Translations under genes and position numbers: made by a program | The notes under the pieces: generated by a model | The model's input: the letters and a program-made list of their open reading frames with translations, nothing else | What the model was told of the DNA's origin: nothing | The model's database searches: none | Shown here: positions 1 to 64,000 of the stretch, piece by piece | Position numbering within the stretch: the first letter of the stretch is position 1 | Layout of the letters: each line of letters opens with the position of its first letter | Source: Candidatus Kaiserbacteria bacterium | Lineage (GTDB): Bacteria > Patescibacteriota > Minisyncoccia > Phycocordibacterales > UBA2100 | Assembly (NCBI GenBank): GCA_028286585.1 | Contig: JAQBRI010000008.1 | Span: 18,514-82,513, forward strand | Length of the DNA: 64,000 bases | Reading direction: 5' to 3'

Positions 1-246
1 CAGCGGACGTTTGGAAAAATGCGCGATACCGAGCGTGGAGAATTGATGAAGTACTTTTGCAAACGCCTCAATATTGACCGTGTCATGGATAGTTACCCCA
101 AGATTACAATGGGTCATATGGGCAAAATTTTGGAACAAATTCCAACCAAGGACTTATATTATCTCAAGCGCGTCTGCGATGATTCCAAACATTTTTCAAA
201 GCGATTTTGGTGGGAGCTCGATCCGGAGAAACATCCTGAGAAATAA
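1..246 (+). CDS. hypothetical protein, 5'-truncated at the window edge (C-terminal fragment)
   Basis: The frame of ORF 19..246 stays open back to base 1 (cag cgg acg ttt gga aaa atg...), so the CDS probably starts upstream of the window. No recognisable family. A hairpin follows at about 250-285. Confidence 0.3.
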   Translation, partial: QRTFGKMRDTERGELMKYFCKRLNIDRVMDSYPKITMGHMGKILEQIPTKDLYYLKRVCDDSKHFSKRFWWELDPEKHPEK

Positions 247-371
247 AAAAGAGGCCGCGATTTCTCGCAGCCTTAAGGTTGAAGCAGGGTATACCATGCT
301 GACACTGTGTCCGCATGTCTTTTTATGGTATATCTTTGGGGTATTTTGTCAATTGGCTTTTCCCCTATACA

Positions 372-1397
372 ATGCACTCAATGTCATTCTCTTTTTCTCC
401 CAAACTCGGCATCGATCTTGGTACGACCACAGTGCTTGTTTTTTTGCCAGGCAAGGGGATTGTATTGCACGAACCATCGGTCGTTGCCGTCTCGACCCGT
501 GACAATCGAATCCTAGCCATTGGTAATGACGCAAAGGAGATGATCGGACGCACACCGGACGAAATAATCGCATACCGTCCAATGAAGGACGGTGTAATAG
601 CCGATTATCGAGTGACCGAAGCAATGCTGCGATACTATATTCGAAAAGCGCTTGGTAAGTGGAATCATTTTCGACCCGAAGTGATGATCTCTGTTCCTGC
701 GGGCGTTACCTCGACCGAGCGTCGCGCAGTCGTTGAGGCTGCAACAAAAGCCGGTGCGCGCGAAGCTTATGTTATTAAGGAACCGATTCTTGCTGCGATT
801 GGCGCTGGCATTCCCATTCACGAAGCACGCGGACACATGATTGTTGATATTGGAGGAGGCACAACAGACGTCGCCGTGATTTCGCTTGGCGGAATTGTTG
901 CCTCGACTTCGGTCAAATGTGCCGGCAACCGCATCGATCGTGCGATCATCGATCACATAAGAAAAACATTCAATCTTTCTATCGGAGACAAAATGGCCGA
1001 AGAAGTAAAAATTACTATTGGATCTGCGTGCCCAATGGACGACGAATTGTTCATGACAGTCAAGGGCCGTGATCATCTGAGTGGTCTGCCTCGTTCGATC
1101 GAAATTGGAACAAATGAGGTTGTGCGCGCTATAGGCAAGGAACTTCGCATGATTGTTCAGGCCATCAAGGATGTGTTGCAGGAAACACCGCCAGAACTTT
1201 CGGCAGACATTATCGACAACGGTATTATCATGACGGGCGGCAGTTCACTTTTGCGTAATTTTCCTGATCTTATCTTTCGCCGTACAGGAGTTAAGGCGCG
1301 CGTCGCAAAAGATGCTCCGTATTGTGTTGCCAAAGGCACCGGTGAAGCACTTAAGCATTTGGACACCTACAAAAAAGCGATCATCACCAAACGGTAA
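372..1397 (+). CDS. mreB: MreB-like actin homolog (paralog 1, separate from the mreBCD operon)
   Basis: Actin-fold motifs GIDLGTTTV (phosphate 1), DIGGGTTDVAVIS (phosphate 2) and IIMTGGSSLL (adenosine), full length. Start taken at MHSMSFSF (372) rather than the track's 315. Confidence 0.8.
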   Translation: MHSMSFSFSPKLGIDLGTTTVLVFLPGKGIVLHEPSVVAVSTRDNRILAIGNDAKEMIGRTPDEIIAYRPMKDGVIADYRVTEAMLRYYIRKALGKWNHFRPEVMISVPAGVTSTERRAVVEAATKAGAREAYVIKEPILAAIGAGIPIHEARGHMIVDIGGGTTDVAVISLGGIVASTSVKCAGNRIDRAIIDHIRKTFNLSIGDKMAEEVKITIGSACPMDDELFMTVKGRDHLSGLPRSIEIGTNEVVRAIGKELRMIVQAIKDVLQETPPELSADIIDNGIIMTGGSSLLRNFPDLIFRRTGVKARVAKDAPYCVAKGTGEALKHLDTYKKAIITKR

Positions 1398-1415
1398 AAG
1401 TGTCAGTATTGTTTT

Positions 1416-1970
1416 TTATTTCTTCAGCTTCTCGATATCTTCCATTAATTTGCGTAAATCACTTTGAATCGTGGCAAGGGTGCGCTCGTGGTCGACTGCA
1501 GCTTTTTCTTCTACTTTTTCGTCCTCGGTCATTTCGTCGACGTCTTCACTAATTTCTTCGACATTTTCCTGAATCTCATCAACGTCTTTCTGAATCTCAT
1601 CAACGTCTTCACTAATTTCGCCAACGTCCTCCTGAATCTCATCGATATCCTTTTGAATTTCTTCGACGTCCTCTGTCATTTCTGCCATGTCCTCTTGAAT
1701 TTCTCCCAAGTCTTCACTGACTTCTTCGATCGTTTGACTGTTCATGTTGACACTCATTTGTATAAAGAGTGAAAGATAAATTGCCTCGAGCGAGACGATG
1801 GTGGTAAGGATAAGCATCATTTCCTCAAATGGAATGAGTCCCATCAAGACCGAAATAAAGGCACTCACAAAGAGAATGGTGTGCACTATGATAGACGTAA
1901 TAGAACCGATGCCCTTGGTTATGGCAGTCGCAAATTTCTCAAAGTTGGTCATTTTACCGGATTTACTCAT
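1416..1970 (-). CDS. membrane protein with two N-terminal TM helices and C-terminal acidic heptad-like repeats (E/D-x-x-E-I-Q-E/K-D-V/I)
   Basis: Hydrophobic stretches ITSIIVHTILFVSAFISVLMGLI and MMLILTTIVSLEAIYLSLFI. Repeats follow: EDVEEIQKDIDEIQEDVGEISEDVDEIQKDVDEIQENVEEISEDVDEM. No family recognised. Confidence 0.5.
   Translation of the reverse strand: MSKSGKMTNFEKFATAITKGIGSITSIIVHTILFVSAFISVLMGLIPFEEMMLILTTIVSLEAIYLSLFIQMSVNMNSQTIEEVSEDLGEIQEDMAEMTEDVEEIQKDIDEIQEDVGEISEDVDEIQKDVDEIQENVEEISEDVDEMTEDEKVEEKAAVDHERTLATIQSDLRKLMEDIEKLKK
1540..1700. repeat. imperfect tandem 21-nt DNA repeats encoding the acidic EIQxDVD repeats
   Basis: ctgaatctcatcaacgtcttt at 1569-1589 is repeated with one mismatch at 1590-1610. 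Degenerate copies flank both sides. Confidence 0.6.
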
Positions 1971-2006
1971 GGCGGTATTCTAGCACGTGTTTGCTATACT
2001 ATTCAT

Positions 2007-2672
2007 ATGATATTGACAGGCAATTCGTGGATTACGCAAGGCGAGGCCGAGGACATTCCGCAAGTGTTATCGCTTTTGAGAGATAAGGGAATTAATACCG
2101 AGGCCAATCCTGACCTCTCGATACGCACCTATAGCACCTTTGGTATTGATGATGCGCAAGAATTGAGCCTGCGATCCTTTTCTCGTGCAAGCGGAAACGA
2201 GCGCGTATTTGTAATTGCCTGCAGCGTCATAACAACCGAGGCGCAAAACGCACTTTTAAAAACACTCGAGGAGCCGCGTGCCGATGCACTATTCTTTTTT
2301 TTGGTGCCGACACCCTATACACTATTGCGCACCATTCTTTCGCGTGTACAAGTAGTGACGCTTCCAGTAAGCAGCACAACAAAAGCAGATTCATTGGTGG
2401 ATATAAAACTTTTTTTAGCATCGTCGCCCAGTAGTCGAATCGAACTACTAAAACCGCTTTTAGAAAAGACCGATGACGATGTCTATAACACTCCGATCAT
2501 ACTTAGTTTTTTCTCACATCTCGAACAGTATGTCTCTAATATTGCCGATACTGCTATTCGGGCATCAGTGTTACGACCTCTGTACACTGCCCGACAATAC
2601 GCGACCGACCGCGGAGCACTCGTCAAAACGCTTTTAGAAAGTCTTGCGCTTCTCTTGCCTGTGATACAATAA
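2007..2672 (+). CDS. holB: DNA polymerase III delta' subunit-like (clamp-loader AAA+ fold, degenerate)
   Basis: Motif ALLKTLEEP plus a downstream SR(V) sensor, typical of delta'. Start moved to MILTG (2007) because the track ORF overlaps the upstream minus-strand gene. Confidence 0.65.
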   Translation: MILTGNSWITQGEAEDIPQVLSLLRDKGINTEANPDLSIRTYSTFGIDDAQELSLRSFSRASGNERVFVIACSVITTEAQNALLKTLEEPRADALFFFLVPTPYTLLRTILSRVQVVTLPVSSTTKADSLVDIKLFLASSPSSRIELLKPLLEKTDDDVYNTPIILSFFSHLEQYVSNIADTAIRASVLRPLYTARQYATDRGALVKTLLESLALLLPVIQ

Positions 2673-2678
2673 ATACAT

Positions 2679-3230
2679 ATGACATACGACTTTTCACAAC
2701 TTGATACAGGATTACAGGCAGCAAAAGAGTGGCTTATGCGAGAATACGCAGGAGTGCGAACCGGGCGGGCGACACCGGCAATTTTGGATTCTATTGGCGT
2801 TTCGGCCTATGGTTCGATCATGCCTATCAAGCAGGTTGCAAATATTAGCGTCGAGGACGCACGAACACTTCGGGTAATTCCTTTTGATATGTCTGTCGCA
2901 AAAGATATCGAACGAGCAATTGCCGCTGCAAACCTAGGTGTTGGAACCAATGCAGACAGCGCAGGATTACGAGTAACCTTTCCAGAGCTTACAGGCGAGC
3001 GCCGTACCGAACTTGTTAAAATCGCAAAGCAAAAGCTTGAAGAAGCACGAACTGCAGTGCGTGTCGCACGAGATGAATGCTGGAAAGCCATTCAAGAAGG
3101 GGAACGCGAAGGCGACATGAGTGAAGACGAAAAATTCTCTAGCAAAGATGCAATGCAAAAGAAAGTTGATGAAGCAAATTCAGGATTGGAACAGCTTTTT
3201 AATTCGAAGGAAAAGGAAATGGGCGCGTAG
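2679..3230 (+). CDS. frr: ribosome recycling factor
   Basis: 183 aa. RTGRATPAILDSIGVSAYGSIMPIKQVANISV...LRVTFPELTGERRTELVK is the canonical RRF pattern. Confidence 0.9.
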   Translation: MTYDFSQLDTGLQAAKEWLMREYAGVRTGRATPAILDSIGVSAYGSIMPIKQVANISVEDARTLRVIPFDMSVAKDIERAIAAANLGVGTNADSAGLRVTFPELTGERRTELVKIAKQKLEEARTAVRVARDECWKAIQEGEREGDMSEDEKFSSKDAMQKKVDEANSGLEQLFNSKEKEMGA

Positions 3231-3246
3231 TATATAGTACTTTGCT

Positions 3247-4344
3247 ATGTATACGATCCTCATTGTTGCTGCAATTCTTGTTTCGCTTGTTGTCATTCAT
3301 GAACTCGGGCATTTTATAACTGCAAAGCTGTTTGGTATTCATGTTGAAGAATTTGGCGTGGGATATCCGCCACGAGCATTTACCTTTGGTGTTTGGGGCG
3401 GCACCGAATATACCATCAACTGGATTCCATTTGGTGGATTTGTTCGTTTGTGGGACGAAGAAAAAAGTACAAAAAATCGCAGTAACGGTTTTGCTGCGGC
3501 AAAACCCTGGAAGCAAATAGTTGTATTAGTCGCTGGTGTAGTGATGAACTTGATCGTGGCATGGCTCTTGTTTGCAACAGCGCTTCATACGGGCGTTCAG
3601 CGTGCGATAAACGCAGACAGTGCAAAAACAGACCCGCACGCGATGCTTACTGTGACCGATGTGTATCCTGGTTCGCCTGCTGCGGCCGCCGGAATTAAGT
3701 CCGGCGACAGCATCATTTCTCTTGTCGATCCTCGGGGTGTTGCTCTGACTAATCCTACTCCAACGACTTTGGTCAAGTATGTGAGCGCTCGCGGTGGAGT
3801 ACGGCTTTCTATTACTTATATTCACGCCCTCGACACCATCACTGCAACGGCAACGCCTGCAAATGCGATTATTCCAAACGCGCCAGCGCAGCCAGCGCTC
3901 GGCATTGGTACACGGTTCGTATCAACGCTCGCGCTGCCATGGCACGAGGCATTATATGAAGGATTTTTTAATACATGGGATTCACTGGTGACTGTGTCTG
4001 CTAGTCTGTGGGAGTTGATAGTACAAAGTGTGCACGGTACCGCCGATTTGAACAGCATCGTTGGACCTATTGGTCTGGTGGGAGTCGTTCATGATGCGTC
4101 TCAAAATGGTTTTGGAACAGTGCTCGCGCTGGCTGCATTTATTTCGATTAACCTAGCGCTCATTAACAGTATCCCAGTACCCGCTCTTGATGGTGGTCGG
4201 GTTATCTTGGTTTTACTCGAAGCTATCATTCGCCGGAAAATTCCTGATATTTTAGTACAAGCGATAAATTTGTGCGGAGTAGTTTTGATAGTCTTGCTTA
4301 TGGTTATTGTGACATACCACGACGTCGTCCGATTGTTTGTGTAA
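3247..4344 (+). CDS. rseP: RIP site-2 zinc metalloprotease RseP-like
   Basis: HELGHF (HExxH) in the first TM, a PDZ-like middle region, and a C-terminal TM with the LDGG motif (ALDGGRV). Confidence 0.85.
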   Translation: MYTILIVAAILVSLVVIHELGHFITAKLFGIHVEEFGVGYPPRAFTFGVWGGTEYTINWIPFGGFVRLWDEEKSTKNRSNGFAAAKPWKQIVVLVAGVVMNLIVAWLLFATALHTGVQRAINADSAKTDPHAMLTVTDVYPGSPAAAAGIKSGDSIISLVDPRGVALTNPTPTTLVKYVSARGGVRLSITYIHALDTITATATPANAIIPNAPAQPALGIGTRFVSTLALPWHEALYEGFFNTWDSLVTVSASLWELIVQSVHGTADLNSIVGPIGLVGVVHDASQNGFGTVLALAAFISINLALINSIPVPALDGGRVILVLLEAIIRRKIPDILVQAINLCGVVLIVLLMVIVTYHDVVRLFV

Positions 4345-4424
4345 ATTTCAATCCACTTGTAGTGAAATGAAGTTATTCGACTTTATACTCTTGCGCTTTT
4401 TTAAGCGTATGAAAATATTAAGTC

Positions 4425-7400
4425 ATGTCATATCGGACGCGTTATGGGTCTATACGCATCCTCCAAAAAGGTTCTCTTTTTTCGCGCTTCGCATCAATCA
4501 TTGTAAGTGCAACAATGTTGCTAAGTCCATTCTCGGCACTTGCACAAGAAACTCCACCCACTGACACGCCTTCTGACACTACGACCACTGCACCTACGAG
4601 CGATACTACTGATTCAACGGATGTGCCCCCAAGTGATTCAGCTGCGAGTACACCAACTGATACAACCCCGCCTTCAAGTGATAATGCGGCATCACAACCT
4701 AATCTGGACGCGCCTACAGATGAGTCTGATGTCTCATCGACCGCAGTTTCAAAAAAACCGATATCGATGACTTCCTCTGCATCAATTGTAGCCAACCCAA
4801 GCCCTCAAGATACGCCATATTCAAATGCCATGCCGCGCATTAATGTTCAAAAGGATAAGGGGAGTCTTTCCTATGGATATGACATTAAAGCTCCTCGAGG
4901 AATTAACGGTCTAACACCAGATGTATCATTAGGATATTTAAATAACAGAAGGGATGAAGGTTCTATTGTTGGGTTTGGTTGGGCATTGTCTGTCCCAAAA
5001 ATAAGTCGAGTCAATAAAACGGGTGTCGAAAATTTATATACATCCAATACATTCACATCATCTATAGACGATGAACTGGTACAAGTCGGTACTAGTACCA
5101 AATATGTTCCTCGTGTTGATAATGGTTCATATCGCTATTATGTTATGGCGACATCTTCATGGACAATGTATACAAAAGACGGTACCGTCTATACCTTTGG
5201 TGTACTACCCGAGTCTCGTGAGGCGTCTTCGACTAATATAGCGACTTGGTATGTTTCAACGAGTACCGATAGTAGAGGAAATGCAATCAGCTATCGTTAT
5301 ACTAATACGAACAATATTGTATATCCTGATTACATTACTTATGCGACGGAAGGTGGGGCACCAGGATTCAAAATACAATTTACATTACAAACACGCACAG
5401 ATCCAATTACATTATATAAAAATGGCTTTTCACAATCTATAACCCAACGAATCTCACAAATAGATGTTTACGTAGGTAGTGCAATACGTGATTCATATCT
5501 TCTTGGTTATACATCTGGAGTAAATGGTGTACGCTCACTCTTATCGAGTATCACTGAACAAGCAACAAGCAAAGAAGGGACAGTGACGACTTTGCCAGCA
5601 ACATTTTTTGCCTATAACGGTGCACTTACCTGGCAGGCCGGTACAAGTGCGCCTTATATAAATATAGTGTATGGACAAGTATTTCCATCTGGTTTACCAG
5701 GAATTCAAAAATTTGTCGATTCGAACAGTGATGGAATTAACGAGATACGTGCAGAATATTTCAGTAATACATTCACAAATTACATAACTTATTTTGACAC
5801 GGAAACAAACACCACAAAGAATGCGAATTCTTTTAGTGGAAATAGTCTAAGTATTGGATCAACCGGCAATATGAATTCATTTCCGGGACTTGGATATACT
5901 CCTTCTGAGGGAGTGGCAGATGGCAGTCTCATAGATACCAGAGGTAATTTTCAGCCAGATTATATTCATGCACAAGTTATTGATGCATCATGTACAGGTA
6001 CAGGAACACAACATTTTAACGGTGGCCTCTTTCTAAATACCGGTTCTTCAGCTGTGTCAAATACTTCGTCACCAACAAGTACTTCGCCAATTTTATCACT
6101 ATATTCATGTAATGGAGGGACTATTAGAGGGGGTGGAATGTGGGGAGATATAAACGGTGATGGTTTATTAGATGTTGCACAAAATAATTATAATATTGTC
6201 GCAGGTGGTTTTTTGGGTGCATATGGAATCTACCCAAATTCAGCTACATATACAAATAACTCTCATGGAGGGTTTACATATCAATCTCAATGGGAATCAC
6301 CACACTTAAGCGGATTTTATGATCCAAGCGGTCCAGTACCATATGATACTCAGTTGGTAGATCTCAATAATGACGGACTAGTTGATTTTTATTCGATCAA
6401 CAATACTAGCAGTCTTAATTTTTCGGCGTATTTAAATAATGGACAAGGTTTCTCGAGTGCTTCTAGTTCTTGGAATTATGCAACAGGTGGTGCCACGAGT
6501 CCTTTTGATGACGGGGTCCGAATGATGGATATAAATGGAGATGATTTGCCCGATATTGTTAGAAGTTATCATGTTGATCATCAATATGCAGGTACTTTTG
6601 CTTCGACTCCTCCATGGGTATCCGGTGGTAGCGTGAATGAAGTATACGTAAACACTGGTGATGGGTTTGTTGCATCAAGTTCTACGGTACCGGTTACGTT
6701 TGCATCGTATGTCGGAGGTTCAACCTCTTGTCCCACGTGTTCATATACGTGGAATAATGACTTTGCGCTTAATAATTATGCTGACACCGATGGAGACGGA
6801 TTGGTAGACCTGGGTACTCGAAGCGTCCCAAAGAAGGCCGATATGCTCGCCGTTATTACTTCAACAACTGGTGCCTCTACAACTATTTCATATACTCCTA
6901 CACCGCAAGAAATTCAAAGTGGCGCAATGCTGAATCCTAATCTCCCGATCATTATCTATACTCCAACTGAAATTAAAACAACAGATAATAGTGGAGTCTT
7001 ATCGGATACAACTTATTCATATACTAATGGCCTCATGTATTATGCGAGTTCGACAGATAAAACATTTGCTGGTTTTAAATCAGTTACCGAGACGTCCGGC
7101 AATCATGCAATAACGACATATTATTCTCAAGGAAATACAAATGATAGCTCTCTCGGTGAACAAAACGATCAGTATGCTCTTATCGGTAAACCATATCGCC
7201 AGGATGTTGCAAATTTAAGTGGCAATATTTTGCAGAAAACCTGGTATCGATATGTCGCGACACAACCAAATAGCAACAATTATTTAGTATTGCCGTCCGA
7301 CACGATAGTTCAATCATTTGATGTATCTAGTAACCATAGAGAACGTGCGACTCATTATGTATACGATTTATCAGGCAATCCTGTAGATGTCACTGATTAT

Positions 7401-10400
7401 GGAGAAGTGGCGGCAGCTGACAGTGTTATGTCATCATATTCAGATACTGGAAGCGATTTAAGTCGTACCCACTTCGAATATGCAACTTCAACAGCAACCT
7501 CAAGTGTTCCAAACATAACAACAAGTTATATATCTCGTGCGACTCAATATAATCAAGCCGGCATACAAATATCCGATACCAAACATTTATATGACAATCT
7601 CGCGTATGGTTTAGTGCAGCGTGGAAATGAAACACAAACTCCGCAGTGGATCTTTGGTTCAACATATGCAACAAGTACCCAATCCTACAACGCGTATGGA
7701 CTTATAATTTCCAAGAGTGATCCAAAATTTAGTACAACAACTATCGCATACGATTCAAATAATCTGTATCCAGCAACCACCACAAACGCACTTAATCAAA
7801 GCACACTCTACACCTATGATGTCCGATTCGGACTCGTAATTAAGTCAGTAGATCCTAACGGTCTCGTAGCGAGTACGTCATATGATGGTTTAGGCAGACC
7901 GCTCGAAATAGACGGACAAGATGCTTCAAGTACAATAGTTAAATTACTTTCGTATAACTACAATGATGCGACAAGCAGTCTCTCGATGCAAAAAATCACA
8001 TGGCTAAATGGAGCACTCAGTATCCCAGTATATTCCTACAAAGATGGATTGGGACGCACAATCCAAACTGCAACTCAGGCGGCCGTATCGCAATGGATAA
8101 TGCAAGATACAACTTACGACAGCAATGGTCGTGTGTACAGGCAATCGCTCCCATATTTTAATTCGACCTCGTCCAAAACAGCAGCAACGAGTACTGCATA
8201 TTTGTATTCCACAACTACATATGATGCTCTTGATAGGCCAGCAACAACCACAAACGCTATAGGTTTTTCGACGATCTTATATGGCACATGGAATAGCAAA
8301 GTTACGGATGCAAATGGACATATTAAGGACTATATAAAAGATGCTCGAGGTAATCTTGCTCAAGTTGTCGAGCATGGAACATCTATTGGCACTACAACAT
8401 ATGAATATGATGGAAAAAATAATCTTGCGACTACTACGGATGCAATGGGTAATATCCGACACTTCACGTATGACGGACTCAATCGACTTACGCTTTCTGA
8501 AGATCTACATTCAGCAACTGACACCTCGTTCGGATCCTATTCATATGCATACGACTTAGCGAATAATCTTACTAGTAAAATAACACCAAATGGTCTTACG
8601 ATAAGCAGTACGTATGATGTGCTGAATCGTCAGCTTACAGAAGATGCAACGACAACCTCAAATATTGATAGTACATATACTTATGACTCATGTACAAATG
8701 GTATTGGCAGACTGTGTAGCGCCTCATCGACTTCTGCAAAAATAACTAATTCTTATTATTTACCAGGATTTATTGCAAGTTCAACGACAACGATAAAAGG
8801 AATTAATTATTTATTATCGTATTTGTATGATCGGCAGGGAAATCAAATAAGCATTACGTATCCTGATAATTCACAAGTGATGTATTCATACGATGATGGC
8901 GGTTTAATTAGCCGCGTTCAGCATGCAGAAGTTGGAAGCGCACTGTCAGATGTAATTTCAAATATAAGTTACGCCCCCATAAACCAGCCAGCCATCATTT
9001 CATATGCTAACGGAGCAACAACTACTAAAACATACGATCCTGCATCGTTGTATAGACTCACGCGGATTTTTACCACAGCGAGTACCACCATTACAACAGT
9101 AAGTACTTCTACACTTGGTACATCAACGGTAAATATTTTAGTAGTTGGAGGCGGAGGTGGAGGCGGTAATGTTTCTGGACAAGGTGCCGGGGGAGGAGGC
9201 GCAGGAGGTTATCAAGCATACAGCTCATTTATATTGAGCCCACAAACATATACTGTCACGGTTGGAGCGGGAGGCAGTGCTGGAAGCAATGGAGGCAATA
9301 GTATATTTGATTCCATTACTGCTATTGGTGGTGGAGCCGGCGGTTTTTCTAATGGTGGTAATGGTGCAGCTGGTGGTTCTGGCGGAGGCGGAGGGGGAGC
9401 TGGATCAACTGGTGGCGCAGGTACTGCTGGGCAAGGACATTTTGGTGGAAATAACGGTAGTTTTTCAGGTGGATCAAGTGGTGGAGGAGCGACAGGCGTC
9501 GGCACAGATTCCGGTAGTCAAAATGGAGCTACAGGAGCGGCAGGTACTGCAAGTAGTATTAGTGGAACATCCGTTACTTATGCTGGAGGAGGCGGAGGTG
9601 GAGGCGGCGCAGCACCTAGTTCAGGACCAGGTGGCGCAGGAGGTGCTGGTGGTGGCGGTGCTGGAGGAGTAGGTGGATTTGGAGGCTACGGCATCGCAGG
9701 CACTGCTAATACTGGAGGCGGTGGTGGCGGGGGTGGCGCTACTAATGCTAATCCTGGCGGCGCTGGTGGATCTGGGATTGTAGTTATAAGTTATCCAACC
9801 GCTAATGCATCATTGTTTACGTGTAGTGCTTCAACTACTACATCGGGATCAAATAGTATTTGTAAATTTACATCAAGTGGAACATTTAGAATGGCAACAA
9901 CAACCGCAACAACCACTATAGTTACTACATATATTGGTGCTCCGCTACAGGATTTAAATTATACTTACGATGCAGTTGGTAACATTACTCGTTTCTTAGA
10001 TAATTCAATTACAGGAACAGCAAAAGATGTTGCATATACATATGACAATTTAAACAGACTTACACAAGCTCAAATCACCACTGCAACAAGTACTGCAGGT
10101 AGCTGGTATAACTCATCATGGAACTATCGCATACCTATTAATGCGAGTTCTACAAAGGTTTCGGAAGATACACACGATGTATATCTCGACCTCTCATTGC
10201 TACCTTCTACATTCCAATCAAATGTAAAATCGGATGGCTGCGATATCCGCATGACAAAATCAGATGGAACTACCGAGCTTGCAATAGATCTTGTGCGCTA
10301 TGGATCTGGCACAGGAGAGTTACATTTTTCGACAGGAAATGGTCTTTCAACCTCGACAGCAACAACATATTATCTTTATTATGGAAATGGCGGGGCATCA

Positions 10401-13040
10401 TGTTATGCAGCAAATGCCACATATGGAGCACAGAATGTATATGATACAAACACGAAAGGCGTTTGGCATCTCCAAGAAAATACTTCGGCTATAGGCGGGG
10501 TTAAGGACTCGACAGTCAATAGTCACAATGCAACGATGTACAGCAATTATTCAGCATTTGCAATCGGAACCTCTACTGGCAAGCTAGGATCTGCGGTAAC
10601 GTTTGATGGAATCGACGATACGATTGATGTGCCAGACAGCAGCGATTTTGAAGCAAACGCGATGACTATCGAATCGTGGGCATACTTCAACTCATTGCCA
10701 GGAACAAGGGGAGAGACTGCAGATCTTGTTGCCAAAAAACATGCTTCTTCACCTTGGTCTTCGTACGCATCATATGTATCTAGCCCAACTAACCGCGTGG
10801 ATGGTTCTTGGGCTGATGCAAGCGGAACGACAGCATACGCCGGAACGTCAGCTGGAGGAGGTGTAGCAACCAGTACCTGGACATACGCTGTATTGCGTCA
10901 TGATCCAGGAACTACAACTGCAGAGTTACAGGTACGTGCAAACGCATCGAGCGCAAATACATATACTGCAAATACTACTGGTACCACCTTTAATTCAAAT
11001 GATGTACTCCGATTTGGTGCAGACTATGCGGGAGGAAATAGACTTTCCGGGAGACTCGATGAAATTCGTATACATAACATCGCACTTAGTGATAATTATC
11101 TTTTGACGAGGTATAACAATATGAATTCGCCTTCGAATTTTTGGTCTGTCGGCAGCTCGACTCCATACTCGGCAACAACGTCATCGGTTTATACCGAAAC
11201 ATACACATACAACTTAATTGGTAACATACTTAACAAATCAAATGTTGGTGACTACACATACGCAGGTACCGGCTATGCTAATCCACACGCTGCTACAGCG
11301 ATTAGCGGTACTTCATACGCGTATGACCATAATGGAAACCTTACCTCTCAGGGCACAAAGAGCTACGCTTGGGATTTTAAAAATCAACTTACACAATCTG
11401 TCATAGGTGGTGCAACTACCACTTACGGCTACGACACTAACATGAATCGTGCTTTCCAAACAACTGGAAGTACAACTACGACATATCCAAGCATGTACTT
11501 CTCTTCTACCTATGCGACAAGTAGTACATCAACTTCTACAAAGAATATATTTGTAAATGGCGTACTATTGGCAACCGTTAATTCAACATCTGCAACAAGC
11601 TCGGGCACAGGTACCACAACTACCTATACGCTCTACAGCGATTCTCTCTCCTCCGGATGGGATGATTGGTCGTTTGGTACGACGAATGATTTTGCTGCAA
11701 CTACAACCGTTTATTCTGGTTCAAATTCACTAAAAGCTATCTATACAGGCGCCTGGGGCGGTGTGTATCTGCACAATACAGGCATCAGCACTGCATCTTC
11801 AACAGCACTGCATTTTGCGGTATTCTCGCCCGTTGCATCACCTTATCTCCAAGTACTTGCATATGGAGCAGGTGGCGGCGTCTTGGGCACGGCAGCTATA
11901 AGCGGCTATATTGCAGGAGGTTCAATATCTGCAAATACTTGGTATTCCGTAGATATCCCACTTACTGCACTTAGCGCCACTTCAACCACTGTCACTGGCT
12001 TTGCCTTCCAAAAAGACACTGCAGGCACTATTTACTACGACGACATTAAGCTGATCAATGGAAGCAGTACCGCTTCATCTGTCGTAACTACTACTCTAAG
12101 TTATATTCACCCGGATCTTCTAGGATCCACGAATGTAGTCACGGATGCGACGGCAAACGTGATACAAACACTTGATTACTATCCATACGGAGGAGTGAGA
12201 ATTAATACCGGAACAGACATAACTGCGAGAAAGTACATCGGACAATATCAGGATGCAACATCACTCGACTATCTTAACGCACGGTATTATGATTCAAGTA
12301 GAGGCCAGTTCTTGAGCGAGGATCCGGTGTTTTGGGATAAGCAGCAACTTGATGACCCGCAAAGTTTAAATAGCTATAGTTACGCAAATAATAATCCTGT
12401 ATTGCTACGAGATCCAAGTGGCAGAACACCAAAATGGTTGAATGACTCGGTAAATATTTATACTTTTGGTACTATGGATGCTGCGACAGATATTTGGGCA
12501 AGCAATGCATCAGTTGGCGATAAGGTAAGTGCAGGTTTTTTACTTGGAAATGTCGCGCTCGAAAATACATTACTTTTAGGGATAACGGCATTAAGTTTTG
12601 GTGGGGCTAGTGCACTTGTGCCAGAAGTAGCTGCTAATGGCGCATCATCACGTGCACAATTGCAATCAATACGAATGAGTGTGCAGGAAGAAGTAAATTC
12701 ACTACCAAGTCCTGCCACAGTTGCATCAAGAATAAACTCCGGAGAAGTAGAGCTTTCCAGCGGATTATATTCTCGACCATCAAATGCGACGACACCTGCA
12801 ATGAGACAGGGTGTTAATTATCCCAATGTTACTTGTTCAACATGTGGAAAAAGCGGTGTTCAAATGTATGCCGACCATACTCCAAGTTTAGTTACAGAAT
12901 ATTACACTACTGGTAAAATTGATTATTCTGCATTACGTTTGAGCGCTTCTGTAAGACCGCAATGTGCTTCCTGCTCAGTGCAGCAGGGTGCATTGCTTAG
13001 TTCATGGTCTAAGCAAATAAAAAATAATATTAATAAATGA
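4425..13040 (+). CDS. giant secreted Rhs/YD-repeat polymorphic toxin (Tc-toxin TcB/TcC-like)
   Basis: - Signal peptide: FASIIVSATMLLSPFSALA-QE.
- S/T/P-rich linker.
- SpvB-domain signature: YGYDIKAPRGINGLTPDVSLGYLNNRRDEGSIVGFGWALSVPKISR.
- FG-GAP motifs: DINGDGLLDV, DLNNDGLVDF, DINGDDLPDIV, DTDGDGLVDL.
- Many YD repeats, for example YEYDGKNNL, FTYDGLNRLT, YAYDLANNLT, YTYDAVGNIT.
- Gly-rich insert.
- DUF2341-like (YYLYYGNGGAS) plus LamG-like (DEIRIHNIAL) module.
- RHS core: ARYYDSSRGQFLSEDPV.
- Cleavage-type motif PVLLRDPSGR.
- About 205-aa variable C-terminal domain. Confidence 0.85.
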   Translation: MSYRTRYGSIRILQKGSLFSRFASIIVSATMLLSPFSALAQETPPTDTPSDTTTTAPTSDTTDSTDVPPSDSAASTPTDTTPPSSDNAASQPNLDAPTDESDVSSTAVSKKPISMTSSASIVANPSPQDTPYSNAMPRINVQKDKGSLSYGYDIKAPRGINGLTPDVSLGYLNNRRDEGSIVGFGWALSVPKISRVNKTGVENLYTSNTFTSSIDDELVQVGTSTKYVPRVDNGSYRYYVMATSSWTMYTKDGTVYTFGVLPESREASSTNIATWYVSTSTDSRGNAISYRYTNTNNIVYPDYITYATEGGAPGFKIQFTLQTRTDPITLYKNGFSQSITQRISQIDVYVGSAIRDSYLLGYTSGVNGVRSLLSSITEQATSKEGTVTTLPATFFAYNGALTWQAGTSAPYINIVYGQVFPSGLPGIQKFVDSNSDGINEIRAEYFSNTFTNYITYFDTETNTTKNANSFSGNSLSIGSTGNMNSFPGLGYTPSEGVADGSLIDTRGNFQPDYIHAQVIDASCTGTGTQHFNGGLFLNTGSSAVSNTSSPTSTSPILSLYSCNGGTIRGGGMWGDINGDGLLDVAQNNYNIVAGGFLGAYGIYPNSATYTNNSHGGFTYQSQWESPHLSGFYDPSGPVPYDTQLVDLNNDGLVDFYSINNTSSLNFSAYLNNGQGFSSASSSWNYATGGATSPFDDGVRMMDINGDDLPDIVRSYHVDHQYAGTFASTPPWVSGGSVNEVYVNTGDGFVASSSTVPVTFASYVGGSTSCPTCSYTWNNDFALNNYADTDGDGLVDLGTRSVPKKADMLAVITSTTGASTTISYTPTPQEIQSGAMLNPNLPIIIYTPTEIKTTDNSGVLSDTTYSYTNGLMYYASSTDKTFAGFKSVTETSGNHAITTYYSQGNTNDSSLGEQNDQYALIGKPYRQDVANLSGNILQKTWYRYVATQPNSNNYLVLPSDTIVQSFDVSSNHRERATHYVYDLSGNPVDVTDYGEVAAADSVMSSYSDTGSDLSRTHFEYATSTATSSVPNITTSYISRATQYNQAGIQISDTKHLYDNLAYGLVQRGNETQTPQWIFGSTYATSTQSYNAYGLIISKSDPKFSTTTIAYDSNNLYPATTTNALNQSTLYTYDVRFGLVIKSVDPNGLVASTSYDGLGRPLEIDGQDASSTIVKLLSYNYNDATSSLSMQKITWLNGALSIPVYSYKDGLGRTIQTATQAAVSQWIMQDTTYDSNGRVYRQSLPYFNSTSSKTAATSTAYLYSTTTYDALDRPATTTNAIGFSTILYGTWNSKVTDANGHIKDYIKDARGNLAQVVEHGTSIGTTTYEYDGKNNLATTTDAMGNIRHFTYDGLNRLTLSEDLHSATDTSFGSYSYAYDLANNLTSKITPNGLTISSTYDVLNRQLTEDATTTSNIDSTYTYDSCTNGIGRLCSASSTSAKITNSYYLPGFIASSTTTIKGINYLLSYLYDRQGNQISITYPDNSQVMYSYDDGGLISRVQHAEVGSALSDVISNISYAPINQPAIISYANGATTTKTYDPASLYRLTRIFTTASTTITTVSTSTLGTSTVNILVVGGGGGGGNVSGQGAGGGGAGGYQAYSSFILSPQTYTVTVGAGGSAGSNGGNSIFDSITAIGGGAGGFSNGGNGAAGGSGGGGGGAGSTGGAGTAGQGHFGGNNGSFSGGSSGGGATGVGTDSGSQNGATGAAGTASSISGTSVTYAGGGGGGGGAAPSSGPGGAGGAGGGGAGGVGGFGGYGIAGTANTGGGGGGGGATNANPGGAGGSGIVVISYPTANASLFTCSASTTTSGSNSICKFTSSGTFRMATTTATTTIVTTYIGAPLQDLNYTYDAVGNITRFLDNSITGTAKDVAYTYDNLNRLTQAQITTATSTAGSWYNSSWNYRIPINASSTKVSEDTHDVYLDLSLLPSTFQSNVKSDGCDIRMTKSDGTTELAIDLVRYGSGTGELHFSTGNGLSTSTATTYYLYYGNGGASCYAANATYGAQNVYDTNTKGVWHLQENTSAIGGVKDSTVNSHNATMYSNYSAFAIGTSTGKLGSAVTFDGIDDTIDVPDSSDFEANAMTIESWAYFNSLPGTRGETADLVAKKHASSPWSSYASYVSSPTNRVDGSWADASGTTAYAGTSAGGGVATSTWTYAVLRHDPGTTTAELQVRANASSANTYTANTTGTTFNSNDVLRFGADYAGGNRLSGRLDEIRIHNIALSDNYLLTRYNNMNSPSNFWSVGSSTPYSATTSSVYTETYTYNLIGNILNKSNVGDYTYAGTGYANPHAATAISGTSYAYDHNGNLTSQGTKSYAWDFKNQLTQSVIGGATTTYGYDTNMNRAFQTTGSTTTTYPSMYFSSTYATSSTSTSTKNIFVNGVLLATVNSTSATSSGTGTTTTYTLYSDSLSSGWDDWSFGTTNDFAATTTVYSGSNSLKAIYTGAWGGVYLHNTGISTASSTALHFAVFSPVASPYLQVLAYGAGGGVLGTAAISGYIAGGSISANTWYSVDIPLTALSATSTTVTGFAFQKDTAGTIYYDDIKLINGSSTASSVVTTTLSYIHPDLLGSTNVVTDATANVIQTLDYYPYGGVRINTGTDITARKYIGQYQDATSLDYLNARYYDSSRGQFLSEDPVFWDKQQLDDPQSLNSYSYANNNPVLLRDPSGRTPKWLNDSVNIYTFGTMDAATDIWASNASVGDKVSAGFLLGNVALENTLLLGITALSFGGASALVPEVAANGASSRAQLQSIRMSVQEEVNSLPSPATVASRINSGEVELSSGLYSRPSNATTPAMRQGVNYPNVTCSTCGKSGVQMYADHTPSLVTEYYTTGKIDYSALRLSASVRPQCASCSVQQGALLSSWSKQIKNNINK
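12423..13037 (+). other. hypervariable C-terminal toxin domain of the Rhs protein (unassigned family; two CxxC motifs flank a conserved His)
   Basis: Starts right after DPSG (12411-12422). Contains ...CSTCGKSGVQMYADHTPSL...PQCASCS..., suggesting a Zn-binding module. No confident family call. Confidence 0.45.
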
Positions 13041-13402
13041 GTATGAACCAAAATATATTAAATGAACAGCAAGATATTGTGATTAAGGTGCGGACAACTC
13101 TTGTGCCGTGCGAACCCCAGTCTATGATTGGGGTCGATGAGGGTATATCGAAAAAAATATATCCAATTAATGGTTTAAGACATCCAGTGAATGGTGGTGG
13201 TTCGGGTTGGTTTATTTGGTCCAGTGTAAAAGAAATTCCTCAAGATAATCCAAATTTTTTTAAACCTACACATGCACAGCATATTTATGAATCTTACCCA
13301 TTAATTTCTAAATATCTCGGTCTTCCACCCGGATGGCGCTTTTTAATTGATGACAAGGGGTATGAGGATATTTGGTACGATGCGTCTTTGTTTGAAGTTT
13401 AA
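13037..13402 (+). CDS. putative cognate immunity protein of the Rhs toxin (hypothetical 121 aa)
   Basis: Start overlaps the rhs stop (ATGA, 13037/13040). Small cytoplasmic protein with no known domain. The position is the canonical immunity-gene slot. Confidence 0.5.
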   Translation: MSMNQNILNEQQDIVIKVRTTLVPCEPQSMIGVDEGISKKIYPINGLRHPVNGGGSGWFIWSSVKEIPQDNPNFFKPTHAQHIYESYPLISKYLGLPPGWRFLIDDKGYEDIWYDASLFEV

Positions 13403-13560
13403 CGGTCCTGTTTGGAATGATACTGTCAGGTACTATTTAAATCAAAATTTTTTGTAAAATAATCATATGTCTCGTGACCACGTTTTTCATGCAAATTAAA
13501 TCTAATATCACTTTCCCTGATTAATATGATCAAAAAAATTTCATTCAAAGCTGTAATTAT

Positions 13561-13632
13561 TGCAAATAATGGGGTCAGCCACGATTTATTAAGACATGCA
13601 AATAATGGGGTCAGCCACGATTTATTAAGACA
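13561..13632 (+). repeat. two perfect tandem 36-bp copies of a REP-like element (core AATGGGGTCAGCCACGATTTATTAAGACA)
   Basis: tgcaaataatggggtcagccacgatttattaagaca occurs at 13561-13596 and again at 13597-13632. Confidence 0.85.
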
Positions 13633-13640
13633 AAAATAAT

Positions 13641-13865
13641 ATGAATTCAATTACATTCAGTACTGAAGAATTGATAATTATTAGTGCCGCAATCAGAGAG
13701 ACCTTAGAAGAGCTTGATATCAATGAATTTCAAACTAGAACAGGATTTAATCCGGATAAGTTTGAAGAGTTATACAAAAAAATCGACGAGTGTATCCAGG
13801 GTTAAATGCAAGATGTTCTGGAATAATGCAATAAATGGGGTCAGCCACGGTTTAATTATTGAATA
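13641..13865 (+). CDS. small hypothetical ORF (74 aa) read directly from the sequence; its 3' end runs into a REP copy
   Basis: atg at 13641, in-frame stop taa at 13863-13865. Translates as MNSITFSTEELIIISAAIRETLEELDINEFQTRTGFNPDKFEELYKKIDECIQVKCKMFWNNAINGVSHGLIIE. Absent from the supplied ORF track, so treat it as tentative. The last ~13 aa are REP-encoded. Confidence 0.25.
13833..13860 (+). repeat. REP-like element, left inverted copy flanking the RAYT gene
   Basis: Sequence aatggggtcagccacggtttaattattg. It pairs with the inverted copy at 14575-14595. Confidence 0.8.
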
Positions 13866-13889
13866 ACCTAAAAATGGTATCAATAATTA

Positions 13890-14585
13890 ATGTTACAATT
13901 TCTGTATATGGCACGGGGCGCCAGAGTAGATGTTGGGGGATACATATATCACGTACTCAATCGAGCAAATGCACGATTGCAGATTTTTGATTGCCGAAAA
14001 GATTATCTTCAATTTGAGTCTATTCTCGAGGAAGCAGTTGAGAAATTTGGAATACATCTTCTCGCGTATTGCATAATGCCAAATCACTGGCATTTGGTTA
14101 TTAAAACCGTAGAAGATAGAGATTTACAGAAGTTCATGTGCTGGCTTTCAAATACGCACACGAGGCGTTTTCATGGTGCAAAGCGTACCATCGGCCACGG
14201 TCATTTGTATCAAGGGCGATATAAATCTTTTCTATGCGAAGAAGATCAGCATTTCCTTACTCTCATGCGCTATGTAGAGCGCAACGCAAAGAAGGCAAAT
14301 ATTGTTCCTCTAGCTGAAGATTGGGAATGGTCCAGTGTATGGAGGCGTGAAAGAGGAACCCAAAAGCAAAGAGCACTTCTTACACCACCTCCGGTGCCGC
14401 TCCCTACACAGTATCTTGTGTGGCTCAATGAGCCACAAACAGAATCAGAAGAAATTGCACTAGAGCATGCAATAGAAAAAAACGTACCCTTTGGTACACT
14501 GAATTGGGTCGGGACAATTATTAATACATTTGGTATGCAGCAAACACAAAGAGGAGCTGGAAGACCGAGGATTAATCGTGGCTGA
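13890..14585 (+). mobile_element. REP-associated tyrosine transposase (RAYT; IS200/IS605-like HuH Y1 transposase, COG1943-type)
   Basis: HuH motif MPNHWHLVI and catalytic region GHLYQGRYKSF (aromatic-Q-x-R-aromatic, as in WQRRFWEH of RAYTs). Flanked by inverted REP copies. The stop codon lies inside the right REP. Confidence 0.75.
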
Positions 14586-14595
14586 CCCCATTTCC
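14575..14595 (-). repeat. REP-like element, right inverted copy overlapping the RAYT stop codon
   Basis: Plus strand reads atcgtggctgaccccatttcc. Its reverse complement is ggaaatggggtcagccacgat. Confidence 0.8.
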
Positions 14596-14630
14596 TCACA
14601 GATAAATCTTCAAAAAAAGACTAAAATATT

Positions 14631-14888
14631 ATGAAAAATTTTTTCTTTGGAATTGCTTGCGGAATTATTATTGAAGCACTTAGTGCTTTACCAGTATATC
14701 GATTCGTACAAAGTTTTTATAGTAACTATGTCGATCCCGCACCTTATTTACTTGAGTATCCTGCAATAATACTCATATTTATTGGAATATACCTGCTTTT
14801 AAAGAAGCAATATATAATCCTTGGAGGTATGATTGCCGGTTTTATAGGTAGTTTATTGATACTAGCGTTTCTGCTTAGCGGCGCATAA
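14631..14888 (+). CDS. small hypothetical membrane protein (85 aa, 2-3 TM) inside the REP-delimited segment
   Basis: Hydrophobic segments FFFGIACGIIIEALSAL and AIILIFIGIYLLL...GGMIAGFIGSLLILAFLL. No family. Confidence 0.35.
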   Translation: MKNFFFGIACGIIIEALSALPVYRFVQSFYSNYVDPAPYLLEYPAIILIFIGIYLLLKKQYIILGGMIAGFIGSLLILAFLLSGA

Positions 14889-14893
14889 AAGTG

Positions 14894-14920
14894 AAAATTG
14901 GGATCAGCCACCATTTTATA
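14894..14920 (+). repeat. degenerate REP-like copy
   Basis: Sequence aaattgggatcagccaccatttta carries two substitutions in the core. Confidence 0.5.
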
Positions 14921-15003
14921 CTTTTCTTCTAATAAAGGGGACAGGCACAATTAATTTTAGAAAACTATGACAATAAATATGCCTGTCCTTATTTTCTTAT
15001 CGT

Positions 15004-15330
15004 ATGAATAAAAATCAAATAAGATTAGTTATTGCAAATGATTTGAGAGGCAGGGCGCATGTAGATCGTTTTAGACAAAAGCAAGATTTAGCTGAAAAAT
15101 TTAATATTGATGCCGGTGATGTGCATAATCAAATTCATCAAATGATGGACTTGGGACAAGTGGTGTCATTAAATGAGCACGAAATACGACTTTCAGTGGA
15201 CGGTGAGAGATTTTATTTCTCGGGCAAGACTGAAAAGATTTCAGAATTCTTTAAAGAGAATTGGCCACATATAACTTCGAATACAATTGCTATTTTAGCA
15301 CTTCTTATATCAATCTTCTTAAAAAGATAA
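15004..15330 (+). CDS. hypothetical protein (108 aa) inside the REP-delimited segment
   Basis: Intact ORF with a C-terminal hydrophobic tail (TIAILALLISIFL). No recognisable domain. Confidence 0.35.
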   Translation: MNKNQIRLVIANDLRGRAHVDRFRQKQDLAEKFNIDAGDVHNQIHQMMDLGQVVSLNEHEIRLSVDGERFYFSGKTEKISEFFKENWPHITSNTIAILALLISIFLKR

Positions 15331-15370
15331 TTTTGATTCTTATTCCTGAAACCAAAAAATTAGAAAGGTG

Positions 15371-15400
15371 ATAATGGGGTCAGCCACGATTTAATTACTG
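15371..15400 (+). repeat. REP-like element, a direct copy nearly identical over 37 bp to the one at 13833
   Basis: ataatggggtcagccacgatttaattactgaataa versus aatggggtcagccacggtttaattattgaataa at 13833. Confidence 0.8.
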
Positions 15401-15410
15401 AATAAAATAG

Positions 15411-15670
15411 TATCCGGTTCTTATAAGTTAGTGAATTTAAATATAATATATAGAGAAGGCGCGGCACCTCGAGAATGCCGCGCTCCCGAGTCATGTCCGA
15501 TATTCTGGACAGACCCGTCTTGGTCATGAGAGTAGTGACGGGGGAGGCTTGGCTTTGAACCCAATCCGATCACTTACGCAGGACGACCAATGCAAATCTG
15601 GCTAAACTATAGAGAATTCAGTACATTATGTCAACTATGAGCATCCTAAAATTGCGCTACAATAAGCGGT
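15411..15670 (+). promoter_or_regulatory. GC-rich hairpin-dense leader upstream of proS (possible cis-regulatory RNA; T-box not confirmed)
   Basis: Hairpins GCGCGGCAcctcgagaaTGCCGCGC and CCCGTCttggtcatgagagtagtGACGGG. No canonical GGGTGGNACCGCG T-box motif seen. Confidence 0.2.
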
Positions 15671-16924
15671 ATGAAGCAATCACAGCTATTCACCCGTACC
15701 AGAAAGGATGCCCCAAAAGATGAAGTTTCAAAGAATGCACAGCTCCTGATTCGTGCCGGATATATTCATAAAGAGATGGCAGGTGTGTATTCGTATCTAC
15801 CACTTGGACTCAGAGTGTTTAATAATATTATTAAGATCATTCGTGAAGAGATGAATGCAATCGGTGGTCAGGAAATCACGATGACCACATTACAATCACC
15901 AAAAGTCTGGGAACAGACAGGACGCTGGAATGATGAGGTTATTGATGTGTGGTTTAAGACTGCGCTAAAAGATGGCGCCGAAGTTGGTCTTGGAGTAACA
16001 CACGAAGAGCCACTCACAGCACTTATGACTGAATACATTCAGTCACATAAGGATCTGCCTGTGTACGTATATCAGTTCCAAACCAAATTTCGTAATGAAA
16101 CCCGTGCAAAAAGCGGCATTATGCGAACACGAGAATTTGTGATGAAGGACATGTATTCGTTTAGTAAGTCCCAAGAAGAATTCAAAATATTTTATGAAAA
16201 GTGCGCAGCAGCATACAAAACAATCTTTGAAAGAGTAGGGCTTGGTAACCATACGTTTCGGACTTTTGCCTCGGGTGGGTCATTTTCAAAGTTTAGCGAT
16301 GAATTTCAAACAATCTGTGAAGCAGGAGAAGATACAATTTATATCCACCGAGCAAAGAACATCGCAATAAATAAGGAGGTCTACAACGAAGAAACTGTCA
16401 AAGATCTAGGTGTTACCATGGAAGAATTTGATCAGGCAAAAGCAGTCGAGGTGGGAAATATCTTTCCACTCGGAACCCGGTTTTCGGATGTGCTTGATTT
16501 AAATTATAAGGATGAGACCGGAAAGGCAATTCCTGTTGTCATGGGTTCGTATGGCATTGGTCCTGCAAGACTTATGGGTACCATTGTTGAGGTATTGTCC
16601 GACGAAAAGGGTATTGTATGGCCAAAAGAGGTTGCGCCATTTGCAGTACATCTTGTTTCGCTTGCGGGAGATAATGTCGACGTCAAAAAGGAGGCAGATC
16701 GCATGTATGAACTTTTGACAGAGAATGGCATCGAAGCTCTCTATGATGATCGGGATCTTCGTGCGGGAGAAAAATTTGCAGACAGTGATTTGATAGGTAT
16801 CCCGCTTCGAATGATCGTTTCCGAAAAGTCGATGGCTGCTGGTAATGTCGAAATAATAAATCGTGCCGACGGAAGCGTGCAGCGCATTGCAGAAAGTAAA
16901 ATAATAGAATTTTTGAAAGGCTAA
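15671..16924 (+). CDS. proS: prolyl-tRNA synthetase (short bacterial-type form without the INS editing insertion)
   Basis: N-terminus MKQSQLFTRTRKDAPKDEVSKNAQLLIRAGYIHK..YSYLPLGLRV. Motif 2 TREFVMKDMYSF. C-terminal class-II anticodon-binding domain. Only 417 aa. Confidence 0.85.
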   Translation: MKQSQLFTRTRKDAPKDEVSKNAQLLIRAGYIHKEMAGVYSYLPLGLRVFNNIIKIIREEMNAIGGQEITMTTLQSPKVWEQTGRWNDEVIDVWFKTALKDGAEVGLGVTHEEPLTALMTEYIQSHKDLPVYVYQFQTKFRNETRAKSGIMRTREFVMKDMYSFSKSQEEFKIFYEKCAAAYKTIFERVGLGNHTFRTFASGGSFSKFSDEFQTICEAGEDTIYIHRAKNIAINKEVYNEETVKDLGVTMEEFDQAKAVEVGNIFPLGTRFSDVLDLNYKDETGKAIPVVMGSYGIGPARLMGTIVEVLSDEKGIVWPKEVAPFAVHLVSLAGDNVDVKKEADRMYELLTENGIEALYDDRDLRAGEKFADSDLIGIPLRMIVSEKSMAAGNVEIINRADGSVQRIAESKIIEFLKG

Positions 16925-16927
16925 TGT

Positions 16928-18001
16928 ATGTTGTGGTTTCAAAAAATGAGGCGCCGGATCATGAGTATGCTTTCCAATGATTTGGGAATTGATCTTGGTA
17001 CTGCAAATACGCTCGTGTATGTAAAAGGTAAAGGCATTGTCATCAATGAGCCATCAATCGTCGCACTGAACCAAAAAACGGGATCTTTTGTAGCTGTGGG
17101 AGCGCAGGCAAAGGATATGCTTGGCCGCACACCGGCACACATTATTGCAGTACGTCCTATTGTTGACGGAGTTATATCAGACTTTGAGGTAACGGCAGAA
17201 ATGCTTGCGTACCTTATTAACAAGGCGCAAAAAACATCACCAAAAATGTTTGGTCCTCGTGTTGTGGTTGGTGTTCCGTCTGGAATTACCTCTGTCGAAG
17301 CTCGTGCAGTGCGCGACGCAGCACGCGCAGCAGGCGCTCTCGAAGTCCACATTGTCGAAGAGCCAATGGCAGCTGCTATTGGTATCGAGTTGCCGATCCA
17401 TGATCCTTCTGGAAGTATGGTCATTGATATCGGTGGCGGTACAACTGATGTGGGTATCACGGCTTTGGGCGGTTTGGTTCGGGCACGAAATATTCGGATT
17501 GCAGGAGACAGATTTAATTCCGATATCGTGAGCCATGTGCGCAATGAATTCAAACTTCTTATTGGAGACAAAACCGCTGAAGAAACCAAGATTGCGACGG
17601 CATCTGTTATTGCTTCCAAGCTGCCAATCGAATGGAAAGTGCGCGGACGCGACTTGGTCACAGGATTGCCGCGCGAAATTATTATCACTGATCAAGATGT
17701 TCGAAACGCAATCGCGCATTCTATGGAAGAGCTTGTAGAACAAATCAGAGAAGTGCTCGAATCGGCGCCTCCTGAGATTGTTTCTGATGTGCTGCAGCGG
17801 GGAGTGTTGCTGGCCGGAGGCGGAGCACTTATTCGCGGCATGCCGGAATTTTTGTCGGATGCTTTGGGGGGACTCGAGGTACGCGTTGCTTCGGAACCTC
17901 TTACAGCTGTTGTGCGCGGTACCGCCGCTATTTTGGATGATTTGGAATTGTACGAGGATTCGTTGTTGCATGCCGACGACGAACTGGTGCCGACTGAGTA
18001 A
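16928..18001 (+). CDS. mreB: rod shape-determining protein MreB (paralog 2, first gene of mreBCD-mrdA)
   Basis: Motifs GIDLGTANTLVYV, DIGGGTTDVGI and VLLAGGGALIRGM. Confidence 0.9.
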   Translation: MLWFQKMRRRIMSMLSNDLGIDLGTANTLVYVKGKGIVINEPSIVALNQKTGSFVAVGAQAKDMLGRTPAHIIAVRPIVDGVISDFEVTAEMLAYLINKAQKTSPKMFGPRVVVGVPSGITSVEARAVRDAARAAGALEVHIVEEPMAAAIGIELPIHDPSGSMVIDIGGGTTDVGITALGGLVRARNIRIAGDRFNSDIVSHVRNEFKLLIGDKTAEETKIATASVIASKLPIEWKVRGRDLVTGLPREIIITDQDVRNAIAHSMEELVEQIREVLESAPPEIVSDVLQRGVLLAGGGALIRGMPEFLSDALGGLEVRVASEPLTAVVRGTAAILDDLELYEDSLLHADDELVPTE

Positions 18002-18003
18002 TC

Positions 18004-18795
18004 ATGAAAACACTGCATACATTTACTTCTCGACCGCAGCATTCTGGTAGTCGGGCACTGGCCATTGCTACAGTAATTGTATGCTTCCTAATAGTATGCA
18101 ATTACATAACCCACGACTTGTTGCGCTCTGAGGTGCGACAATTGCTGCTGCCGATTTCTTCTCGCGCCTCAGCTTTCACATACACGATATTTCAAGGAGA
18201 TATGTGGAGTTCGAGAGCTACGCTCCAGGCAGAAAACATCCAATTGCGGGCTCAGCTTGCGACACTGCAGGCGCACGATATTCTTTTTGAATCGTTGGTA
18301 CAAGAAAATCAACAGTATGCGCAGGCGCTGCATATTGCGAGCTCAAGCATACGGGTTGGCGCGCATATCATTTCAAGCCCATCATCATCACCATACGGCT
18401 CTATTAATATTGATACAGGTGCTTCACAAGGAGTCGAGGTAGGGGATATTGTACTTACGCCAGACTCGTTTGTTGTTGGAACAGTTTCCGAAGTAACACC
18501 CTATGCGGCAATGGTTGATTTGGCACTTGCGCCGCGTCGGATTGTCTCGGCAGTAGTTAATGGCATTCCTCTCACACTTACCGGCCGCGGCGGAAGCAAT
18601 GGTTCGGGAATTATTCCTCGCGGCTCGGTTGTTCACACGGGAGATATTGTTACGGTACCTGAATTTGGCGGACGCGCCGTAGGCGTTGTAAATTCGGTGC
18701 GCGCAGATTCGGCGAGCGCCGATAGTCTTATCTATGTCGCCGCGCCATTTAATATTTCGGCGACTATGGTTGTGGTCGTTGTACACCGCTTATAA
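18004..18795 (+). CDS. mreC: rod shape-determining protein MreC
   Basis: N-terminal TM, coiled coil (LQAENIQLRAQLATLQAHD), then a beta-rich C-terminal region. Sits immediately after mreB. Confidence 0.8.
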   Translation: MKTLHTFTSRPQHSGSRALAIATVIVCFLIVCNYITHDLLRSEVRQLLLPISSRASAFTYTIFQGDMWSSRATLQAENIQLRAQLATLQAHDILFESLVQENQQYAQALHIASSSIRVGAHIISSPSSSPYGSINIDTGASQGVEVGDIVLTPDSFVVGTVSEVTPYAAMVDLALAPRRIVSAVVNGIPLTLTGRGGSNGSGIIPRGSVVHTGDIVTVPEFGGRAVGVVNSVRADSASADSLIYVAAPFNISATMVVVVVHRL

Positions 18796-18802
18796 ATTTT
18801 CT

Positions 18803-19099
18803 ATGAATCCTTTTTCTGATAACCGGGCACAGCTGTATCAAAATGGATATACGCCCTGGCTGCGGATAGCTGTACTATTTTTTGGACTTATTTTTATTAC
18901 CGTGCTTCCGTGGTGGATCAATATGATTTGGATGACACTCTTGATCATGCGCTGCCGCGCCTGGGAAGTACTTGTTTTTGCTTTTGCGATGGATGCATTG
19001 TATCTCGTCCCGTCACCGCACATTCTTATTCCGTGGTGCACCATTGTTGCTCTGCTTTTACTGTGTTCATTTGAACCGCTCAGGAATTATTTTTTGTAA
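18803..19099 (+). CDS. mreD: MreD-like small polytopic membrane protein
   Basis: Three TM segments with Trp-rich loops. Position between mreC and PBP2. Start taken at MNPFSD, after the mreC stop. Confidence 0.45.
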   Translation: MNPFSDNRAQLYQNGYTPWLRIAVLFFGLIFITVLPWWINMIWMTLLIMRCRAWEVLVFAFAMDALYLVPSPHILIPWCTIVALLLLCSFEPLRNYFL

Positions 19100-19135
19100 T
19101 ATTTTCCATTGGGAGTGCGAATTTGATATAGTGTC

Positions 19136-20875
19136 ATGATGAAGCGATATAGTGCAGTCCATGAACTACAACCCGAGGATATTCTTCTCGACTCATCAAA
19201 CTTACCATTTCGCGATACTACGCATTTTGAAGGAAGGGTTGCAGGCCCTGTCTCACGGCGAGCGCTTGGAGGAGTTGGTATTGTTTTTTTGTTGATTCTC
19301 ATCGCTTTTGGGAGTCGCGCATACTATTTGCAAGTCATGGAGGGCAACGCATACAGCGTGCTCTCGATTAATAATACGCTTCACAAATCGGTTGTATTTG
19401 CGCTTAGAGGCACCATAACAGACCGTACGGGCCGCGAACTTGCGTGGAATACCTGGGAGTTGTCCTCGAGTACCGAAAGCACCTCAACGCCCTCGGCGAT
19501 TGCGACAACTTCAATGTTTGCTCTTCGGCAATACACCTCATTACCAGGACTCGCGCACGTCTTGGGTTATTTGCGATATCCTCAAAAGGACAACTCTGGT
19601 AAATGGTGGCAGCCAAACTACATTGGTATTGCCGGCGTCGAAAATTCGCTGGACTCGCTTTTGCAGGGTACAAACGGGAGCAGTATTTCTGAGACCGATG
19701 CTCATGGTCACTCGATACGAAACAATATCATTCAGCCGCCGATTGACGGACAGAACATAACCCTTTCGATCGACGCCTCGATTCAAAGCAAACTCAATCA
19801 AGTACTCGAGGCGCATGCTTCACAAAACGGCTTTCAGGGCGGTGCTGCTGTCATTATGGATGTGCGAACGGGACAGATTATCGCTCTTACCAGTTTTCCG
19901 GAATATGATAATCAGGCATACGTTGATGGCAATAATGCGGTAATTGCAGAGACATCCAAGAATGTCCACTTTCCACTGCTTGACCGCGCAATCGCGGGTT
20001 TGTATGCGCCCGGTTCAATCGTAAAACCGATATTTGCCGCAGCAGCACTTAAGGAAAATATAATTAGTCCTGACAAGCAAATTGATTCGATTGGCGCGAT
20101 TACCTTGCCCAATCCCTACAGCCCGGCAAATCCGAGTATATTCAGAGACTGGGCGGTACACGGGTGGATTGATATGCGCACAGCACTTGCCGTGTCGTCA
20201 GACGAATATTTTTATACTATTGGAGGCGGATATGGTGGTCAGCAAGGGTTGGGAATTGCCCGTATCGACAAATATGCGGCATTGTTTGGTCTTGCATCCA
20301 AAACCGGTATTAACCTCCCTAACGAACAGGTAGGAGTCATTCCGTCGCCCGACTGGAAGGCTGTCTCGTTTGCCGGAAACGAACCATGGCGTATTGGAGA
20401 CACCTACCACACGGCTATTGGTCAGTATGGTTTTCAAATTACTCCGGTTCAGGCGGTGCGATTTATTGCAGCAATTGCAAACGGGGGCAACCTTCTTACA
20501 CCTCAAATACTTGCAAGTTCAACTCCTGTGTCAGTTTCGCTTGGTATTCCCGATAGCATGCTTCAGATTGTGCGCGAAGGAATGCATATGGCGGTAACAT
20601 CGACCCGACCCGATGCAACGGTCAAAGTCCTAAACATTCCTGGATTTTCACTTGCTGCAAAAACAGGCACCGCCCAAATTGGGGCACACAATGAATGGAT
20701 GAACTCATGGTCGGTGGGCTTTTGGCCGGTGGATCATCCGCGCTACGCATACGCCGTCGTGTTGGAAAGAGCGCCTGCCCACACTGCCTCTGGTGCCGCT
20801 CCTGGCATGTACCCCTTCTTTCAGTGGCTTATAGCGACCCACCCGGAATATATCGGTGACGCAACAAATAATTAG
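19136..20875 (+). CDS. mrdA: penicillin-binding protein 2 (elongasome transpeptidase)
   Basis: Transpeptidase motifs GSIVKP (SxxK), SSDEYF (SxN) and KTGTAQ (KTG). N-terminal TM anchor. Confidence 0.85.
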   Translation: MMKRYSAVHELQPEDILLDSSNLPFRDTTHFEGRVAGPVSRRALGGVGIVFLLILIAFGSRAYYLQVMEGNAYSVLSINNTLHKSVVFALRGTITDRTGRELAWNTWELSSSTESTSTPSAIATTSMFALRQYTSLPGLAHVLGYLRYPQKDNSGKWWQPNYIGIAGVENSLDSLLQGTNGSSISETDAHGHSIRNNIIQPPIDGQNITLSIDASIQSKLNQVLEAHASQNGFQGGAAVIMDVRTGQIIALTSFPEYDNQAYVDGNNAVIAETSKNVHFPLLDRAIAGLYAPGSIVKPIFAAAALKENIISPDKQIDSIGAITLPNPYSPANPSIFRDWAVHGWIDMRTALAVSSDEYFYTIGGGYGGQQGLGIARIDKYAALFGLASKTGINLPNEQVGVIPSPDWKAVSFAGNEPWRIGDTYHTAIGQYGFQITPVQAVRFIAAIANGGNLLTPQILASSTPVSVSLGIPDSMLQIVREGMHMAVTSTRPDATVKVLNIPGFSLAAKTGTAQIGAHNEWMNSWSVGFWPVDHPRYAYAVVLERAPAHTASGAAPGMYPFFQWLIATHPEYIGDATNN

Positions 20876-20904
20876 CTGGTGCAACTCTCACCGCTCTAGT
20901 ATCA

Positions 20905-21696
20905 TTGTCCTCGATGCAGCTGCTAATTCACATACTTTCGTCTCTTATCGCAGTTATTGGGCTCGTGCCTCAACAGGCGCAAGCCGTGACAGCTATCACT
21001 ACTACTCAAGCGACAAGTTCGTATTATGTGACTGATGCCGGAATAAAGGGGCTGGAAGATGCGCCCATCGTTTCTCTTGATGATGCCACTTCTACAATGT
21101 CGATTGCCAATGGGACAAAGATGGTTGCGCTCACCTTTGATGATGGTCCGCGTGCTTCGTCTACAGAAAAGGTGCTGCATATACTCAATGCCGAGCACGT
21201 ACCCGGAACATTCTTTTTGATTGGAGAGAATGTTGCGCAAAATCCTGCACTAACAAGAGAGATTGTTACAGACGGTAATGTCATCGGCATACATACCTAT
21301 AATCATCCAAAAAATCTTCCTTGGATGGATCCAGCAGAACGAGATTGGGAGCTTTCTGCCACACAGGCCGTAATAGCTTCGACCACAGGAGTTCATACAT
21401 CGCTCTTTCGGCCACCCTACGGAATCATGACCCCGCAGCTCAAAAGCATACTGGAGGGCCAGGGATATACCGTGTATATGTGGAATGTTGATCCGCGTGA
21501 CTGGGATTATAGGCGCTCAACAAGCGATAGCATCATACAAAATGTTCTCTCGCATCTTAAAAATCACATGGTAATTCTCTTTCATGATGGCCGAGATAGT
21601 ACAGGAATACATAACAATCTCGAAGGAGCATTGCCCACAGTGATTGCTGAATTAAAGGCGAGGGGATACACCTTTGTCACTGTCGACAAGATATAA
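20905..21696 (+). CDS. secreted polysaccharide deacetylase (NodB homology domain)
   Basis: Signal peptide. Motifs MVALTFDDGP and IGIHTYNHP (NodB motifs 1 and 2). Confidence 0.8.
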   Translation: MSSMQLLIHILSSLIAVIGLVPQQAQAVTAITTTQATSSYYVTDAGIKGLEDAPIVSLDDATSTMSIANGTKMVALTFDDGPRASSTEKVLHILNAEHVPGTFFLIGENVAQNPALTREIVTDGNVIGIHTYNHPKNLPWMDPAERDWELSATQAVIASTTGVHTSLFRPPYGIMTPQLKSILEGQGYTVYMWNVDPRDWDYRRSTSDSIIQNVLSHLKNHMVILFHDGRDSTGIHNNLEGALPTVIAELKARGYTFVTVDKI

Positions 21697-21714
21697 ATAA
21701 AAGGAGCGTTCTCA

Positions 21715-21856
21715 GCATAGTGTTTGCAAAACACGCATATTTGCTTGCTAGCAAATTGCTCCTCTCGCGCCGTCGGCTATGCACTTCCTTTTTTAATAGA
21801 CTGAATACAGTCTTTAAAAAATGGTCGCGCTGCGAGGGGTTTTGCAAACACTATGC
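21715..21856. repeat. 18-bp perfect inverted repeat spaced 106 bp apart, with nested palindromes, in a convergent intergenic region
   Basis: gcatagtgtttgcaaaac at 21715-21732 matches its reverse complement gttttgcaaacactatgc at 21839-21856. Inner palindromes are ttgctagcaa (21744-21753) and gactgaatacagtc (~21799-21812). Confidence 0.6.
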
Positions 21857-21879
21857 TTCAAAACGCTAATGGTGCGTAT

Positions 21880-22293
21880 TTATTTTTTTAGAAGAGGAAC
21901 AGCAAATCCGCACATGATAAATGTGCAGAGTGCAGACAATGCGCAATATTGGCAAAGTGCATGAATGACAAAATATTGTAACGATTCAAATCCAATCGAC
22001 ATGATCGCGCCAGCGATGGAAAGTACAACTAATCCCATTACGAGTCTTTTTGAAACGATAGGCGTGGTGAGTATATATAATCCCAAAAATCCAACGAGCA
22101 AATAATACACTACTCCAAAAGCGCCCAATGGAATCGGGCCGACCATAGAATACTTGCTATGAAGAACGGTCTCGCATCCGTGTAGTATCGAGCAGGGAAG
22201 CGGAAGCGAGATATAGTGATCAAGCGTTAGATAGAACGAATCAGCAAATCCAACGAGTGAGGCAAGTATGATAACGATCAAACTTCTTTGCAT
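21880..22293 (-). CDS. VKOR-like (vitamin K epoxide reductase family) membrane protein, DsbB functional analog
   Basis: 137 aa, 4 TM. Loop Cys pair (LPCSILHGCE) and a CxxC in the last TM (CQYCALSALC). Adjacent to a DsbA-like gene. Confidence 0.55.
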   Translation of the reverse strand: MQRSLIVIILASLVGFADSFYLTLDHYISLPLPCSILHGCETVLHSKYSMVGPIPLGAFGVVYYLLVGFLGLYILTTPIVSKRLVMGLVVLSIAGAIMSIGFESLQYFVIHALCQYCALSALCTFIMCGFAVPLLKK

Positions 22294-22295
22294 GG

Positions 22296-22985
22296 TTATT
22301 GTTTTGGCGCGCTAGTCGCTGCGGCAAGCGCTGCATCAATGAGCTTACTAAATGCGTCGGCGGAAGCTGGATTGTCTATTTCGACTCCATTGATAAAGAA
22401 TGTAGGAGTGTGATCAATGTTGATCGATTCACCTTGGCTGAGCTGTGATTGAACATTTGCGACAATCGATTGTGAGACAACATCGGTATTAAATTTTGCG
22501 ACATCAAGTCCGATTGATTGCGCATACGTATCAAACTTATCTTTAACTACCGTATCAGTAGAAACGGTACTCCAGGCATCTTGATTGCTATAAAGTGCGT
22601 CATGCATTGCCCAGAACTTTCCTTGTAATGATGCTGCTTCTGAGGCCTGTGCACTGATTATTGCGTTTGGGTGGATTTGGTAGAGCGGAAACTGGCGAAA
22701 TACAAAAGCTACACGATCGCCGTACGTTTGAGTAAGTTTTTGCATAATAGGTTCATACGCTCCGCATGCAGGACATTCAAAATCGCCATATTCAATAACG
22801 CTCACACTTGAGCTCGCGTTGCCACGCACGTGATCACTACTCGATACAGGAGTCGTCTGAATGGAGGTTTTTCCAGTAATCGGTTTTGCAGAACCTGACA
22901 TTGCCGCCAGCACTACTGTGATACCAATAATTAATACGATAAATGCAGCACCAATAAAAAGTTGAGTTCGTTGTTTTGTTTCCAT
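22296..22985 (-). CDS. DsbA-like thiol:disulfide oxidoreductase (membrane-anchored thioredoxin fold)
   Basis: FECPACGAY (CxxC) within a thioredoxin fold, N-terminal TM. Start taken at METKQ (22985); the track's start is 23057. Confidence 0.7.
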   Translation of the reverse strand: METKQRTQLFIGAAFIVLIIGITVVLAAMSGSAKPITGKTSIQTTPVSSSDHVRGNASSSVSVIEYGDFECPACGAYEPIMQKLTQTYGDRVAFVFRQFPLYQIHPNAIISAQASEAASLQGKFWAMHDALYSNQDAWSTVSTDTVVKDKFDTYAQSIGLDVAKFNTDVVSQSIVANVQSQLSQGESINIDHTPTFFINGVEIDNPASADAFSKLIDAALAAATSAPKQ

Positions 22986-23059
22986 AGCCTGATTATACGT
23001 GACTTTATGCTCTGCCTCAACCGATAAGGTTTTGCCCTCTCGCGATGAGAGAGACACGA

Positions 23060-24001
23060 TTATTTGTTTTTCTGCAAAAAGATATACAAATCCTCAAGCG
23101 CCTTTACAGCATCGCCCGAAGAAATATTGTTTTGGTGATAGATTCCGTCGGTACAATCACCAGCTGCCCACACACGGCACATTGCAGTACTTGTTGAGTA
23201 CGATGCACGCTGTGTACGTGGATCGACAACTACATGCTTGGTCGCGTCGAGCGTAAGTGTTCCCATAAGCCAATCGGTATTTGGAAGGAGTCCAACTTCG
23301 ACAAACACTCCTGTTACAGCTAGTGTCACTTCTTTTTGTGAGGTGTCAGTATATACAAAAGCGTTTACAAATTTTTCGCCTTCGACACGCGCTGGTGTTG
23401 CGTTTGTAACGAGTGTTATCTTTGGATTTTTTTGCGCAGCAGCAATAGTTACCTCGTCTGCTCTAAATGAATCCGACCGGTTAAGGAGTGTCACCGATTT
23501 ACAGTATGCAGCAAGCTGCAAAGCAGTTTCAAATGCGGCGTTTCCGCCACCTACAACAACGACATCCTGATCCGAAAAAAGCGGACCGTCGCAGCTCGCA
23601 CAATAGGTAAGACCCTTGTGTTCAAATTCGGCAGCACCCTTAATATTGAGTGTACGACGCACCGCTCCAGACGCCACAAAAAGTGATTTTGCTTCGAGTA
23701 CTTCACCGTTTGAAAGTGAGACGATGACATGATCTTCTTTGATCTCGAGTTTCTGGGCAAGAGCAGGATTTATAACCCGAACATGTTCTCCGGCATACTC
23801 GAGCACGTGACTCTTTAGGTTTTTTGCCAAATCAGCACCGCTGATATGAGGACTACCGATCCAGTTTTGAATATCTTCGGATACGGTACTTTGACCGCCC
23901 CATTCACTTGTTACAAATGTAGTTTTGAGTAGTTTGCGTGCCGCATATACAGCGGCTGTTGCGCCGGCCGGTCCACCGCCAACGATTATTAGATCCTGCA
24001 T
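23060..24001 (-). CDS. trxB: thioredoxin-disulfide reductase
   Basis: FAD motif IIVGGGPAGATAA, redox-active CASCDG, NAD(P) motif VVVGGGNAA. Start taken at MQDLIIVGG. Confidence 0.85.
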   Translation of the reverse strand: MQDLIIVGGGPAGATAAVYAARKLLKTTFVTSEWGGQSTVSEDIQNWIGSPHISGADLAKNLKSHVLEYAGEHVRVINPALAQKLEIKEDHVIVSLSNGEVLEAKSLFVASGAVRRTLNIKGAAEFEHKGLTYCASCDGPLFSDQDVVVVGGGNAAFETALQLAAYCKSVTLLNRSDSFRADEVTIAAAQKNPKITLVTNATPARVEGEKFVNAFVYTDTSQKEVTLAVTGVFVEVGLLPNTDWLMGTLTLDATKHVVVDPRTQRASYSTSTAMCRVWAAGDCTDGIYHQNNISSGDAVKALEDLYIFLQKNK

Positions 24002-24003
24002 AT

Positions 24004-25299
24004 TTAGCGACGTCGCAAGAAAGATGGAAGTCCTCCCCAAGTATCGTCATCAATAGATGGAGCTGGTGCAGGGGTTTCAGGTTTTTTTGATTCACGGCGC
24101 TCTTCCGGTGCCTCTGAACGATTTGATTGAATACTACGAATACCTTCGCGTGGCTTTTCAGGTGCTGCAGGAGCTGCTGCTTGTCGCGCTTCGCGCTCTA
24201 CAATTCGAGCTGGCGGAACATCCTGTTCCTTTTTCTCGACTGCCTTTTGTGCGGTAGAAAAGATAGACGCTGCTACGGATTGAGCTGGCGCTTGCGTAGG
24301 ATTTTGTGATGCTGGGAAAAATGTTTGTGTAGGAATTGCGTTTAATGGAAATCCGGTTGCAATAACAGTGACTCGTACCTGACCCTTTTTGAGAGATGTA
24401 TCGGTAACGGTTCCAAAAATAACCTTAGCATCAGGGTCGATTGCCTCAGTAATAACGTTTGCAGCATCTTGTACTTCGAGCATGCCAAGATCATCACCAC
24501 CGGCGATAGAGAAGAGAACACCCTTTGCGCCGTTGATTGATACGTCGAGCAGTGGGGAATTGATAGCTGCACGAGCCGCTTCTTCTGCACGCTTTTCACC
24601 CATAGCAATACCAATACCCATAAGCGCTGAACCCGCGTTTGCCATGATTGCACGCACATCGGCAAAGTCGACGTTGATAATTCCTGTTGTAGTGATCAAA
24701 TCAGAAATACCTTCGACTGCTTGTTTAAGAACATCGTCACAAAGTGCAAATGCACTCTTGATACCTGTCTCACGAGAGACGATACCGAGCAATTTGTCGT
24801 TTGGAATAATGATGAGGGCATCAACTGATTTTCGCAGTTCGGCAAGACCTTGTTCTGCAAGGCGTGCTCGCTGTGCTCCTTCAAAAGAAAATGGTCGAGT
24901 GACGACAGCTACGGTGAGAGCACCGAGCTCGCGTGCGAGTTTCGCAACGACTGGTGCTGCACCAGTTCCTGTTCCGCCTCCCATACCGCAGGCAATAAAT
25001 ACCATGTCGGAATTTTTGATCGCTTCCTGAATTTCTTCACGTGTTTCTTCTGCTGCTTGCTTGCCAGCTTCTGGATTCATACCCGTACCAAGCCCTCGTG
25101 TTAGTGTCTTACCAACGTGGATCTTCTTTCGGGCACGTGACTTATGTAAATCTTGCGCATCAGTATTGACTGCAATAAATTCAACTCCTTGTACATTGGA
25201 TGCAACCATGTGGTTGACCACATTGCCTCCAGAACCTCCAACCCCAACAACGCGAATTCGAGCAAATGATTCTACGTCGGATTTAACTTGCTTACTCAT
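24004..25299 (-). CDS. ftsZ: cell division GTPase FtsZ
   Basis: Tubulin signature GGGTGTGAAPVVA, N-terminal VVGVGGSGGN, and a disordered C-terminal tail. Confidence 0.95.
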   Translation of the reverse strand: MSKQVKSDVESFARIRVVGVGGSGGNVVNHMVASNVQGVEFIAVNTDAQDLHKSRARKKIHVGKTLTRGLGTGMNPEAGKQAAEETREEIQEAIKNSDMVFIACGMGGGTGTGAAPVVAKLARELGALTVAVVTRPFSFEGAQRARLAEQGLAELRKSVDALIIIPNDKLLGIVSRETGIKSAFALCDDVLKQAVEGISDLITTTGIINVDFADVRAIMANAGSALMGIGIAMGEKRAEEAARAAINSPLLDVSINGAKGVLFSIAGGDDLGMLEVQDAANVITEAIDPDAKVIFGTVTDTSLKKGQVRVTVIATGFPLNAIPTQTFFPASQNPTQAPAQSVAASIFSTAQKAVEKKEQDVPPARIVEREARQAAAPAAPEKPREGIRSIQSNRSEAPEERRESKKPETPAPAPSIDDDTWGGLPSFLRRR

Positions 25300-25358
25300 A
25301 GTGCCATGATATCAGATTTTTAAGAAAGACAACTTGACAGAACGTATTGATAGTATGC

Positions 25359-26528
25359 CTATGGAAGTAGGGATTTGAAGCCATTTCGGACCATTTCCCA
25401 CGTATTTTTGAGAACTTCCACGAAACTATGGCTTTCTTGAGCAATATCCGAGGCAAAACCCCATCTACACAAACCATAGGCAACAGCCCAAGTAGCGTCG
25501 ACCGCTGTCGATCGAGAAACAAAACCGACCTGCCCAATTTGTGATGGCAGACGCAAAATAGTTCGAGCGATGTCGGACGCGCGGATAAGTCCGCTGCCTC
25601 CTCCTGTAATGACAATTCCTGCAGGCAAGAGTCGCTGACGATTAATATCACGCAAATGTGCGTTCACTAATGTAAACATTTCCTTGAGACGATTTACAAT
25701 AATAGTTTCCATTTTTCCTTGCGGTACATCCGAACCGATTACCCCGCCGCGCTTTACATTTTCTGCTTCATTAAGTGGAATTTGGAATGAGAGTGCAATT
25801 TGATTTGTGACGTCAGCTGCTCCGACCGGAAATGTCTTGAGTGAAATTGGAATGTTGTTTTCAAAAACCATGACCGAAAGCGTTTCTGCTCCAATGTTAG
25901 CAAGTATTACTCCTGCCATTTTTTGAGACTTGGTTAGGGTTACAAGACTCGCCGCAAGAGGGGACGCCATGGTGTCTTCTACCTCAATATTCGAAGCTTC
26001 GACTGCAGAAATAATATCCTCATAATGCTGGGTCAAAACGGTCACCAAAAGCGTGTCCACCGTAAGCTTGGTTCCACGGACCCCTTCGGGGCTGCCAAGC
26101 GTTGTCGTGCCATCCACACGAAATTCGAGAGGAATGGTGTGTAGTATAGTTCTGTTTACCAATTTTGATGAGGCACGCCGTTCGCTCTCGGTTTGAGCTC
26201 GGTCGATGTCACGCGCTGTCACAATGCCGCTGGAAGCGGTAAGAGAAATTTCGCCACTTGATCGAATTTCATCGAGCGAAACACCGCCGATTGCGATACG
26301 GGCTTTACGTATTGGGGTCTTTGCGGCAGCCGATGCGCGTGCTACGGCTTCTCGAATACTGCGTGTCGCCTCAGTTTGGTCGACGATGTATCCGTGTCGC
26401 ATTCCCTTTGATACTGCCGTGCCGGTTCCAAGCACATGCATCGGAATATCAGGTCTCTCTGGAGCTTCTGCGACAATGACTTTAACGTGGTGAGTACCGA
26501 TATCTATTCCGGTGTAGATTGTTCGCAT
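25359..26528 (-). CDS. ftsA: cell division protein FtsA
   Basis: Actin-like ATPase motifs YTGIDIGTHHVKV and VITGGGS. Sits upstream of ftsZ. Start taken at MRTIYTG. Confidence 0.85.
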   Translation of the reverse strand: MRTIYTGIDIGTHHVKVIVAEAPERPDIPMHVLGTGTAVSKGMRHGYIVDQTEATRSIREAVARASAAAKTPIRKARIAIGGVSLDEIRSSGEISLTASSGIVTARDIDRAQTESERRASSKLVNRTILHTIPLEFRVDGTTTLGSPEGVRGTKLTVDTLLVTVLTQHYEDIISAVEASNIEVEDTMASPLAASLVTLTKSQKMAGVILANIGAETLSVMVFENNIPISLKTFPVGAADVTNQIALSFQIPLNEAENVKRGGVIGSDVPQGKMETIIVNRLKEMFTLVNAHLRDINRQRLLPAGIVITGGGSGLIRASDIARTILRLPSQIGQVGFVSRSTAVDATWAVAYGLCRWGFASDIAQESHSFVEVLKNTWEMVRNGFKSLLP

Positions 26529-26578
26529 GACTCTATTGTAGCGGAATATTGCTACAATCAAAGCCCTCGTGGTGGGGA

Positions 26579-27022
26579 TTAAGGTAGCGGATGTTTAATG
26601 CCAAATTTTTGCAGGGCTTTTTTCTCGAGTTTGTCCATGAGCGGCCCATGATCAAGTCCTGTCAGATGGACGCATCCATGTATAAAAAGATACAGTATCC
26701 GCGCCTCTAGTTTAATATTGTATTTTGCAGCCTCGCGCTCGGCAACCCGAAGATTGAGAAAAATTTCACCAGAATCATTTGTAAGCGGAAAGGAAAGTAC
26801 GTTGGGTGAATATGTTTTATGACGATATTGCTTGTTCATTTTTGTGGCAAGCTTATCTGCGCAAATGACGAGCGAGAGTTCGTATTTTTTTGTGAGAATA
26901 CTGTTCGCAATCGTCTCGAACGGTAACGACAAAACACGCTTCGAAAGTGAAGCGTGTTTTGTCGTATTTGTCAGATCAAACATCTTGTCTGAATTATCGA
27001 GCGATTGGAGTAGTTTCGCCAA
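26579..27022 (-). CDS. ybeY: rRNA maturation endoribonuclease YbeY
   Basis: Metal-binding motif HGCVHLTGLDH (H3xH5xH). Confidence 0.8.
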   Translation of the reverse strand: MAKLLQSLDNSDKMFDLTNTTKHASLSKRVLSLPFETIANSILTKKYELSLVICADKLATKMNKQYRHKTYSPNVLSFPLTNDSGEIFLNLRVAEREAAKYNIKLEARILYLFIHGCVHLTGLDHGPLMDKLEKKALQKFGIKHPLP

Positions 27023-27305
27023 ATCGTGATTGAGAAGTTGTGCCTTGTGGCTTTTGGTCCTTTTGCATTGGGCGTCGAACTCGTTCGATTACTTTTCCTT
27101 CCTTGATGAGTTGTCGGTAATCAGCCTTTCGCTTAAGAAGCTTGAGTGCACTCTTTTTGACGACAGACTTTGATCGGAGTCGAGCGTGATATCGAATCGC
27201 ACGCATATCTTTAATGAGGTTGGTACCCTGTACACGACGAGTGAACTTACGAATAGTCGCAAGAACGTTTTCGCCTCCAGATTTCTGTACTTCTGCATTT
27301 ATCAT
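26994..27305 (-). CDS. rpsU: 30S ribosomal protein S21-like with a C-terminal extension
   Basis: VQKSGGENVLATIRKFTRRVQ...RAIRYHARLRSKSVVKKSALKLLKRK resembles the S21 consensus (V..GE....ALRRFKR...R.R.YEKPS.KRK). Overlaps ybeY by 29 nt. Start taken at MINAEV. Confidence 0.5.
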   Translation of the reverse strand: MINAEVQKSGGENVLATIRKFTRRVQGTNLIKDMRAIRYHARLRSKSVVKKSALKLLKRKADYRQLIKEGKVIERVRRPMQKDQKPQGTTSQSRFGETTPIAR

Positions 27306-27386
27306 GTGCCAAAGTATACCATACGGTGTCAAAATATACAATATAGCCGTCTTTCTATGCTACACGTGCTCATTTGACCGTCAAAA

Positions 27387-28817
27387 CTAATGAAGTGCTA
27401 CCGATTCGGCAGATTCAGGGCTTGTACGCACTGTACGAATAAATGCATATGCGACGGTGGCTCCTATCATTGCACATATGACGCCAGCGTAATATGCACC
27501 ATGAAAACCATCTATTTGTGCAACACCAATTGGATTTCCTTCACGCAAACTTGTGCTCGTTGCTGCAGCAGCTATCCCCGAAAATATTGCAAGTCCAAGT
27601 GAGCCGCCAATTTGTTGTGCTGTTGTCAAAAGTCCCGAAGCTAGACCTGATTCACGCCCTGGTACGCCAGAGGTTGCGGCAATGGTAATAGATACAAACG
27701 AGAGACCAAGGCCGATCGGCATAATGAGAAGGCCCGGCAAGATGTGGAGATACGTACTATCAATAGTTGTGTATGTAAAGAGTATCAACCCTGTTGCCAA
27801 AAAAAATGGTGCAACAACGAGGATCTTTCGATATCCAAATGCGCGAATTGCGCGCGGCGCCTGTGTTGCAATAACACCGATCATGAGTGTAACCGGAAGA
27901 AATGCGAACCCTGTTTCAAGCGGTGAGTAGTGCAGTACGCTTTGCACATAGATTGATAGAAAGAAAAACATTGCAAACATACTCGCTGTGACCGGTAACT
28001 GTACTCCCAAAGCCGCAGCCACATTGCCTATGCGAAAAAACGAAAGAGGCATAAGCGGATGCGCGACGACTGATTCGTTGTATATAAATGCAAGCAATAA
28101 AACAACACTCAAGAATAAATATCCAAGCGTTGTAAAAGTGAGCCATCCCCATGTGTTGCCATGACTCAGTGAATACACAAGAAGCATCATGCCGCTCGTT
28201 GCAAGAATTGCGCCAGGTAGGTCAAGAGTTTTTGAACTTTCTTCGGCAGTGTGCGCTGGGAGCATTTGCCATGCAACCAAAAAGACGCCAAGTCCTACGG
28301 GCACGTTTACAAAAAAGTTCCATCTCCAATTGAGGTACTGGGTAAGTACGCCTCCAATAAGAAGTCCGGCAGTAGCGCCTCCTGCGCTCACAGCACCCCA
28401 CACAGAAAGTGCCTTGCTTCGCTCTTTGCTATCGGTAAAAATAGAAAGGACAAGAGAGAGTGCCGCCGGCGACATAAAGGCCGCGGCCAAACCTTGGAGC
28501 GCACGGAGCGGCACCAAAAGCGCAGCGTTATCCGCAATCCCAATTACAAGCGACATAACCGTAAAGCAGGCAATACCGGTTAAAAACATTCGCTTACGAC
28601 CATATAAGTCTGCTGCTCTTCCGCCCAAAAGCAGAAAGCCGCCAAATGCGAGTGTGTAGGCAGTCACTATTCCTTGTAGGTCAGAAATACTGAGGCCAAG
28701 ATCTGCCTGCATCGAAGGAAGTGCCACGTTCACAATCGAGACGTCGAGCACAATCATAAACTGAGCAATCGCAAGAATTGCAAGATCGTACCATCTTTGT
28801 TTTGAAGAATGTTCCAT
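27387..28817 (-). CDS. MFS transporter, 14-TM drug:H+ antiporter (DHA2/EmrB-like)
   Basis: Signature MIVLDVSIVNVALPSMQADLGLS and GRAADLYGRK, with about 14 TM segments. Confidence 0.8.
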   Translation of the reverse strand: MEHSSKQRWYDLAILAIAQFMIVLDVSIVNVALPSMQADLGLSISDLQGIVTAYTLAFGGFLLLGGRAADLYGRKRMFLTGIACFTVMSLVIGIADNAALLVPLRALQGLAAAFMSPAALSLVLSIFTDSKERSKALSVWGAVSAGGATAGLLIGGVLTQYLNWRWNFFVNVPVGLGVFLVAWQMLPAHTAEESSKTLDLPGAILATSGMMLLVYSLSHGNTWGWLTFTTLGYLFLSVVLLLAFIYNESVVAHPLMPLSFFRIGNVAAALGVQLPVTASMFAMFFFLSIYVQSVLHYSPLETGFAFLPVTLMIGVIATQAPRAIRAFGYRKILVVAPFFLATGLILFTYTTIDSTYLHILPGLLIMPIGLGLSFVSITIAATSGVPGRESGLASGLLTTAQQIGGSLGLAIFSGIAAAATSTSLREGNPIGVAQIDGFHGAYYAGVICAMIGATVAYAFIRTVRTSPESAESVALH

Positions 28818-28922
28818 AAAGCTAGAGACTTTTGCTTAGCGCAAAAGGTTATGCATGGAGTATCCCATAAAATTGGCTATTTTTCAATATATTGTTCGCT
28901 GGAGGTATTGAATGACAAACGA

Positions 28923-30125
28923 TTACGCGACCATTTTGTGACGTTTGAGATATTGAACCAACTGGCCGGCAGGCACGGTTTCTTGGGCGTTATTGGCAAC
29001 TTCGCGCACGATGACGGTGTTTTCGAGTGCTTCTTTGTGACCCATAATAAGGATAAAAGGAAACGAAAGTGTTCGTGCTCGTTCCATTTGTTCTCCCATG
29101 CGATCGTGCCACAATTCATGCAATATTGGGATTCCCGCGAGTCGAAGGACTTCGAGTATTGCGAGAGATTTTTTGCGCGCCTCGGTGCCGACATATGCGT
29201 AAAAGAAGGCAGGTTTTGCAACCACGACTGATTTAGGAGATGTAGGAATTATGGCACCTCCTTTGATCTCGCATGGGATGCTGACCATAACGGCTCCTGT
29301 TGATTTGCGAGCAAATCTGCTTGCGAGTGCATCATAACGTCCGCCAAATGCTACGGGAATGTGAATTCCTGATTCCGGGTGTGCGGCACGAATTTCGAAT
29401 AGTGTGTGAGCCCAGCAATCTCGGCTGCCCAAAATTTTGCCGTCCATCTCGTAAAAAATTCTCAATGTTTCGAGATGCTCGAGCAAGTCCCACAAGCGCC
29501 GGCGCTCTTCTTCGGTTAGGTATTCAAATGCCTGCGGTGCGCGGGCAATTGCCGGGTGTCCTTTCTCGATAAGCTGTACAAGCGTGCCAACAGGGTCGTG
29601 TTCGATGCGAGGCTGGAGTGCCGGACTTATAGAATCGGTATGCTTTCGCAAGAAAATTCCAACATCGCGGACAAATCTACCCGATGATTCGGTGGTGCCA
29701 ATATTATTGATCGAGACACTTTGTTCCTGCAGACCGATCGACTGCAAAATAGCGCGTGTGACGACAATAAGCATCGTTTCTGCCAATACTGTTGAAGTGC
29801 CAAAGATGTGCAGTTCAAAATTCATCTGAGGATTGGTGCCAGTCGTACGACGTACTTTCCATGCAAGTGTAACTCCATGTGAAGGCGGCACGACAGAAAG
29901 AAATTTTCGAGCGACAGCGCTGAGCGCCTTTTCTTCGCGGCGGGCGAACAGAACATTGGATTCGACTTTTGCCACGTCGGTGTTTGAGAATTTCTTTGCG
30001 GTAGGCGAACGGGGAATGGAATCAAGTTCCTGAAAGCCAAAAAACTCTGCGGTTTTAATTGCTGATTGCATTAGCGATGCGGTGGAGCTGTAAGGAGTAT
30101 CTTTAATTTGAATCATGGTGATCAA
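28923..30125 (-). CDS. hisS: histidyl-tRNA synthetase-like class II aaRS (divergent motifs; HisS/HisZ family)
   Basis: GGRYDAL (motif 3), NIGTTESSGRFVRDVGIFL, and a C-terminal HisRS-type anticodon-binding domain (FILIMGHKEALENTVIVRE). Motif 2 is degenerate (NFELHIFG versus RYRQFHQLGVE). Confidence 0.6.
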   Translation of the reverse strand: MITMIQIKDTPYSSTASLMQSAIKTAEFFGFQELDSIPRSPTAKKFSNTDVAKVESNVLFARREEKALSAVARKFLSVVPPSHGVTLAWKVRRTTGTNPQMNFELHIFGTSTVLAETMLIVVTRAILQSIGLQEQSVSINNIGTTESSGRFVRDVGIFLRKHTDSISPALQPRIEHDPVGTLVQLIEKGHPAIARAPQAFEYLTEEERRRLWDLLEHLETLRIFYEMDGKILGSRDCWAHTLFEIRAAHPESGIHIPVAFGGRYDALASRFARKSTGAVMVSIPCEIKGGAIIPTSPKSVVVAKPAFFYAYVGTEARKKSLAILEVLRLAGIPILHELWHDRMGEQMERARTLSFPFILIMGHKEALENTVIVREVANNAQETVPAGQLVQYLKRHKMVA

Positions 30126-30138
30126 AAATATTTGAAAC

Positions 30139-30768
30139 TTATAGATTGGTATATCGGGACATTGCAGGAAGTGTTTGGATTGAATCTAATGGATAGAGTC
30201 GAAAGAGAACGCGCCCAACGATGTCGGAGCGGGGTAATATGCCCCACATGCGTGAATCCGCAGATACTTTTCTATTATCCCCAAGGACAAAGTATTCATC
30301 TTTTTTGAGCGTGTATTGCGCGTTTGAAGTTCCTCCAAAGTCACTTGGACTTATGTACGGCTCAGAAAGAACTACGCCATCTGGATGCGCTGCGTTAATA
30401 ATAGTTACTTTTGGCTCTGTGTCGGAGAGTGAAACGGTGTCTCCGGGCAACCCAATGACACGTTTGATAAGGGCACGATCGTTCATTTGAGGTAAATTAA
30501 AAACGATAACGTCGCCACGCTGCGGCTCAGAAAACCGATACGTGAGACGATCGACTATGAGGTAATTATAATCGTGAAAATTTGGTTCCATTGAAGGACC
30601 TGAAACAATATATGGTGCGGCAATAAATAATCTAATAATAAGCGCTACTAATCCGGCGACGACAAAGGAAGTGATGAGGGATGCATCGAGAAAATTATTT
30701 TTGCGAGGAGTAGAAACTGCAGGAATTGCATTGAGTGATGAATCTTTTTGCATCACTGGATCTGACAT
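30139..30768 (-). CDS. lepB: signal peptidase I
   Basis: N-terminal TM. SGPSMEP (Ser box), RGDVIVF, and GDNRKVSADSR (Lys box region). Confidence 0.85.
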   Translation of the reverse strand: MSDPVMQKDSSLNAIPAVSTPRKNNFLDASLITSFVVAGLVALIIRLFIAAPYIVSGPSMEPNFHDYNYLIVDRLTYRFSEPQRGDVIVFNLPQMNDRALIKRVIGLPGDTVSLSDTEPKVTIINAAHPDGVVLSEPYISPSDFGGTSNAQYTLKKDEYFVLGDNRKVSADSRMWGILPRSDIVGRVLFRLYPLDSIQTLPAMSRYTNL

Positions 30769-30922
30769 GTAAACATTCTACTGTGCATGTGACGTTGACA
30801 CAAAGTTTTTTAAATGGTGCATCGTAAATTTTAAAATTTTACGAAAGAAAATTATTTTAGAACTTTTAAAATACAACGACTCGGAGATTTTTCTCTATAA
30901 CGCTTCGTGATATACTCACGGC

Positions 30923-31513
30923 ATGTCATTTGTAGTGGTAGGCCTTGGAAATCCAGGCGAAGAATATACAAACACCCGACACAATACGGGACGCATGGCT
31001 GTCGAAAGTTTTGCTCGTACCTGCGAAGAGGTGAATTGGAAACAAAATGCAAAAGCCAAAGCAACGGTAACAAAAGCGGTCTGTGACGGTACTTCGGTCA
31101 TGCTCGTACTGCCCGATACCTTTATGAACAAGTCAGGATTGGCTGTAATGGCGTATGTAAAATCGGTAAATGCCGCAGCGCAGCTGGTTGTGGTCTACGA
31201 CGATCTTGATTTGCCGCTTGGTGTAATCAAAATCTCGTTCGACAGAGGCAGCGGGGGACATAAAGGTATCGAATCAATAGCGCGAACACTCAAAACCAAG
31301 GCCTTTGTACGTATTCGAGTTGGTGTTTCTCCCTCGACTGCTGGCGGCAAGCTCAAAAAACCTTCAGGAGAAGATGATGTCGTTGATTTTATCCTTGGAA
31401 AATTCAAACCGAGCGAAGCAGAGGCACTGAAGCAATTGTTCAAAAAGACAAACGAAGCATTGCATACAATCGTGACCAAGGGATACGTCGCTGCAATGAA
31501 TGCTTGTAATTAA
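30923..31513 (+). CDS. pth: peptidyl-tRNA hydrolase
   Basis: VVGLGNPGEEYTNTRHNTG N-terminal signature. Confidence 0.9.
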   Translation: MSFVVVGLGNPGEEYTNTRHNTGRMAVESFARTCEEVNWKQNAKAKATVTKAVCDGTSVMLVLPDTFMNKSGLAVMAYVKSVNAAAQLVVVYDDLDLPLGVIKISFDRGSGGHKGIESIARTLKTKAFVRIRVGVSPSTAGGKLKKPSGEDDVVDFILGKFKPSEAEALKQLFKKTNEALHTIVTKGYVAAMNACN

Positions 31514-31534
31514 TATCTTGTAAGAAAAACAAAA

Positions 31535-31562
31535 ATCACCGCATCGCTGCGGTGATTTTTGT
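31535..31562. terminator. bidirectional rho-independent terminator between pth and rpsA
   Basis: Perfect stem atcaccgcatcgctgcggtgat, preceded by an A-run and followed by a T-run. Confidence 0.7.
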
Positions 31563-31581
31563 TTTTCAAAATACTTGTAGC

Positions 31582-32670
31582 TTATGCTACCGGTTTCAAA
31601 GTCATTCGACGTTCCTTTGGTTCGAAGAATGTAATGATGAATGGGTACACCTTACCAAGTTCGATTTTTGATCGAAGTTCTGATTCTGTACCAAATTCTG
31701 ATACATGCACCAGTCCCGCAACTCCTTCTTCTATAGAAGCGAGTGCCCCATGCTTGTTATACTTGATGACAAGTGCCTCAACACGCTGATCCTTTTTGTA
31801 TTTTGCTGCAGCTGCATGCCATGGATCCTCGAGAAGCGCCTTGATCGAGAGCGAAACCTTGCCGTCTTTGACTTCGATGACCCGAACCTTGACGTTTTCG
31901 CCAACTTTGTAACGAGCTCGTGGGTTTTCGACGAGCGCCCAATCCATTTCAGAAATATGAACCAATCCTTCAAGGCCTTCTTCGATTTTAACGAAGACGC
32001 CAAAGTCGGTTGCTCCGGTGACAACACCTTCGAGTGTGTCTCCAACATGGTATTTCTCAACTGTTGCTGATCGTTCGGTTGAATTGGTTGCTCCCTTTTC
32101 ACTAAAGATCAACTTTTGCTCCTTTGGATTAGCGGTGATGACCTGAACCTCAATCTTGGTACCAATCATGCGCTTGAGTTCAACAAAGATTTTGTCTTTG
32201 TCTCCATCGGTTACGCGAGGATAGTGAACCTGCGAAAGCTGTGAAGCTGGCAAGAATCCACTAATACCTTGCCAATTGAGAATAAGTCCACCCTTGTTTG
32301 CATCGGTGACCTCGAGCTCGTAGACAGTTTGCTTGCTGATTGCCTGTTCTGCCTCGTGCCACATGAGAGCCTGTCGAGCTTCCTTGAGAGAGAGTTCTGT
32401 GTAGCCTTCTGCGTTATCAAAGCCGGTGATCTTGGCAGTTATAAGATCACCAATATTAACGTTTTTTAGAGTTTCTCGGGCCGAAAGGTATTCTTTTCCA
32501 AAGATGATACCTGTACCATATGGATGCAAATCCACGAATACTCGGGCACGACCAATAGCAACGATAGGTCCTTCGACCACATCATCGATTGTTGGCACCT
32601 TGACCTCTGGGTTTGAGGAAGGTTTTGCGACTGCGACGTTCAAGTCGTCGGAAACAACTTCATTATCCAT
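31582..32670 (-). CDS. rpsA: 30S ribosomal protein S1 (four S1 domains)
   Basis: Repeated S1-domain pattern (GxV..I...G.FV.l). Start taken at MDNEVVSDD (32670), because the longer track ORF begins with an implausible hydrophobic leader. Confidence 0.85.
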   Translation of the reverse strand: MDNEVVSDDLNVAVAKPSSNPEVKVPTIDDVVEGPIVAIGRARVFVDLHPYGTGIIFGKEYLSARETLKNVNIGDLITAKITGFDNAEGYTELSLKEARQALMWHEAEQAISKQTVYELEVTDANKGGLILNWQGISGFLPASQLSQVHYPRVTDGDKDKIFVELKRMIGTKIEVQVITANPKEQKLIFSEKGATNSTERSATVEKYHVGDTLEGVVTGATDFGVFVKIEEGLEGLVHISEMDWALVENPRARYKVGENVKVRVIEVKDGKVSLSIKALLEDPWHAAAAKYKKDQRVEALVIKYNKHGALASIEEGVAGLVHVSEFGTESELRSKIELGKVYPFIITFFEPKERRMTLKPVA

Positions 32671-33158
32671 ATAAATTATATTCACTCTGGGTGCCTTTCT
32701 ATAACTGAGAGATCCGACAAGAAAGGTATAAGCCCAATAGCACTCCTGATAAATGAGTAGGTGCACTATAGCAAAACTAAGAGAAATATGCAAAAAAATG
32801 CACCTCCTCGCGTCCAACGAGGAGGGCTGTTGCGTCGCCGAAGCGACAAAGGGAAAATACAGAACGACCGTTCAAACGACGCCGGCTTCCTTGAGGCTGC
32901 GGGCGTTCCGAATCGGCTTCTGGGTGGGAGATGCGATGCTGACCGCTGCGACCTCAAAAGTTGCCAGACGAACTTGATCGGAAGCATAAAAAGACCGATT
33001 GCGTTGGGACATGAAAAGTCTCCTACGGAAATTACTGAGGACATCCCCAGCCACTTCATAGTATTCTTCAAAAAACATGTGTCAACACTATTTAAGAAAG
33101 ATTGGGGATAAAGGTGGGGGCGGGAATTTTGGCGAGCATCCAGAGTTCTGATACAATG

Positions 33159-33782
33159 CGACCCATGATAATCACATACCACGACGGAGCTTGTATCAAG
33201 GTTTCTGCCGGCGACACCTCTATTGTATTTGGCCCGGTCTCAAAAGAATCAAAAAAATTCAAACCAACCAACTTTGGCACCGACGTTGCCTTTGTATCGG
33301 TTAATCATCCTGACATGAATGGTGTCGAAGAATCCTCACGAGGTGATAAAAAAGCTTTTGCAATTACAGGTCCAGGAGAATACGAAATTGCAGGCATTAC
33401 GGCAGCTGGTTTTGCATCACGCTCAGAATATGGCGGAGAAGAGCGCATTAACACAATTTATTCTGTACACATGGATGGGCTTTCTGTCTTGTATGTAGGT
33501 GCACTCATCGGTGATGTACCAAACGAGGTATTGGAAATGGATTCACCCGACGTTCTTATTGTTCCAGTAAGCGGTGAAGGAACACTAAGCGCCTCAGAGG
33601 CTCAAAAACTGGGCGTTAAACTCGAATGCAAAATTATAATTCCTGTTCTTACATCAGATGCTGCAAGTAAACAACTCATCAAAGAAGCGGGTACCGAAAA
33701 TGTTTCTCCAGTTGATAAACTCACAATTAAGCCGAAGGATGTTGCAGGCAAACAAAACGAAGTCGTTATACTTAACTCCTAA
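33159..33782 (+). CDS. metallo-beta-lactamase-fold protein (UPF0173-like, metal motif degenerate)
   Basis: ITYHDGACIKVSAGDTSIVFGP and DVAFVSVNHPDMNG resemble the ITYLGHA...DP / DxxLxSHxHxDH pattern. Confidence 0.45.
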   Translation, partial: RPMIITYHDGACIKVSAGDTSIVFGPVSKESKKFKPTNFGTDVAFVSVNHPDMNGVEESSRGDKKAFAITGPGEYEIAGITAAGFASRSEYGGEERINTIYSVHMDGLSVLYVGALIGDVPNEVLEMDSPDVLIVPVSGEGTLSASEAQKLGVKLECKIIIPVLTSDAASKQLIKEAGTENVSPVDKLTIKPKDVAGKQNEVVILNS

Positions 33783-33936
33783 AATGAGCGCACTTCTGCG
33801 TTGTCTTTCAAAAAATATTCCTCACCATACAAGTAGTATGGCTCAGATTATTTTTCTCAGACGCCTTGAATTGCATCCCATTTTATAAGTTAAGGCTTGA
33901 TGATCATTGTTAGTTTTCGCGTGATACACTAGTTGT

Positions 33937-34269
33937 ATGATAATTCAGGCGACAATTGAGCATATGAAAACCCGTCCGCACCAAGAGCGCAAGGATTTTG
34001 CTGCAGCGTGTTCATTTGTAATAGTCGCGATACTTTTTCTTGGCTGGTTGGCACTTTTTGTACACAATGTGCAATCGGATGTTGCCTCGCAGCAGCAGAC
34101 GAACCAAATTTCGTCGACCGATAACAGCGCGAATGGTGCAAATGCACTTACATCGCTCAAGGAGAACATTCAAAGTTCAACCGATTCATTCGCAAACTTG
34201 CAGGCGCAGGCATCTCCTGGTAACGATCCACAAATTATAAATATTGATACGATGCCACAGGGTCAGTGA
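33937..34269 (+). CDS. hypothetical single-pass membrane protein upstream of gyrA
   Basis: One TM (FVIVAILFLGWLALFV) followed by a polar low-complexity tail. Confidence 0.35.
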   Translation: MIIQATIEHMKTRPHQERKDFAAACSFVIVAILFLGWLALFVHNVQSDVASQQQTNQISSTDNSANGANALTSLKENIQSSTDSFANLQAQASPGNDPQIINIDTMPQGQ

Positions 34270-34326
34270 TTATAAAGCTGGATAAGTACTCGCATACTCT
34301 GGAAGGCTGAGGTATACTAGGACGCA

Positions 34327-36819
34327 ATGGCAGGTAAAAAAGCAAATACAGAGCCGGACGCAGCTCCAGAAGTTAGATTAGGAGGGGTTATCAGCAGATC
34401 GATTTCAACCGAGATGCGCGATAGTTATCTTGATTACGCGATGTCAGTTATTACATCTCGTGCGCTCCCAGACGTACGCGACGGCCTCAAGCCGGTGCAT
34501 CGTCGTATTCTTTTTGCAATGCAAGACGCAGGTTTGACCGCGAGCGCCAAGACTCGTAAGTCCGCAACAGTTGTTGGTGACGTAATTGGAAAATACCACC
34601 CGCATGGTGACGTCGCGGTCTATGACGCTATGGTAAAAATGGCGCAGGATTTTACAATGCGATACCCCTTGATCATTGGACAAGGTAACTTCGGATCAAT
34701 CGACGGTGATCCACCTGCAGCGTACCGATATACTGAAGCAAAAATGGCAAAGCTTGCAGCAGAAATGCTCAAGGACATCGACAAAGAGACGGTCACCTTT
34801 ACTGCAAACTACGACAACACAAAAACTGAGCCAAGTGTTTTGCCGGCTGCAATTCCAAACTTACTACTTAATGGTACGCTTGGTATCGCCGTTGGTATGG
34901 CTACCAACATTCCGCCGCACAATTTGCGCGAGGTATGTAATGCTGTAATGCATCTTATTGATACGCCAGAAGCTACAACAGAAGACTTGCTCCAGTTCGT
35001 ACAGGGACCTGATTTTCCTACAGGATGTATCGCATTCAATCAAAAAGATATTTCTCACGCCTACGCGACGGGTCGTGGCGGCGTTGTAGTGCGCGGTCAA
35101 GCCGAAATAGTCGAAGGAAAGAAAGGAGATTATCAAATTGTGATTACTTCGATTCCGTTTCGCGTCAACAAATCCGACCTACTCCAAAAAATTGCAGATT
35201 TGGTACATGAGAAAAAGCTTGAAGGTATTCGTGATGCACGCGATGAATCAGCAAAAGACATTCGTGTCGTGATCGAACTCAAAAACAGTGCCCAGCCGCA
35301 AACGGTACTCAACTATTTGTATAAGCACACCCAGCTTGAGGAAACATTCCACTATAACGTTGTCGCACTCGTCGACGGCGTACCACAAACACTTTCACTC
35401 AAGGCAATTCTTGAATATTTTATTGCACACCGAAAGGATGTCGTTACCAAGCGTACCAAGTTTGACCTTGCAAAGGCAGAGGCACGTGAGCATATATTGA
35501 TTGGTCTCAAAAAGGCACTTGATCACATTGATGAAATCATCGCGCTGATCAAAAAGAGTAAGAATGTTGATGATGCGCGGCTTTCATTGATGAAAGTGTT
35601 TAAGTTTTCTGAATTACAGGCAAATGCAATTCTCGAAATGCGACTTCAGCGCCTTGCTGCTCTCGAGCGCCAGAAGATCGAGGACGAACTTAAAGAATTA
35701 CAGGCACTGATCGAATATTTGCGCACATTGCTTGCAAGTACAAAAAAGATGATGGAGGTGATCAAGGCAGAACTTGCTGAAGTTATCGAAAAGTATGGCG
35801 ATGATCGACGAACAAAGATCGTCAAACGCGGCGCAACTATTCTTTCGACCGAAGATTTGGTTTCTGATGAAGAATCAGTACTGGTCTTAACTGCCGGTGG
35901 TTACATCAAGCGTACAAATCCGTCTGAATATCGCAAACAAAAACGAGGCGGCGTGGGAGTAGTAGACTTGGACACAAAAGACGAGGACTCGGTCACCCAG
36001 TTTGTAACTGCAACCGCTCATAGCGATATTCTCTTCTTCTCGGATAAGGGAAAGGCATATCAGCTCAAGATGTATGATCTTCCAGAAGGACGGCGTGCAA
36101 CAAAGGGTAAATCCATTCAAAATTTCTTGTCGCTCGAATCAACTGAATCGATTACCTCTGTATTGGCAATGCCAAAGGATGTAAAGGCGATGACAGGACT
36201 TTCTCTTATATTGACTACACAACAAGGTACCGTCAAAAAGACACCAGCAGCAGCATTTAAAGAGGTACGACGCTCAGGTTTGCTCGCAATTACGCTCGAC
36301 AAGACTGATGCACTCATTTCTGCAGAATTTGTAAGCAAGGGAGACAGTGTTATTTTGACGACATCCGAAGGACAGTCAATTCGATTTGATGAGAGCGACG
36401 TTCGAGAAATGGGACGACAGGCTGGCGGTGTACGAGGTATTAAGTTAGACAAGTCGGACAATGTTGTAGGCACAGGTATCATTCCAGCTGGAGCAAAAAA
36501 TGCAGAATTACTCGTACTTTCTTCAACTGGTTACGGTAAAAAGACACCACTTTCTGAATACAAAGTCCAAGGACGCGGTGGATCGGGCATCAAGACCATG
36601 TCAATTACAGCAAAGACAAAGCAGCTCGTTGGAGCAGCGGTTCTTATCAATGATGGCGGAGAGCTTGTTGCGATGAGTAAGAAAAGCCAGGCTATTCGAA
36701 CAGAGCTCAAACAAATTCCTTCACTTTCAAGAGCTACACAAGGTGTACGTGTTATGAAAATGCGTGAAGGTGACGAACTTGCATCGTTTGTCGTATTTCC
36801 AGGAGAAGATGTAGCGTAA
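34327..36819 (+). CDS. gyrA: DNA gyrase subunit A
   Basis: [29 protein letters not shown]-region YHPHGD, and the C-terminal beta-pinwheel repeats. Confidence 0.95.
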
Positions 36820-36890
36820 TTACTTTTTAAGTGTTTACACAGCGAGTAGTGGATTAGTGGCAATCGCAGCAAGTTTGCAGTGCTATACTA

Positions 36891-37439
36891 GTGTCAATGC
36901 AGACAACTGATTTTGTAAACCCACGCGACGTTGTACAACATCTCAAGTTAGTGCCCGATATGCGCGTCGTTGATATGGGGGCGGGAAGTGGAGCTTATAC
37001 CTTTGCCTGCGCTGAAGTAGTGGGCGAAAAAGGAAGAGTCTATGCTTTTGATGTTCAAAAGGATTTACTGACCCGAATAACCAATGAGGCGCGCAAAAAA
37101 AATCTCCAAAATGTCGATACGATCTGGGCTGACATTGAACAACTTGGCAGTACACGTTTTTCTGACAATATCATCGACGTGGTTATTATTTCAAATATTC
37201 TCTTTCAGTTGCCCGACAAAAATTCTCCTCTCAAGGAAGCCTGTCGCATAATAAAACCAGACGGACGAGTCGTTGTTATTGACTGGTCAGAATCATTTGG
37301 GGGCATGGGGCCACACACAGACGACGTTGTTACTGCAGAAGCTGCTTTAGAGCTGATAAGGGCAAACGGGCTAGAATGTACGCAAACGTTTGTGCCGGGA
37401 GCACATCATTACGGTTATATTTGCCGCAAAAAAATATGA
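36891..37439 (+). CDS. class I SAM-dependent methyltransferase
   Basis: Motif I VVDMGAGSGAYT, plus acidic residue D of AFDVQ (motif II). Confidence 0.7.
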   Translation: MSMQTTDFVNPRDVVQHLKLVPDMRVVDMGAGSGAYTFACAEVVGEKGRVYAFDVQKDLLTRITNEARKKNLQNVDTIWADIEQLGSTRFSDNIIDVVIISNILFQLPDKNSPLKEACRIIKPDGRVVVIDWSESFGGMGPHTDDVVTAEAALELIRANGLECTQTFVPGAHHYGYICRKKI

Positions 37440-38818
37440 AAACGACGCCATTTCAAATCATCCTTCTTTCGGTCTTTGGGGCAAGCGCCATAGTTGGCGT
37501 TCTTGTCTTTGCGATTCTTACCAGTACTGGTACACAATCAACTATCGGGCCCGTGGTTATTTGGGGCACGTTTGATAGTAAAAGTATTACCCAAATTATC
37601 CAAGATTCTTCGAACGGAGACGCAAACCTTGCATTGGTCACCTATGTGCAAAAAGATCCGGCAACTTATGAAGCAGATCTAACCCGCGCGCTTGCAAGCG
37701 GCACCGGCCCGGATCTCTTTATTATGAGTCAGGATCAAGCTATACAAGATGCGAGTGAGGTGTCGCTTATACCGTATGCCGAAATAAGTCAGTCTCAATA
37801 TCAAAAACTATTTATAAGTGCAACTTCACCATTTTTGCTGCAAGACGGCATTGTTGCACTCCCATTCATTGCAGATCCAATGGTGTTATTTTGGAATAAA
37901 GATTTGCTGGGAACTGCAGGTTTGACCGAGCCACCCGAATATTGGTCACAACTGTTTACTACTCCGATGCAATCGCTTACAGTCAAAGATGATGCCGGCT
38001 CGATTACACAAAGCCTGATTGCCTTGGGCGAGTATGGCAACATCGATCATGCCAAAGATATTGTGGCGACACTTATCATGCAGGTCGGTGGCGCTATTAC
38101 CACTCGTGATCCAGCGACTGGTGATTTGACTGGTTCATTGGGTAAAGCAGACTCCTCGGGTTCTCTGCAGGGCACTCCGGCCGAGTCGGCGTTGCGTTTT
38201 TATACTGAATTTGCAGACCCTTCAAAAGATTACTATTCGTGGAACCGTGCGCAGCAGCTTGCATCGATGGCGTTTGCTCAAGGTAATTCAGCGCTCTATC
38301 TGGGCTATGCGAGTGAGCAATCAGTTATCGAAAAACTCAATCCAAATTTAAAATTTGCCATTTCCCGCATTCCACAAAGTGGTACGACCCAAGGTCCTGT
38401 TACCACTGCACGCATCTATGCAATAGCTATCGCAAGAAATTCCCGTAACTTGGTTGGTGCAAAGACGATTGCATATACCTTGGTTTCGGCTCCCTTTTCA
38501 AACGCAATAGCAAATAGTTATGGCATGGTATCACCGCGCCGAGATGTGCTTACGCCAGGCGCCATAAAGGCTGCGCCTACCAGCGTTGATGCCAAGGTTA
38601 ACGCAGCGCGCGCACTCGCGTTTGCAAGCTCGACCCCTGATCAGGATGTAATTACACAGTCAGCAATTATTGCACAGGGGTGGAGCGACCCCGATCCAGT
38701 CAAGACGGATGATATATTTCGCGCTATGATAGAAGACACGACCAGTGGCGCCATGCTGTTTACAGAGGCTATCGGTCGTGCCAATTCCCAATTACTTGCT
38801 ATTATTGCTGGAAACTAA
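37436..38818 (+). CDS. membrane-anchored extracellular solute-binding protein family 1-like protein
   Basis: N-terminal TM. GTGPDLFI and PFIADPMVLFWNKDLLGTAGLTEPPEYWSQL resemble the SBP_bac_1 pattern (aPDvf; lPf..d..vlyYNKDlf). No ABC permease or ATPase nearby. Confidence 0.55.
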   Translation: MKTTPFQIILLSVFGASAIVGVLVFAILTSTGTQSTIGPVVIWGTFDSKSITQIIQDSSNGDANLALVTYVQKDPATYEADLTRALASGTGPDLFIMSQDQAIQDASEVSLIPYAEISQSQYQKLFISATSPFLLQDGIVALPFIADPMVLFWNKDLLGTAGLTEPPEYWSQLFTTPMQSLTVKDDAGSITQSLIALGEYGNIDHAKDIVATLIMQVGGAITTRDPATGDLTGSLGKADSSGSLQGTPAESALRFYTEFADPSKDYYSWNRAQQLASMAFAQGNSALYLGYASEQSVIEKLNPNLKFAISRIPQSGTTQGPVTTARIYAIAIARNSRNLVGAKTIAYTLVSAPFSNAIANSYGMVSPRRDVLTPGAIKAAPTSVDAKVNAARALAFASSTPDQDVITQSAIIAQGWSDPDPVKTDDIFRAMIEDTTSGAMLFTEAIGRANSQLLAIIAGN

Positions 38819-38826
38819 CACTAACT

Positions 38827-39195
38827 ATGATGACATACCTTAGACCGATGCGAGTAATTCTGTACTATGTTCCTGTACTCATTTTGTTTTTTATTGCAGC
38901 ACACGGCGTGCATGCAGAAACGACAGCCGGTAATCTTACCAATCCAATCAAGGTCACTTCTGTTTCCGATTTTCTTAAATCAATTTTTACTGTCATCACA
39001 CGGCTTGGTGTCATTGTAATAAGTGTTGCTATTGTATTTGTTGGATTTAAATTTATCGTGGCGCAGGGTAATCCAGAGGCACTCAAATCTGCTCGACGAA
39101 ACGCACTCTATGTATTCATTGGTGCGGCGATTGTCTTGGGTGCCGAGGTTATAACCGCAGTTCTGAGTGACACTGCCAATAAACTTTTGAGTTAA
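38827..39195 (+). CDS. TrbC/VirB2-like (T4SS-pilin-like) small secreted two-TM protein, paralog 1
   Basis: Signal peptide (cleavage after VHA), then two hydrophobic helices flanking FKFIVAQGNPEALKSARRNALYVFIGAAIVL (G-[DN]-P...K.......IG..I motif). Confidence 0.5.
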   Translation: MMTYLRPMRVILYYVPVLILFFIAAHGVHAETTAGNLTNPIKVTSVSDFLKSIFTVITRLGVIVISVAIVFVGFKFIVAQGNPEALKSARRNALYVFIGAAIVLGAEVITAVLSDTANKLLS

Positions 39196-39197
39196 AT

Positions 39198-39572
39198 ATG
39201 TACAACGCTGTTCAATCAATGATACAGATGCTGGTTCCACATATGGCATATGCTCAAAACGTGAGCGGCGGCGCTGCAACCACGTTTGCTTCACTTGCAA
39301 AAACAGTTGTCGGCCTTTTGAATACTGGTAGCGTTTTGCTAATTAGCGCCGTCTTGGTTTTGTATATGCTTGGCGGATTTATGCAGGTGTACGGAATTAG
39401 CCAAGGCAAGGTAAAAGGTTCAAGTATGACAAGCTATTTTGCATGGGGCATCGGTATACTTTTTGTAATGGTATCCATTTGGGGAATCGTACAATTCTTT
39501 CAATATACGCTTTTCAATGGCCCGTCTCCCAACTCATCCGACGGCGTAACGCCATATAGTCGCTCACTATGA
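39198..39572 (+). CDS. TrbC/VirB2-like small secreted two-TM protein, paralog 2
   Basis: Signal peptide (after AYA), two TM helices, central MQVYGISQGKVKGSSMTSYFAWGIGILFVMV. Confidence 0.45.
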   Translation: MYNAVQSMIQMLVPHMAYAQNVSGGAATTFASLAKTVVGLLNTGSVLLISAVLVLYMLGGFMQVYGISQGKVKGSSMTSYFAWGIGILFVMVSIWGIVQFFQYTLFNGPSPNSSDGVTPYSRSL

Positions 39573-39853
39573 ACAAGAGGCAGATTATCGGTCTGGTTGG
39601 ACTCACATTTCTTCCCTCGATCGCGCTTGCACAAACGGTCGCAGTATTTGCAGGGCTCGTAAATATTTGTATCGGAGTATTTTTTACCATATCGTTTGTA
39701 ATGTTTACAGGCGGAACTTTGGAATACTTGTTCCATCTGGGTATGCCTCACCGCGAACATGGTCTCGAAAAGATGCACTGGGGAGTTGTCATACTGGTTG
39801 TGGTACTTTTTTTGGTAGGAATTTCGCGTTTTTTGCAGCATTTTTTTGTCTAA
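39569..39853 (+). CDS. TrbC/VirB2-like small secreted two-TM protein, paralog 3
   Basis: Signal peptide (after ALA), two TM helices. Start overlaps the previous stop (ATGA). Confidence 0.4.
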   Translation: MNKRQIIGLVGLTFLPSIALAQTVAVFAGLVNICIGVFFTISFVMFTGGTLEYLFHLGMPHREHGLEKMHWGVVILVVVLFLVGISRFLQHFFV

Positions 39854-39939
39854 GATGTTGTCCACAGGCGTCAAATCTGCCTCTTGCAGAAGGGTAGACC
39901 CGGTATACAATGATGGGACTTACTATTAAATAGACATCT

Positions 39940-40320
39940 ATGCGCAGATACATCAGTTCAGTTGCTTTAAGTTCCGCAGTCGTTTTACTTCCTCTTGTCA
40001 CTTTTGCTCAAAACGTTACAGCAGCAAATCCTCAACAAGGTTTGTTTGGATTGGTAGGATTTTTTAACAGTCTTTTGAATGCGATAATCGTACTTCTTAT
40101 TACCGCAGCCGTTGTAGCCATCTTTTACTGGGGTGTTCGCTTGCTCATGGCAAGTGGTGATGCAGAAAGTCGAAAAGCAGCTCTTGAAGGCATGATGTAC
40201 GGTGTTATAGCACTTGCAGTAATGGTTTCTATTTGGGGATTGGTCAAATTCTTGCAATCGACACTCGGAATCAGTAATAGTACTGCAGCACAGGCACCTT
40301 CGGTCCTCAACATTAAATAG
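39940..40320 (+). CDS. TrbC/VirB2-like small secreted two-TM protein, paralog 4
   Basis: Signal peptide (after TFA), two TM helices flanking VRLLMASGDAESRKAALEGMMYGVIALAVMV. Confidence 0.5.
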   Translation: MRRYISSVALSSAVVLLPLVTFAQNVTAANPQQGLFGLVGFFNSLLNAIIVLLITAAVVAIFYWGVRLLMASGDAESRKAALEGMMYGVIALAVMVSIWGLVKFLQSTLGISNSTAAQAPSVLNIK

Positions 40321-40339
40321 ACAGGTACACTCTTGAGCT

Positions 40340-40624
40340 ATGGACGTTATAGACACATTGCTCTACAAAATATCCACCATTATTATCTATCCGATAATGG
40401 TGGTTGTTTTTGCGGCAGGATTTTTTATGTTTATGTTTGGATTATTTAAGTTTATGCTCAATCTGAGTCAGGGAAGCAAATCAGCTGACGATGGCAAGCA
40501 GCATATGCTGTGGGGTACCGTTGGTATGGTTATTATGGTTTCGGGATATGGCATTGTTCAGCTTATAGACAATACCGTGCATTCAACAGGTACCGGTGTA
40601 TCACAGAGTATCAATAATCCTTAG
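40340..40624 (+). CDS. TrbC/VirB2-like small two-TM protein, paralog 5 (no cleavable signal peptide evident)
   Basis: Two TM helices flanking FKFMLNLSQGSKSADDGKQHMLWGTVGMVIMV. Confidence 0.4.
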   Translation: MDVIDTLLYKISTIIIYPIMVVVFAAGFFMFMFGLFKFMLNLSQGSKSADDGKQHMLWGTVGMVIMVSGYGIVQLIDNTVHSTGTGVSQSINNP

Positions 40625-40686
40625 TGTGCTGGAAGAGAGACTTGGTCACGAATATTTTTTGTGCCGTCGCACAAAAAATTTCTCGA

Positions 40687-40733
40687 CCCCAGCTCGCGGT
40701 CTCGTCTGCTGACTCGACATCGCTCCGCTTTTC
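40687..40733 (-). repeat. 45-nt tRNA-trailer-associated element, copy a (downstream of tRNA-Leu-TAG)
   Basis: Plus strand ccccagctcgcggtctcgtctgctgactcgacatcgctccgcttttc. Identical to the copies at 44392-44438 and 58585-58631 (one mismatch in the latter). Flanked by two hairpins. Confidence 0.85.
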
Positions 40734-40797
40734 AAGCCTCTCGCGTACCGTGCCCGAGCACGGTACTTTCCTGCCCAGTACTCACTTCGTTCGTCTG

Positions 40798-40879
40798 TGC
40801 TGGAAGAGAGACTTGAACTCTCATGGGTTGCCCCACATGCTCCTAAGGCATGCGCGTATACCAATTCCGCCATTCCAGC
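40798..40879 (-). tRNA. tRNA-Leu (anticodon TAG)
   Basis: Acceptor GCTGGAA/TTCCAGC, TGGCGGAATTGGTA D-arm, anticodon loop CTTAGGA, long variable arm, GAGAG-TTCAAGT-CTCTC T-arm, discriminator A. Confidence 0.8.
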
Positions 40880-41045
40880 ATTCACGAGTATTGTACACCA
40901 AGTATCGCACTATCAAAATTTATACACAGGCCAGTACTGGCAAATTGCCTAGGATGTGCGATATACTGTATAGGTTACTCGTTATCACAGAGATTCTATG
41001 TTATACGGCAAGCACTAAGCCACCTGAACCCCACCCGGGGTTCTT

Positions 41046-42278
41046 TTGGTGTGTTATAGAGGTATACTATTCTGTATGACACATGGGAAACCTAGGTTAA
41101 CAGTCTGTGAAGCCTGCGGTATTTCTCCGGTTAATCACTCCAAGCAATATATAAGTAGCGGTGCAGACAGTCTGACGTCTTCGGCTCTGTATTTTACTTA
41201 TCAAGTTAAGCCGCTGCAAAAAATTCTTTCACTCAACGAATCACTCAAGCGTCTTTGTGTGAGGACAGTGTTTGCGGTTGCCATATGGTTGGGAGTTATC
41301 AAACTTGATTCAAATATACCGACGCTTGATTCCACTCGCACTAAAGTTGTTATCGACGAAGCAAAAAAGCTTGGCATATCAGTCGAGCAGATGATTTTTG
41401 ACGGACGACGTACCGACAGATTTCGCGCGCTTGTACAAGGCAAACATATTTATTTTGAAAGCTTACCAATTCCAGATGGGCGAGGAAGTCTCGCGTACTT
41501 GTGGATGGATGATAAGTATTTGCTTAAGAAGTTTTTTGTACGACATTCCATACCGGTGCCGTTTGTACAAAGTCATACCTCATTACAGGATATTAAGAAT
41601 TTTTTTGATAACCCTACCGTACCACGTACCGTGATCGTCAAACCACGTTTTGGTTCTCTCGATCGACACACAACCACACGTATTAGTACCCAAAATGAAC
41701 TTGAGAGGGCATTTGTAAGTGCACAGCTCATATGTCCGCAAGTGTGTATAGAAGAGCATCTTGAAGGCGGTGTTAGTCGCGCGACGTGCATAGACGGAAA
41801 GCTTGAAGGATTTTTTACTGCAGATGCTCCGTATGTCATGGGTGATGGAATACGTTCGATCGAAGAGTTGATCAGAGAGATAAATATTTCAAAACCAGAT
41901 CGTCTTGGAGACGTTATTGTTTCTTCAGAAATTATTGGATACCTTTCGCGCACAAACTTTACTATTAATTCTGTTCCCAAAGCAGGACAACGTGTTCAGT
42001 TGTCGCACTATGCAGGCAGACAATTTGGGGGCTATACGCGGGAAATATTGCCAACAGTACATCCTGACCTTCGTGCACAGATAGAGCGTGCTGCATGCGT
42101 TTTGGGGGTATCAGTAGTGGGATTTGATCTCATTATTCCTGATCCAGAACAGGATCCAGCACAGCAAAAATGGGGAATAATAGAAGCAAATAGTTTGCCG
42201 TTTATTGATTTGCATTACTATGCGCTCGTAGGTCATTCAAACCCCGCAAAGGCGTTGTGGGAGTTGTGGTTGAGATAG
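41046..42278 (+). CDS. ATP-grasp ligase resembling the N-terminal ATP-grasp module of cyanophycin synthetase / RimK
   Basis: RTVIVKPRFGS...VMGDGIRSIEELIREINISKPDRLGDVIV...QLSHYAGRQFGGYTREILPTVHPD...VVGFDLIIPD...WGIIEANSLPFI. No Mur-ligase domain. Start uncertain. Confidence 0.55.
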   Translation: MVCYRGILFCMTHGKPRLTVCEACGISPVNHSKQYISSGADSLTSSALYFTYQVKPLQKILSLNESLKRLCVRTVFAVAIWLGVIKLDSNIPTLDSTRTKVVIDEAKKLGISVEQMIFDGRRTDRFRALVQGKHIYFESLPIPDGRGSLAYLWMDDKYLLKKFFVRHSIPVPFVQSHTSLQDIKNFFDNPTVPRTVIVKPRFGSLDRHTTTRISTQNELERAFVSAQLICPQVCIEEHLEGGVSRATCIDGKLEGFFTADAPYVMGDGIRSIEELIREINISKPDRLGDVIVSSEIIGYLSRTNFTINSVPKAGQRVQLSHYAGRQFGGYTREILPTVHPDLRAQIERAACVLGVSVVGFDLIIPDPEQDPAQQKWGIIEANSLPFIDLHYYALVGHSNPAKALWELWLR

Positions 42279-42383
42279 GGGGTGTACGGTTGGATTCGCC
42301 CGGAATAATTTTTCTTGTTTGTCGTCACGAATCACTCCACTAAAATTCTTCGCACCCGCTCGAATTGTAGATAAGTGTTCGCG

Positions 42384-42436
42384 ACCCCACCTCGCGGTTT
42401 TGCCTCAAGAAGATCGACAAAACATCGCTCCGGTTC
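42384..42436 (-). repeat. degenerate copy d of the tRNA-trailer element (downstream of tRNA-Lys)
   Basis: ccccacctcgcgg...acatcgctccggttc shares both ends (ggagcgatgt ... ccgcgag.tgggg) with copies a-c. A terminator hairpin (42450-42471) lies between it and the tRNA. Confidence 0.6.
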
Positions 42437-42447
42437 GGACAAACTAA

Positions 42448-42472
42448 AAACCTGCAGTAGTGCAGGTTTTCT
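42448..42472. terminator. rho-independent terminator hairpin
   Basis: aaaaacctgcagtagtgcaggttttc: an 8-bp stem flanked by an A-run and a T-run. Confidence 0.65.
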
Positions 42473-42481
42473 TAACGTTTG

Positions 42482-42554
42482 TCCGCCCGGTTGGATTCGA
42501 ACCAACGACCGTTCGCTTAAGAGGCGACTGCTCTACCAACTGAGCTACGGGCGG
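42482..42554 (-). tRNA. tRNA-Lys (anticodon CTT)
   Basis: Reverse complement CCGCCCG-TA-GCTCAGTTGGTAGAGC...anticodon loop CTCTTAA...GTTGG-TTCGAAT-CCAAC-CGGGCGG-A. Unusual C1:G72 pair, and one G.A at the top of the anticodon stem. Confidence 0.7.
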
Positions 42555-42587
42555 GATGCTGCGTATTGTACACGAAATATGGCATTT

Positions 42588-44123
42588 TCAAATAGAAAAC
42601 AGGCCAAGGGTATTGTGTTTATATTTCCATATCGAAAGGGTTGTATACATTTTTTGAAATAGTGAAAGGGAGGCCGTGTCTCGATACACGTTTACGAGAA
42701 TCATGCCGGAGTCATTAAGGTTTTTCTTGAGAGATATCACAAAATCCTCTTTATTTAAAAGAGGTGATGCTCCTGTATCCGTAAAAATATCGACGACGAT
42801 TAAGTCATACGTTTCTTGTAGTTTTGCCATTATCTCGGCAGCGTCGCCTTCGATGATCGTGGGCTCCTTATATGGCTTAAACATTTGCATAGTCCGAGTA
42901 AGCGCAATCATGGCAGGATCAATTTCTATTGCGGTAATTGTGCATTCTGGCAGTTGTTTATAAAACTCAATCACAGCGCCTCCGGTGCCCAGGCCAAGCA
43001 TTAATACTTTTGCCTGCGTTCTCGGAATACGACCATACTTTTTGATGTGTTTGAGTGCTTTTTTCCACATTGTATTGATATATTGCGAAGTCTGATACAC
43101 GTCTCCGGTTCGCACACGCACATCGCTTCCTACCCGATCTACATAAATAGTAGAATGAACCGAGGATGCAATTGCCCGTTCGGGCGAATGGTAATCCTTG
43201 TTCAGTGGATTGTTCATGTACAAATACTGAACAAAATCCTCAATGCGCTTAATAACTCCAACAGCGGCAAAATGGTACGCAATAGGAGAGGAAATAAAAT
43301 AGTGAGTACCAAATTTGGATTTGAATTCCGAAAATCCTTTCCATGACGCAGGGTCACCCTTTTTCCAAAAGACGCCAAAATCAATATACCTGCATCCTCG
43401 TGCCTGTGAGTGCATAAACCAATAATCAAACATGCCAACCATTAGTGGGACTTTTGATGACTCTGTCGCATAAAAGCCGTTCAAATAATACGTCGATTTG
43501 CACGACTCCGAATACTCGACAGCCATACCCGCAACATATATATTTGTCGACACATCACGAATACCCCATAGATATACAGGCGTAGTTGCTGCCTCGAGTC
43601 GTTTGCGGACTTCTTCGAGTAAAAATGCTCCCACGTGCTTTCCAACATGACTCTGCATATAGGAGTGCTTAAATTGCTCGTAGTTAATAGGCTCAATAAT
43701 ATGCGTTTTGCCCAAGTGGCTGCGCAGCCACTTTGTACGATATTCCTGAGATCGGCGACTCCATGCTTTGTAATAGGGAACAGAATCTTCTATGAGCGCA
43801 TAGCCACCCTTGTAGTCGGGATCAGGCTTTAAGATAAACCAACCCTTTGGCAATGGCCGAGAAGTATCAAACATTCGCCACATAATCACTCTGTTATGCG
43901 GTTTGCCCTCCGTATTTGAGATATCCAAATCAGGCGGAGTACTGCCTGCATAAATTTCTACATAGAAAGGCCAGAAACCATATCGCGTTCCACGTGGATT
44001 CGTACCGATGTTCTCAGGATTCATCCACGATGGAATATTATTTTTTACATTATATTCGGGCCATGCACTGCGCGGAGTGAATGCCGGCATTTTTTCTGAT
44101 GGAACTTTTTCGCTATGACTCAT
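42588..44123 (-). CDS. fusion protein: N-terminal ~330-aa domain of uncertain family (possibly FemAB/GNAT-like acyltransferase) plus C-terminal spermidine-synthase-like (PABS) Rossmann domain
   Basis: C-terminus VLMLGLGTGGAVIEF...ITAIEIDPAMI...DLIVVDIFTD matches the PABS pattern (VLiiGgGdGg...DviivDssdp). N-terminal family not assignable by eye. Start at MSHSEK (44123) abuts the tRNA 3' end; MPAFTPR (44090) is an alternative. The track ORF to 44213 reads through the tRNA. Confidence 0.5.
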   Translation of the reverse strand: MSHSEKVPSEKMPAFTPRSAWPEYNVKNNIPSWMNPENIGTNPRGTRYGFWPFYVEIYAGSTPPDLDISNTEGKPHNRVIMWRMFDTSRPLPKGWFILKPDPDYKGGYALIEDSVPYYKAWSRRSQEYRTKWLRSHLGKTHIIEPINYEQFKHSYMQSHVGKHVGAFLLEEVRKRLEAATTPVYLWGIRDVSTNIYVAGMAVEYSESCKSTYYLNGFYATESSKVPLMVGMFDYWFMHSQARGCRYIDFGVFWKKGDPASWKGFSEFKSKFGTHYFISSPIAYHFAAVGVIKRIEDFVQYLYMNNPLNKDYHSPERAIASSVHSTIYVDRVGSDVRVRTGDVYQTSQYINTMWKKALKHIKKYGRIPRTQAKVLMLGLGTGGAVIEFYKQLPECTITAIEIDPAMIALTRTMQMFKPYKEPTIIEGDAAEIMAKLQETYDLIVVDIFTDTGASPLLNKEDFVISLKKNLNDSGMILVNVYRDTASLSLFQKMYTTLSIWKYKHNTLGLFSI

Positions 44124-44124
44124 G

Positions 44125-44211
44125 TGCCGGGAGTGGGACTCGAACCCACACGCCCATGTTACTGTGCAAGAGATTTTAAGTCTCTGGTGTCTACCATTCC
44201 ACCATCCCGGC
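44125..44211 (-). tRNA. tRNA-Leu (anticodon TAA)
   Basis: GCCGGGA-TG-GTGGAATGGTAGACAC..anticodon loop CTTAAAA..long variable arm..GGTTCGAGTCC..TCCCGGC-A. Confidence 0.8.
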
Positions 44212-44284
44212 ATACATCTCTTTTTGGATCGAGATAGGGTACATAATACGATACTTTATGCTAAAATACACGAGCATTCATACC

Positions 44285-44356
44285 GGCCTGGTGGTGAAGA
44301 GGTAACACAGGAGTCTGCAAAACTTTTATGCGCGGGTTCGATTCCCGCCCAGGCCT
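44285..44356 (+). tRNA. tRNA-Cys (anticodon GCA)
   Basis: GGCCTGG acceptor, anticodon loop CTGCAAA, T-arm GCGGG-TTCGATT-CCCGC, CCAGGCC, discriminator T. The anticodon stem has 2 GU pairs. Confidence 0.75.
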
Positions 44357-44391
44357 CTAGACACAACATCTGCATGTTGTGGCTGCGGGAA

Positions 44392-44438
44392 TCGAAAAGC
44401 GGAGCGATGTCGAGTCAGCAGACGAGACCGCGAGCTGG
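44392..44438 (+). repeat. 45-nt tRNA-trailer-associated element, copy b (downstream of tRNA-Cys)
   Basis: gaaaagcggagcgatgtcgagtcagcagacgagaccgcgagctgggg. Followed at 44461-44495 by a degenerate duplicate of the tRNA-Cys T-arm/acceptor 3' half (ggttcgag...ccgcccaggcc). Confidence 0.85.
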
Positions 44439-44506
44439 GGCTGCGACCGAGCCGAAGCGACGGCGAGGTTCGAGTTGTAGCCGATTCAATACCGCCCAGG
44501 CCCCAT

Positions 44507-44833
44507 TTACGACCTTGTCAGTTCATCGATACGTAATCGATTCTTCTCTCCTTCATCGATAAGAAAATCCACCGTAGGCGCACGTCCCATACGTGTATGC
44601 TTGTTTATATACATTCGAAATTCAGCGCGTGATCGTCGGGCAAAATGCAATACCGAATCCTCGGATTCAACCGGCAGGACCGACAAATAAATATTTGCTT
44701 TGTGCATGTCGGGAGACAGATCGGTGCGCGTGACCGTTATGAGTGAAGTGCCATTGCTTTCACGTGCAAAATATTCCGCAGCTGTCTGCGTCAAAAGTTC
44801 TGTAATCTGTGTATGTCGATTTGGGCTTTTCAT
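44507..44833 (-). CDS. rbfA: ribosome-binding factor A
   Basis: LITVTRTDLSPDMHKANIYLSV pattern. Immediately downstream of infB, the conserved order. Confidence 0.85.
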   Translation of the reverse strand: MKSPNRHTQITELLTQTAAEYFARESNGTSLITVTRTDLSPDMHKANIYLSVLPVESEDSVLHFARRSRAEFRMYINKHTRMGRAPTVDFLIDEGEKNRLRIDELTRS

Positions 44834-44849
44834 AGGAATAGTAAAACTG

Positions 44850-46370
44850 TTACTGGCGGGTAGTTACAATATATTCTATCGTGTCTCCCTGCATGATTTC
44901 AAAATTTGCCTCGATATGCGCACCGCACTCGCGATCTGCATCGATTCTATCGACGTTTTGCTTGTTGGCCTGAATATTAATAATGACGCCATTTCCAAGA
45001 ACATCTGCTCGGCGCGATACACGTACTGTACCGTTTTTTACCAACTGTCCCTCAAGAACCTTGATACCAAGCACATGATCAAGTTTATGACTGCTGAATT
45101 GCATCAATACCTTTGCCCGGCCCAGTACCTCTATAACATCTTCTTTTGGCTTTGCCTTTTTCAGCCGTTCAGTCAAAGTCTCGGTCAGTTTGTAAATAAT
45201 ATTATAAAATTCGACTTCGACACCGCGCTCTCGGGCGATGGCTTCTGCTACCGTGTCGATGCCAACATTAAATCCTACAACAAGCGCCGGAGCTGTGCCC
45301 GCAAGCGCTGCACGAATATCATTTTCACTAATGGTACCGATGCCAGATTGTACAACGGTCACACCGTGCTTCTCGTCGCCAAGTTTGTGAATCTCTTGAA
45401 CCAGAGCTTCGAGTGAGCCAGTTGCATCGGCTCGCAAAATAATAGGAAGTGTAAAAAACCCATCTTCTTGATGCGCAGCTTGCGTTTGACTCGCATGATT
45501 TTCTTGAACGTAGATTTCGCGCGCCTTTTCAGCTTCGCGCTTGTTCGCATATGATGTAAATATCTCGCCAACTGCAGGCAACTCATCAAAACCAACCAAA
45601 ACAACCGGCGAAGAAAACGAAGCTTGCTTAAGTGTCGTACCCGTATGGCTTTCCATCAAGCGAACCGGTGCAATAGCAGAGCCCGCAACCACACTCATGC
45701 CGGTTTCTATCGTTCCATCAGTAATGATAAGTGTCGCAGCGATACCCCGCTTTTGATCACGATGTGCTTCGATTACAAATCCGCTTCCTGGAAGTGATAA
45801 TGTACCTTTGTAGTCTGCTATTTCAGAAACAATGAGAATAAGGTCCAGGAGTTCAGGAATACCAGTTCCTTTTTTTGCAGAAATTGCTACCCATGGCACG
45901 TCGCCTCCAAGCGTTTCAAGATAGACACCTTGTTCTGCAAGACTGTTTTGTGTGCGTGCGATATCAGCGTTTGGCTTGTCCGTTTTATTAATGGCAACAA
46001 TAAAAGGAATGTTACTTGAGCGAATTGCAGAAAGTGCCTCAAGCGTTTGAGCTTTGACACCGTCGTCTGCTGCCACAACCAAGATTGCAATATCGGCAAT
46101 GTTTGCACCGCGCGCGCGAATTGCCCCAAAAGCCGCGTGACCTGGTGTATCAATAAACGTTATACGCTTATCGATACCTTCGTACTTGTGTACGACTTCA
46201 TATGCTGCAACGTGTTGCGTTATGCCGCCAAATTCCTTGTCGACCGTATTTGCATGACGAATATAGTCAAGAAGAGTCGACTTACCGTGATCGACATGAC
46301 CCATTACCACCACGATAGGAGGTCGAACGCCACTCGTTATATTGTTTTGTGTTTGTTTGCTGGTTGTCAT
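44850..46370 (-). CDS. infB: translation initiation factor IF-2 (short form, G-domain onward)
   Basis: VVVMGHVDHGKSTLLD (G1), DTPGH (G3), NKTD (G4), and C-terminal beta-barrels. Only 506 aa. Confidence 0.9.
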   Translation of the reverse strand: MTTSKQTQNNITSGVRPPIVVVMGHVDHGKSTLLDYIRHANTVDKEFGGITQHVAAYEVVHKYEGIDKRITFIDTPGHAAFGAIRARGANIADIAILVVAADDGVKAQTLEALSAIRSSNIPFIVAINKTDKPNADIARTQNSLAEQGVYLETLGGDVPWVAISAKKGTGIPELLDLILIVSEIADYKGTLSLPGSGFVIEAHRDQKRGIAATLIITDGTIETGMSVVAGSAIAPVRLMESHTGTTLKQASFSSPVVLVGFDELPAVGEIFTSYANKREAEKAREIYVQENHASQTQAAHQEDGFFTLPIILRADATGSLEALVQEIHKLGDEKHGVTVVQSGIGTISENDIRAALAGTAPALVVGFNVGIDTVAEAIARERGVEVEFYNIIYKLTETLTERLKKAKPKEDVIEVLGRAKVLMQFSSHKLDHVLGIKVLEGQLVKNGTVRVSRRADVLGNGVIINIQANKQNVDRIDADRECGAHIEANFEIMQGDTIEYIVTTRQ

Positions 46371-46482
46371 ACGAGTGTTTGGAATTTGTAGTAGCGAGGG
46401 TAACAGTGGTCATAAAGGGTTGCGCAAAAGCCTCCGAATTGATGGGGGGAGTATACAACAAAAATCTATACCGTACAATGGG

Positions 46483-47700
46483 GCGATGTTATTCAAAAAA
46501 GAACGCATCTACCTTGATTATGCAAGTGCCACGCCTGTTTCAAGGGCGGCCCGCACCGCCTTTTTGAAGAGTCAGGCGCTCTACGGTAATCCGGGTGGAT
46601 TGCATGCCGAGGGCGTAATCGCAAAGCAGTCACTCTCAAAATCCCGAGTACAGATCGCGAGCTGTTTGGGTTGTAAGGCGGGAGAAGTCGTTTTTACCTC
46701 AGGCGGAACCGAGGGCAACAATCTCGCGATCCTCGGAGTCGCACAAAAAATGATCCAAGGTGGTCAGGACATGACCAAAACTCATTGGATAGTAAGTTCA
46801 ATCGAGCATGACTCGATACTTTCGACGTTTGGCGAAGTAGAGCGTCTTGGAGGCGCGGTATCCTTTGTAGAACCGGATGCTGATGGAGTCATTGCACCAA
46901 CGCAAGTAAAGATGTTACTGCGCCCAAAAACGGTATTTGTATCTGTTGGATGGGCAAATAGTGAAATAGGAGTCGTACAGCCAATAGCAAAAATTGCAAA
47001 AGTCATTCGTGAATATGAGGCAGCCCAAAAAACTCGCATTTTGTTGCATAGTGATGCAGGGCAGGCACCATTGTACGAAAAAACAACAACTCACTCACTT
47101 GATGTCGACCTGCTTACACTCGATTCGGGTAAGCTATATGGGCCACGTGGCATTGGTGCGTTGTATGTAAAATTGGGTACACCCATAAGTTCGATCCTCT
47201 TTGGTGGCAAACAAGAATCTGGCATGCGGCCAGGAACAGAAAATGTTGCTCTTGCAGCAAGTTTTGCCGCGAGCTTTGCATGGGTGACGAGCATTCGAAA
47301 TTCTGAAGAAATACGATTAAGAAAAATGAGAGACGCATTGTATTCGACCCTTTCTAAACAAATTCCTACACTTGTTTTAAATGGCAATATTGAAGGGCTT
47401 CTCCCGCACATGCTCAATGTTTCGATCCCAGGATTGAGTGTCGAATACTTTGTACTCGCCCTCGACAGCGCTGGCATTGCGAGCTCGACCAAATCAGCTT
47501 GCAGAGAAGGTGAAGAAGCGCAGTCGCACGTCGTACAAGCACTTGGCGCTTTAAAGAATGGTGAGCGGCACATTTCGGCTGAAGATCGCTCGGAACACAC
47601 CATCAGGCTTTCGCTGGGTGTCGAAACGACGGCGCGGGACTGTGCGCGTGCAGCATCCACATTTGTAGATGTGTATTCGCGGATGAGCACTATGCTATAA
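46483..47700 (+). CDS. class V aminotransferase / cysteine desulfurase (IscS/NifS-like)
   Basis: YLDYASATPV N-terminus, SGGTEGNN, PLP-lysine region SGKLYGPRGIGALYV. Start taken at MLFKKERIYLDY. Confidence 0.8.
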   Translation, partial: AMLFKKERIYLDYASATPVSRAARTAFLKSQALYGNPGGLHAEGVIAKQSLSKSRVQIASCLGCKAGEVVFTSGGTEGNNLAILGVAQKMIQGGQDMTKTHWIVSSIEHDSILSTFGEVERLGGAVSFVEPDADGVIAPTQVKMLLRPKTVFVSVGWANSEIGVVQPIAKIAKVIREYEAAQKTRILLHSDAGQAPLYEKTTTHSLDVDLLTLDSGKLYGPRGIGALYVKLGTPISSILFGGKQESGMRPGTENVALAASFAASFAWVTSIRNSEEIRLRKMRDALYSTLSKQIPTLVLNGNIEGLLPHMLNVSIPGLSVEYFVLALDSAGIASSTKSACREGEEAQSHVVQALGALKNGERHISAEDRSEHTIRLSLGVETTARDCARAASTFVDVYSRMSTML

Positions 47701-47708
47701 TTTTTTGC

Positions 47709-48527
47709 ATGGATCTCGATCAACTCTCCACCTCACAACTCATACTACTTACACTTCTTGTATCCTTTGTCACATCGATGGCAACAGGCATTGTTACCGT
47801 ATCATTGATGCAAGAAACGCCTATTACAGTAGGCGACACAGTGAGCCGCGTCATCGAACGCACAATTCATGAAGTTATATCTCCCGCAACATCATCACCG
47901 ACTGTAGTTGTGCAAACACCGCCGGCAAGTGATTCTTCTTCGATTGCAGGTGTTGTACAAAAGACGATGCCTTCGGTAGTGAGAATTTTCATGAACGAAG
48001 GCACAAACACATTTGCCGGAGCTGGAATTGTTGTCGCGCCAGGCGTGATACTTACAGATTCAGCAGCTCTCTCGGGCACGACCGCGGCGAACATATCAAT
48101 CGCCGGAAAAAACATTGCCCTAAACGTTGTCTCCGAAGATACCGTATCCGGCATAACAATTTTAAACGCGACTTCTACGGGCACTACTTCTATTTCTTGG
48201 ATTCCGTCGGCTATTACTCGTAATACGCATGCTGTTGGGGAACCGGTCTATACCATTTTTGGAGGCAAATCTCCCAAATTGGCTCGAGGGGTCATCACTT
48301 CAATTACACCCGGAAGGGATATAGCGCCTACTATCGTCGACACTGATATAGCAGGTCTAAATGATGATGTAATTGGGGTCGGAGTGCCATTGTATAGCCA
48401 AAATGGAACACTTATAGGAATGCGTACCCATGTCTCAACAATGCTTGCAGAAACATCATTTATATTGTTTAATACACAGATACCTCCACCGACGATGAAA
48501 GTTTCCGGTACTAATAAGAGTAATTAA
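47709..48527 (+). CDS. membrane-anchored trypsin-like (S1) peptidase-fold protein, catalytic triad apparently degenerate
   Basis: GAGIVVAPGVILTDSAAL where the TNAHV-type His is expected. GVGVPLYSQNGTLIGM where GNSGGPL is expected. Confidence 0.4.
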   Translation: MDLDQLSTSQLILLTLLVSFVTSMATGIVTVSLMQETPITVGDTVSRVIERTIHEVISPATSSPTVVVQTPPASDSSSIAGVVQKTMPSVVRIFMNEGTNTFAGAGIVVAPGVILTDSAALSGTTAANISIAGKNIALNVVSEDTVSGITILNATSTGTTSISWIPSAITRNTHAVGEPVYTIFGGKSPKLARGVITSITPGRDIAPTIVDTDIAGLNDDVIGVGVPLYSQNGTLIGMRTHVSTMLAETSFILFNTQIPPPTMKVSGTNKSN

Positions 48528-48533
48528 ACCTAT

Positions 48534-51242
48534 ATGACACCATTCAACAACTACACAACCAAGGCAAAAGAGGCAGTACACCGTGCTCATCAGCTTGCTG
48601 TCGAGCGAGGACACAATCAGGTGTCACCAGTCCACATGCTTGCGGCACTCGTAAGTCAGGAAGAGTCTATGATTTTGCCGATGCTCGAGCAGGTTAATGT
48701 TGATGTACAGCATTTTACCGATTCAATTTTCGAACTTATAGAGGGTACGGGAGGTGCAACTGCGGTTTCGCCGTCATTTCAATTGTATCTTACGCCCGAT
48801 TTGGTGCGCGTATTTGAAGCTGCGCCTCGTATTTCTGCATCGTTTAACGATCAATTCGTCTCTCCTGAGCATATTCTATTAAGTATTGTCGAAAACCCGG
48901 GTCCTGCAAGCGAAGTACTTACCCGATTTAAGGTAGACCGAACAGCGCTTGCTCGCGTACTTACTGACATAAAAGAAGGCAAGATCAAGGATACCGACAC
49001 CTCGACCAAGCCTCGTGCACTTATGCGATTTGCACGATCACTCACGGAGCGCGCAAAAGAAAACAAACTCGATCCTGTTATTGGGCGCGACATGGAAATC
49101 ACACGCGTGATTCAGATTCTGTCACGACGAACAAAAAACAACCCAATCCTTATTGGAGAAGCTGGCGTTGGTAAAACAGCAGTTGCCGAAGGTCTCGCCA
49201 TTCGTGTGGCAGCAGGTGACGTGCCAGAATCTTTGCGAGACAAAGAAATAGTACAACTCGACCTCGGGCTTCTTATTGCCGGTACTAAATACCGCGGTGA
49301 ATTCGAAGAGCGACTTAAGGCAGTAATGAAAGAAGTCGAACGCTCAGACGGCAAGGTAATTCTTTTTATCGACGAACTCCATACCCTAATGGGTGCAGGA
49401 GCTGCCGAAGGATCGATGGACGCTTCAAACATGCTCAAGCCAGCACTCGCTCGCGGTGAGATCCGTGTCATTGGTGCAACAACACTTAAGGAGTATCAAA
49501 AATACATCGAACACGACCAGGCCATGACTCGTCGATTCCAGCCGATACATGTTAACGAGCCGTCAATCGATGACACTGTTGCGATATTACGAGGACTAAA
49601 GAGTCGCTACGAACTATTCCATGGTGTACATATTACTGACGACGCTATCGTTGCCGCCGTACAGCTTTCATCGCGCTACATCACTGAACGTTTTCTCCCC
49701 GACAAGGCGATTGATCTTATCGACGAAGCATCATCCGCACTACGATTGTCGCTTGAAAACAAACCACCGGTTCTCGAAGAGGCGCATCGACGCGTAGTTC
49801 GGCTTGAAATAGAACGTGAAGCACTCAAAAAGGAAGCAGAGGCAGGAAACGAAAAGGCACAGCAGCGCATGAAATCGATCCAAGCCGAAATTGCCGATGT
49901 GCAAGACGGATCTCGCGAACTCGAAACCAAATGGAAAAACGAAAAGGAAACACTTGCGACAATAAAGCAGTGCAAGAAAGATCTCGAACAGGCTCGGCTT
50001 GATGCTGACTCCGCTGAATCACAAAGTGATCTTACAAAAGCAGCAGAAATTAGATACGGAACCATTCCAGCACTTGAACGGGAAATCGAAACAGCAACCA
50101 AGCGACTCAAGAAACTGCAAACTAATCGTCGAGTGCTTAAGGAAGAGGTAATAGCAGAAGACATTGCACATGTTGTCTCTCGATGGACCGGCGTTCCAGT
50201 ATCACGCATGCTTGAAGAAGAGGCAGCAAAACTCGCGAAAATCGAAGAGAGTCTTAAGGAGCGAATTGTTGGTCAGGATGAAGCGGTCAAAAAGATTGCA
50301 GATTCTATCAAGCGATCACGAGCAGGCATTGGAGACCCAAATCGACCAGTCGGATCATTCCTATTCCTTGGTCCAACAGGAGTCGGTAAGACCGAGCTTA
50401 CAAAAGCGCTTGCTGAGCTGTTGTTTAACAACAGCGACAAGGCACTCATTCGGGTTGATATGTCCGAATACATGGAAAAGCATTCAGTATCCAAGATCAT
50501 CGGTTCTCCTCCAGGATATGTCGGCCACGAAGAAGGCGGAGGTCTCACAGAATTGGTGCGACATCGCCCATACTCTGTAATTCTTTTCGACGAAATAGAG
50601 AAAGCACATCCAGAGGTTTTCAACATCTTGCTGCAAGTACTCGACAATGGTCGTCTTACTGATGCAAAGGGTCGCACCGTTAACTTCAAAAATTGTGTAA
50701 TCATCATGACTTCGAACATTGGTGCAGAATTTATCGACAAAATGTCGGGACTTGGATTTGGCAATGGTATTGCAACGACCGAAGCAGAGCGATACGAACA
50801 AACAAAAGACCGTGTTATGACAGCGCTCAAGGATTACTTCCGACCAGAATTCCTGAACCGTCTCGATGAAATTGTCTTGTTCAACATTCTAAGTCCACTC
50901 CATGTGCGTGACATTGTCCGCATGCAGGTTGATATTGTTGCGAAGCGTCTCGAAGATAAAAGCATCAATCTTACGTTTTCGGATGCCGCACTCGACCTAC
51001 TTTCAAAAGATGGATACAGCGCGCACTACGGTGCTCGACCACTAAAGCGACTTATTCAAACCAAGATTCTAACTCCCATTGCTAACATGATTATCGAAAG
51101 GGAAGTGACAGATGGCGGAGCTATTGTTGTGGATGTAGATAAAGATAAAACTGAGTTTACGTTCGACGTCAGAAAAGGACCAGAAAAGATTCCTCGCAGT
51201 CACTCTGTCCGCTCGAGAGCAAAAAGTGCAGTCGCAGCATAA
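48534..51242 (+). CDS. clpB: chaperone ClpB (AAA+ disaggregase)
   Basis: Walker A motifs [13 protein letters not shown] and [13 protein letters not shown], an M-domain coiled coil between them, N-terminal Clp_N repeats. Confidence 0.95.
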
Positions 51243-51255
51243 GCTGCAATAATCA

Positions 51256-51285
51256 CAAAAAAGACGGCACGGCCGTCTTTTTTGT
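51256..51285. terminator. bidirectional rho-independent terminator after clpB
   Basis: aaaaaagacggcacggccgtcttttttgtg. Confidence 0.75.
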
Positions 51286-51363
51286 GTAATCAGAAATGCT
51301 TTTTTGGAGCGCCCATATTTTCTTAACAGTAATCCGTTTTAGAAAATAGAAGTACTTTTAGGG

Positions 51364-51446
51364 TGCGCCGGGTTGGATTCGAACCAACGAAGACCGAAGT
51401 CGACAGATTTACAGTCTGTTGTATTTGACCACTCTACCACCGACGC
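51364..51446 (-). tRNA. tRNA-Tyr (anticodon GTA, long variable arm)
   Basis: Reverse complement GCGTCGG-TG-GTAGAGTGGTC...GACTGTAAATC...long variable arm...GTTGG-TTCGAAT-CCAAC-CCGGCGC-A. Confidence 0.8.
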
Positions 51447-51513
51447 ATAATCCAGCCTGTGCTGGTTGCGAATGATTGTAGCAAAATAATTAGACCTCGC
51501 CAATACGACAGTT

Positions 51514-51948
51514 TTGATATGGTACACTAATCGCATGCGAAAATATCTTGTCCTGGGTCTTACTACGGGTATTATGCTTCTTCCACTTATTAGTAATGCT
51601 GCAATTTGGCATTCAATTGTTCCTGGCACTGATCAGGGTTCTAGCTGCGGCAAAGTTGGCGGATGTCAGTCTATATGTGATATAGCGCTCCTTGTTCAAA
51701 ATATTCTCAATGACGCTATAGTGCTTGCTACGTTTATGGCAGGTATTCTCTTTGCGTGGGCTGGCGGCCGAATGCTTATGGCAGGAGGTGATCCAAAGGC
51801 CATAACTAGTGCAAAAAAGACCTTTAGCGCGGTACTAATTGGATTTATCATCATACTCTCGGCTTGGCTCATTGTGGACACTATAATGAAGGTATTTACC
51901 GACCAATCGAGTTCTGGCTTTGGGCCTTGGAATCAAATTTGCCAATAG
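51514..51948 (+). CDS. TrbC/VirB2-like small secreted two-TM protein, dispersed sixth paralog
   Basis: Signal peptide (after NAA). GRMLMAGGDPKAITSAKKTFSAVLIGFIIIL has the same motif as the 38.8-40.6 kb array. Confidence 0.5.
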   Translation: MIWYTNRMRKYLVLGLTTGIMLLPLISNAAIWHSIVPGTDQGSSCGKVGGCQSICDIALLVQNILNDAIVLATFMAGILFAWAGGRMLMAGGDPKAITSAKKTFSAVLIGFIIILSAWLIVDTIMKVFTDQSSSGFGPWNQICQ

Positions 51949-51974
51949 GGTAAGAACCGTGTATAATCGCCCCT

Positions 51975-52133
51975 ATGTCGCAAGATCAACTTATACGCCT
52001 CGCTTGTAGTAAATGTACACGCATTAACTATTGGTCTCGTAAAAACAAAAAACTGGTTACAGCAAAGATCGAACTCAAAAAGTACTGTAAATGGTGCAAA
52101 ATGCATACCAAGCACAAGGAGGTCAAAAAATAA
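51975..52133 (+). CDS. rpmG: 50S ribosomal protein L33 (52 aa; below the ORF-track size cutoff)
   Basis: MSQDQLIRLACSKCTRINYWSRKNKKLVTAKIELKKYCKWCKMHTKHKEVKK. This is the C..C..NY...KN....LELKKYC..C..HT.HKE.K zinc-ribbon pattern of L33. A terminator hairpin follows at 52141-52160. Confidence 0.7.
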   Translation: MSQDQLIRLACSKCTRINYWSRKNKKLVTAKIELKKYCKWCKMHTKHKEVKK

Positions 52134-52140
52134 AACTGCC

Positions 52141-52163
52141 ACGAGCCCGAAAGGGCTCGTTGT
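52141..52163 (+). terminator. rho-independent terminator after rpmG
   Basis: acgagcccgaaagggctcgt stem-loop followed by tgtgtt. Confidence 0.6.
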
Positions 52164-52180
52164 GTTATACTCTCGTCCAA

Positions 52181-52254
52181 GGGCGATTAGTTTAGTGGTA
52201 GAACAGCGGTCTCCAAAACCGCTAGTGTAGGTTCGATTCCTACATCGCCCGCCC
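52181..52254 (+). tRNA. tRNA-Trp (anticodon CCA)
   Basis: GGGCGAT acceptor, TAGTTTAGTGGTAGAAC D-arm, anticodon stem GCGGT/ACCGC with loop CTCCAAA, T-arm GTAGG-TTCGATT-CCTAC, ATCGCCC-G. Confidence 0.8.
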
Positions 52255-52339
52255 AAAAGCATTACGGCATCTAATACTGCTTGTAATACGTATACTTATC
52301 CACAGTCTGTTTACATAATCGTCTTACTTCTAGAAGTTA

Positions 52340-52560
52340 TAATGAAAACCGCTTTGAAACGTAGGTGTGTCGGTGAAGTAGGGTGTAATTCCCTCACTAT
52401 CGCGTAACTGTAAAGTCAGATCCCGCACATTACCCCTTTGTAAGGGGCTACATCGGCTCGCGCCTAGTCATTCTGAGAGGTCTCTACCTCGCAGGCATTA
52501 CATGACCCCGGCACGAACCGGGAGTTTTCGATGCGTGCGCCCTCTCTCGCGCAAAGAGAG
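52340..52560 (+). promoter_or_regulatory. long hairpin-rich leader upstream of nrdAB; candidate cis-regulatory RNA with weak resemblance to the cobalamin-riboswitch core
   Basis: cGGTGaagtAGGGtgtAATTCCctcactatCGCGTAACTGTAAagtcagatCCCGC loosely resembles the GGTG..AAUCC..CCCGCCACUGUaA core. Additional hairpins: CCCCTTtgtaAGGGG, GAGGTctctACCTC, CCCGGcacgaaCCGGG, CCTCTCTcgcgcaaAGAGAGG. Confidence 0.25.
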
Positions 52561-52583
52561 GTTATTAAGTAGAACAAGTTACT

Positions 52584-55100
52584 ATGGAAATTAATATTTG
52601 TAAGCGTAATGGCACTTGTGAACCATTCAACGCAGATAAAATCAACAGATCGATAGAACGAGAATGCGCAGGCTTTCTCGATCCTATAGGCATGACTACA
52701 CAGATTGCGACTGAGACACGCCTCACTCTGTATGATGGTATGACGACAGAGGAGATGGACCAGGCTACGATAAGCGCTGCCGTTCAAAATATCAAGGAGG
52801 ACATCGAATATGATAAAGTCGCTGTGCGATTGCTGCTTAAGACAGTGTACCGGCGTGTGGTAGGCGAATATAAGCATGATGCGCAGGAGCTCAAAGCAAA
52901 GCATCGAAAGCAGTTTTCGGTGCACATAAAGAAATATATTACTGCAGGCCTACTTGATGAAAGAATGGGAAAGCTTTTTGACCTCGAAAAACTTGCAGCA
53001 GCTATGGTATTAGATCGAGATCAATTGTTTACCTATGCAGGTCTTTCGACACTGCTTGATAGGTACTCTATGCGAGACGTAGAGCAAAATCGCATTGAAA
53101 CTCCACAATTTTTATTTATGCGCATCGCAATGGGCCTTGCGTATAACGAAAAAAATCCAACTCTATGGGCTATTAAGTTTTATGAGCGCATGTCGCAACA
53201 CCTCTACATTGCGGGAGGCACAACAAACATTGGTGCAGGAACATCTCGTCCAGCGCTGTCGAATTGCTTCTTGCTTGAGATTCATGATGATATGGATCAT
53301 ATTGCAAAATCTGTTGCGGATGTAATGAAAATATCGAAATCATCGGGCGGTATTGGGGCGTCACTCACTAAACTGCGCGCAACTGGCTCGCCGCTCAAGT
53401 CGAGTAATACTGTATCCTCGGGACCAACTCCGTTTGCAAAAATAATCGATACCGCTATTCGTGCCGTCCAGCGTGGAGGTAAAAAATTGGGTGCGCTTTG
53501 TTTCTATATGGAAAACTGGCACTACGATTTTCCGGAATTCATAGACTGGAAACATAATGCAGGCGACGATTACCTTCGTATGCGAACAGCAAACACGGCA
53601 GTATTTCTCTCGGATGAATTTATGCTACGTGTTGAAAATAACGACGACTGGTATATGTTTGATCCAAAAGAAACACCCGATCTAAACGAGTTATATGGCC
53701 AAGCATTTAGTAAACGCTATAAAGAGTACGTAGAAATGGCGAAGGCCGGAAAACTTCGAATGTTTAAAAAAGTTCCTGCGGCCGAACAGTGGCATCACAT
53801 TCTGACTTCGCTTCAGGCGACTTCGCACCCATGGCTCACGTGGAAAGATCCGATTAACCTTCGGGCACTCAACAACAACACTGGAACTATTCACATGTCT
53901 AATCTTTGCACCGAAATATGTCTTCCGCAGGATAGAGAAAACATAGCTGTATGTAATCTTGCGTCACTCAATATTGCTGCACATATTGAGCACAAACAAA
54001 TTAATTGGGGTAAACTTGAAGAAAGTGTTCGTCTTGCGATCCGACAACTAGATAATCTTATCGACATTAATGATCTTCCGATTCCAGAAGCTGCACGCTC
54101 GGACAAAGAAAATCGTGCAGTAGGTCTTGGAGTCATGGGATTTGCCGATGCACTCGAGCAGCTCTCGATGTCATATGAAAGTGCACATGCGTGGGATTTT
54201 GCAGATCGTATCTTTGAATTTATCTCCTACATGGCAATTGATGAAAGTGCGAACCTTGCAAAAGAACGCGGTTCCTATAAGCACTTTCAGGGTTCCGGAT
54301 GGTCAAAAGGCATGGTCCCCATTGATACGGTCGCTGCGCTCGAAAAAGACCGCGGAATCAGTATTGACGTACCAAAAGCAACAAAGCAAAAAATGCTCGA
54401 TTGGGACAAACTTCGGGCAAAAGTTAAGCAAGGAATGAGAAACGCAACTCTGATGGCCATTGCACCAAATGCCAATATCGGACTGTTGGCGGGAACTACT
54501 CCGGGTATTGATCCGCGTTTTGCACAAGTTTTTTCCCGCAACAAAATTTCTGGCAAATATCTTGATCTCAATCACAATTTGGTAAAAGATCTTAAAAATA
54601 TGGGTCTTTGGGAAGAGCTTAAAGATCAAATCATTGAAGCGCAAGGTGATATATCCGAACTACCACACATTCCGGCATATCTCAAAGAGATATATCGTAC
54701 TGCGTTTACCACTTCGCCTCAATCTTACATAGAGGTTGCAGCACGGGCGCAGAAATGGGTTGATCAAGCTCTTAGTCGTAACATGTATTTGGCAGAGCGC
54801 GATATGGAAACAATGAGTAATGTATACAAGATGGCCTGGAAAAAAGGTCTCAAGACAACTTACTATCTGCATATGCAACAACGACATACCGCAGAACAAA
54901 GTACAACTACAGTAAACAAAGCTGAAGCGCTTGGAAAGAGGGGATTTGGAGCAATCAAAGCTGCGCCTGTGGTACTACAACCAGAAAAAACATCAACACC
55001 TTCGCCGATTGCTATGCCTACACCCATCATAGCCAAAACAACCACAATTCGAGGGCCAGAAGACCCGCAAGAAGCCAATGTCTGCATCGCGTGCCAATAA
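52584..55100 (+). CDS. nrdA: class Ia ribonucleotide reductase alpha subunit with N-terminal ATP-cone
   Basis: ATP-cone MEINICKRNGTCEPFNADKINRSIE. Active-site NLCTEI. C-terminal Cys pair CIACQ. Confidence 0.9.
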   Translation: MEINICKRNGTCEPFNADKINRSIERECAGFLDPIGMTTQIATETRLTLYDGMTTEEMDQATISAAVQNIKEDIEYDKVAVRLLLKTVYRRVVGEYKHDAQELKAKHRKQFSVHIKKYITAGLLDERMGKLFDLEKLAAAMVLDRDQLFTYAGLSTLLDRYSMRDVEQNRIETPQFLFMRIAMGLAYNEKNPTLWAIKFYERMSQHLYIAGGTTNIGAGTSRPALSNCFLLEIHDDMDHIAKSVADVMKISKSSGGIGASLTKLRATGSPLKSSNTVSSGPTPFAKIIDTAIRAVQRGGKKLGALCFYMENWHYDFPEFIDWKHNAGDDYLRMRTANTAVFLSDEFMLRVENNDDWYMFDPKETPDLNELYGQAFSKRYKEYVEMAKAGKLRMFKKVPAAEQWHHILTSLQATSHPWLTWKDPINLRALNNNTGTIHMSNLCTEICLPQDRENIAVCNLASLNIAAHIEHKQINWGKLEESVRLAIRQLDNLIDINDLPIPEAARSDKENRAVGLGVMGFADALEQLSMSYESAHAWDFADRIFEFISYMAIDESANLAKERGSYKHFQGSGWSKGMVPIDTVAALEKDRGISIDVPKATKQKMLDWDKLRAKVKQGMRNATLMAIAPNANIGLLAGTTPGIDPRFAQVFSRNKISGKYLDLNHNLVKDLKNMGLWEELKDQIIEAQGDISELPHIPAYLKEIYRTAFTTSPQSYIEVAARAQKWVDQALSRNMYLAERDMETMSNVYKMAWKKGLKTTYYLHMQQRHTAEQSTTTVNKAEALGKRGFGAIKAAPVVLQPEKTSTPSPIAMPTPIIAKTTTIRGPEDPQEANVCIACQ

Positions 55101-55124
55101 CAAATAACAACTAACATACTACTT

Positions 55125-56138
55125 ATGCTTTTAGGCCGAACCGATCCCTCTGACTACAATTTGTACCCGTCACAGTATCCCTGGGCATACGATCTGTACA
55201 ATCAAGCTGTGCGTAATACATGGTTTCCTCATGAAATTGCTCTCAAAGAAGATCTCGATGACTTTGCAAAAATGACCGATGATGAAAAGCATGCTGTCGA
55301 ATATCTGCTCGCATTCTTTAATCCGGCAGAATTGATTGTAAACAGGTCGATCGCGCTTGGTGTGTACCCGTATTTAAAGAGTGCCGAGTGTCACTTGTAT
55401 CTTGCAAAACAAATGTGGGAAGAGGCAAACCATTGCGTTGCATTTGAGTACGTACTCCAAACATTTCCGCTCGACCGCGAAAAAGTGTTTGCTCTCCATA
55501 CGACTGTGCCCTCGATGATTGCAAAAGAAAACTACATCATGGAAGCTGTGCGAACAATGACAGAAGATGAGCTCGATATCACGACTGACGAAGGCAAAAA
55601 AGATTTTGTTCGAAACCTTGTGAAAACAAATATCGTAGCTGAAGGTATTTGGTTTTATTCTGGCTTTATGATTGCTCTCTCATTCAGGCAAAGAAATCAG
55701 CTTCGCAATTTGGGCAGTCTCATTAACTGGGTTCTTCGCGACGAATCACTGCACCTAAAATTTGGTATTCAGTTGATTCTAAATACTCTCGAAGAAAATC
55801 CAGCGTTGGTAACTCCCGAATTTGCATTGGAAATACAAAATTTGATTGTTCAGGGGGTCACGGTCGAAATGGACTTCAATAAAGAGCTATTTCCTCGAGG
55901 CATCCTTGGGCTTAATGCTGATTATGTAAATCAATACGTGCAGCATATGGCCGACCGTCGCTTGACTGAGCTCGGTATGGAAAAATACTATAACGTCTCG
56001 AATCCAGCAAAATGGATGTCGACCGCAACGGACGTGACAGAGCTTGTTAACTTCTTCGAGCAGCAAAATACAGCATACGAAAACCCAAGCGCGACTGATG
56101 ATGAAGTGGCAAAGCAACGGAAAAATACTGAACTATAA
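55125..56138 (+). CDS. nrdB: ribonucleotide reductase beta subunit (di-iron/tyrosyl radical)
   Basis: Ferritin-like helices with EEANHCVAFEY and DESLHLKFG iron ligands. Downstream of nrdA. Confidence 0.85.
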   Translation: MLLGRTDPSDYNLYPSQYPWAYDLYNQAVRNTWFPHEIALKEDLDDFAKMTDDEKHAVEYLLAFFNPAELIVNRSIALGVYPYLKSAECHLYLAKQMWEEANHCVAFEYVLQTFPLDREKVFALHTTVPSMIAKENYIMEAVRTMTEDELDITTDEGKKDFVRNLVKTNIVAEGIWFYSGFMIALSFRQRNQLRNLGSLINWVLRDESLHLKFGIQLILNTLEENPALVTPEFALEIQNLIVQGVTVEMDFNKELFPRGILGLNADYVNQYVQHMADRRLTELGMEKYYNVSNPAKWMSTATDVTELVNFFEQQNTAYENPSATDDEVAKQRKNTEL

Positions 56139-56330
56139 TAAAACTATAGTCTATATAGCAATAGCCAAGTTTTTCAACTGCGGGTCAAAAGACTGCACAA
56201 AAGTTGTCTACTTTGATTAGCATTTTCATCTACACATTATCTGATTCTATAAACATTTTGTACATAAAAAATCTATGTATTTCGCTTGTACCTAACTCTC
56301 GCGGTCGCGGTATTTAGGTACAGGAGCTGA

Positions 56331-56681
56331 TTAGGTATTGATCGTTTTACTTACAGACACAGCTGTTCCATAGGCGAGGACTTCGGTTACGCCTGCTGCA
56401 ATTTCTGTAGCATCATATCTAAATCCTATAACTGCGTTAGCACCCATCTGAGCCGCGTGTTCGAGCATAAGATCAAACGCATGCTGCCGTGTTTGCTCAC
56501 ACAGAGTCGTATACAAAGAAATGTTACCTCCGAATAATGTTTGGATACCTGCTCCGATATTGCCCACGATCGAACGGGATCGAACGATGATTCCGCGAGT
56601 TATACCGTGATTTTTAGTAATCTTATAACCATCTATTTCAAATGCTGTAGTAACGAGCGCTGTATCAATTGTGTTTGTCAT
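56331..56681 (-). CDS. UPF0145/YbjQ family protein
   Basis: [81 protein letters not shown] matches the conserved YbjQ pattern. Confidence 0.75.
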
Positions 56682-56764
56682 ATTCTAATCCTACCACTCT
56701 AAATTGAGTGAACAAGGACTGCTGCTGCGGTATAATAGATATATAGAAGTAAACAAACATTCTT

Positions 56765-57157
56765 ATGATTGACCACCTTACATTACATGTAAACGATATT
56801 GATAAAAGTAAGCTGTTTTATACTGCAATTTTAAAACCGCTTGGCTACGGTATGACTAGTGAGTTCCCAGAATGGAAGCTAGCTGGATACGGTACAAAAG
56901 CAAAGTCCTCATTGTGGGTATATGGAGACGGCTGTAAACAGCCAACCCATATAGCATTTACTGCAAAGAGTGCTGACGCTGTAAAGGTATGTTACAAAGC
57001 GGGGATAAAGGCGGGCGGAAAGGACAATGGCAAACCAGGCATTCGCAAAAACTACAGTGCCGGATACTACGCTGCGTTTGTTCTTGATTTGGACGGACAT
57101 AATATCGAAATTGTCTTCCACGACAAAACCAAAAAAGCTCCAGCTAAAAAGAAATAA
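56765..57157 (+). CDS. VOC (glyoxalase/bleomycin-resistance fold) family protein
   Basis: IDHLTLHVNDIDKSKLFYTAILKPLGY N-terminal VOC motif and HIAFTAKS metal region. Confidence 0.7.
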   Translation: MIDHLTLHVNDIDKSKLFYTAILKPLGYGMTSEFPEWKLAGYGTKAKSSLWVYGDGCKQPTHIAFTAKSADAVKVCYKAGIKAGGKDNGKPGIRKNYSAGYYAAFVLDLDGHNIEIVFHDKTKKAPAKKK

Positions 57158-57159
57158 CT

Positions 57160-57612
57160 ATGCCAATCTACAATCACAAAGGAAAGCACTTTAAAGCGCA
57201 TGTGCACCCAAGCTTACAACGCCGAATACGAATTTTTATTGTTATTTCAATACTTATGCTTCTTTTGGTCGCATACGATATTTCTCAAGGAATACTTTCA
57301 TTTCCATACGCAATAGGTGCTCTTGTTGTAGGGGGTGTTGTTGGAATATTTACGAGCAGAATTTTCCACCTTTCATGGGAAAAAGATGGAAGCCACGTGG
57401 TAGGACGTATCGATAAGATCGGCTGGATTGTACTTGCCTTGTATATTGCATTTGAAATCGCACGTTCGCTCTTCTTTCAGTATGAAGTACATATCGGAGA
57501 TGAAGCGACGGCAATTACCTATGCATTTGTTTCTGCGGCGCTTTTGAGTCGCGTATTTGGACTCCGAGGAAGGATTATCACTATTCTCAAACAGGAACAA
57601 ATCTTTGGTTAA
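57160..57612 (+). CDS. hypothetical 4-TM membrane protein
   Basis: Hydrophobic segments IFIVISILMLLLVAY, AIGALVVGGVVGIF, IGWIVLALYIAF and ITYAFVSAALL. Confidence 0.4.
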   Translation: MPIYNHKGKHFKAHVHPSLQRRIRIFIVISILMLLLVAYDISQGILSFPYAIGALVVGGVVGIFTSRIFHLSWEKDGSHVVGRIDKIGWIVLALYIAFEIARSLFFQYEVHIGDEATAITYAFVSAALLSRVFGLRGRIITILKQEQIFG

Positions 57613-58508
57613 TCCTTGAGCAGCTTTTCAACTGTTTGCAAAAGTTCAATTCCCTCGGACGGACTAAACCAAACTATGTCTTTGTTTCGCCTCCAGTACG
57701 TCATTTGTCTTTTTGCATACTGATAAATATCACTGGTCAGTTCCTTGGTCAGCTCCTTTCGAGTAATAATTCCTTCTAGAAAGCGCGCAAGAGAACGATA
57801 CTCGAGGCCAAGTTCATGCATACGCTTATAAGAAATCCCTTTTGTATGCAAGTGTTCTGCTTCTTTGATCATTCCTCTTTTTAAGCGTGCTACAAGACGT
57901 ATCTGAATCTTTTTTTGCAGTTCGCTTTCTGCCGGCTGAATTCCAATCCATAGGGGATTCATTGCAATCTCTATTTTTTTAACAGGCGGAGTCTTTTTGG
58001 CCGATGCAACTTCGAGTGCGCGTATGAGTCTCAGTTTGTTATTGCGCTCACTTGGTGTAGACATCATTTTTGCCCTTCGCGGATCTTTTTTTTCTAACAG
58101 TGCAAAGAGCTGCTCGACTGTTTTTTTCTCCATGAGAGTGCGAAATTTTGAGTCTGGTGGCACGTCAGGCAAGAAAACTCTTGAAGTAAGTGCATCGATA
58201 TAAAATCCAGTTCCGCCAACGACGATGGGCAGTTTGCCTTTTTGTATAATTGCCTGCATTGCCTGCTTTGCATGCGTAACAAAGTCCTGGGCAGTAAACC
58301 GCGTCCTTGGCGAGACTATGTCCAAAAGGTAATGGGGGATATTCTGCATCTCGGCTTTTGTTACCTTGCCGGTTCCAATATCCAATCCTTTGTATACCTG
58401 CCTGGAGTCGGCAGAAATAATTTCACCATTAAACCGCTTGGCAAGTTCGACCGCCAATGCACTCTTTCCGGACGCTGTTGGGCCGACGATTATGAGAATT
58501 TTATGCAT
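57609..58508 (-). CDS. miaA: tRNA dimethylallyltransferase
   Basis: P-loop ILIIVGPTASGKSALAVELA. DSRQVYKGLDIGTGK. Start taken at MHKILII. Confidence 0.85.
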   Translation of the reverse strand: MHKILIIVGPTASGKSALAVELAKRFNGEIISADSRQVYKGLDIGTGKVTKAEMQNIPHYLLDIVSPRTRFTAQDFVTHAKQAMQAIIQKGKLPIVVGGTGFYIDALTSRVFLPDVPPDSKFRTLMEKKTVEQLFALLEKKDPRRAKMMSTPSERNNKLRLIRALEVASAKKTPPVKKIEIAMNPLWIGIQPAESELQKKIQIRLVARLKRGMIKEAEHLHTKGISYKRMHELGLEYRSLARFLEGIITRKELTKELTSDIYQYAKRQMTYWRRNKDIVWFSPSEGIELLQTVEKLLKD

Positions 58509-58584
58509 ACAAGTCGACTTTATCATAAAAGGAGGACACTCGGCCAGGCGTTCAAAATGTGTCGCCACACATTTTGCCGCACGG

Positions 58585-58631
58585 CCCTAGCTCGCGGTCT
58601 CGTCTGCTGACTCGACATCGCTCCGCTTTTC
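58585..58631 (-). repeat. 45-nt tRNA-trailer-associated element, copy c (downstream of tRNA-Leu-CAA)
   Basis: ccctagctcgcggtctcgtctgctgactcgacatcgctccgcttttc. Flanked by the hairpins aagcacacaaa..ttttgtgtgctt and aaaatgtgtggcgacacatttt. Confidence 0.85.
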
Positions 58632-58696
58632 GAGTCTCCCAAGCACACAAAATAGTTTGTGTGCTTCCCAGCCCAAAACTCACTTCGTTCGTTTTT

Positions 58697-58778
58697 GTGC
58701 CGGGAGAGAGACTCGAACTCTCATGAGTTACCTCGAACGATTTTGAGTCGTTTGCGTCTACCATTCCGCCATCCCGGC
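58697..58778 (-). tRNA. tRNA-Leu (anticodon CAA)
   Basis: GCCGGGA-TG-GCGGAATGGTAGACGC..anticodon loop CTCAAAA..long variable arm..GAGAG-TTCGAGT-CTCTC-TCCCGGC-A. Confidence 0.8.
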
Positions 58779-58870
58779 CTATACTCAATACCAGTGCAGT
58801 GTATATGAACACATGCATACGTACAAGTCTCAACTTTTTTGGATGCACAAAATTCTGATGGTATACTATT

Positions 58871-59965
58871 TTGCATATGACAGAGCGAAACATGCAAGAT
58901 TCCATTTTTTGGGTTGAGGTTGAAAAAATCAGTCCTAATCCATATCAGCCACGCCGAGTATTTGATGAGGCAGCACTCCTTTCGCTTGCTGACTCAATCC
59001 GACAGTATGGAATTTTGCAGCCGCTTACCGTAACTCGCAAAGAAATTGAACGGCCAGGAGAGGGAATTTGGGTACAGTACGAACTGATTGCCGGCGAAAG
59101 ACGATTGCGCGCATCAAAACTAGCAGGCCTCAAAGAGGTTCCGGTTGTAATTCGTACAGCAGACGATACCGACAGAATGAAACTCGAACTCGCGATTATC
59201 GAAAATCTTCAGCGAGAAGATCTTAATGCCGTTGATCGTGCAGAAGCGTTTCAAAAACTCGCCAACGAGTTTAATCTTAAGCATGGTGAAATTGGACAAC
59301 GTGTCGGCAAGAGTCGCGAATACGTTTCAAACACGCTTCGCATTCTCATGTTGCCGCAAGAAATTCGTGACTCACTTCGAAGTGGCAATATATCCGAAGG
59401 TCATTCGCGCCCTCTTTTGATGCTCAATGATAGACCCGTTGAACAAATGGTTTTGTTTAAGGATATCGTTACTCGCCGCATTACGGTGCGTGACTCCGAA
59501 GCGCTTGCTCGTCGTATTGCAGTAGAAAAAACACGCAACAAGATTTCTCCAGATTTGATGTCACTCGAAAAGCAGCTTTCAGAAAGACTTGGCACGCGCG
59601 TTCGTATCGAAAAGAAAGAGCAGGGCGGAAAGGTGACTATCGATTATTTTTCTCCTGAAGACTTATCAGCGCTCTGTCTCAATCTTGCAACACAAGTTCC
59701 ATCGTCCCTACTTGCGCCCATTATTCCAGTAGCAGCATCTATAAGCGAAGTCTCCACTCAGCCACAAGTAGCCAGTGCTATGGACACTGTGCAGAATCAA
59801 AACGCACAAACGAATGAGATCGTTGCAGAAGCACCCGTAATCGAAACTGGTGTTGAAGTGCCGGCAGAATCCGGAGCTATCGCAGAAGCGCAGCCTGAAC
59901 AAATTCCGGAAAAGATTGATTTCGAAGATCCTACGCTCTATTCACTGGACAACTTTACCGTCTAG
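58871..59965 (+). CDS. parB: ParB/Spo0J-family partition protein with extended C-terminal tail (no adjacent parA)
   Basis: ParB box GILQPLTV...YELIAGERRLRASKLAG, an HTH, and a long low-complexity C-terminus. Confidence 0.8.
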   Translation: MHMTERNMQDSIFWVEVEKISPNPYQPRRVFDEAALLSLADSIRQYGILQPLTVTRKEIERPGEGIWVQYELIAGERRLRASKLAGLKEVPVVIRTADDTDRMKLELAIIENLQREDLNAVDRAEAFQKLANEFNLKHGEIGQRVGKSREYVSNTLRILMLPQEIRDSLRSGNISEGHSRPLLMLNDRPVEQMVLFKDIVTRRITVRDSEALARRIAVEKTRNKISPDLMSLEKQLSERLGTRVRIEKKEQGGKVTIDYFSPEDLSALCLNLATQVPSSLLAPIIPVAASISEVSTQPQVASAMDTVQNQNAQTNEIVAEAPVIETGVEVPAESGAIAEAQPEQIPEKIDFEDPTLYSLDNFTV

Positions 59966-61496
59966 CTGCTTCCTGCTCTGCTAGAGCAGTACGAATAAAT
60001 TTGCGAGCCATGCTCGTTTTTGCAATTTCAAGCCACTTGAGAGATGGTTTTGCAGAAGGCTTTGTAATAATTTCAACTACATTTCCGTTTTTGAGTGTTG
60101 TCGAAAGCGAGACCATTTTGTTGTTGACTCGCACACCCGACATATGATTTCCAATTTGTGAATGCACCGCATAGGCAAAGTCGACCGGAGTCGCGTCAAT
60201 TGGCATGTCGATAGCATCACCCTTGGGAGTAAAAACAAATATTCTGTGACTAAAAAAGTCTTCTTTTAGAGTCTCAATATAATTATCTTCGGTTCGATCT
60301 TCCTCGCCGTGTGCTAGTTCGTTAATCCAATTGGGCACAGCAGAAATACCACTGTCATGGTTGTCCGTCGTCTGTTTCTTAAGCAATGGGAAAAATTGTC
60401 GTATCCACGTTATGCCCGCCTGCGGATTTTTGATTCCAAATTGACGATCCTTATAAATAAGATGCGATGCAATACCGTAGAGCGCTTCCTGATGAATTGC
60501 TTCGGTACGCAATTGCACCTCGAGTGCTCCTCCAGAACCGGTATACAAAGTTGAATGAATCGACTGGTAACCATTTGGTTTTGGGTTGGCAATATAATCC
60601 TTGATTTTGCCTGGAACGGGGCGCCAGTGTGCATGAATGATACCAAGCGCGCTATAGCAATCGGCAATCGAAGGAAATATCAAACGCAATGCAAGAATGT
60701 CATAAATTTGGGTGATATCCCACTTTTTACGCTCAAGTTTTTTGAACAGGGAATACGCTCCCTTAATACGCGCCTCGGTGCGAAAATTACGTATACCAGC
60801 TTCTCCAAGTTCTCGCTTGAGCGAATGCTCGAGTTTTTCAAGCTGTTTTTCGTCTTCGTGCTTTCGAGCGCGCAAAATCTCGCGGGTTTTTTCGTATTCT
60901 TTTGGATATGCGTATGGAAAAGCTGCGTCCTCGAGCTCTTGCTTGAGAACACTCATACCAAGTCTGTCTGCTATTGGGGCATATATTTCGAGCGTCTCTT
61001 TTGCAATACGGTCACGTTTGTCTTCGCGCGGAACGTGCGAAAGCGTACGTGCGTTATGGAGACGATCCATAAGTTTGATGATCAATACCCGAATATCCTT
61101 TGCTGTTGCGGCAAAGAGTTTGCGTAAACTTTCGGTATGGCGCTGTGTACCTTGGTATCTCAGTTTTCCAAGTTTGGTAACTCCATCAACAAGCATAAAA
61201 ACCTGGTCACCAAATTCTTTTTTAAAAACGTCTTCATCGATATGTGCGTCCTCGATGGTGTCATGGAGCAGGCCAGCTGCTATTGCCTCGGCATCGAGAC
61301 CGGCTTGCGCGAGATAAAAACCCACCTCAGCAACATGGCTAAAATACGGATCGCCCGAGAAACGCAATTGACCGGTGTGTGCTTTCTCGGCAAATTCGTA
61401 TGCACGCGTCACAAGATCAATGTCGACGGACGATTTACTGGTCATTACGTCAAGAATTTCTTTAATGGTTCGAGGCTTGACCTGTGTCATAGACAT
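59955..61496 (-). CDS. rel: bifunctional (p)ppGpp synthetase/hydrolase Rel/SpoT homolog (HD + synthetase + TGS)
   Basis: HD motif LLHDTIEDA. Synthetase region YQSIHSTLY. TGS domain GDAIDMPIDATPVDFAYAVHSQIG. Confidence 0.85.
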   Translation of the reverse strand: MSMTQVKPRTIKEILDVMTSKSSVDIDLVTRAYEFAEKAHTGQLRFSGDPYFSHVAEVGFYLAQAGLDAEAIAAGLLHDTIEDAHIDEDVFKKEFGDQVFMLVDGVTKLGKLRYQGTQRHTESLRKLFAATAKDIRVLIIKLMDRLHNARTLSHVPREDKRDRIAKETLEIYAPIADRLGMSVLKQELEDAAFPYAYPKEYEKTREILRARKHEDEKQLEKLEHSLKRELGEAGIRNFRTEARIKGAYSLFKKLERKKWDITQIYDILALRLIFPSIADCYSALGIIHAHWRPVPGKIKDYIANPKPNGYQSIHSTLYTGSGGALEVQLRTEAIHQEALYGIASHLIYKDRQFGIKNPQAGITWIRQFFPLLKKQTTDNHDSGISAVPNWINELAHGEEDRTEDNYIETLKEDFFSHRIFVFTPKGDAIDMPIDATPVDFAYAVHSQIGNHMSGVRVNNKMVSLSTTLKNGNVVEIITKPSAKPSLKWLEIAKTSMARKFIRTALAEQEAARR

Positions 61497-61765
61497 ATAG
61501 TACGGTATAGATGGGAAAACCGAAAGGGAACGCCATGAACGAGAAAGATGAGCAATGGCTTAAAACTGATCCCGAGGCAGAAATGAATCGGCGCGATAAG
61601 ACGGTAGAGAAAACATCTACAGAGGTGACGCGGCGATATGTGTGCATGGTTCCTGGATGTACATCTGTGGAGAAGTCGCCGGGTCCGTGCATAGCGCATC
61701 CGAGTCATGGAAATTTATCTCCGTCGTACTGAGGGAGAAACATAGTCGAGAGCGCAGAGCCTCGA

Positions 61766-63970
61766 CTATTTCATTTTATGAGGATTGTGCATTAAGCAAG
61801 TCTTGTTCGAACATCTTTCAGGAATTGTTTTTGTGCCCTCCATCATCAATGATCCGCACATGGTACAAATTTTTCCTGTCGGCTTTGCCTTGATTGCATT
61901 CTTGCATGTTGGATAATTTGAACAGCTATAAAAGATTCCAAATCGTCCGCGTCGTTCAACCATTTCACCCTTACCACAGGTTGGGCAGGTGACACCTGTT
62001 TTACTTTTTGCCTCCTCAGCTGGGTCTTTGCGCACGTATTTACATTTTGGATAATTTGAACATGCAATAAAACTGCCAAAGCGCCCGTCGCGCACTATCA
62101 ATTTGCCCGGGGTCAGTTTTTTCTTACCAACAACTTTTGGGTGTTCAGCATCTCCGCACTCTGGACACATTTCTCCCAAATCTTTTGGTGGTTCGATCTC
62201 ACTTCCATCTTCTCGACGCGCTCCGACACAATCGGGGAACTTTTTACAGCTCATAAAGCGGCCGGTTTTGGAAAGCTTGTACTCCATGTCACCCCCACAA
62301 ATAGGGCATTTAAATTCCTCGGGCACGTCACCCATACCGGTGAGTTTTGGAATATCAGCCTTTGACTTAAGTGATTTTGTAAACGGTGTATAAAACTCCT
62401 TTAGTGTTTTTGCATAATCACGATTACCAGTCGCAATTTCATCGAGCTGATCTTCCATGTCTGCAGTAAACGTATCGCTAATATAGTCTCCAAAATTATT
62501 TTCTATAAATGTTGAAACAACGTCGCCTGTTGGTGTTGGCAACAGTGTTCGGCCTTGTTTTTCTACATAGCCGCGCTCGTCCAGTGTGCGGATAATTGAT
62601 GCGTAGGTCGAAGGTCTGCCAATGCCGCGCTTTTCGAGTTCCTTAACAAGACCCGCTTCAGAATATCGTCCTGGAGGCTGAGTTTCTTTGCCTTCACTGT
62701 GTACTTCGACAAGTGAAAGCGGGTCTTTAATAGCAATTGCTGGCAATTCCACATCTTCGCCACGAGCATCTGGGTCGGCCTTGAGCCATCCATCAAAAAT
62801 GACTCGTGAACCATTCACGGTAAAATTGGGTATCGTTGCTCCGTTCACGTTTGCAGTGATTTTGGTGCGCATCACTGATGCATCGGTCATTTGTGAAGCA
62901 AGTGTTCGTGCACGAATCAAGTCATAGAGTTTTTTCTGGTCTTCGTTGTTACCAGCTGTACGCTTTGCAGAATTTGTTGGACGAACCGGTTCGTGAGCTT
63001 CTTGAGCATTCTTGCTTTTGGTTTTGTAAGCACGAGCCTCCGGGTATTTTGCTCCAAACTCATCTTTGATAACTTCGAGGAGTGCCGTCTGAGCATCTTT
63101 TGAAAGGGTTGTGGAATCTGTACGCATATAGGTAATGTATCCGCTTTCATACAGCTTTTGAGCAACACCCATCGTACGTGATGGTGAAAAGCCAAGACGT
63201 GTAGATGCCGCTTGCTGAAGTGTGGACGTAGTAAATGGCGCCTTTGGTGAGCGAGCTTGTGCAGCTGCATCCACATCCAGCACGTGCCAGTCGTGTGTTT
63301 CTGCAGTCTTTACGATCGCGTCAGCTTCTTCGGCAGATTTAGGTTCTTCGGTGCAGGTGAAAACCATCGACTCATTTTTTTTCGTTTTGAGTGTTGCTTC
63401 GATTATCCAGTATTTTTCGGGTATAAACGCACGTATTTCGCGCTCGCGTTCCATGATGATGCGAAGTGCGGGTGACTGTACGCGGCCGGCAGAAAGTCCA
63501 TAGCGTACCTTCTTCCAGACAAGGCCAGAAAGATCGTATCCAAAAAGACGATCAAGTACGCGGCGCGCTTCTTGTGCTTTGCGCAAGTCTTGGTCGATAA
63601 GGCGGGGATGCGCGAGTGCTTCTCGAACGGCCTTCTCGGTGATTTCGTGAAAAACGATGCGCTTTGGGTCATGCAGGTGAAGTGCCTGCGCCAAGTGCCA
63701 TGCAATTGCTTCGCCTTCGCGGTCGGGGTCTGTTGCAAGAATGACCTCGGTCGATTTTTTGGCCTCACGAGTAAGATCGGCAATAACAAGCTGCTTCTCT
63801 TTTACAATCTGATAGTTGGGAATAAATCCACCAGCCACGTCAACGGCGTCCTTGTTGCTTTTTGGAAGGTCGCGAACATGTCCAACTGAAGCGCGTACCG
63901 TAAAACCCTCACCGAGATATTTTTCGATGGTCTTTGCTTTTGCGGGTGATTCGACGATAACTAATTTCAT
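61766..63970 (-). CDS. topA: DNA topoisomerase I
   Basis: Toprim MKLVIVESPAKAKTIEKYLG, active-site Tyr region, and C-terminal Cys4 zinc ribbons (CPICGG..., CPECGD..., CPTCGKG...). Confidence 0.95.
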   Translation of the reverse strand: MKLVIVESPAKAKTIEKYLGEGFTVRASVGHVRDLPKSNKDAVDVAGGFIPNYQIVKEKQLVIADLTREAKKSTEVILATDPDREGEAIAWHLAQALHLHDPKRIVFHEITEKAVREALAHPRLIDQDLRKAQEARRVLDRLFGYDLSGLVWKKVRYGLSAGRVQSPALRIIMEREREIRAFIPEKYWIIEATLKTKKNESMVFTCTEEPKSAEEADAIVKTAETHDWHVLDVDAAAQARSPKAPFTTSTLQQAASTRLGFSPSRTMGVAQKLYESGYITYMRTDSTTLSKDAQTALLEVIKDEFGAKYPEARAYKTKSKNAQEAHEPVRPTNSAKRTAGNNEDQKKLYDLIRARTLASQMTDASVMRTKITANVNGATIPNFTVNGSRVIFDGWLKADPDARGEDVELPAIAIKDPLSLVEVHSEGKETQPPGRYSEAGLVKELEKRGIGRPSTYASIIRTLDERGYVEKQGRTLLPTPTGDVVSTFIENNFGDYISDTFTADMEDQLDEIATGNRDYAKTLKEFYTPFTKSLKSKADIPKLTGMGDVPEEFKCPICGGDMEYKLSKTGRFMSCKKFPDCVGARREDGSEIEPPKDLGEMCPECGDAEHPKVVGKKKLTPGKLIVRDGRFGSFIACSNYPKCKYVRKDPAEEAKSKTGVTCPTCGKGEMVERRGRFGIFYSCSNYPTCKNAIKAKPTGKICTMCGSLMMEGTKTIPERCSNKTCLMHNPHKMK

Positions 63971-64000
63971 ATGGATGCAATTGATACGCTATTAGAATAC

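What the first reader, a model, noticed from the sequence alone, without database searches (positions are those of the whole stretch)
13403..15410. REP/RAYT mobile-element cluster directly downstream of the toxin-immunity pair
A 25-bp motif (AATGGGGTCAGCCACGATTTAATTA) occurs at least six times within 1.9 kb. The copies are two perfect tandem 36-bp units (13561-13632), an inverted pair bracketing a 231-aa HuH Y1 transposase with RAYT-type motifs (13833-13860 and 14575-14595), and three more direct copies (14894, 15371). The right inverted copy overlaps the transposase stop codon.

The segment also carries three small orphan ORFs (13641-13865, 14631-14888, 15004-15330). They could be alternative immunity genes or toxin remnants, as commonly accumulate downstream of rhs genes.

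The juxtaposition suggests the REP/RAYT system marks, or helped create, the insertion of the rhs cassette.
Basis: seen in the sequence. Interest (0 to 1): 0.6.

Follow-up and report, generated by a model that had tools for sequence, protein, structure and literature searches.

The report
Tyrosine-transposase repeat cluster beside Rhs toxin
This is a real but already described kind of element, a single-strand-DNA "tyrosine transposase" gene bracketed by its own inverted repeats with extra repeat copies around it. It sits at the far end of an 11-kb Rhs toxin island in a Candidatus Kaiserbacteria genome, and relatives of the gene lie next to Rhs toxin genes unusually often.

Summary
A 16-19 nt core (AATGGGGTCAGCCACGATT) occurs six times plus one degenerate copy within 13561-15409 and nowhere else in the 64 kb. 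An inverted pair brackets a 231-aa Y1 HUH gene (13890-14585), and the 3' copy contains its TGA stop codon.

The label "REP/RAYT" is only partly right. The repeats lack the GTAG foot, fold no better than shuffled sequence, and are not dispersed in the DNA available. They carry the GGGGWSAS motif that defines a "TIRtron" (TIRYT gene plus terminal inverted repeats; Di Nocera 2013; probably Quentin 2018 subclass 2.1).

The gene belongs to a family of more than 6,700 proteins, mostly from Patescibacteria. In 58 of about 79 complete homologous genes examined the stop codon lies inside CTGAC of the 3' repeat, usually with an inverted copy upstream of the start.

Three relatives keep holB-frr-rseP-proS contiguous. 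Rhs, the immunity gene and the repeat cluster are therefore an 11.1-kb insertion, with the last repeat about 30 nt from its right edge.

In 11 of 87 other loci an Rhs core end lies within 2 kb of the gene. No paper in the searchable library reports this association.

The small ORFs show no toxin remnants. One is a 5'-truncated duplicate of a gene elsewhere in the genome, and the homology ends exactly at a repeat edge.

The parts
4345..15436 (+). 11.1-kb island inserted between rseP and proS. It holds Rhs, the Imm33-like gene and the repeat cluster.
   Evidence: L206, L208 and L209 (ProS 90, 77 and 74% identical) have holB-frr-rseP-proS contiguous, with spacers of 254, 190 and 72 nt. Homology to L206 stops at window 4343 and resumes at about 15437 by eye, or at 15572 by blastn. 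GC is 34-41% in the island against 44-50% in the flanks.
4425..13040 (+). Rhs/YD-repeat polymorphic toxin, 2871 aa
   Evidence: ORF. It is the only match in the window to the Rhs-core profile built (E 9e-104). It is homologous to the Rhs genes beside TIRYT genes in other loci.
13037..13402 (+). Imm33-like immunity gene, 121 aa
   Evidence: Pfam PF24719 Imm33-like, E 1.1e-33.
13561..13632 (+). Repeat (TIR) copies 1 and 2: two perfect 36-bp tandem units
   Evidence: Cores at 13571 and 13607 with 0 mismatches.
13641..13805 (+). orf54, a small acidic ORF of unknown function lying between repeat copies 2 and 3
   Evidence: ORF. No family hits in Pfam, NCBIfam or PADLOC.
13819..14595 (+). Conserved TIRtron unit: left repeat, Y1 gene, right repeat
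   Evidence: 78% nt identity to L115 9932-10715. Homology ends exactly at the outer edge of the right repeat and about 14 nt outside the left repeat, and the flanks beyond are unrelated.
13827..13862 (+). Repeat copy 3, the upstream (left) TIR of the gene. It contains GGGGTCAG, which fits GGGGWSAS.
   Evidence: The motif is defined in PMC3733652.
13890..14585 (+). TIRYT / RAYT-like Y1 HUH gene, 231 aa
   Evidence: Pfam Y1_Tnp E 6e-18. NCBIfam RAYT 57.5 bits against IS200 18.4 bits. AF2 model pLDDT 88, best PDB match 4ER8. More than 6,700 homologues. Single copy in the window.
14571..14593 (-). Repeat copy 4, the right TIR, inverted. The stop codon TGA 14583-14585 lies in its centre (CTGAC).
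   Evidence: The same register is seen in 58 homologous genes.
14631..14888 (+). orf85, a small hydrophobic (membrane-type) ORF
   Evidence: ORF. No family hits. Weak similarity only (30% over 50 aa, E 0.006) to the 86-aa membrane ORF that follows the orphan toxin in L115.
14890..14925 (+). Repeat copy 5, degenerate. Its reverse complement, AATGGTGGCTGATCCCAATT, resembles the TIR type of other lineages.
   Evidence: Compare the L138 and L143 TIRs.
14927..14990 (+). REPIN-like inverted dimer of a variant repeat (GGGGACAGGCAC). The arms are 14939-14953 and 14974-14988.
   Evidence: It is the only part of the cluster that folds significantly (z -3.1). It is 86% conserved with L115 12185-12226.
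14996..15366 (+). Duplicated segment carrying orf108 (15004-15330, a weak sub-threshold HTH-like match plus a hydrophobic, TM-like C-terminus). It is a 5'-truncated copy of a gene elsewhere in the same genome.
   Evidence: The paralogue is JWO50_758, 70% aa identity. There is 76% nt identity to L210 4547-4917. The right end of the homology is exactly the left edge of repeat copy 6. The HTH hits are weak.
15366..15409 (+). Repeat copy 6, the last copy, about 30 nt from the island's right junction

Best explanation
The segment is a TIRtron. It consists of a RAYT-like Y1 HUH single-strand-DNA nuclease/transposase gene (TIRYT) bracketed by an inverted pair of its cognate about 20-nt terminal repeats of GGGGWSAS type. 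The 3' repeat supplies the gene's stop codon. A small local family of further repeat copies surrounds the gene: a tandem pair, a degenerate copy, a REPIN-like dimer of a variant, and a terminal copy. These copies are interleaved with small cargo ORFs. The whole cluster forms the distal end of an 11-kb Rhs toxin/immunity island inserted between rseP and proS in a Candidatus Kaiserbacteria genome.

By homology with RAYT and IS200/IS605 enzymes, the protein is inferred to bind the repeat as single-stranded DNA and to cut and rejoin it through HUH (H66/H68) and Tyr128. Occasional events of this kind would generate the local repeat copies and repeat-bounded rearrangements. The conserved bracketing pair keeps gene and target together and may let the protein regulate itself.

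**Shown:** identity, anatomy, family-wide conservation, the insertion, and the Rhs co-location.

**Inferred:** catalysis on these repeats, the origin of the extra copies, and any role in the Rhs island.
For: **Protein.**
- Y1_Tnp at E 6e-18.
- Closer to NCBI's RAYT model (57.5 bits) than to its IS200 model (18.4 bits).
- HUH and Tyr align with ISDra2 TnpA.
- AF2 model has pLDDT 88, and its best PDB match is the REP-bound RAYT 4ER8 (E 2e-8).

**Repeats.**
- Six copies plus one degenerate copy, against 0.03 expected.
- The GGGGTCAG core fits the published TIR consensus GGGGWSAS.

**Discrete unit.** Homology with the 81%-identical relative L115 covers only repeat-gene-repeat.

**Family-wide pattern.**
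- 58 of about 79 complete homologous genes examined end in CTGAC inside the 3' repeat.
- Of those 58, 51 have an inverted copy within 200 nt upstream; the gap to the ATG is mostly 17 or 32-33 nt.
- The repeat co-varies with the gene lineage (AATGGTGGCTGACCCCATT, AAAGGTTCCTGACACCTTT, AAGGGTACCTGACACCGTT).
- The 3' repeat 20-mer is identical in 10 loci whose proteins are only 61-98% identical (median 67%), while the adjoining non-coding DNA cannot be aligned; the upstream, non-coding copy is also identical in 8 of them.

**Low copy number.** 2-3 copies per 20 kb in L201, L203, L205 and L115. None outside the cluster in the window or in L210.

**Signs of past activity.**
- A tandem duplication.
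- The right half-site is duplicated downstream in 16 of 58 loci.
- The orf108 duplicate ends exactly at a repeat edge.

**Island.**
Against: - No biochemical evidence exists for any TIRYT.
- Single repeat copies do not fold better than shuffled sequence. Stem covariation across lineages is modest: 73% against 68% paired, and a one-column slide scores nearly as well. Recognition as a hairpin is therefore not established.
- The protein has HWH and Y---NA, not the HuH residues and Y---NP signature listed for class 2 in PMC6006769.
- No HTH family was detected in the C-terminal extension.
- Whole-genome copy number could not be measured, so a dispersed family elsewhere in the roughly 1-Mb genome is not excluded.
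Confidence: 0.7

Rival explanations
1. Canonical REP/RAYT system: the repeat is a genome-wide dispersed palindromic REP or REPIN family mobilised by a single-copy RAYT, and this locus is its REPtron.
For: - An inverted repeat pair flanks a RAYT-like gene.
- The best structural match is the E. coli RAYT 4ER8.
- One REPIN-like dimer is present at 14927-14990.
- The gene is single copy in the window.
Against: - There is no GT[AG]G foot, and hairpins are weak or not significant.
- No copies lie in 62 kb of the window outside the cluster, or in 8.8 kb of a second contig assembled from the same sequencing run (L210).
- Relatives have only 2-3 copies per 20 kb.
- The protein scores below NCBI's RAYT equivalog cut-off.
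- The genome-contig scan returned 113 stretches; the 80 listed are single matches and none is multi-copy. About 139 matches are expected by chance for a 17-mer in 596 Gb.
Confidence: 0.1
2. An autonomous insertion sequence of the IS200/IS605 type that happened to land in the Rhs 3' flank. The repeats are its ends, and the extra copies are relics of earlier insertions.
For: - The repeat-gene-repeat unit is discrete, with unrelated flanks in two related genomes.
- It sits at different chromosomal sites in close relatives: rseP/proS here and gatA in L115.
- L173 has two family members in one array.
Against: - The ends are inverted, not same-strand LE/RE hairpins.
- The protein is 231 aa and scores 18 bits against the IS200 model (cut-off 55).
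- There is no tnpB.
- Identity of 60-66% across Patescibacteria, one copy per locus, and a shared gatA-X left flank between a Kaiserbacteria relative and a Nomurabacteria genome point to long residence, not IS-like turnover.
- No copies are present in viral contigs.
Confidence: 0.08
3. The repeats are recombination sites of a cassette system. The Y1 enzyme would capture, excise or shuffle toxin/immunity and other small cassettes at the 3' end of Rhs genes. This would resemble an integron but use an HUH enzyme.
For: - Repeats and small ORFs alternate across the cluster.
- The orf108 segment is copied from another locus, with one end exactly at a repeat edge and the other just after the repeat dimer.
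- An Rhs core end lies within 2 kb in 11 of 87 other loci, on the same strand.
- In L126 and L165 an Rhs reading frame runs straight into a repeat at or near the core/toxin junction.
- In L115 and L173 the gene sits between Rhs modules.
Against: - About 86% of loci have no Rhs nearby.
- Most loci have only the bracketing pair.
- The cargo ORFs here are not recognisable toxin or immunity genes.
- No consistent junction is seen within Rhs.
- No polymorphism or excision data exist.
Confidence: 0.1
4. The repeats are purely regulatory double-stranded DNA sites (operators, promoter elements or terminators) for the flanking small genes and have no mobility.
For: - The upstream copy sits at a fixed distance from the ATG, next to an extended -10-like motif.
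- The sequence is quasi-palindromic, as expected for a dimer binding site.
Against: - Promoter and terminator scans are at chance level.
- This does not explain the copy in the stop codon, the tandem and half-site duplications, or the strict co-variation with an HUH nuclease gene.
Confidence: 0.05

Closest known systems
TIRtron / TIRYT (Di Nocera et al. 2013, PMC3733652). Quentin et al. 2018 (PMC6006769) suggest it probably corresponds to their TnpA-Y1 subclass 2.1.
   Same: - A RAYT-like Y1 gene flanked by terminal inverted repeats and not by GTAG REPs.
- The repeats share GGGGWSAS (here GGGGTCAG).
- The repeats lie at a roughly fixed distance from the gene and may overlap its 3' end.
- Small or moderate repeat families are arranged as singles, dimers or clusters.
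- The protein has a C-terminal extension.
   Different: - The described examples came from Acidobacteria, Proteobacteria and other phyla, not Patescibacteria.
- This clade has HWH and Y---NA motifs.
- No Bac_DnaA_C or other HTH family was detected in its C-terminal 80 aa.
- The stop-codon-in-repeat register is conserved across the family.
- Co-location with Rhs toxins was not reported in those papers.
E. coli-type REPtron: RAYT/TnpA-REP with REP/BIME/REPIN (Nunvar 2010; Ton-Hoang 2012; Messing 2012, PDB 4ER8; Bertels and Rainey 2011)
   Same: - The gene appears single-copy (one copy in the 64-kb window; low intragenomic copy number is reported for class 2 in PMC6006769) and is bracketed by inverted copies of its cognate repeat.
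- This is the closest solved fold.
- Repeat type co-varies with the gene.
- One inverted dimer is present.
   Different: - No GTAG guide tetranucleotide.
- No stable hairpin.
- No sign of hundreds of dispersed copies.
- The protein is about 70 aa longer.
- It scores below the NCBI RAYT equivalog threshold.
IS200/IS605 insertion sequences (IS608, ISDra2)
   Same: An HUH/Tyr catalytic core that can be aligned residue by residue. The chemistry is presumed to act on single-stranded DNA.
   Different: - IS ends are same-strand subterminal hairpins, not inverted repeats.
- TnpA is about 130-150 aa.
- These elements are often multi-copy and carry tnpB.
- None of these features is seen here.
Rhs orphan toxin/immunity arrays, and the H-rpt (ISAs1-family) elements inside E. 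coli Rhs elements (from my own knowledge, not checked here)
   Same: A transposase-type gene and small orphan ORFs accumulate just downstream of a large rhs gene. Orphan modules retain the Rhs core end (L115, L173, L201).
   Different: The resident enzyme here is a Y1 HUH protein with its own inverted repeats, not a DDE transposase. The window's own small ORFs carry no Rhs core remnant.

Membership tests
TIRtron / TIRYT (Di Nocera 2013) | RAYT-like Y1 (HUH + Tyr) gene | tested here: met
   Y1_Tnp E 6e-18. HUH is H66-W67-H68 and Tyr is Y128, aligned to ISDra2. Best fold match is 4ER8.
TIRtron / TIRYT (Di Nocera 2013) | Gene flanked by terminal inverted repeats that are not GTAG REPs | tested here: met
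   Arms 13833-13852 and 14574-14593 are 95% complementary. No GTAG foot is visible in the sequence.
TIRtron / TIRYT (Di Nocera 2013) | GGGGWSAS motif in the repeat | tested here: met
   The main repeat has GGGGTCAG and the variant has GGGGACAG. The consensus is quoted.
TIRtron / TIRYT (Di Nocera 2013) | Repeats at a conserved distance from, or overlapping, the coding sequence | tested here: met
   The 3' repeat holds the stop codon in 58 homologous genes. The upstream gap is mostly 17 or 32-33 nt.
Quentin 2018 TnpA-Y1 subclass 2.1 | C-terminal extension resembling an HTH (Bac_DnaA_C, HTH_23 or HTH_28) | tested here: inconclusive
   A helical extension of about 80 aa is predicted with confidence, with helices at 175-220. 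No Pfam HTH family was found at E <= 0.1.
Quentin 2018 class 2 | Y---NP tyrosine motif, and HuH with u = L, V, I, F, Y or M | tested here: not met
   The family has Y128-V-E-R-N132-A133 (Y---NA) and H-W-H, invariant or nearly so in 55 sequences. The signature is quoted.
Canonical REP/RAYT (REPtron) | Repeat is a stable imperfect palindrome with a 5' GT[AG]G foot | tested here: not met
   No GTAG. Single-copy folds have z from -0.84 to +0.58. Covariation is modest.
Canonical REP/RAYT (REPtron) | Repeat family dispersed in many intergenic regions (typically more than 100 per genome) | tested here: not met
   0 copies in 62 kb of the window outside the cluster and 0 in 8.8 kb of L210, assembled from the same sequencing run. 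The whole genome was not available, so this is a partial test.
Canonical REP/RAYT (REPtron) | Protein passes the curated RAYT model | tested here: not met
   NF047646 scores 57.5 bits against a cut-off of 80.
IS200/IS605 insertion sequence | TnpA passes the IS200 model. Ends are same-strand hairpins. Several near-identical copies are present. | tested here: not met
   NF033573 scores 18.4 bits against a cut-off of 55. The ends are inverted. One copy is present in the window.
Integron-like cassette array | IntI tyrosine recombinase and attC sites | tested here: not met
   No integrase was seen among the ORFs read around the cluster (1-4,600 and 9,000-19,000). The rest of the window was not examined for protein genes. 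The repeats are 20-36 nt and lack attC architecture.

The most novel reading that the evidence does not exclude
In Patescibacteria and some other phyla, the TIRYT enzyme and its repeats are not bystanders but a working part of Rhs loci. In this reading an HUH single-strand-DNA recombinase uses the repeats as joining sites to bring in, duplicate or displace small gene cassettes, including orphan toxin/immunity modules, at the 3' end of rhs genes. The evidence does not exclude this. The gene lies within 2 kb of an Rhs core end in 12 of 88 loci, always at the distal side or between modules. Rhs reading frames run directly into a repeat in two lineages. In this window a segment copied from another locus ends exactly at a repeat edge.
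Probability: 0.12. Interest if true: 0.75.

Novelty: new member of a known kind. Interest (0 to 1): 0.45.

Why it matters
TIRYT/TIRtron elements were named in 2013. In the searchable literature they are mentioned in only two works, and nothing is known about what they do.

This window shows that a very large and well-conserved clade of them lives in the tiny genomes of Patescibacteria. There are more than 6,700 proteins, 60-66% identical across classes. The architecture is rigid: the stop codon sits inside the 3' repeat, and the upstream repeat abuts the start. The 20-nt repeat is more conserved than the protein. That degree of constraint in streamlined genomes argues for a maintained function, not for junk.

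The recurrent position next to Rhs toxins gives a concrete, testable lead on that function. It also bears on how Rhs toxin/immunity arrays diversify in episymbiotic bacteria.

For annotation, the practical point is that these genes should not be labelled IS200 transposases or canonical RAYTs.

Tried and rejected
- **Rfam.** The gathering search on the whole window and a permissive search on 13300-15800 gave nothing in or near the cluster.
- **Single-repeat folding.** Folding as DNA on both strands was not significant except for the 14927-14990 dimer.
- **Genome-contig scan.** The window's 17-mer gave only chance-level single hits, so the source species is not represented with this repeat and the whole-genome copy number stayed untestable.
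- **Promoter and terminator scan.** At chance level.
- **PADLOC, Pfam and NCBIfam on the small ORFs.** No credible family.
- **Homologues of the small ORFs near other TIRYT genes.** None by tblastn. Only a weak orf85/L115-86aa similarity was found.
- **Viral contigs.** Two repeat variants gave 0 hits, so the element does not appear to be phage-borne.
- **Integron reading.** Rejected: no integrase was seen in the ORFs read around the cluster, and there is no attC.
- **Literature.** A search for a RAYT-Rhs link found only papers mentioning both terms in unrelated contexts.
Full report
**1. The observation**

The region was read directly.
- The 16-nt core GGGGTCAGCCACGATT occurs six times at <=2 mismatches: 13571, 13607, 13837, 14900 and 15376 on the + strand, and 14574 on the - strand. 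Shuffles predict 0.03.
- A seventh, more degenerate copy lies at 14937. No copy lies anywhere else in the 64 kb.
- Copies 1 and 2 are two perfect 36-bp tandem units at 13561-13632.
- Copies 3 and 4 form an inverted pair (13833-13852 and 14574-14593, 95% complementary). They bracket ORF 13890-14585, and the TGA stop (14583-14585) sits in the middle of copy 4.

- The full 25-mer is exact only once, and occurs four times at <=3 mismatches.
- The first small ORF ends at 13805, not 13865.
- The unlisted 'third direct copy' is 14927-14962.

**2. The protein**

- The 231-aa product matches Pfam Y1_Tnp at E 6e-18.
- It scores 57.5 bits on NCBI's RAYT model, whose cut-off is 80. It scores 18.4 bits on the IS200 model, whose cut-off is 55.
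- A profile of the family aligns to ISDra2 TnpA. The HUH motif falls on H66-W67-H68 and the catalytic tyrosine on Y128.
- An AlphaFold model built from 55 homologues is confident (pLDDT 88, pTM 0.86). Its best solved match is 4ER8, the E. coli REP-associated transposase bound to a REP hairpin (E 2e-8). ISDra2, IS200 and IS608 follow.
- About 80 C-terminal residues form extra helices with no recognised family.
- The gene is single copy in the window.

**3. The family**

- The protein is JWO50_514 of a Candidatus Kaiserbacteria MAG.
- It has more than 6,700 homologues of about 224 aa. Those listed are 60-66% identical and come from Kaiserbacteria, Uhrbacteria, Nomurabacteria, Minisyncoccia and others.
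- I fetched 80 metagenome loci and eight long-contig loci.
- In 58 of about 79 complete genes the stop codon is the TGA of an invariant CTGAC inside a roughly 20-nt repeat. Of those 58, 51 have an inverted copy within 200 nt upstream; the gap to the ATG is mostly 17 or 32-33 nt.
- The repeat changes with the gene lineage: AATGGTGGCTGACCCCATT, AAAGGTTCCTGACACCTTT, AAGGGTACCTGACACCGTT. The window and its 81% relative have AATCGTGGCTGACCCCATT.
- The 3' repeat 20-mer is identical in ten loci whose proteins are only 61-98% identical (median 67%), while the neighbouring non-coding DNA cannot be aligned; the upstream, non-coding copy is also identical in eight of them. The repeat is therefore under strong selection.
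- Between the window and L115, nucleotide homology covers only repeat-gene-repeat (13819-14595) and stops exactly at the outer edge of the right repeat. The unit is discrete.

**4. Is it a REP?**

- Single copies fold no better than shuffles (z -0.84 to +0.58).
- Across 37 distinct lineage variants, a stem around the CTGA loop is 73% paired against 68% in shuffles. Its covariation score is 0.145 against 0.083 (0/500 shuffles reach it). A one-column slide scores 0.121, so support for a hairpin is modest.
- There is no GT[AG]G foot.
- Copy number is low. L201, L203, L205 and L115 have 2-3 copies per 20 kb.
- No copy lies outside the cluster in the window. None lies in 8.8 kb of a second contig assembled from the same sequencing run (L210), or in 79 kb from the relatives' proS loci L206-L209.
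- At E. coli-like REP density, several copies would be expected in that much sequence. This is my inference.
- The genome-contig scan for the 17-mer returned 113 stretches; the 80 listed are single matches. About 139 are expected by chance (my arithmetic).

**5. What it is called**

Di Nocera et al. 2013 (PMC3733652) described RAYT-like genes flanked by terminal inverted repeats, not by GTAG REPs, and named them TIRtrons and TIRYTs.
- Many of the repeats share GGGGWSAS and lie at similar distances from the gene, sometimes overlapping it.
- Some genomes hold moderate repeat families arranged as singles, dimers or clusters.

Quentin et al. 2018 (PMC6006769) place most TIRYTs in subclass 2.1. That subclass has a C-terminal extension and no canonical REPs.

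The window's repeat (GGGGTCAG) and its variant (GGGGACAG) fit the motif, and the anatomy fits point for point. There are three differences:
- the clade has HWH and Y---NA, not the listed class-2 signatures;
- no HTH family is detectable in the tail;
- Patescibacteria were not among the described hosts.

'TIRYT' occurs in only those two works in the searchable library.

**6. The island**

- ProS homologues 90, 77 and 74% identical sit in contigs where holB, frr, rseP, proS, mreB and mreC are contiguous. The rseP-proS spacers are 254, 190 and 72 nt.
- In the window the two genes are 11.3 kb apart.
- Homology to the closest relative ends at the rseP stop (4343). By eye it resumes at about 15437, which is the start of the ancestral spacer with its terminator-like hairpin.
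- The island is therefore 4345-15436. It holds Rhs (2871 aa), an Imm33-like gene (E 1e-33) and the repeat cluster.
- The last repeat (15366-15409) is about 30 nt from the right junction. No repeat lies at the left end.
- Island GC is lower than that of the flanks.

**7. Rhs association**

- A profile of the Rhs core end was searched against six-frame translations of 84 independent TIRYT loci and found hits in 11. Pfam annotation of three further long-contig loci shows no Rhs, giving 11 of 87.
- The main hit in every locus is on the gene's strand (one extra minus-strand fragment in L126). All lie within 2 kb, and ten within about 700 nt.
- If hits were uniformly placed in the sampled flanks, this would have P = 2e-4.
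- L201 and L203 repeat the window's layout: giant Rhs, small ORF(s), then TIRYT.
- In L115 and L173 the gene lies between Rhs modules, and L173 has two TIRYT genes in one array.
- In L126 and L165 an Rhs reading frame runs directly into a repeat.
- Four of eight long-contig loci, counting the window, have Rhs beside the gene and four do not. The association is frequent but not obligatory.
- L115 and L203 share the left flank gatA-X. The X proteins are 32% identical (E 5e-37), which suggests long residence at that site.
- I found no paper reporting this association.

**8. The small ORFs**

- None has a credible family.
- No Rhs core remnant exists in 13403-15410.
- orf108 has a paralogue in the same MAG, JWO50_758 (70% aa).
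- At the DNA level, window 14996-15366 matches L210 4547-4917 at 76%.
- The match begins inside the longer L210 gene, so the window copy is 5'-truncated. It ends exactly where repeat copy 6 begins. L210 itself has no repeat.
- The paralogue has weak HTH hits; both copies end in a hydrophobic, TM-like C-terminus (seen in the sequences).
- orf85 is a small membrane protein with only faint similarity to the ORF following the orphan toxin in L115.
- The immunity or toxin-remnant idea is therefore unsupported. The orf108 junction does suggest that DNA between repeats has been moved or copied.

**9. Mechanism, and how sure**

The identity as a TIRtron at the end of an Rhs island is well supported, at about 0.7.

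The following is inferred from homology with RAYT and IS200/IS605 enzymes and from footprints. The protein would bind its repeat as single-stranded DNA, cut and rejoin through HUH and Tyr128, and thereby generate the local copies. The footprints are the tandem duplication, the half-site duplications in 16 of 58 loci and the repeat-bounded duplicate.

Why it sits by Rhs is open. One possibility is neutral accumulation and co-transfer in a recombination-prone flank. The other is an active role in cassette turnover. I give the active reading about 0.12.

**10. Verdict**

The finding is real and was correctly spotted. It is better classified as a TIRtron than as REP/RAYT, and it is a new member of a known but almost unstudied kind. 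The family-wide architecture and the Rhs co-location are the parts worth following up.

Noticed in passing
window 15437-15670: This is the ancestral rseP-proS spacer. It has a terminator-like hairpin (15459-15483) followed by a leader whose last roughly 100 nt before the proS ATG are about 80% conserved with the closest relative. No Rfam family matches, so it may be an uncharacterised proS leader.
   Followed up: partly
L201, L203, L124, L134, L143, L145, L164, L174 and others, just downstream of the 3' repeat: In 16 of 58 loci the right half-site (CTGAC plus about 6 nt) is repeated again within 45 nt downstream of the gene, for example ...GGCTGACCCCATTTCTGACCCCATTTCC. This may be a footprint of cleavage and rejoining, or a target-site mimic.
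   Followed up: partly
window 13853-13889; upstream regions of L123, L132, L139, L140, L203, L205: Between the upstream repeat and the ATG, many loci carry a TGnTAnnAT-like extended -10 motif that ends about 6 nt before the start codon. This would give a leaderless mRNA whose promoter abuts the repeat, and so possible autoregulation.
   Followed up: no
L173 2224-2895 and 4555-5226: Two different TIRYT genes lie within one Rhs/orphan-module array on a 6-kb contig.
   Followed up: no
L115 8975-9679 and L203 257-877: The same left flank (gatA plus a homologous 206-234-aa protein, 32% identical, E 5e-37) precedes the TIRYT locus in a Kaiserbacteria relative and in a complete Nomurabacteria genome. 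This suggests an old, shared chromosomal site.
   Followed up: partly
L210 3694-4881 (contig assembled from the same sequencing run; carries JWO50_758 of the source MAG): The full-length paralogue of orf108 (120 aa, weak HTH hits, hydrophobic TM-like C-terminus) lies 6 nt downstream of a 272-aa protein with a C-terminal zinc-ribbon-like CxxC...CxxC. This may be a two-gene module of unknown function.
   Followed up: partly
window about 9200-9700 (inside rhs): The Rhs protein carries a long glycine-rich insert (runs of GGGGGG/GAGG). It coincides with a local GC and GC-skew spike.
   Followed up: no
window 52356-52433: An AdoCbl-II riboswitch hit scores barely above the gathering score (37.3 against 36.5 bits). 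It lies in a region rich in tRNA genes.
   Followed up: no
window 315-1397 and 16928-18001: Two MreB-family paralogues are present: one about 0.5 kb upstream of holB, the other immediately downstream of proS. The relatives L206, L208 and L209 show the same arrangement.
   Followed up: no

Follow-up and report, generated by a model that had tools for sequence, protein, structure and literature searches.

Results

The DNA analysed here (the window hereafter) is a 64-kb stretch of a MAG of Candidatus Kaiserbacteria, a member of the class Paceibacteria. It contains five consecutive ORFs for small membrane proteins, all on the plus strand and with the positions and sizes that an earlier note on this DNA had given them: c1 (38827-39195, 122 aa; NCBI start 38848), a canonical pilin-like protein of a TrbC-like type; c2 (39198-39572, 124 aa), a diverged pilin-like protein with the pattern W-G...V-M-V-S-I-W-G; c3 (39569-39853, 94 aa), the most diverged copy, which overlaps c2 by 4 nt; c4 (39940-40320, 126 aa), a helical hairpin and the hub among the copies; and c5 (40340-40624, 94 aa), the last gene of the array, a leaderless two-helix copy with the motif G-K-Q-H-M-L-W-G. 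The intergenic spacing from c1 to c5 is 2, -4, 86 and 19 nt. The sixth copy announced in the same note, c6, is also present on the plus strand. This solitary, Cys-rich and canonical copy ends at 51948 and its ORF opens at a TTG codon at 51514, while the NCBI start at 51535 gives a protein of 137 aa.

Two further plus-strand genes precede the array. The gene at 36897..37439, probably the first of the unit, encodes a small class I SAM-dependent methyltransferase of ~180 aa (Pfam Methyltransf_31, 85.7 bits), and its stop codon overlaps by 4 nt (spacing -4 nt) the start of a gene at 37436..38818 that encodes a family-1 MalE-like solute-binding protein (SBP) of 460 aa with an N-terminal transmembrane anchor. 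The SBP matched the Pfam families SBP_bac_8 (66.8 bits) and SBP_bac_1 (58.3 bits), and its profile retrieved maltose, maltodextrin and sugar-binding proteins from the PDB. Its gene ends 8 nt before c1, and no ABC permease or ATPase gene was found near it, either by Pfam scan of the window or at the annotated or scanned loci of relatives. At the other end of the array, 27 nt 3′ of the c5 stop codon, the plus strand carries a hairpin with an 11-bp core stem and A/T tracts on both sides (40651..40681); the region 40625-40700 has a folding energy of -25 kcal/mol (ViennaRNA). This hairpin is the probable terminator of the unit. It was not flagged by a consensus terminator scan; the counts returned by that scan and by a sigma-70 promoter scan equalled those of shuffled sequence. 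Taken together, the methyltransferase gene, the SBP gene, c1 to c5 and the terminal hairpin form a co-linear unit.

Hydropathy analysis showed two long hydrophobic segments with a short polar loop between them in every copy, and the AlphaFold2 model of c4 consisted of a leader helix followed by a hairpin (H34-70/H75-109; hairpin pLDDT 78-90). The two-helix hairpin design extends across the copies, but the uniform layout of a signal peptide plus two transmembrane helices proposed previously does not apply to c5 and is marginal for c2. Leaders were called from hydropathy, alignment and inspection of the sequences. Clear leaders with a predicted A-x-A cleavage site are present in c1 (VHA↓E), c3 (ALA↓Q), c4 (TFA↓Q) and c6 (SNA↓A). 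The leader of c2 is a short uncharged stub (..MLVPHMAYA↓QNV), and its orthologue in a more distant relative (L002) has a full one. As for c5, it begins directly in helix 1, 19 nt past the c4 stop codon, and its orthologues likewise lack a leader. The G-[DN]-P loop motif, also supposed to be common to all copies, fits c1, c4 and c6 and describes c2, c3 and c5 only loosely. The loop of c1 reads AQGNPEALKSARR and that of c3 is His-rich (HLGMPHREHGLEKMH). In c1, a conserved N-P-[LI] motif lies near the mature N-terminus, and P40 is invariant in the alignment of c1-type proteins. The four Cys of c6 comprise three before helix 1 and one at the C-terminus. Some homologues have large N-terminal extracellular extensions or fused hairpin repeats; natural fusions of two to three hairpins in one polypeptide exist, although they may be gene-calling artefacts. 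Outside these large N-terminal extensions, no fusion to an unrelated enzymatic domain was found among the homologues.

Two minus-strand loci of the window provide context for these features. A signal peptidase I gene (LepB; 30139..30768; Pfam Peptidase_S26, 150 bits) encodes the only S26 peptidase of the window and is likely to supply the enzyme that cuts the A-x-A leaders. A VKOR protein and a DsbA-like thioredoxin (21880..23057; VKOR 81.1 bits, Thioredoxin_4/DSBA 94.2/41.3 bits) could introduce disulfides into the extracellular parts of c6.

The earlier note had assigned the copies to the TrbC/VirB2-like, T4SS-pilin-like proteins and had proposed an HMM search as a check. With the Pfam gathering cut-offs (26.6 bits for PF18895, T4SS_pilin; 27.9 bits for PF04956, TrbC/VirB2), this search was positive for c1 (34.3 bits), c4 (36.3 bits) and c6 (36.4 bits) with PF18895, and with PF04956 for c1 as the sole copy (33.4 bits; c6 10.9 bits, the others without a match). 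The PF18895 score of c5 was below the cut-off (20.7 bits), and c2 and c3 gave no Pfam match of their own. Orthologues of c5 at the same array position passed the PF18895 cut-off (37.6 and 33.5 bits), as did 10 of the 10 array proteins of two relatives (L077 and L061), and the c1-type orthologue of L061 scored 34.4 bits with PF04956. We found that the c5 group reached 96.8% in hhalign comparisons with distant PF18895 proteins; against 18 such proteins the c2 group reached 85% (E 6e-6) and the c3 group 65% (E 6e-5), both short of the customary 90-95% confidence level, with the alignments of both in register from the cleavage site through helix 2.

Comparison of the copies with one another showed that 9 of the 15 pairs beat all 500 shuffles that preserved the local hydrophobic layout, and the similarity therefore exceeds what hydrophobic composition alone would give. 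In this test c4 was the hub, with z values of 6.3-8.4 against every other copy, including c2 (32% identity over 96 aa, z 7.9) and c3 (z 7.6); c3 also scored 5.7 to c5 and 5.1 to c2, and the pairs c1-c2, c1-c3 and c3-c6 were not significant as single pairs. Identity within the array is 12-32%. The NCBIfam model NF045849 (Mbov_0395 pilin-like) gave 37.1 bits with c4 and 17-19 bits with c1, c5 and c6, all below its cut-off of 40. The c5 subfamily comprises 6,351 representative clusters, mostly of 85-120 aa, matched from about residue 1. A PDB search with the whole-family and c1-type profiles returned only a designed protein (E 0.1-0.4), Foldseek with the monomer model gave no specific match (every E-value > 1), tblastn of c1 and c4 against 72,556 plasmids gave none, and a set of species-representative genomes, queried by c4 alone, yielded no relative and hence lacks this species. 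A type IV pilin or pseudopilin identity was rejected, given A-x-A leaders, two helices and the lack of any N_methyl or pilin Pfam match at E ≤ 10; the same was true of an identification of c5 as VirB3/PrgI (no PF05101 or PF12666 match at E ≤ 10) and of automatic JGI names such as "ABC-type maltose transport system permease subunit", for which there was no Pfam support. Overall, the core of the original assignment holds: the Pfam cut-offs and, for c2, c3 and c5, the hhalign results indicate that the six copies are PF18895-type pilin-like proteins of the TrbC/VirB2 superfamily, suggestively so for c2 and c3.

We compared the array with its counterparts in relatives. The order of c1 to c5 is kept, with orthologues in three related lineages, and the orthologue comparison gave dN/dS values of 0.04-0.07 for c2 to c5 (0.047 for c2 and 0.042 for c3; the dS of c1 was not computable). 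The L004 orthologue of c4 is 95% identical. Substitutions between orthologues cluster in the leaders and leave the mature parts nearly invariant. The preserved order together with these dN/dS values indicates that the array copies are real genes. Orthologues of c3 were found in L002, L004 and L016 and those of c1 in L016, L037, L057, L061 and L077, and a c6-type gene lies directly after the SBP gene in L007, L041, L057, L061 and L077. In other Paceibacteria, the orthologue of c6 comes first in the array, whereas c6 is displaced here by ~11 kb; its solitary position after ClpB recurs in a close relative. Genomes whose SBP is only 33-45% identical have these paralogue types in unchanged order, and four ancient types have positional orthologues across Paceibacteria, namely the Cys-rich c6-type, the TrbC-like c1-type, the W-G/S-I-W-G c2/c3/c4-type and the leaderless c5-type. 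There was no sign of repeats, invertible segments or silent cassettes. The diversifying selection that the earlier note had read from the divergence of the copies finds no support in these data; strong purifying selection and positional orthologues across distant Paceibacteria indicate instead that the divergence reflects old functional specialisation and not ongoing variation.

The genes upstream of the array are part of this conservation. The methyltransferase gene lies directly upstream of the SBP gene in L002, L004, L007, L041, L061 and L077. The SBP scan comprised 80 loci, of which eight were sampled by ORF listing and all 80 by back-translated motif count. A pilin-like array follows the SBP gene in 7 of the 8 individually inspected loci, and also in L002 and L004-L009. 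Of the 80 loci, 29 contain the motif S-I-W-G-I. It invariably shares the strand of the SBP gene and, with few exceptions, lies no more than ~3.5 kb past it on the downstream side; chance alone would give an estimated ~1.6 matches on either strand. As a conserved unit, the combination of a methyltransferase, a MalE-like SBP and an ordered pilin set was not found in the searchable literature and is an addition of this analysis; PMC12102498 and PMC10633639 do not mention an SBP.

As the earlier note had stated, the window holds no T4SS machinery: the Pfam scan detected no VirB4, VirB6 or VirD4, and no T4SS ATPase lies within -38/+23 kb of the array. Similarly, no T4SS ATPase or VirB6 was found within 10 kb on either side of the arrays of L002, L004, L007, L009, L057, L061 and L077, and the 10 kb past TopA on the contig of the closest relative contain housekeeping genes and a recombinase and no T4SS. 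The array adjoins VirB4 at none of the loci inspected, and at this locus it is not encoded with VirB4, VirB3 or VirB6. Related genomes with the same array are on record as VirB4-positive elsewhere on the chromosome. In one of them, RAAC4_OD1_1, VirB6/VirB3/TrsD/VirB4/VirB2 are encoded at CDS 531-537, ~240 CDS from the array, with a separate VirB2 gene beside VirB4. The proposal that the machinery is encoded elsewhere on the chromosome is thus backed at the level of the lineage; in this MAG, VirB4 was not located, and exact-match look-ups aimed at it yielded nothing beyond 6 kb Logan contigs of the same sample.

Discussion

One quarter of the diversity of bacteria may belong to the Patescibacteria, which apparently live at the expense of host cells, in ways that are largely unknown. 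Among such systems, essentiality has been demonstrated only for their T4SS with its unusual pilin arrays, and in a single cultured species: the six-pilin array of Southlakia epibionticum is essential (PMC10633639, Wang et al. 2023). Arrays of 2-11 divergent VirB2-like pilins with an average identity of 25% have been described in Patescibacteria (PMC12102498, Quinonero-Coronel et al. 2025), there are low-identity VirB2 paralogues in Bartonella and Anaplasma as well (PMC12102498), and PMC12857230 offers a further precedent for VirB2-like arrays in Patescibacteria. The present locus is another array of this published type. It shares with the described ones membership in PF18895 (some copies in PF04956), tandem same-strand genes with ~25% mutual identity, a chromosomal location with no relaxase nearby and an ultrasmall, probably epibiotic monoderm host. 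Its five contiguous low-identity genes correspond to an array as defined in PMC12102498 (at least two pilin-family genes, in tandem or with one non-pilin gene between them, with low mutual identity), although the HMM criteria of that study would call c1, c4 and c5 and miss c2 and c3. The homologous array of RAAC4_OD1_1 is not among the rows listed in its Table S3. The virB4 locus contains the array in Southlakia and in many Microgenomatia and Saccharimonadia. The present array is separated from any T4SS ATPase by at least 23-38 kb, and the conserved unit to which it belongs also encodes a methyltransferase and an orphan MalE-like SBP. Also, PMC12102498 proposes host-range variation, while the copies analysed here are ancient, ordered and under purifying selection.

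Likenesses extend to other systems. The VirB2/TrbC/TraA conjugative pilins of diderms (PF04956) have mature proteins of ~70-100 aa, a long cleaved leader, two helices and a short basic loop, as here, and c1 exceeds the TrbC cut-off. Unlike those systems, this locus has no adjacent VirB3, VirB4, VirB5 or VirB6, no tblastn-level similarity to plasmids, no sequence match to solved pilins, a monoderm host and, in place of a single major pilin, six distinct copies. The Mbov_0395 protein of mycoplasma ICEs (NF045849) is likewise a small two-helix pilin-like protein from a monoderm or wall-less, MPF-FATA-type context, but it is encoded by a single gene in an ICE transfer module and not by a chromosomal array beside an SBP gene, and all scores were < 40 bits. 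Type IV pili and T2SS provide an analogy only, that of a fixed set of diverged, individually conserved paralogues (major and minor pilins or pseudopilins) in one operon, each with a distinct role. Their pilins have an unrelated fold, with a class III leader (G↓F..E) and one N-terminal helix in place of the A-x-A leader and two-helix hairpin found here, and our locus has neither N_methyl Pfam matches nor PilB, PilC or PilD genes nearby.

The explanation that we favour, and regard as somewhat probable, is that c1 to c6 are a fixed set of pilin-like subunits of the VirB2/TrbC superfamily, which a VirB4-type T4SS with genes elsewhere on the chromosome assembles into a heteromeric surface fibre or conduit. 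Leader-bearing copies would be inserted by Sec and then cut after A-x-A by signal peptidase I, and the leaderless c5 would enter the membrane by its first helix. Like VirB2 and TrbC, all copies would then form N-out/C-out hairpins whose basic loop faces the cytoplasm, and the T4SS would extract them from the membrane into the surface structure. The conserved types would differ in structural role, serving as bulk, base, tip or adaptor, and would not be interchangeable variants. The membrane-anchored sugar-binding protein, presumably co-transcribed, may provide this epibiotic organism with recognition of a ligand or host glycan. Pilus formation by c1 to c6 is put forward here as something that these proteins may do; to our knowledge, no organism has been observed to build a pilus from PF18895 proteins. 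Against the T4SS-pilin explanation also stand the position of the array, away from VirB4 at every locus inspected, the functional evidence, which is essentiality only, in another class (Saccharimonadia) and for an array inside the T4SS locus, the lack of curated-HMM support for c2 and c3, the fold and sequence searches against solved pilins, which returned nothing specific, the tblastn search of plasmids, which had no match, and the fact that VirB4 was not located in this MAG itself.

Since the VirB4-proximal VirB2 is separate in at least one relative, the SBP-linked set need not be the pilin of the T4SS. It is conceivable, at rather long odds, that the methyltransferase, the orphan MalE-like SBP and the ordered four-type pilin set constitute a distinct, vertically inherited envelope apparatus of Paceibacteria, apart from the VirB4-proximal pilin. 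On one reading, this apparatus would be a binding-protein-coupled heteromeric fibre or conduit that captures or imports host-derived carbohydrate. An independence from the T4SS altogether seems to us similarly unlikely. The methyltransferase-SBP-array unit would then be a self-contained heteromeric membrane complex, for example a new binding-protein-dependent uptake or anchoring device with the hairpins as stoichiometric membrane subunits. Such a complex would agree with the linkage of the array to an orphan SBP and never to VirB4 at the inspected loci, with the separate VirB2 beside VirB4 in RAAC4_OD1_1, with the lack of an ABC permease or ATPase nearby at the annotated or scanned loci and with a fixed, ordered subunit set under strong purifying selection, as expected of a defined complex. 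Natural fusions of two to three hairpins per polypeptide have the same bearing unless they come from gene calling. However, arrays of the same Pfam family lie inside T4SS loci in other Patescibacteria classes (PMC12102498), two-helix hairpins with few polar helix residues are poor transporter candidates, and linkage to an SBP gene does not amount to physical or functional coupling.

The hypothesis of PMC12102498, in which the array would hold interchangeable variants of one pilin that provide antigenic or host-range variation under diversifying selection, is favoured by the low identities within this array (12-32%), a pattern also reported for the VirB2 paralogues of Patescibacteria, Bartonella and Anaplasma. 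For this locus we consider it very improbable, given orthologue dN/dS values of 0.04-0.07, substitutions that fall in leaders while the mature parts are nearly invariant, the same types in the same order in genomes whose SBPs are only 33-45% identical, one consistently leaderless type and no repeats, invertible segments or silent cassettes. It is harder still to believe that the copies are unrelated small hydrophobic membrane proteins, whether holin-like, bacteriocin-immunity-like or products of spurious ORFs, whose likeness to pilins is one of composition only. Some homologues do show weak sub-threshold matches to assorted membrane families, among them a holin family and an ECF S-component, and the automatic JGI names point to a transport permease; yet there are matches above curated thresholds to PF18895 and TrbC, similarity that beats layout-preserving shuffles, a loop motif conserved in register, conserved synteny and purifying selection.

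The locus adds little to the bare existence of pilin arrays; the comparison sharpens the question that they pose. Ancient, ordered and non-redundant subunits in Paceibacteria speak for a heteromeric structure over antigenic variation, and the pilin set is inherited with a sugar-binding protein and a methyltransferase, not with VirB4. As about one in three copies at this locus escapes standard HMMs, published array counts may be too low. If the coupling to the SBP is functional, it would offer a tangible way to test what the apparatus recognises; and if the unit is indeed a distinct envelope apparatus, it would represent a new combination of SBP and VirB2-like proteins that ties the enigmatic T4SS of Patescibacteria to nutrient acquisition.

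Six small genes encode T4SS-pilin-like hairpins

The five tandem same-strand ORFs of the earlier note, c1 (38827-39195), c2 (39198-39572), c3 (39569-39853), c4 (39940-40320) and c5 (40340-40624), were found as claimed on the forward strand, as was the solitary sixth copy, c6 (51514-51948); NCBI places the starts of c1, c2 and c6 at 38848, 39228 and 51535. All six (JWO50_541-545 and JWO50_555, on a 149 kb contig) are labelled 'hypothetical protein'. Packing is tight, with gaps of 2, -4, 86 and 19 nt from c1 to c5, and a strong hairpin with A/T flanks lies 3′ of c5 (40625-40700, 76 nt, folds at -25 kcal/mol). Hydropathy showed a short polar loop between two long hydrophobic segments in every copy, and an AlphaFold2 model of c4 placed a leader helix before a hairpin of H34-70 and H75-109 (hairpin pLDDT 78-90). 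The signal peptide attributed to each copy held except for c5, which has none, and c2, which has only a short uncharged stub compared with the full signal peptide of its orthologue in L002, a more distant related locus. Nine of the 15 copy pairs scored above all 500 shuffles that kept the local hydrophobic layout, and the similarity is therefore not mere hydrophobic composition. The hub was c4 (z 6.3-8.4 against each other copy); the pairs c1-c2, c1-c3 and c3-c6 were not significant on their own.

The pilin-family identity proposed earlier proved correct, since c1 (34.3 bits), c4 (36.3) and c6 (36.4) exceeded the 26.6-bit cut-off of Pfam T4SS_pilin (PF18895) and c1 also belonged to TrbC/VirB2 (PF04956; 33.4 bits, cut-off 27.9). 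Against PF18895, c5 reached 20.7 bits, under the same cut-off, and the Pfam scan gave no score for c2 and c3. In profile-profile comparison with 18 distant PF18895 proteins, window copies left out, the c5 group matched at 96.8%, c2 at 85% and c3 at 65%, all in register from the cleavage site through helix 2. In two distant relatives, L077 and L061, all ten array proteins were over the PF18895 cut-off, the leaderless type included. Similarity of c4 to the NCBIfam 'Mbov_0395 pilin-like conjugal transfer protein' of mycoplasma ICEs came near the cut-off, yet below it (37.1 versus 40 bits). Searches against solved pilins, by sequence or fold, gave no match, nor did a sequence search against plasmids. 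At E ≤ 1e-3, a c5-type profile picked up 6,351 representative clusters, mostly proteins of 85-120 aa that align from about residue 1.

Several further features of these genes were observed. Several leaderless or stub-leader copies keep, at the extreme N-terminus, a cleavage-motif remnant without a hydrophobic core (slash, cleavage site: ..HMAYA/QN in c2, 39198-39260; MPDFIIQKAYA/QG in L061, 13183-13230; MINIAYA/AK in L077, 12157-12180); this points either to an ancestral signal peptide that has decayed more than once or to a short propeptide cleaved off by some other route. Representatives of 200-370 aa (P0167, P0170, P0173, P0176 and others) matched the c5-type profile two or three times consecutively. 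Neighbouring hairpin genes thus appear fused in some genomes, which is either Rosetta-stone evidence of side-by-side assembly or a gene-calling artefact. In some array members (loci L072, 11311-14288; L009, 9161-9970; L061, 12127-12708) the C-terminal hairpin is preceded by a large N-terminal extracellular extension (411, 315, 269 and 193 aa). Any structure assembled from the hairpins would present these extensions on its surface. Directly after the c5 stop codon starts an exact 20-nt direct repeat, TGTGCTGGAAGAGAGACTTG (40625-40644), whose second copy (40796-40815) is the 3′ end of a tRNA-Leu (reverse strand, 40797-40879); the pair resembles an att-type scar left by integration or excision at this tRNA. 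The 151-aa mechanical ORF 40624-41079, which overlaps the tRNA, is almost certainly spurious.

The array follows a methyltransferase and a solute-binding protein

The array lies just 3′ of a MalE-like solute-binding protein (SBP) gene (37436-38818, forward strand). The order GyrA, methyltransferase, SBP and five small genes of equal sizes is kept in two relatives, with c4 identities of 95% and 66%, and the SBP also precedes more distant family members despite differing upstream context. Scanning species-representative genomes from the SBP side revealed at least 496 relatives, the best 80 of which are all Paceibacteria-type MAGs. Among eight loci inspected individually, seven (L016, L037, L041, L057, L061, L072 and L077) have a pilin-like array beginning a few to ~50 nt past the SBP stop; in the eighth, L090, no array follows the SBP and FtsH is found there instead. 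A back-translated S-I-W-G-I motif occurred in 29 of the best 80 loci (~1.6 chance matches estimated), always on the SBP strand and nearly always within ~3.5 kb downstream. The gene immediately 5′ of the SBP, distant loci included, encodes a Methyltransf_31/UbiE-like methyltransferase of ~175-180 aa (window 36897-37439; L041 9325-9849; L061 9434-9967; L077 9473-9991). Its stop overlaps the SBP start in the window (ATGA), and in L077 it still adjoins the SBP though other genes part it from GyrA. The methyltransferase gene, the SBP gene and the ordered genes for VirB2-superfamily hairpins form a conserved transcription-unit-like block.

This block lies apart from T4SS core genes. The absence of VirB4 and VirD4 from the window, as earlier noted, was upheld because all ORFs of at least 380 aa have non-T4SS assignments, except a 410-aa ORF (41046-42278) without a Pfam match. 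The window is ordinary chromosome (MreB, RseP, ProS, PBP2, FtsA/FtsZ, TrxB, DsbA/VKOR, HisS, LepB, Pth, S1, GyrA, IF-2, IscS-like, ClpB, RNR, MiaA, ParB, RelA, TopA and seven tRNAs). No T4SS genes occur in the 10 kb past TopA in the closest relative, and none of the arrays examined has a T4SS ATPase within 10 kb. The neighbourhoods annotated or scanned likewise showed no ABC permease or ATPase near the SBP. Table S1 of PMC12102498 records the genomes of L077, L012, L014, L027 and L041 as VirB4-positive. For RAAC4_OD1_1, Table S3 of that paper gives a T4SS at CDS 531-537, one VirB2 included, and none of the rows listed corresponds to its SBP-linked array near 298-300 kb, whose five proteins reach PF18895 scores of 31-41 bits; possibly these genes were not annotated as CDSs in the record, or were filtered out.

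Elsewhere in the window, a 2,871-aa RHS/SpvB/FG-GAP/Gly_rich_2 polymorphic-toxin-like gene (4425-13040) is overlapped at its 3′ end by 4 nt by an Imm33-like immunity gene (13037-13402), followed by an IS200-type Y1 transposase (13890-14585). The fall in GC to 0.38-0.41 across 4425-14585 suggests that this ultrasmall genome has acquired a contact-dependent toxin island. Two MreB-like genes (315-1397, Pfam-confirmed; 16928-18001, judged from its N-terminal sequence only) share a 20 kb stretch with MreC (18004-18795) and PBP2 (19136-20875). A 541-aa spermine-synthase-like mechanical ORF (42588-44213) overlaps a tRNA-Leu (44124-44211); the true protein start is probably downstream of the tRNA (compare 479 aa in L002).

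Paralogue types are ordered and under purifying selection

Best-hit analysis gave the order c1-c2-c3-c4-c5 in L016, and in distant genomes a Cys-rich c6-type, a c1-type, mostly c4-type copies and the leaderless c5-type last (next to last in L041). Since the c6-type comes first in distant arrays, the window c6 corresponds by orthology to the gene that opens the array elsewhere; it is an array member displaced ~11 kb in the window lineage, a displacement also kept in the close relative. The diversifying selection suggested in the earlier note was not supported. In the comparison with the closer relative L004, window c2-c5 gave dN/dS of 0.04-0.07, with dS saturated for most genes and not computable for c1, and replacements lay mostly in leaders; every copy is under purifying selection. 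As a separate observation, dS was 0.46 for c4 and 0.73 for c5 (window 39940-40624; L004 11116-11799) and 1.6-2.6 for flanking genes, which could reflect recent inter-lineage recombination in the array 3′ half or strong codon/RNA constraint.

A possible heteromeric assembly

By analogy with VirB2, TrbC and TraA pilins, leader-bearing copies would be inserted by Sec and trimmed by signal peptidase I, for which LepB (30139-30768) is a candidate source. The hairpin would sit N-out/C-out with its basic loop cytoplasmic, and a VirB4 machine encoded elsewhere would extract and polymerise the subunits. Our main alternative is that the methyltransferase-SBP-array unit is a T4SS-independent membrane complex; we consider this improbable. 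In Southlakia the pilin series lies inside the T4SS cluster and is essential (Wang et al. 2023; PMC10633639), whereas the window array stands apart from T4SS core genes, beside an SBP.

VirB2 arrays of Patescibacteria are, as a kind, already published. Quinonero-Coronel et al. (2025; PMC12102498) searched 3,035 genomes with PF04956 and PF18895 and reported 441 arrays, each with 2-11 genes, across 383 assemblies (mean identity ~25%), with a pilin gene near virB4 in 1,135 of 1,948 assemblies, and proposed host-range versatility. A 2025 review (PMC12857230) singles out Patescibacteria T4SSs as the only ones of monoderms that have potential pili. Neither primary paper mentions an SBP, and our full-text search returned no additional publication dealing with PF18895-type pilins or a CPR pilin-SBP link. 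The methyltransferase-SBP linkage of the pilin array is what this locus newly adds, and a role of the SBP in ligand or host-glycan recognition, like any role of the methyltransferase, is speculation. The four cysteines of c6, together with DsbA/VKOR (21880-23057), suggest disulfide-stapled extracellular tails. Because the set of types is fixed and ancient, our analysis favours a heteromeric structure whose subunits have specialised, as major and minor pilins have, over a repertoire for variation.

What the first reader, a model, noticed from the sequence alone, without database searches (positions are those of the whole stretch)
40625..40879. Identical 45-nt element downstream of four different tRNA genes, with partial tRNA 3'-end duplications (miniature tRNA-targeting element?)
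The sequence GAAAAGCGGAGCGATGTCGAGTCAGCAGACGAGACCGCGAGCTGGGG, written in the tRNA-sense orientation, lies 60-100 nt downstream of three tRNAs. It is always in the same orientation relative to the tRNA, and it is bracketed by two hairpins; the distal one is terminator-like.

The three near-identical copies follow these tRNAs:
- tRNA-Leu-TAG at 40687-40733.
- tRNA-Cys at 44392-44438.
- tRNA-Leu-CAA at 58585-58631, with one mismatch.

A diverged fourth copy follows tRNA-Lys (42384-42436).

In copy a, the 20 nt tgtgctggaagagagacttg at the tRNA 3' end (40796-40815) are repeated at 40625-40644. These two repeats flank a 151-bp unit. In copy b, a degenerate duplicate of the tRNA-Cys T-arm/acceptor half follows the element (44461-44495).

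Direct repeats of a tRNA 3' end are the hallmark of site-specific integration at tRNA genes. Here the integrated unit is only ~150 bp. It carries no gene, and it is present in several near-identical copies. That pattern suggests a non-autonomous miniature element mobilised in trans, or a conserved trailer-encoded small RNA.
Basis: seen in the sequence. Interest (0 to 1): 0.7.

Follow-up and report, generated by a model that had tools for sequence, protein, structure and literature searches.

The report
Guide-bearing structured element behind tRNA genes
Four tRNA genes in this Saccharibacteria-like window are each followed by a small gene-less unit with a strongly conserved RNA fold, a stretch complementary to the tRNA's own 3' end and a second copy of that end; the unit is widespread in Patescibacteria, matches no described family, and looks like a new kind of site-specific insertion element.

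Summary
The 47-mer is exact at 40687-40733(-) and 44394-44440(+), has one mismatch at 58585-58631(-), and a diverged fourth copy lies at 42385-42432(-). All four are tRNA-sense, just 3' of tRNA-Leu(TAG), Cys, Leu(CAA) and Lys(CTT).

The 47-mer is one arm of a roughly 95-nt three-way junction: closing helix P1, hairpin HP-A (GGAGCGAUGU...ACCGCGAG), GGG, and hairpin HP-B ending in GUGAC. About 210 copies were found in Patescibacteria genomes and metagenomes, none in viral contigs, with no Rfam match. Covariation is very strong (94.5% paired; 24 of 25 pairs show double changes), and G.U outnumbers A.C 113 to 2, so the fold is read on the tRNA-sense strand.

Each core is preceded by a segment complementary to the 3' part of the upstream gene (anti-X). 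It is followed, directly after GUGAC, by a second copy of that part (X').

Hosts are about 35 tRNA species, tmRNA, and the 3' ends of topA, rpsI and rpsR. In the protein genes the whole C-terminal coding end is duplicated.

My best reading is a new family of integrase-less insertion elements that bring a replacement 3' end for the target. The enzyme or ribozyme responsible is unknown.

The parts
40797..40879 (-). tRNA-Leu(TAG), host gene of copy a
   Evidence: ARAGORN; Rfam tRNA 58.9 bits
40796..40815 (-). X of copy a: the tRNA segment from T-loop C56 to the 3' end (CAAGTCTCTCTTCCAGCACA)
   Evidence: Read; identical to 40625-40644
40781..40792 (-). GAACGAAGUGAG motif at the start of the trailer. 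It recurs in copy c and in other loci, either here or at the tip of HP-B.
   Evidence: L010, L015, L018, L061, L065
40770..40779 (-). Segment partly complementary to the acceptor 3' strand (anti-acceptor, ACUGGGCAGG)
   Evidence: The minimum-free-energy fold pairs it with CCAG of X'; clearer equivalents in L016 and L088
40745..40766 (-). Hairpin 1 of copy a (loop CUCG; the family consensus loop is CUGC)
   Evidence: fold; loop statistics (CUGC in 62 of 130)
40731..40742 (-). anti-X of copy a: GAGAGGCUUGAA, complementary to the T-loop plus T-stem 3' strand (UUCAAGUCUCUC, one G.U)
   Evidence: duplex -16.5 kcal/mol
40691..40729 (-). HP-A of copy a: AGC-GGAGCGAUGU-[variable stem-loop]-ACCGCGA-GCU.
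40644..40688 (-). HP-B of copy a: GGUCGAGA...CGUGACC, ending in GUGAC|C
40625..40644 (-). X' of copy a: an exact second copy of the tRNA 3' 20-mer, directly after GUGAC. It abuts the stop codon of the convergent pilin-like ORF 40340-40624.
   Evidence: (score 20)
44285..44357 (+). tRNA-Cys(GCA), host gene of copy b; X = 44339-44357
44362..44381 (+). Hairpin 1 of copy b (CACAACAU-CUGC-AUGUUGUG)
   Evidence: loop CUGC
44385..44396 (+). anti-X of copy b: GCGGGAAUCGAA, an exact complement of UUCGAUUCCCGC of the tRNA-Cys T-arm
44398..44436 (+). HP-A of copy b
   Evidence: 79 bits
44439..44482 (+). HP-B of copy b (GGCUGCGACC...GUUGUAGCC)
44482..44504 (+). X' of copy b, decayed: CGATTCAATACCGCCCAGGCCCC against the tRNA's CGATTCCCGCCCAGGCCTC
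   Evidence: score 11
58697..58778 (-). tRNA-Leu(CAA), host gene of copy c; X = 58696-58715
58643..58674 (-). Anti-acceptor segment (58665-58674, GGGCUGGGAA) plus hairpin 1 (58643-58664, loop CUAU) of copy c
58629..58642 (-). anti-X of copy c: UUGGGAGACUCGAA, complementary to UUCGAGUCUC.. of the tRNA T-arm
   Evidence: -14.6 kcal/mol
58589..58627 (-). HP-A of copy c (one mismatch to copies a and b, in the following GGGG run)
   Evidence: 77 bits
58542..58586 (-). HP-B of copy c (GGCCGUGCGG...CGCCUGGCC)
58531..58542 (-). X' remnant of copy c (CGAGTGTCCTCC), followed about 20 nt later by the miaA start
42481..42554 (-). tRNA-Lys(CTT), host gene of copy d
42436..42485 (-). Long hairpin of copy d: the last 5 nt of the tRNA (CGGAC), an A-rich trailer, hairpin 1 (loop CUAC), a U-rich arm, and anti-X (GUCCG)
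   Evidence: the same layout occurs in about half of all family members (spacing 49-52 nt)
42389..42434 (-). HP-A of copy d (different inner stem-loop, P2 = ACC/GGU)
   Evidence: 68.6 bits
42323..42386 (-). HP-B of copy d (long form with ACUUA...UAGUGA internal motif), ending in GUGAC|G
42317..42323 (-). X' of copy d: GACAAAC, repeating the tRNA end plus trailer (GGAC|AAAC)
   Evidence: -10.2 kcal/mol with anti-X

Best explanation
**What it is.** Each unit is a small (about 140-190 nt), gene-less insertion element. It sits in the 3' part of a conserved gene: here four tRNA genes, elsewhere also tmRNA, topA, rpsI and rpsR.

**Order of parts**
1. The host gene's own 3' segment, X, which keeps the gene intact.
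2. A trailer and hairpin 1, usually with a CUGC loop.
3. anti-X, 9-17 nt complementary to X.
4. A conserved core made of one A, hairpin HP-A (GGAGCGAUGU...ACCGCGAG), GGG, and hairpin HP-B ending in GUGAC.
5. Directly abutting the core, a second copy X' of the host segment.

**Proposed mechanism.** The element enters a target whose sequence matches its anti-X guide. The joint forms exactly at GUGAC|N. This is between U55 and C56 of the T-loop in copies a to c, and three nucleotides before the end of the tRNA in copy d. The element brings its own copy of everything from the joint to the end of the gene, so the host gene still works. The displaced original end stays behind as X' and decays. Repeated entries give arrays of the form tRNA-E-X-E-X.

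**Status of each step**
- Shown: the anatomy, the family, the fold, the strand on which it is read, the X:anti-X pairing and its covariation, the fixed joint, and the duplicated gene ends.
- Inferred: that the duplication arose by insertion, and that anti-X chooses the site.
- Unknown: what makes the joint. It could be a trans-acting recombinase or nuclease that binds the core, or catalysis by the core itself.
For: **Family and fold**
- There are 4 copies in the window, 98 in 71 genome loci and 110 in 98 metagenome loci.
- In an independent metagenome set, 94.5% of cells are paired and 24 of 25 pairs have double changes. The covariation score is 0.60, against 0.185 in shuffles (0 of 500 reach it) and 0.06-0.10 for slid partners.
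- G.U outnumbers A.C 113 to 2, and one G.U pair is kept in 58 of 64 sequences.

**Targets**
- 66 of 101 copies lie within 130 nt 3' of a same-strand tRNA or tmRNA gene, and 11 more are in tandem behind another copy.
- 74 of 128 tRNA and tmRNA genes in those loci carry a copy, covering about 35 anticodons.

**Guide**
- anti-X pairs with the cognate tRNA 3' end far better than with non-cognate ones: mean -17.3 against -9.8 kcal/mol, p=2e-18.
- In the topA lineage X and anti-X covary across species over synonymous codon changes: CACAAAAAC/GUUUUUGUG, CACGAAAAC/GUUUUCGUG, CACCAAAAC/GUUUUGGUG, CACGAAGAC/GUCUUCGUG. The helices are 9-12 bp.

**Fixed joint**
- X' starts at C56 directly after GUGAC in 10 genome cases and about 16 metagenome cases.
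- In end-type units the first base after GUGAC follows tRNA base 72: CAC.. or GAC...

**Replacement of the gene end**
- topA (confirmed by Pfam), rpsR and rpsI carry the unit near their stop codons.
- The C-terminal coding end is present twice, in frame in copy 1.
- In L118, 15 codons differ synonymously, 6 differ in amino acid and 1 is identical, over 32 of 66 nt differences. In L057 all 3 differences are synonymous.

**Turnover**
- Tandem and mixed arrays occur in L020, L004, L126, L140 and L066.
- The same tRNA in related Saccharibacteria carries type A, another core type, or nothing.
- X' is intact in copy a and decayed in copies b and c.
- Cores are more alike within a genome than between genomes (0.76 against 0.53). 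The CAZTIN genome has 91-94% identical cores at two tRNA-Arg genes and at topA.

**Absences**
- There is no Rfam family and there are no viral-contig hits.
Against: - No recombinase, nuclease or reverse transcriptase was found in or next to any unit. The window neighbours are housekeeping genes.
- No empty site from a close relative was recovered, so insertion has not been seen directly.
- A single element lineage cannot easily explain how anti-X and X come to match each new target. I have no mechanism for that.
- The intact host gene still contains X, so a guide against X would not tell occupied sites from empty ones.
- In some genomes every tRNA in a locus carries a unit (L012). That would also fit a host function.
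- The within-genome similarity of cores could be gene conversion rather than movement.
- The conserved reading frames in copy 2 of topA could mean that both copies are used, as in the intron-like rival.
- In end-type units hairpin 1 looks like a terminator (stem followed by a U run). If it terminates efficiently, the core would be poorly transcribed.
Confidence: 0.5

Rival explanations
1. A host cis-acting RNA module in the 3' trailer of stable-RNA and some mRNA genes. anti-X alternates between pairing with the gene's real 3' end (X) and with the decoy X'. The conserved junction binds a protein or ligand that sets the balance, and so controls tRNA folding, 3' processing, termination or decay.
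For: - The conserved structure is of RNA type and is read on the sense strand.
- X:anti-X pairing is conserved and covaries.
- In T-loop-type units anti-X would unfold the T-arm and acceptor of the tRNA, and X' can compete for it.
- Nearly every tRNA in some loci carries a unit (L012).
- There is no terminator between the tRNA and the core in window copies a to c.
Against: - A decoy needs only the 6-12 nt that pair with anti-X. In fact whole C-terminal coding ends with stop codons are duplicated in topA and rpsR.
- X' is often decayed while anti-X stays matched to X (window copies b and c; L023).
- Occupancy of the same tRNA varies among related genomes, and unrelated core types sit in the same place.
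- Tandem arrays are hard to reconcile with a tuned switch.
Confidence: 0.2
2. A miniature attP-only integrative element that acts purely as double-stranded DNA. A tyrosine integrase encoded elsewhere recombines it into the T-loop or 3' end of tRNA genes. The conserved core is an array of protein-binding arm sites.
For: - The target repertoire is that of integrase-borne islands: tRNA T-loop and 3' end, tmRNA, and the 3' ends of rpsI and other housekeeping genes. This rests on established knowledge; PMC7192596 states that such elements integrate so as to preserve the target gene.
- Direct repeats run from the crossover to the gene end.
- There are arrays from repeated integration.
- Gene islets are bounded by tRNA 3' copies in L127 and L128.
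Against: - Double-stranded protein sites do not predict compensatory changes in 24 of 25 helix pairs, nor a 113 to 2 excess of G.U over A.C.
- No integrase was found in the islets or next to the units.
- One integrase cannot serve about 35 different tRNA cores, each with its own matching X.
- An inverted copy of the core (anti-X) 50-100 bp away is not part of known att sites.
Confidence: 0.12
3. An intron-like RNA. The segment from the joint in X to GUGAC is removed from some transcripts, joining the gene body to X'. anti-X then acts like an internal guide, pairing first with the start of the removed segment and then with the 3' exon.
For: - anti-X pairs with 0-2 nt upstream of the joint plus the sequence downstream of it, and with the start of X'. 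This resembles P1/P10 of group I introns.
- Joining at the two joints is in frame in topA.
- Copy 2 of topA keeps its reading frame at near-saturated synonymous divergence (L118).
- Group I introns are common in Patescibacteria tRNA genes (PMC13011429).
Against: - There is no match to the group I or group II intron models.
- There is no U.G at the 5' joint, no terminal G, and no GUGYG...AY pattern in T-loop-type units.
- X' is decayed in many tRNA copies, so the spliced product would be non-functional.
- The unspliced gene is already complete, so splicing is not needed.
Confidence: 0.1
4. A family of tRNA-like non-coding RNA genes derived from tandem tRNA duplicates. The acceptor-like and T-like helices let RNase P, RNase Z and the CCA-adding enzyme cut out and stabilise an RNA whose enlarged 'T-loop' is the conserved junction.
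For: - Whole T-loop-type units fold into a cloverleaf-like shape, with z = -4.6 and -5.7.
- L084 and L102 have a unit with a 9-bp acceptor-like helix but no tRNA body upstream, and a TATAAT-like box 7 nt before it.
Against: - About half of the family (end-type units) and all protein-gene units have no tRNA-like helices.
- anti-X is the reverse complement of the T-loop, not a sense copy of the T-arm 5' half (12 of 12 against 8 of 12 matches).
Confidence: 0.05

Closest known systems
Integrative genetic elements (genomic islands, prophages, ICEs) that use tyrosine integrases to enter tRNA or tmRNA genes or the 3' ends of housekeeping genes
   Same: - Same targets and sublocations: T-loop, extreme 3' end, tmRNA, and the rpsI 3' end.
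- The element carries the segment from the crossover to the gene end, so the gene stays intact.
- The displaced fragment remains as a direct repeat.
- Repeated entry gives arrays.

The general statement is in PMC7192596, and tRNA fragments as integration footprints are described in PMC9897764. The sublocation classes are from my own knowledge (Williams 2002).
   Different: - The unit is 140-190 nt with no integrase or any other gene.
- Its conserved part is a covarying single-strand structure rich in G.U.
- It carries an inverted copy of the target segment.
- One family serves dozens of different targets.
Group I introns of Patescibacteria tRNA genes (PMC13011429)
   Same: - Small, gene-less structured RNAs lodged in tRNA genes of the same phylum.
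- An internal guide pairs with sequence on both sides of the junction.
   Different: - There is no match to the group I model.
- The position is the T-loop or 3' end, not the anticodon loop.
- The host gene is complete without splicing.
- There is no U.G pair and no terminal G.
Theta (minimal HDV-like) ribozymes 3' of phage tRNAs (PMC10879173)
   Same: - A small structured RNA directly 3' of tRNA genes and co-transcribed with them.
- A proposed role at the tRNA 3' end.
   Different: - Theta ribozymes abut the tRNA end and cleave at their own 5' end.
- Here the core lies 36-65 nt downstream, matches no HDV-like model, is chromosomal in Patescibacteria, and is absent from viral contigs.
- Theta ribozymes have no target duplication.
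RNA- or DNA-guided mobile elements: group II intron EBS-IBS pairing, IS110 bridge RNA, IS200/IS605 guide sequences (own knowledge)
   Same: The insertion site appears to be read by base pairing with a segment inside the element, and the joint lies at a fixed distance from that pairing.
   Different: - Those elements encode their own protein (reverse transcriptase, recombinase or transposase).
- They do not duplicate 20-75 nt of the target.
- No such protein was found here.
Single-strand folded recombination sites: integron attC and the CTX-phage attP(+) (own knowledge)
   Same: - The structure is conserved rather than the sequence.
- An inverted repeat folds to rebuild a duplex copy of the target at the crossover.
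   Different: - Those sites are substrates of IntI or XerCD, with known box sequences.
- A conserved G.U pair and the 113 to 2 G.U bias point to RNA rather than DNA.
- The targets here are gene 3' ends.
Synthetic home-and-rescue or cleave-and-rescue gene drives (own knowledge)
   Same: The layout is the same: essential gene body, then a recoded replacement 3' end with its own terminator, then the drive cassette, then the original 3' end.
   Different: - This is a design analogy only.
- No nuclease or guide-directed cleavage has been shown.
- In tRNA hosts the replacement is not recoded.

Membership tests
Tyrosine-integrase integrative element | Direct repeat of the target running from the crossover to the gene end, with the gene left intact | tested here: met
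Tyrosine-integrase integrative element | An integrase gene inside the element, next to one att site | tested here: not met
   The units are 140-190 nt with no ORF. The neighbours are housekeeping genes, and the islets in L127 and L128 lack an integrase.
Tyrosine-integrase integrative element | att site recognised as duplex DNA, so no single-strand covariation is expected | tested here: not met
   24 of 25 pairs show compensatory changes; G.U to A.C is 113 to 2
MITE / REP-RAYT (REPIN) repeats | Dispersed intergenic copies with terminal inverted repeats or REP hairpins; the cognate RAYT gene is flanked by the same repeat | tested here: not met
   All copies lie at gene 3' ends. The window's RAYT-like gene is flanked by a different repeat, and the model finds nothing there.
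Group I intron | Match to the conserved P3-P9 core (Rfam RF00028); U.G at the 5' splice site; terminal G | tested here: not met
   No hit at E<=10; the joints are U|C, N|C and GAC|N
Group II intron | GUGYG...AY ends, a domain V, and usually a reverse-transcriptase ORF | tested here: not met
   No Rfam hit. GUGCG occurs only where it complements a tRNA end. The paper PMC13011429 reports no group II introns in Patescibacteria.
Known self-cleaving ribozymes (hammerhead, HDV-like/theta, twister, pistol, hatchet, hairpin) | Match to the family covariance model | tested here: not met
   No hit at E<=10 over 40000-45000, and none at gathering score in the window
Known self-cleaving ribozymes | Self-cleavage activity | not testable with these tools
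   Needs in vitro transcription of, for example, 40620-40800(-)
Intrinsic terminator repeat | G+C-rich hairpin followed by a U run; no conservation beyond that | tested here: not met
   No terminator-like site in HP-A or HP-B on the tRNA strand. About 25 invariant bases are shared across classes of the phylum.
Riboswitch or T-box-type cis-regulator | Lies in the 5' leader of the regulated gene; a ligand or tRNA binding site; an expression platform | tested here: not met
   It always lies 3' of a gene, and the downstream genes are unrelated and often convergent. There is no Rfam match. Ligand binding is not testable here.
Small protein gene | A conserved reading frame from GGAG-N3-AUG | tested here: not met
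   The insert between the two conserved blocks varies by lengths that are not multiples of 3, and there are early stops, for example MFCRSS* in copy d
Diversity-generating retroelement (TR/VR pair) | Two copies of a gene's 3' end that differ at adenines of the template; a reverse transcriptase nearby | tested here: not met
   The differences between copies are not adenine-specific, and no reverse transcriptase is nearby

The most novel reading that the evidence does not exclude
The conserved three-way junction is a new functional RNA. It would be either a ribozyme that cuts or joins at GUGAC|N, or the scaffold of an RNA-guided recombinase or nuclease. It makes a gene-free element mobile, chooses its insertion site by base pairing through anti-X, and carries a 'rescue' copy of the target gene's 3' end. 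That would be a natural counterpart of home-and-rescue gene drives, operating on tRNA, tmRNA, topA and ribosomal-protein genes of Patescibacteria.
Probability: 0.3. Interest if true: 0.95.

Novelty: categorically new. Interest (0 to 1): 0.82.

Why it matters
If this reading is right, the smallest known bacteria carry dozens of copies per genome of a gene-less element. The element combines a deeply conserved RNA fold, a target-matching guide and a spare 3' end for the gene it enters. That combination has not been described.

Possible consequences:
- It could reveal a new catalytic RNA or a new RNA-guided recombination system with programmable specificity.
- It would explain why assemblies and tRNA annotations of Patescibacteria are littered with tRNA 3' fragments.
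- It offers a natural example of the 'rescue' design used in synthetic gene drives.

Even under the host-function rival, it would be the first conserved structured module that acts on tRNAs from their 3' trailers.

Tried and rejected
1. Rfam at gathering score and at E<=10: only tRNAs and an AdoCbl-II riboswitch. Nothing was found for the element or for the other core types.
2. A small ORF starting from GGAG..AUG: the frame is not conserved.
3. A kissing interaction between the hairpin 1 loop (CUGC) and the HP-A loop (AGCA/AGUA): complementarity is no better than in permuted pairs.
4. A link to the RAYT-like gene at 13890-14585: it has its own unrelated repeats.
5. A phage origin: there are no viral-contig matches.
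6. An empty Leu(TAG) site in metagenomes, searched with a 29-mer specific to the unoccupied junction: none found.
7. Close strains found through the exact RbfA protein: the only contig ends at the repeat.
8. A cis-encoded integrase or endonuclease:
   - The gene islets bounded by tRNA 3' copies hold UDG-like, MazG-like and methyltransferase genes only.
   - One LAGLIDADG ORF lies beside a unit in L039, but the locus is scrambled and this was seen only once.
9. The L069 copy in a 1.6-Mb Vicinamibacterales contig: I first read it as an insertion into an ORF, but no long ORF spans the site. I therefore draw no conclusion about transfer outside Patescibacteria.
10. Literature searches for the motif strings and for tRNA-trailer elements in Patescibacteria: nothing relevant.
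11. Hammerhead-like reading of the junction: the order of GAAA and the stems does not fit. The CUGACGAG string in the minimal variant is a by-product of a short hairpin (reasoned).
Full report
**1. The observation**

ARAGORN finds seven tRNA genes in the window. It has one mismatch at 58585-58631(-), and zero matches are expected by chance. A gapped pattern and two sub-blocks pick up a diverged fourth copy at 42385-42432(-).

All four copies lie on the strand of, and just 3' of, a tRNA: Leu(TAG), Cys, Leu(CAA) and Lys(CTT). The 20-mer at the tRNA-Leu(TAG) 3' end (40796-40815) recurs exactly at 40625-40644.

The slips are small. The window has 44.7% G+C and ordinary housekeeping genes: MreB, FtsZ, IF-2, RbfA, MiaA and ParB.

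**2. It is a family, not a local repeat**

A pattern made of the blocks shared by all four copies found 71 loci among one genome per species. Nearly all are Patescibacteria: Saccharibacteria, Paceibacterota/Parcubacteria, and Kaiser-, Taylor-, Yanofsky-, Wolfe-, Adler- and Moranbacteria. About five are chance hits in G+C-rich genomes. The same pattern found 98 metagenome loci and no viral contigs.

A covariance model built from 64 copies gave these results:
- It finds exactly the four window sites, with nothing else below E=2.6.
- It finds 98 sites in the genome loci.
- It finds 110 sites in the metagenome loci.

Rfam has no family for it, at gathering score or at E<=10. Text searches for the motif and for tRNA-trailer elements in this phylum found nothing.

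**3. Anatomy of the core**

The alignments show the 47-mer to be hairpin HP-A. It has these parts:
- A 3-bp helix, A-S-C/G-S-U, whose middle pair flips G-C to C-G in half of the copies.
- An invariant internal loop and helix (GGAGCGAUGU / ACCGCGAG).
- A variable inner stem-loop, usually capped AGCA or AGUA.

After GGG comes HP-B. Its base is conserved (GGUCGCGA...UYGUGACC) and includes a G.U pair kept in 58 of 64 copies. Its middle is variable and covaries.

On the independent metagenome alignment:
- 94.5% of cells are paired.
- 24 of 25 pairs have changes on both sides.
- The covariation score is 0.60, against 0.185 in shuffles (0 of 500 reach it) and 0.06-0.10 for slid partners.
- One caveat applies: that alignment was fitted to the model.

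G.U pairs outnumber A.C 113 to 2. The structure is therefore read on the tRNA-sense strand and behaves like RNA.

**4. The flanks carry the surprise**

Reading all copies side by side shows that the core is always preceded by a segment complementary to the 3' part of the gene upstream. I call that part X and its complement anti-X. Directly after GUGAC the core is followed by a second copy of the part, X'.

There are two layouts.
- In T-loop-type units (window copies a, b and c), anti-X is the exact reverse complement of the T-loop plus the T-stem 3' strand. An example is GCGGGAAUCGAA for tRNA-Cys. A second short segment upstream of hairpin 1 complements the acceptor 3' strand. X' runs from C56 to the end of the tRNA.
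- In end-type units (copy d, and about half of the family, with spacing 49-52 nt), the last 3-5 nt of the tRNA plus an A-rich trailer pair with a U-rich arm plus anti-X. Together they form one long hairpin, and X' repeats only N72-A73-C74 plus a few A's.

The first base after GUGAC follows the tRNA: CAC.. or GAC...

The supporting statistics are these:
- Cognate anti-X:tRNA duplexes average -17.3 kcal/mol against -9.8 for non-cognate pairs (p=2e-18).
- anti-X:X' duplexes average -8.0 against -4.7 (p=1e-10).
- X' starts exactly at C56 in 10 genome cases and about 16 metagenome cases.
- Hairpin 1 has a conserved loop, CUGC in 62 of 130 copies, so it belongs to the unit.
- Whole T-loop-type units fold into a cloverleaf-like shape, with z = -4.6 and -5.7.

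**5. Hosts**

In the window plus the genome loci, 66 of 101 copies lie within 130 nt 3' of a same-strand tRNA or tmRNA gene, and 11 follow another copy. Of 128 tRNA and tmRNA genes there, 74 carry one, covering about 35 anticodons. In L012 all five tRNAs do.

The 'orphans' were the most informative.
- Several sit at the 3' end of topA (Pfam confirmed). Others sit at rpsI (...RRPQWSKR*) and rpsR (...GLLPFIQK*).
- In these genes the stretch from the joint through the stop codon is present twice. In some it extends through the following hairpin.
- Copy 1 is in frame with the gene. Copy 2 lies right after GUGAC.
- In L057 the two copies differ at 3 sites, all synonymous.
- In L118 they differ at 32 of 66 nt, yet only 6 of 22 codons change the amino acid.

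Across the topA loci, X and anti-X change together while the codons stay synonymous, giving helices of 9-12 bp. X' does not follow anti-X in L023. The pairing under selection is therefore X:anti-X, and X' behaves as a relic.

**6. Signs of turnover**

- Arrays of the form tRNA-E-X-E-X occur, sometimes mixing unrelated cores (L020, L004, L126, L140, L066).
- The same tRNA in related Saccharibacteria carries this core, another core type, or nothing.
- At least two other core types share the same flank logic and also lack Rfam matches.
- X' is perfect in copy a and decayed in copies b and c.
- Cores are more alike within genomes than between them (0.76 against 0.53). They are identical at three loci of one genome. 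In another genome they are 91-94% identical at two tRNA-Arg genes and at topA. This fits recent spread or gene conversion.
- In the window, only HP-A is identical among copies a to c, while HP-B and hairpin 1 differ. That looks like conversion or recombination of modules.

**7. Interpretation**

The duplicated gene ends, the fixed joint, the arrays and the patchy occupancy are what site-specific insertion into the 3' part of conserved genes leaves behind. The inserted piece brings a replacement end, and the host repertoire matches that of integrase-borne islands.

Three things do not fit any known element:
- There is no gene at all.
- The conserved part is an RNA-type three-way junction.
- The unit carries a target-complementary segment that spans the joint in the intact target. 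In T-loop units it pairs with U54 and U55 as well.

I therefore favour a new kind of integrase-less insertion element whose conserved RNA, or single strand, takes part in its own placement. My confidence is about 0.5. The agent that makes the joint is unknown.

The rivals are set out in the Rival explanations section with their tests:
- a host switch acting on tRNA 3' ends;
- an attP-only miniature element acting as duplex DNA;
- an intron-like RNA that uses X' as an alternative 3' exon;
- a tRNA-like RNA gene family.

**8. Limits**

- No empty allele from a close relative was found.
- No partner protein was found.
- No expression data exist here.
- I cannot explain how anti-X and X become matched to each new target.
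- Labels of a few copies outside Patescibacteria (L009, L028, L065, L069) rest on metagenome bins, and I draw no conclusion from them.

Noticed in passing
window 13890-14585 (+) and flanks 13560-13870, 14570-14600, 14890-14920, 15370-15400: A 231-aa IS200-like Y1 transposase (RAYT-like) gene is flanked by at least six copies of a roughly 25-nt repeat, AATAATGGGGTCAGCCACGATTTAATTA. This looks like a REP/RAYT pair unrelated to the tRNA element.
   Followed up: partly
window 52356-52433 (+): An AdoCbl-II riboswitch (Rfam, 37.3 bits) lies between tRNA-Trp and the 838-aa ORF at 52584-55100.
   Followed up: no
window 4425-13040 (+) and 13037-13402 (+): A 2871-aa ORF is followed by an Imm33-like immunity-domain ORF. 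This resembles a polymorphic toxin/immunity pair.
   Followed up: no
window 42287-42298 (-): The 12-mer CGAATCCAACCG, identical to the T-loop and T-stem of tRNA-Lys(CTT), lies about 25 nt beyond the Lys unit. It may be the relic of an older T-loop-type insertion at the same gene.
   Followed up: no
window 51250-51360 (-), downstream of tRNA-Tyr: About 90 nt of trailer containing GTTAAGAAAA, a motif common in end-type units, is followed by a terminator that starts CAC and ends GUG. This is possibly a decayed unit. The model does not score it.
   Followed up: no
L008 361-508, L046, L052, L029, L066 1570-1770, L047 4217-4370, L126, L140: At least two other structured core types sit in the same place with the same flank logic: anti-X before, a copy of the tRNA 3' end after. 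One type ends ...GUGUAC(A/C)G..UGUAAGAUU. The other starts AAGC-UUCUCCCAUAUUUUU. Neither has an Rfam match.
   Followed up: partly
L039 461-1291 (-): A LAGLIDADG endonuclease ORF lies between a complete tRNA-Lys(TTT) and a T-loop-to-end copy of another tRNA-Lys, which is itself followed by a unit. The 5' part of the second tRNA is missing.
   Followed up: partly
L127 (about 2.6 kb after tRNA-Asp) and L128 (about 2.2 kb after tRNA-Glu): Small gene islets (UDG-like, MazG-like, methyltransferase, and unknown genes) are bounded by copies of the tRNA 3' part. No integrase is present.
   Followed up: partly
L043 573-646 and L049 4901-4974: A tRNA with anticodon UUA, called 'tRNA-Stop' by ARAGORN, is followed by a unit. 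It may be a suppressor or recoding tRNA.
   Followed up: no
L072 (Logan contig from the same organism): The only other contig encoding the identical RbfA protein ends about 96 nt past rbfA, which is at the repeated element. These units probably break short-read assemblies.
   Followed up: no
L084 1530-1790 and L102: A full T-loop-type unit has a 9-bp acceptor-like helix but no tRNA body upstream. A TATAAT-like box lies 7 nt before its first base.
   Followed up: no
L069 5690-5870: A copy whose core is identical to that of a Patescibacteria genome (L026) lies in a 1.6-Mb contig labelled Vicinamibacterales. The local G+C is about 0.5. It could be horizontal transfer or a binning or assembly artefact.
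   Followed up: partly
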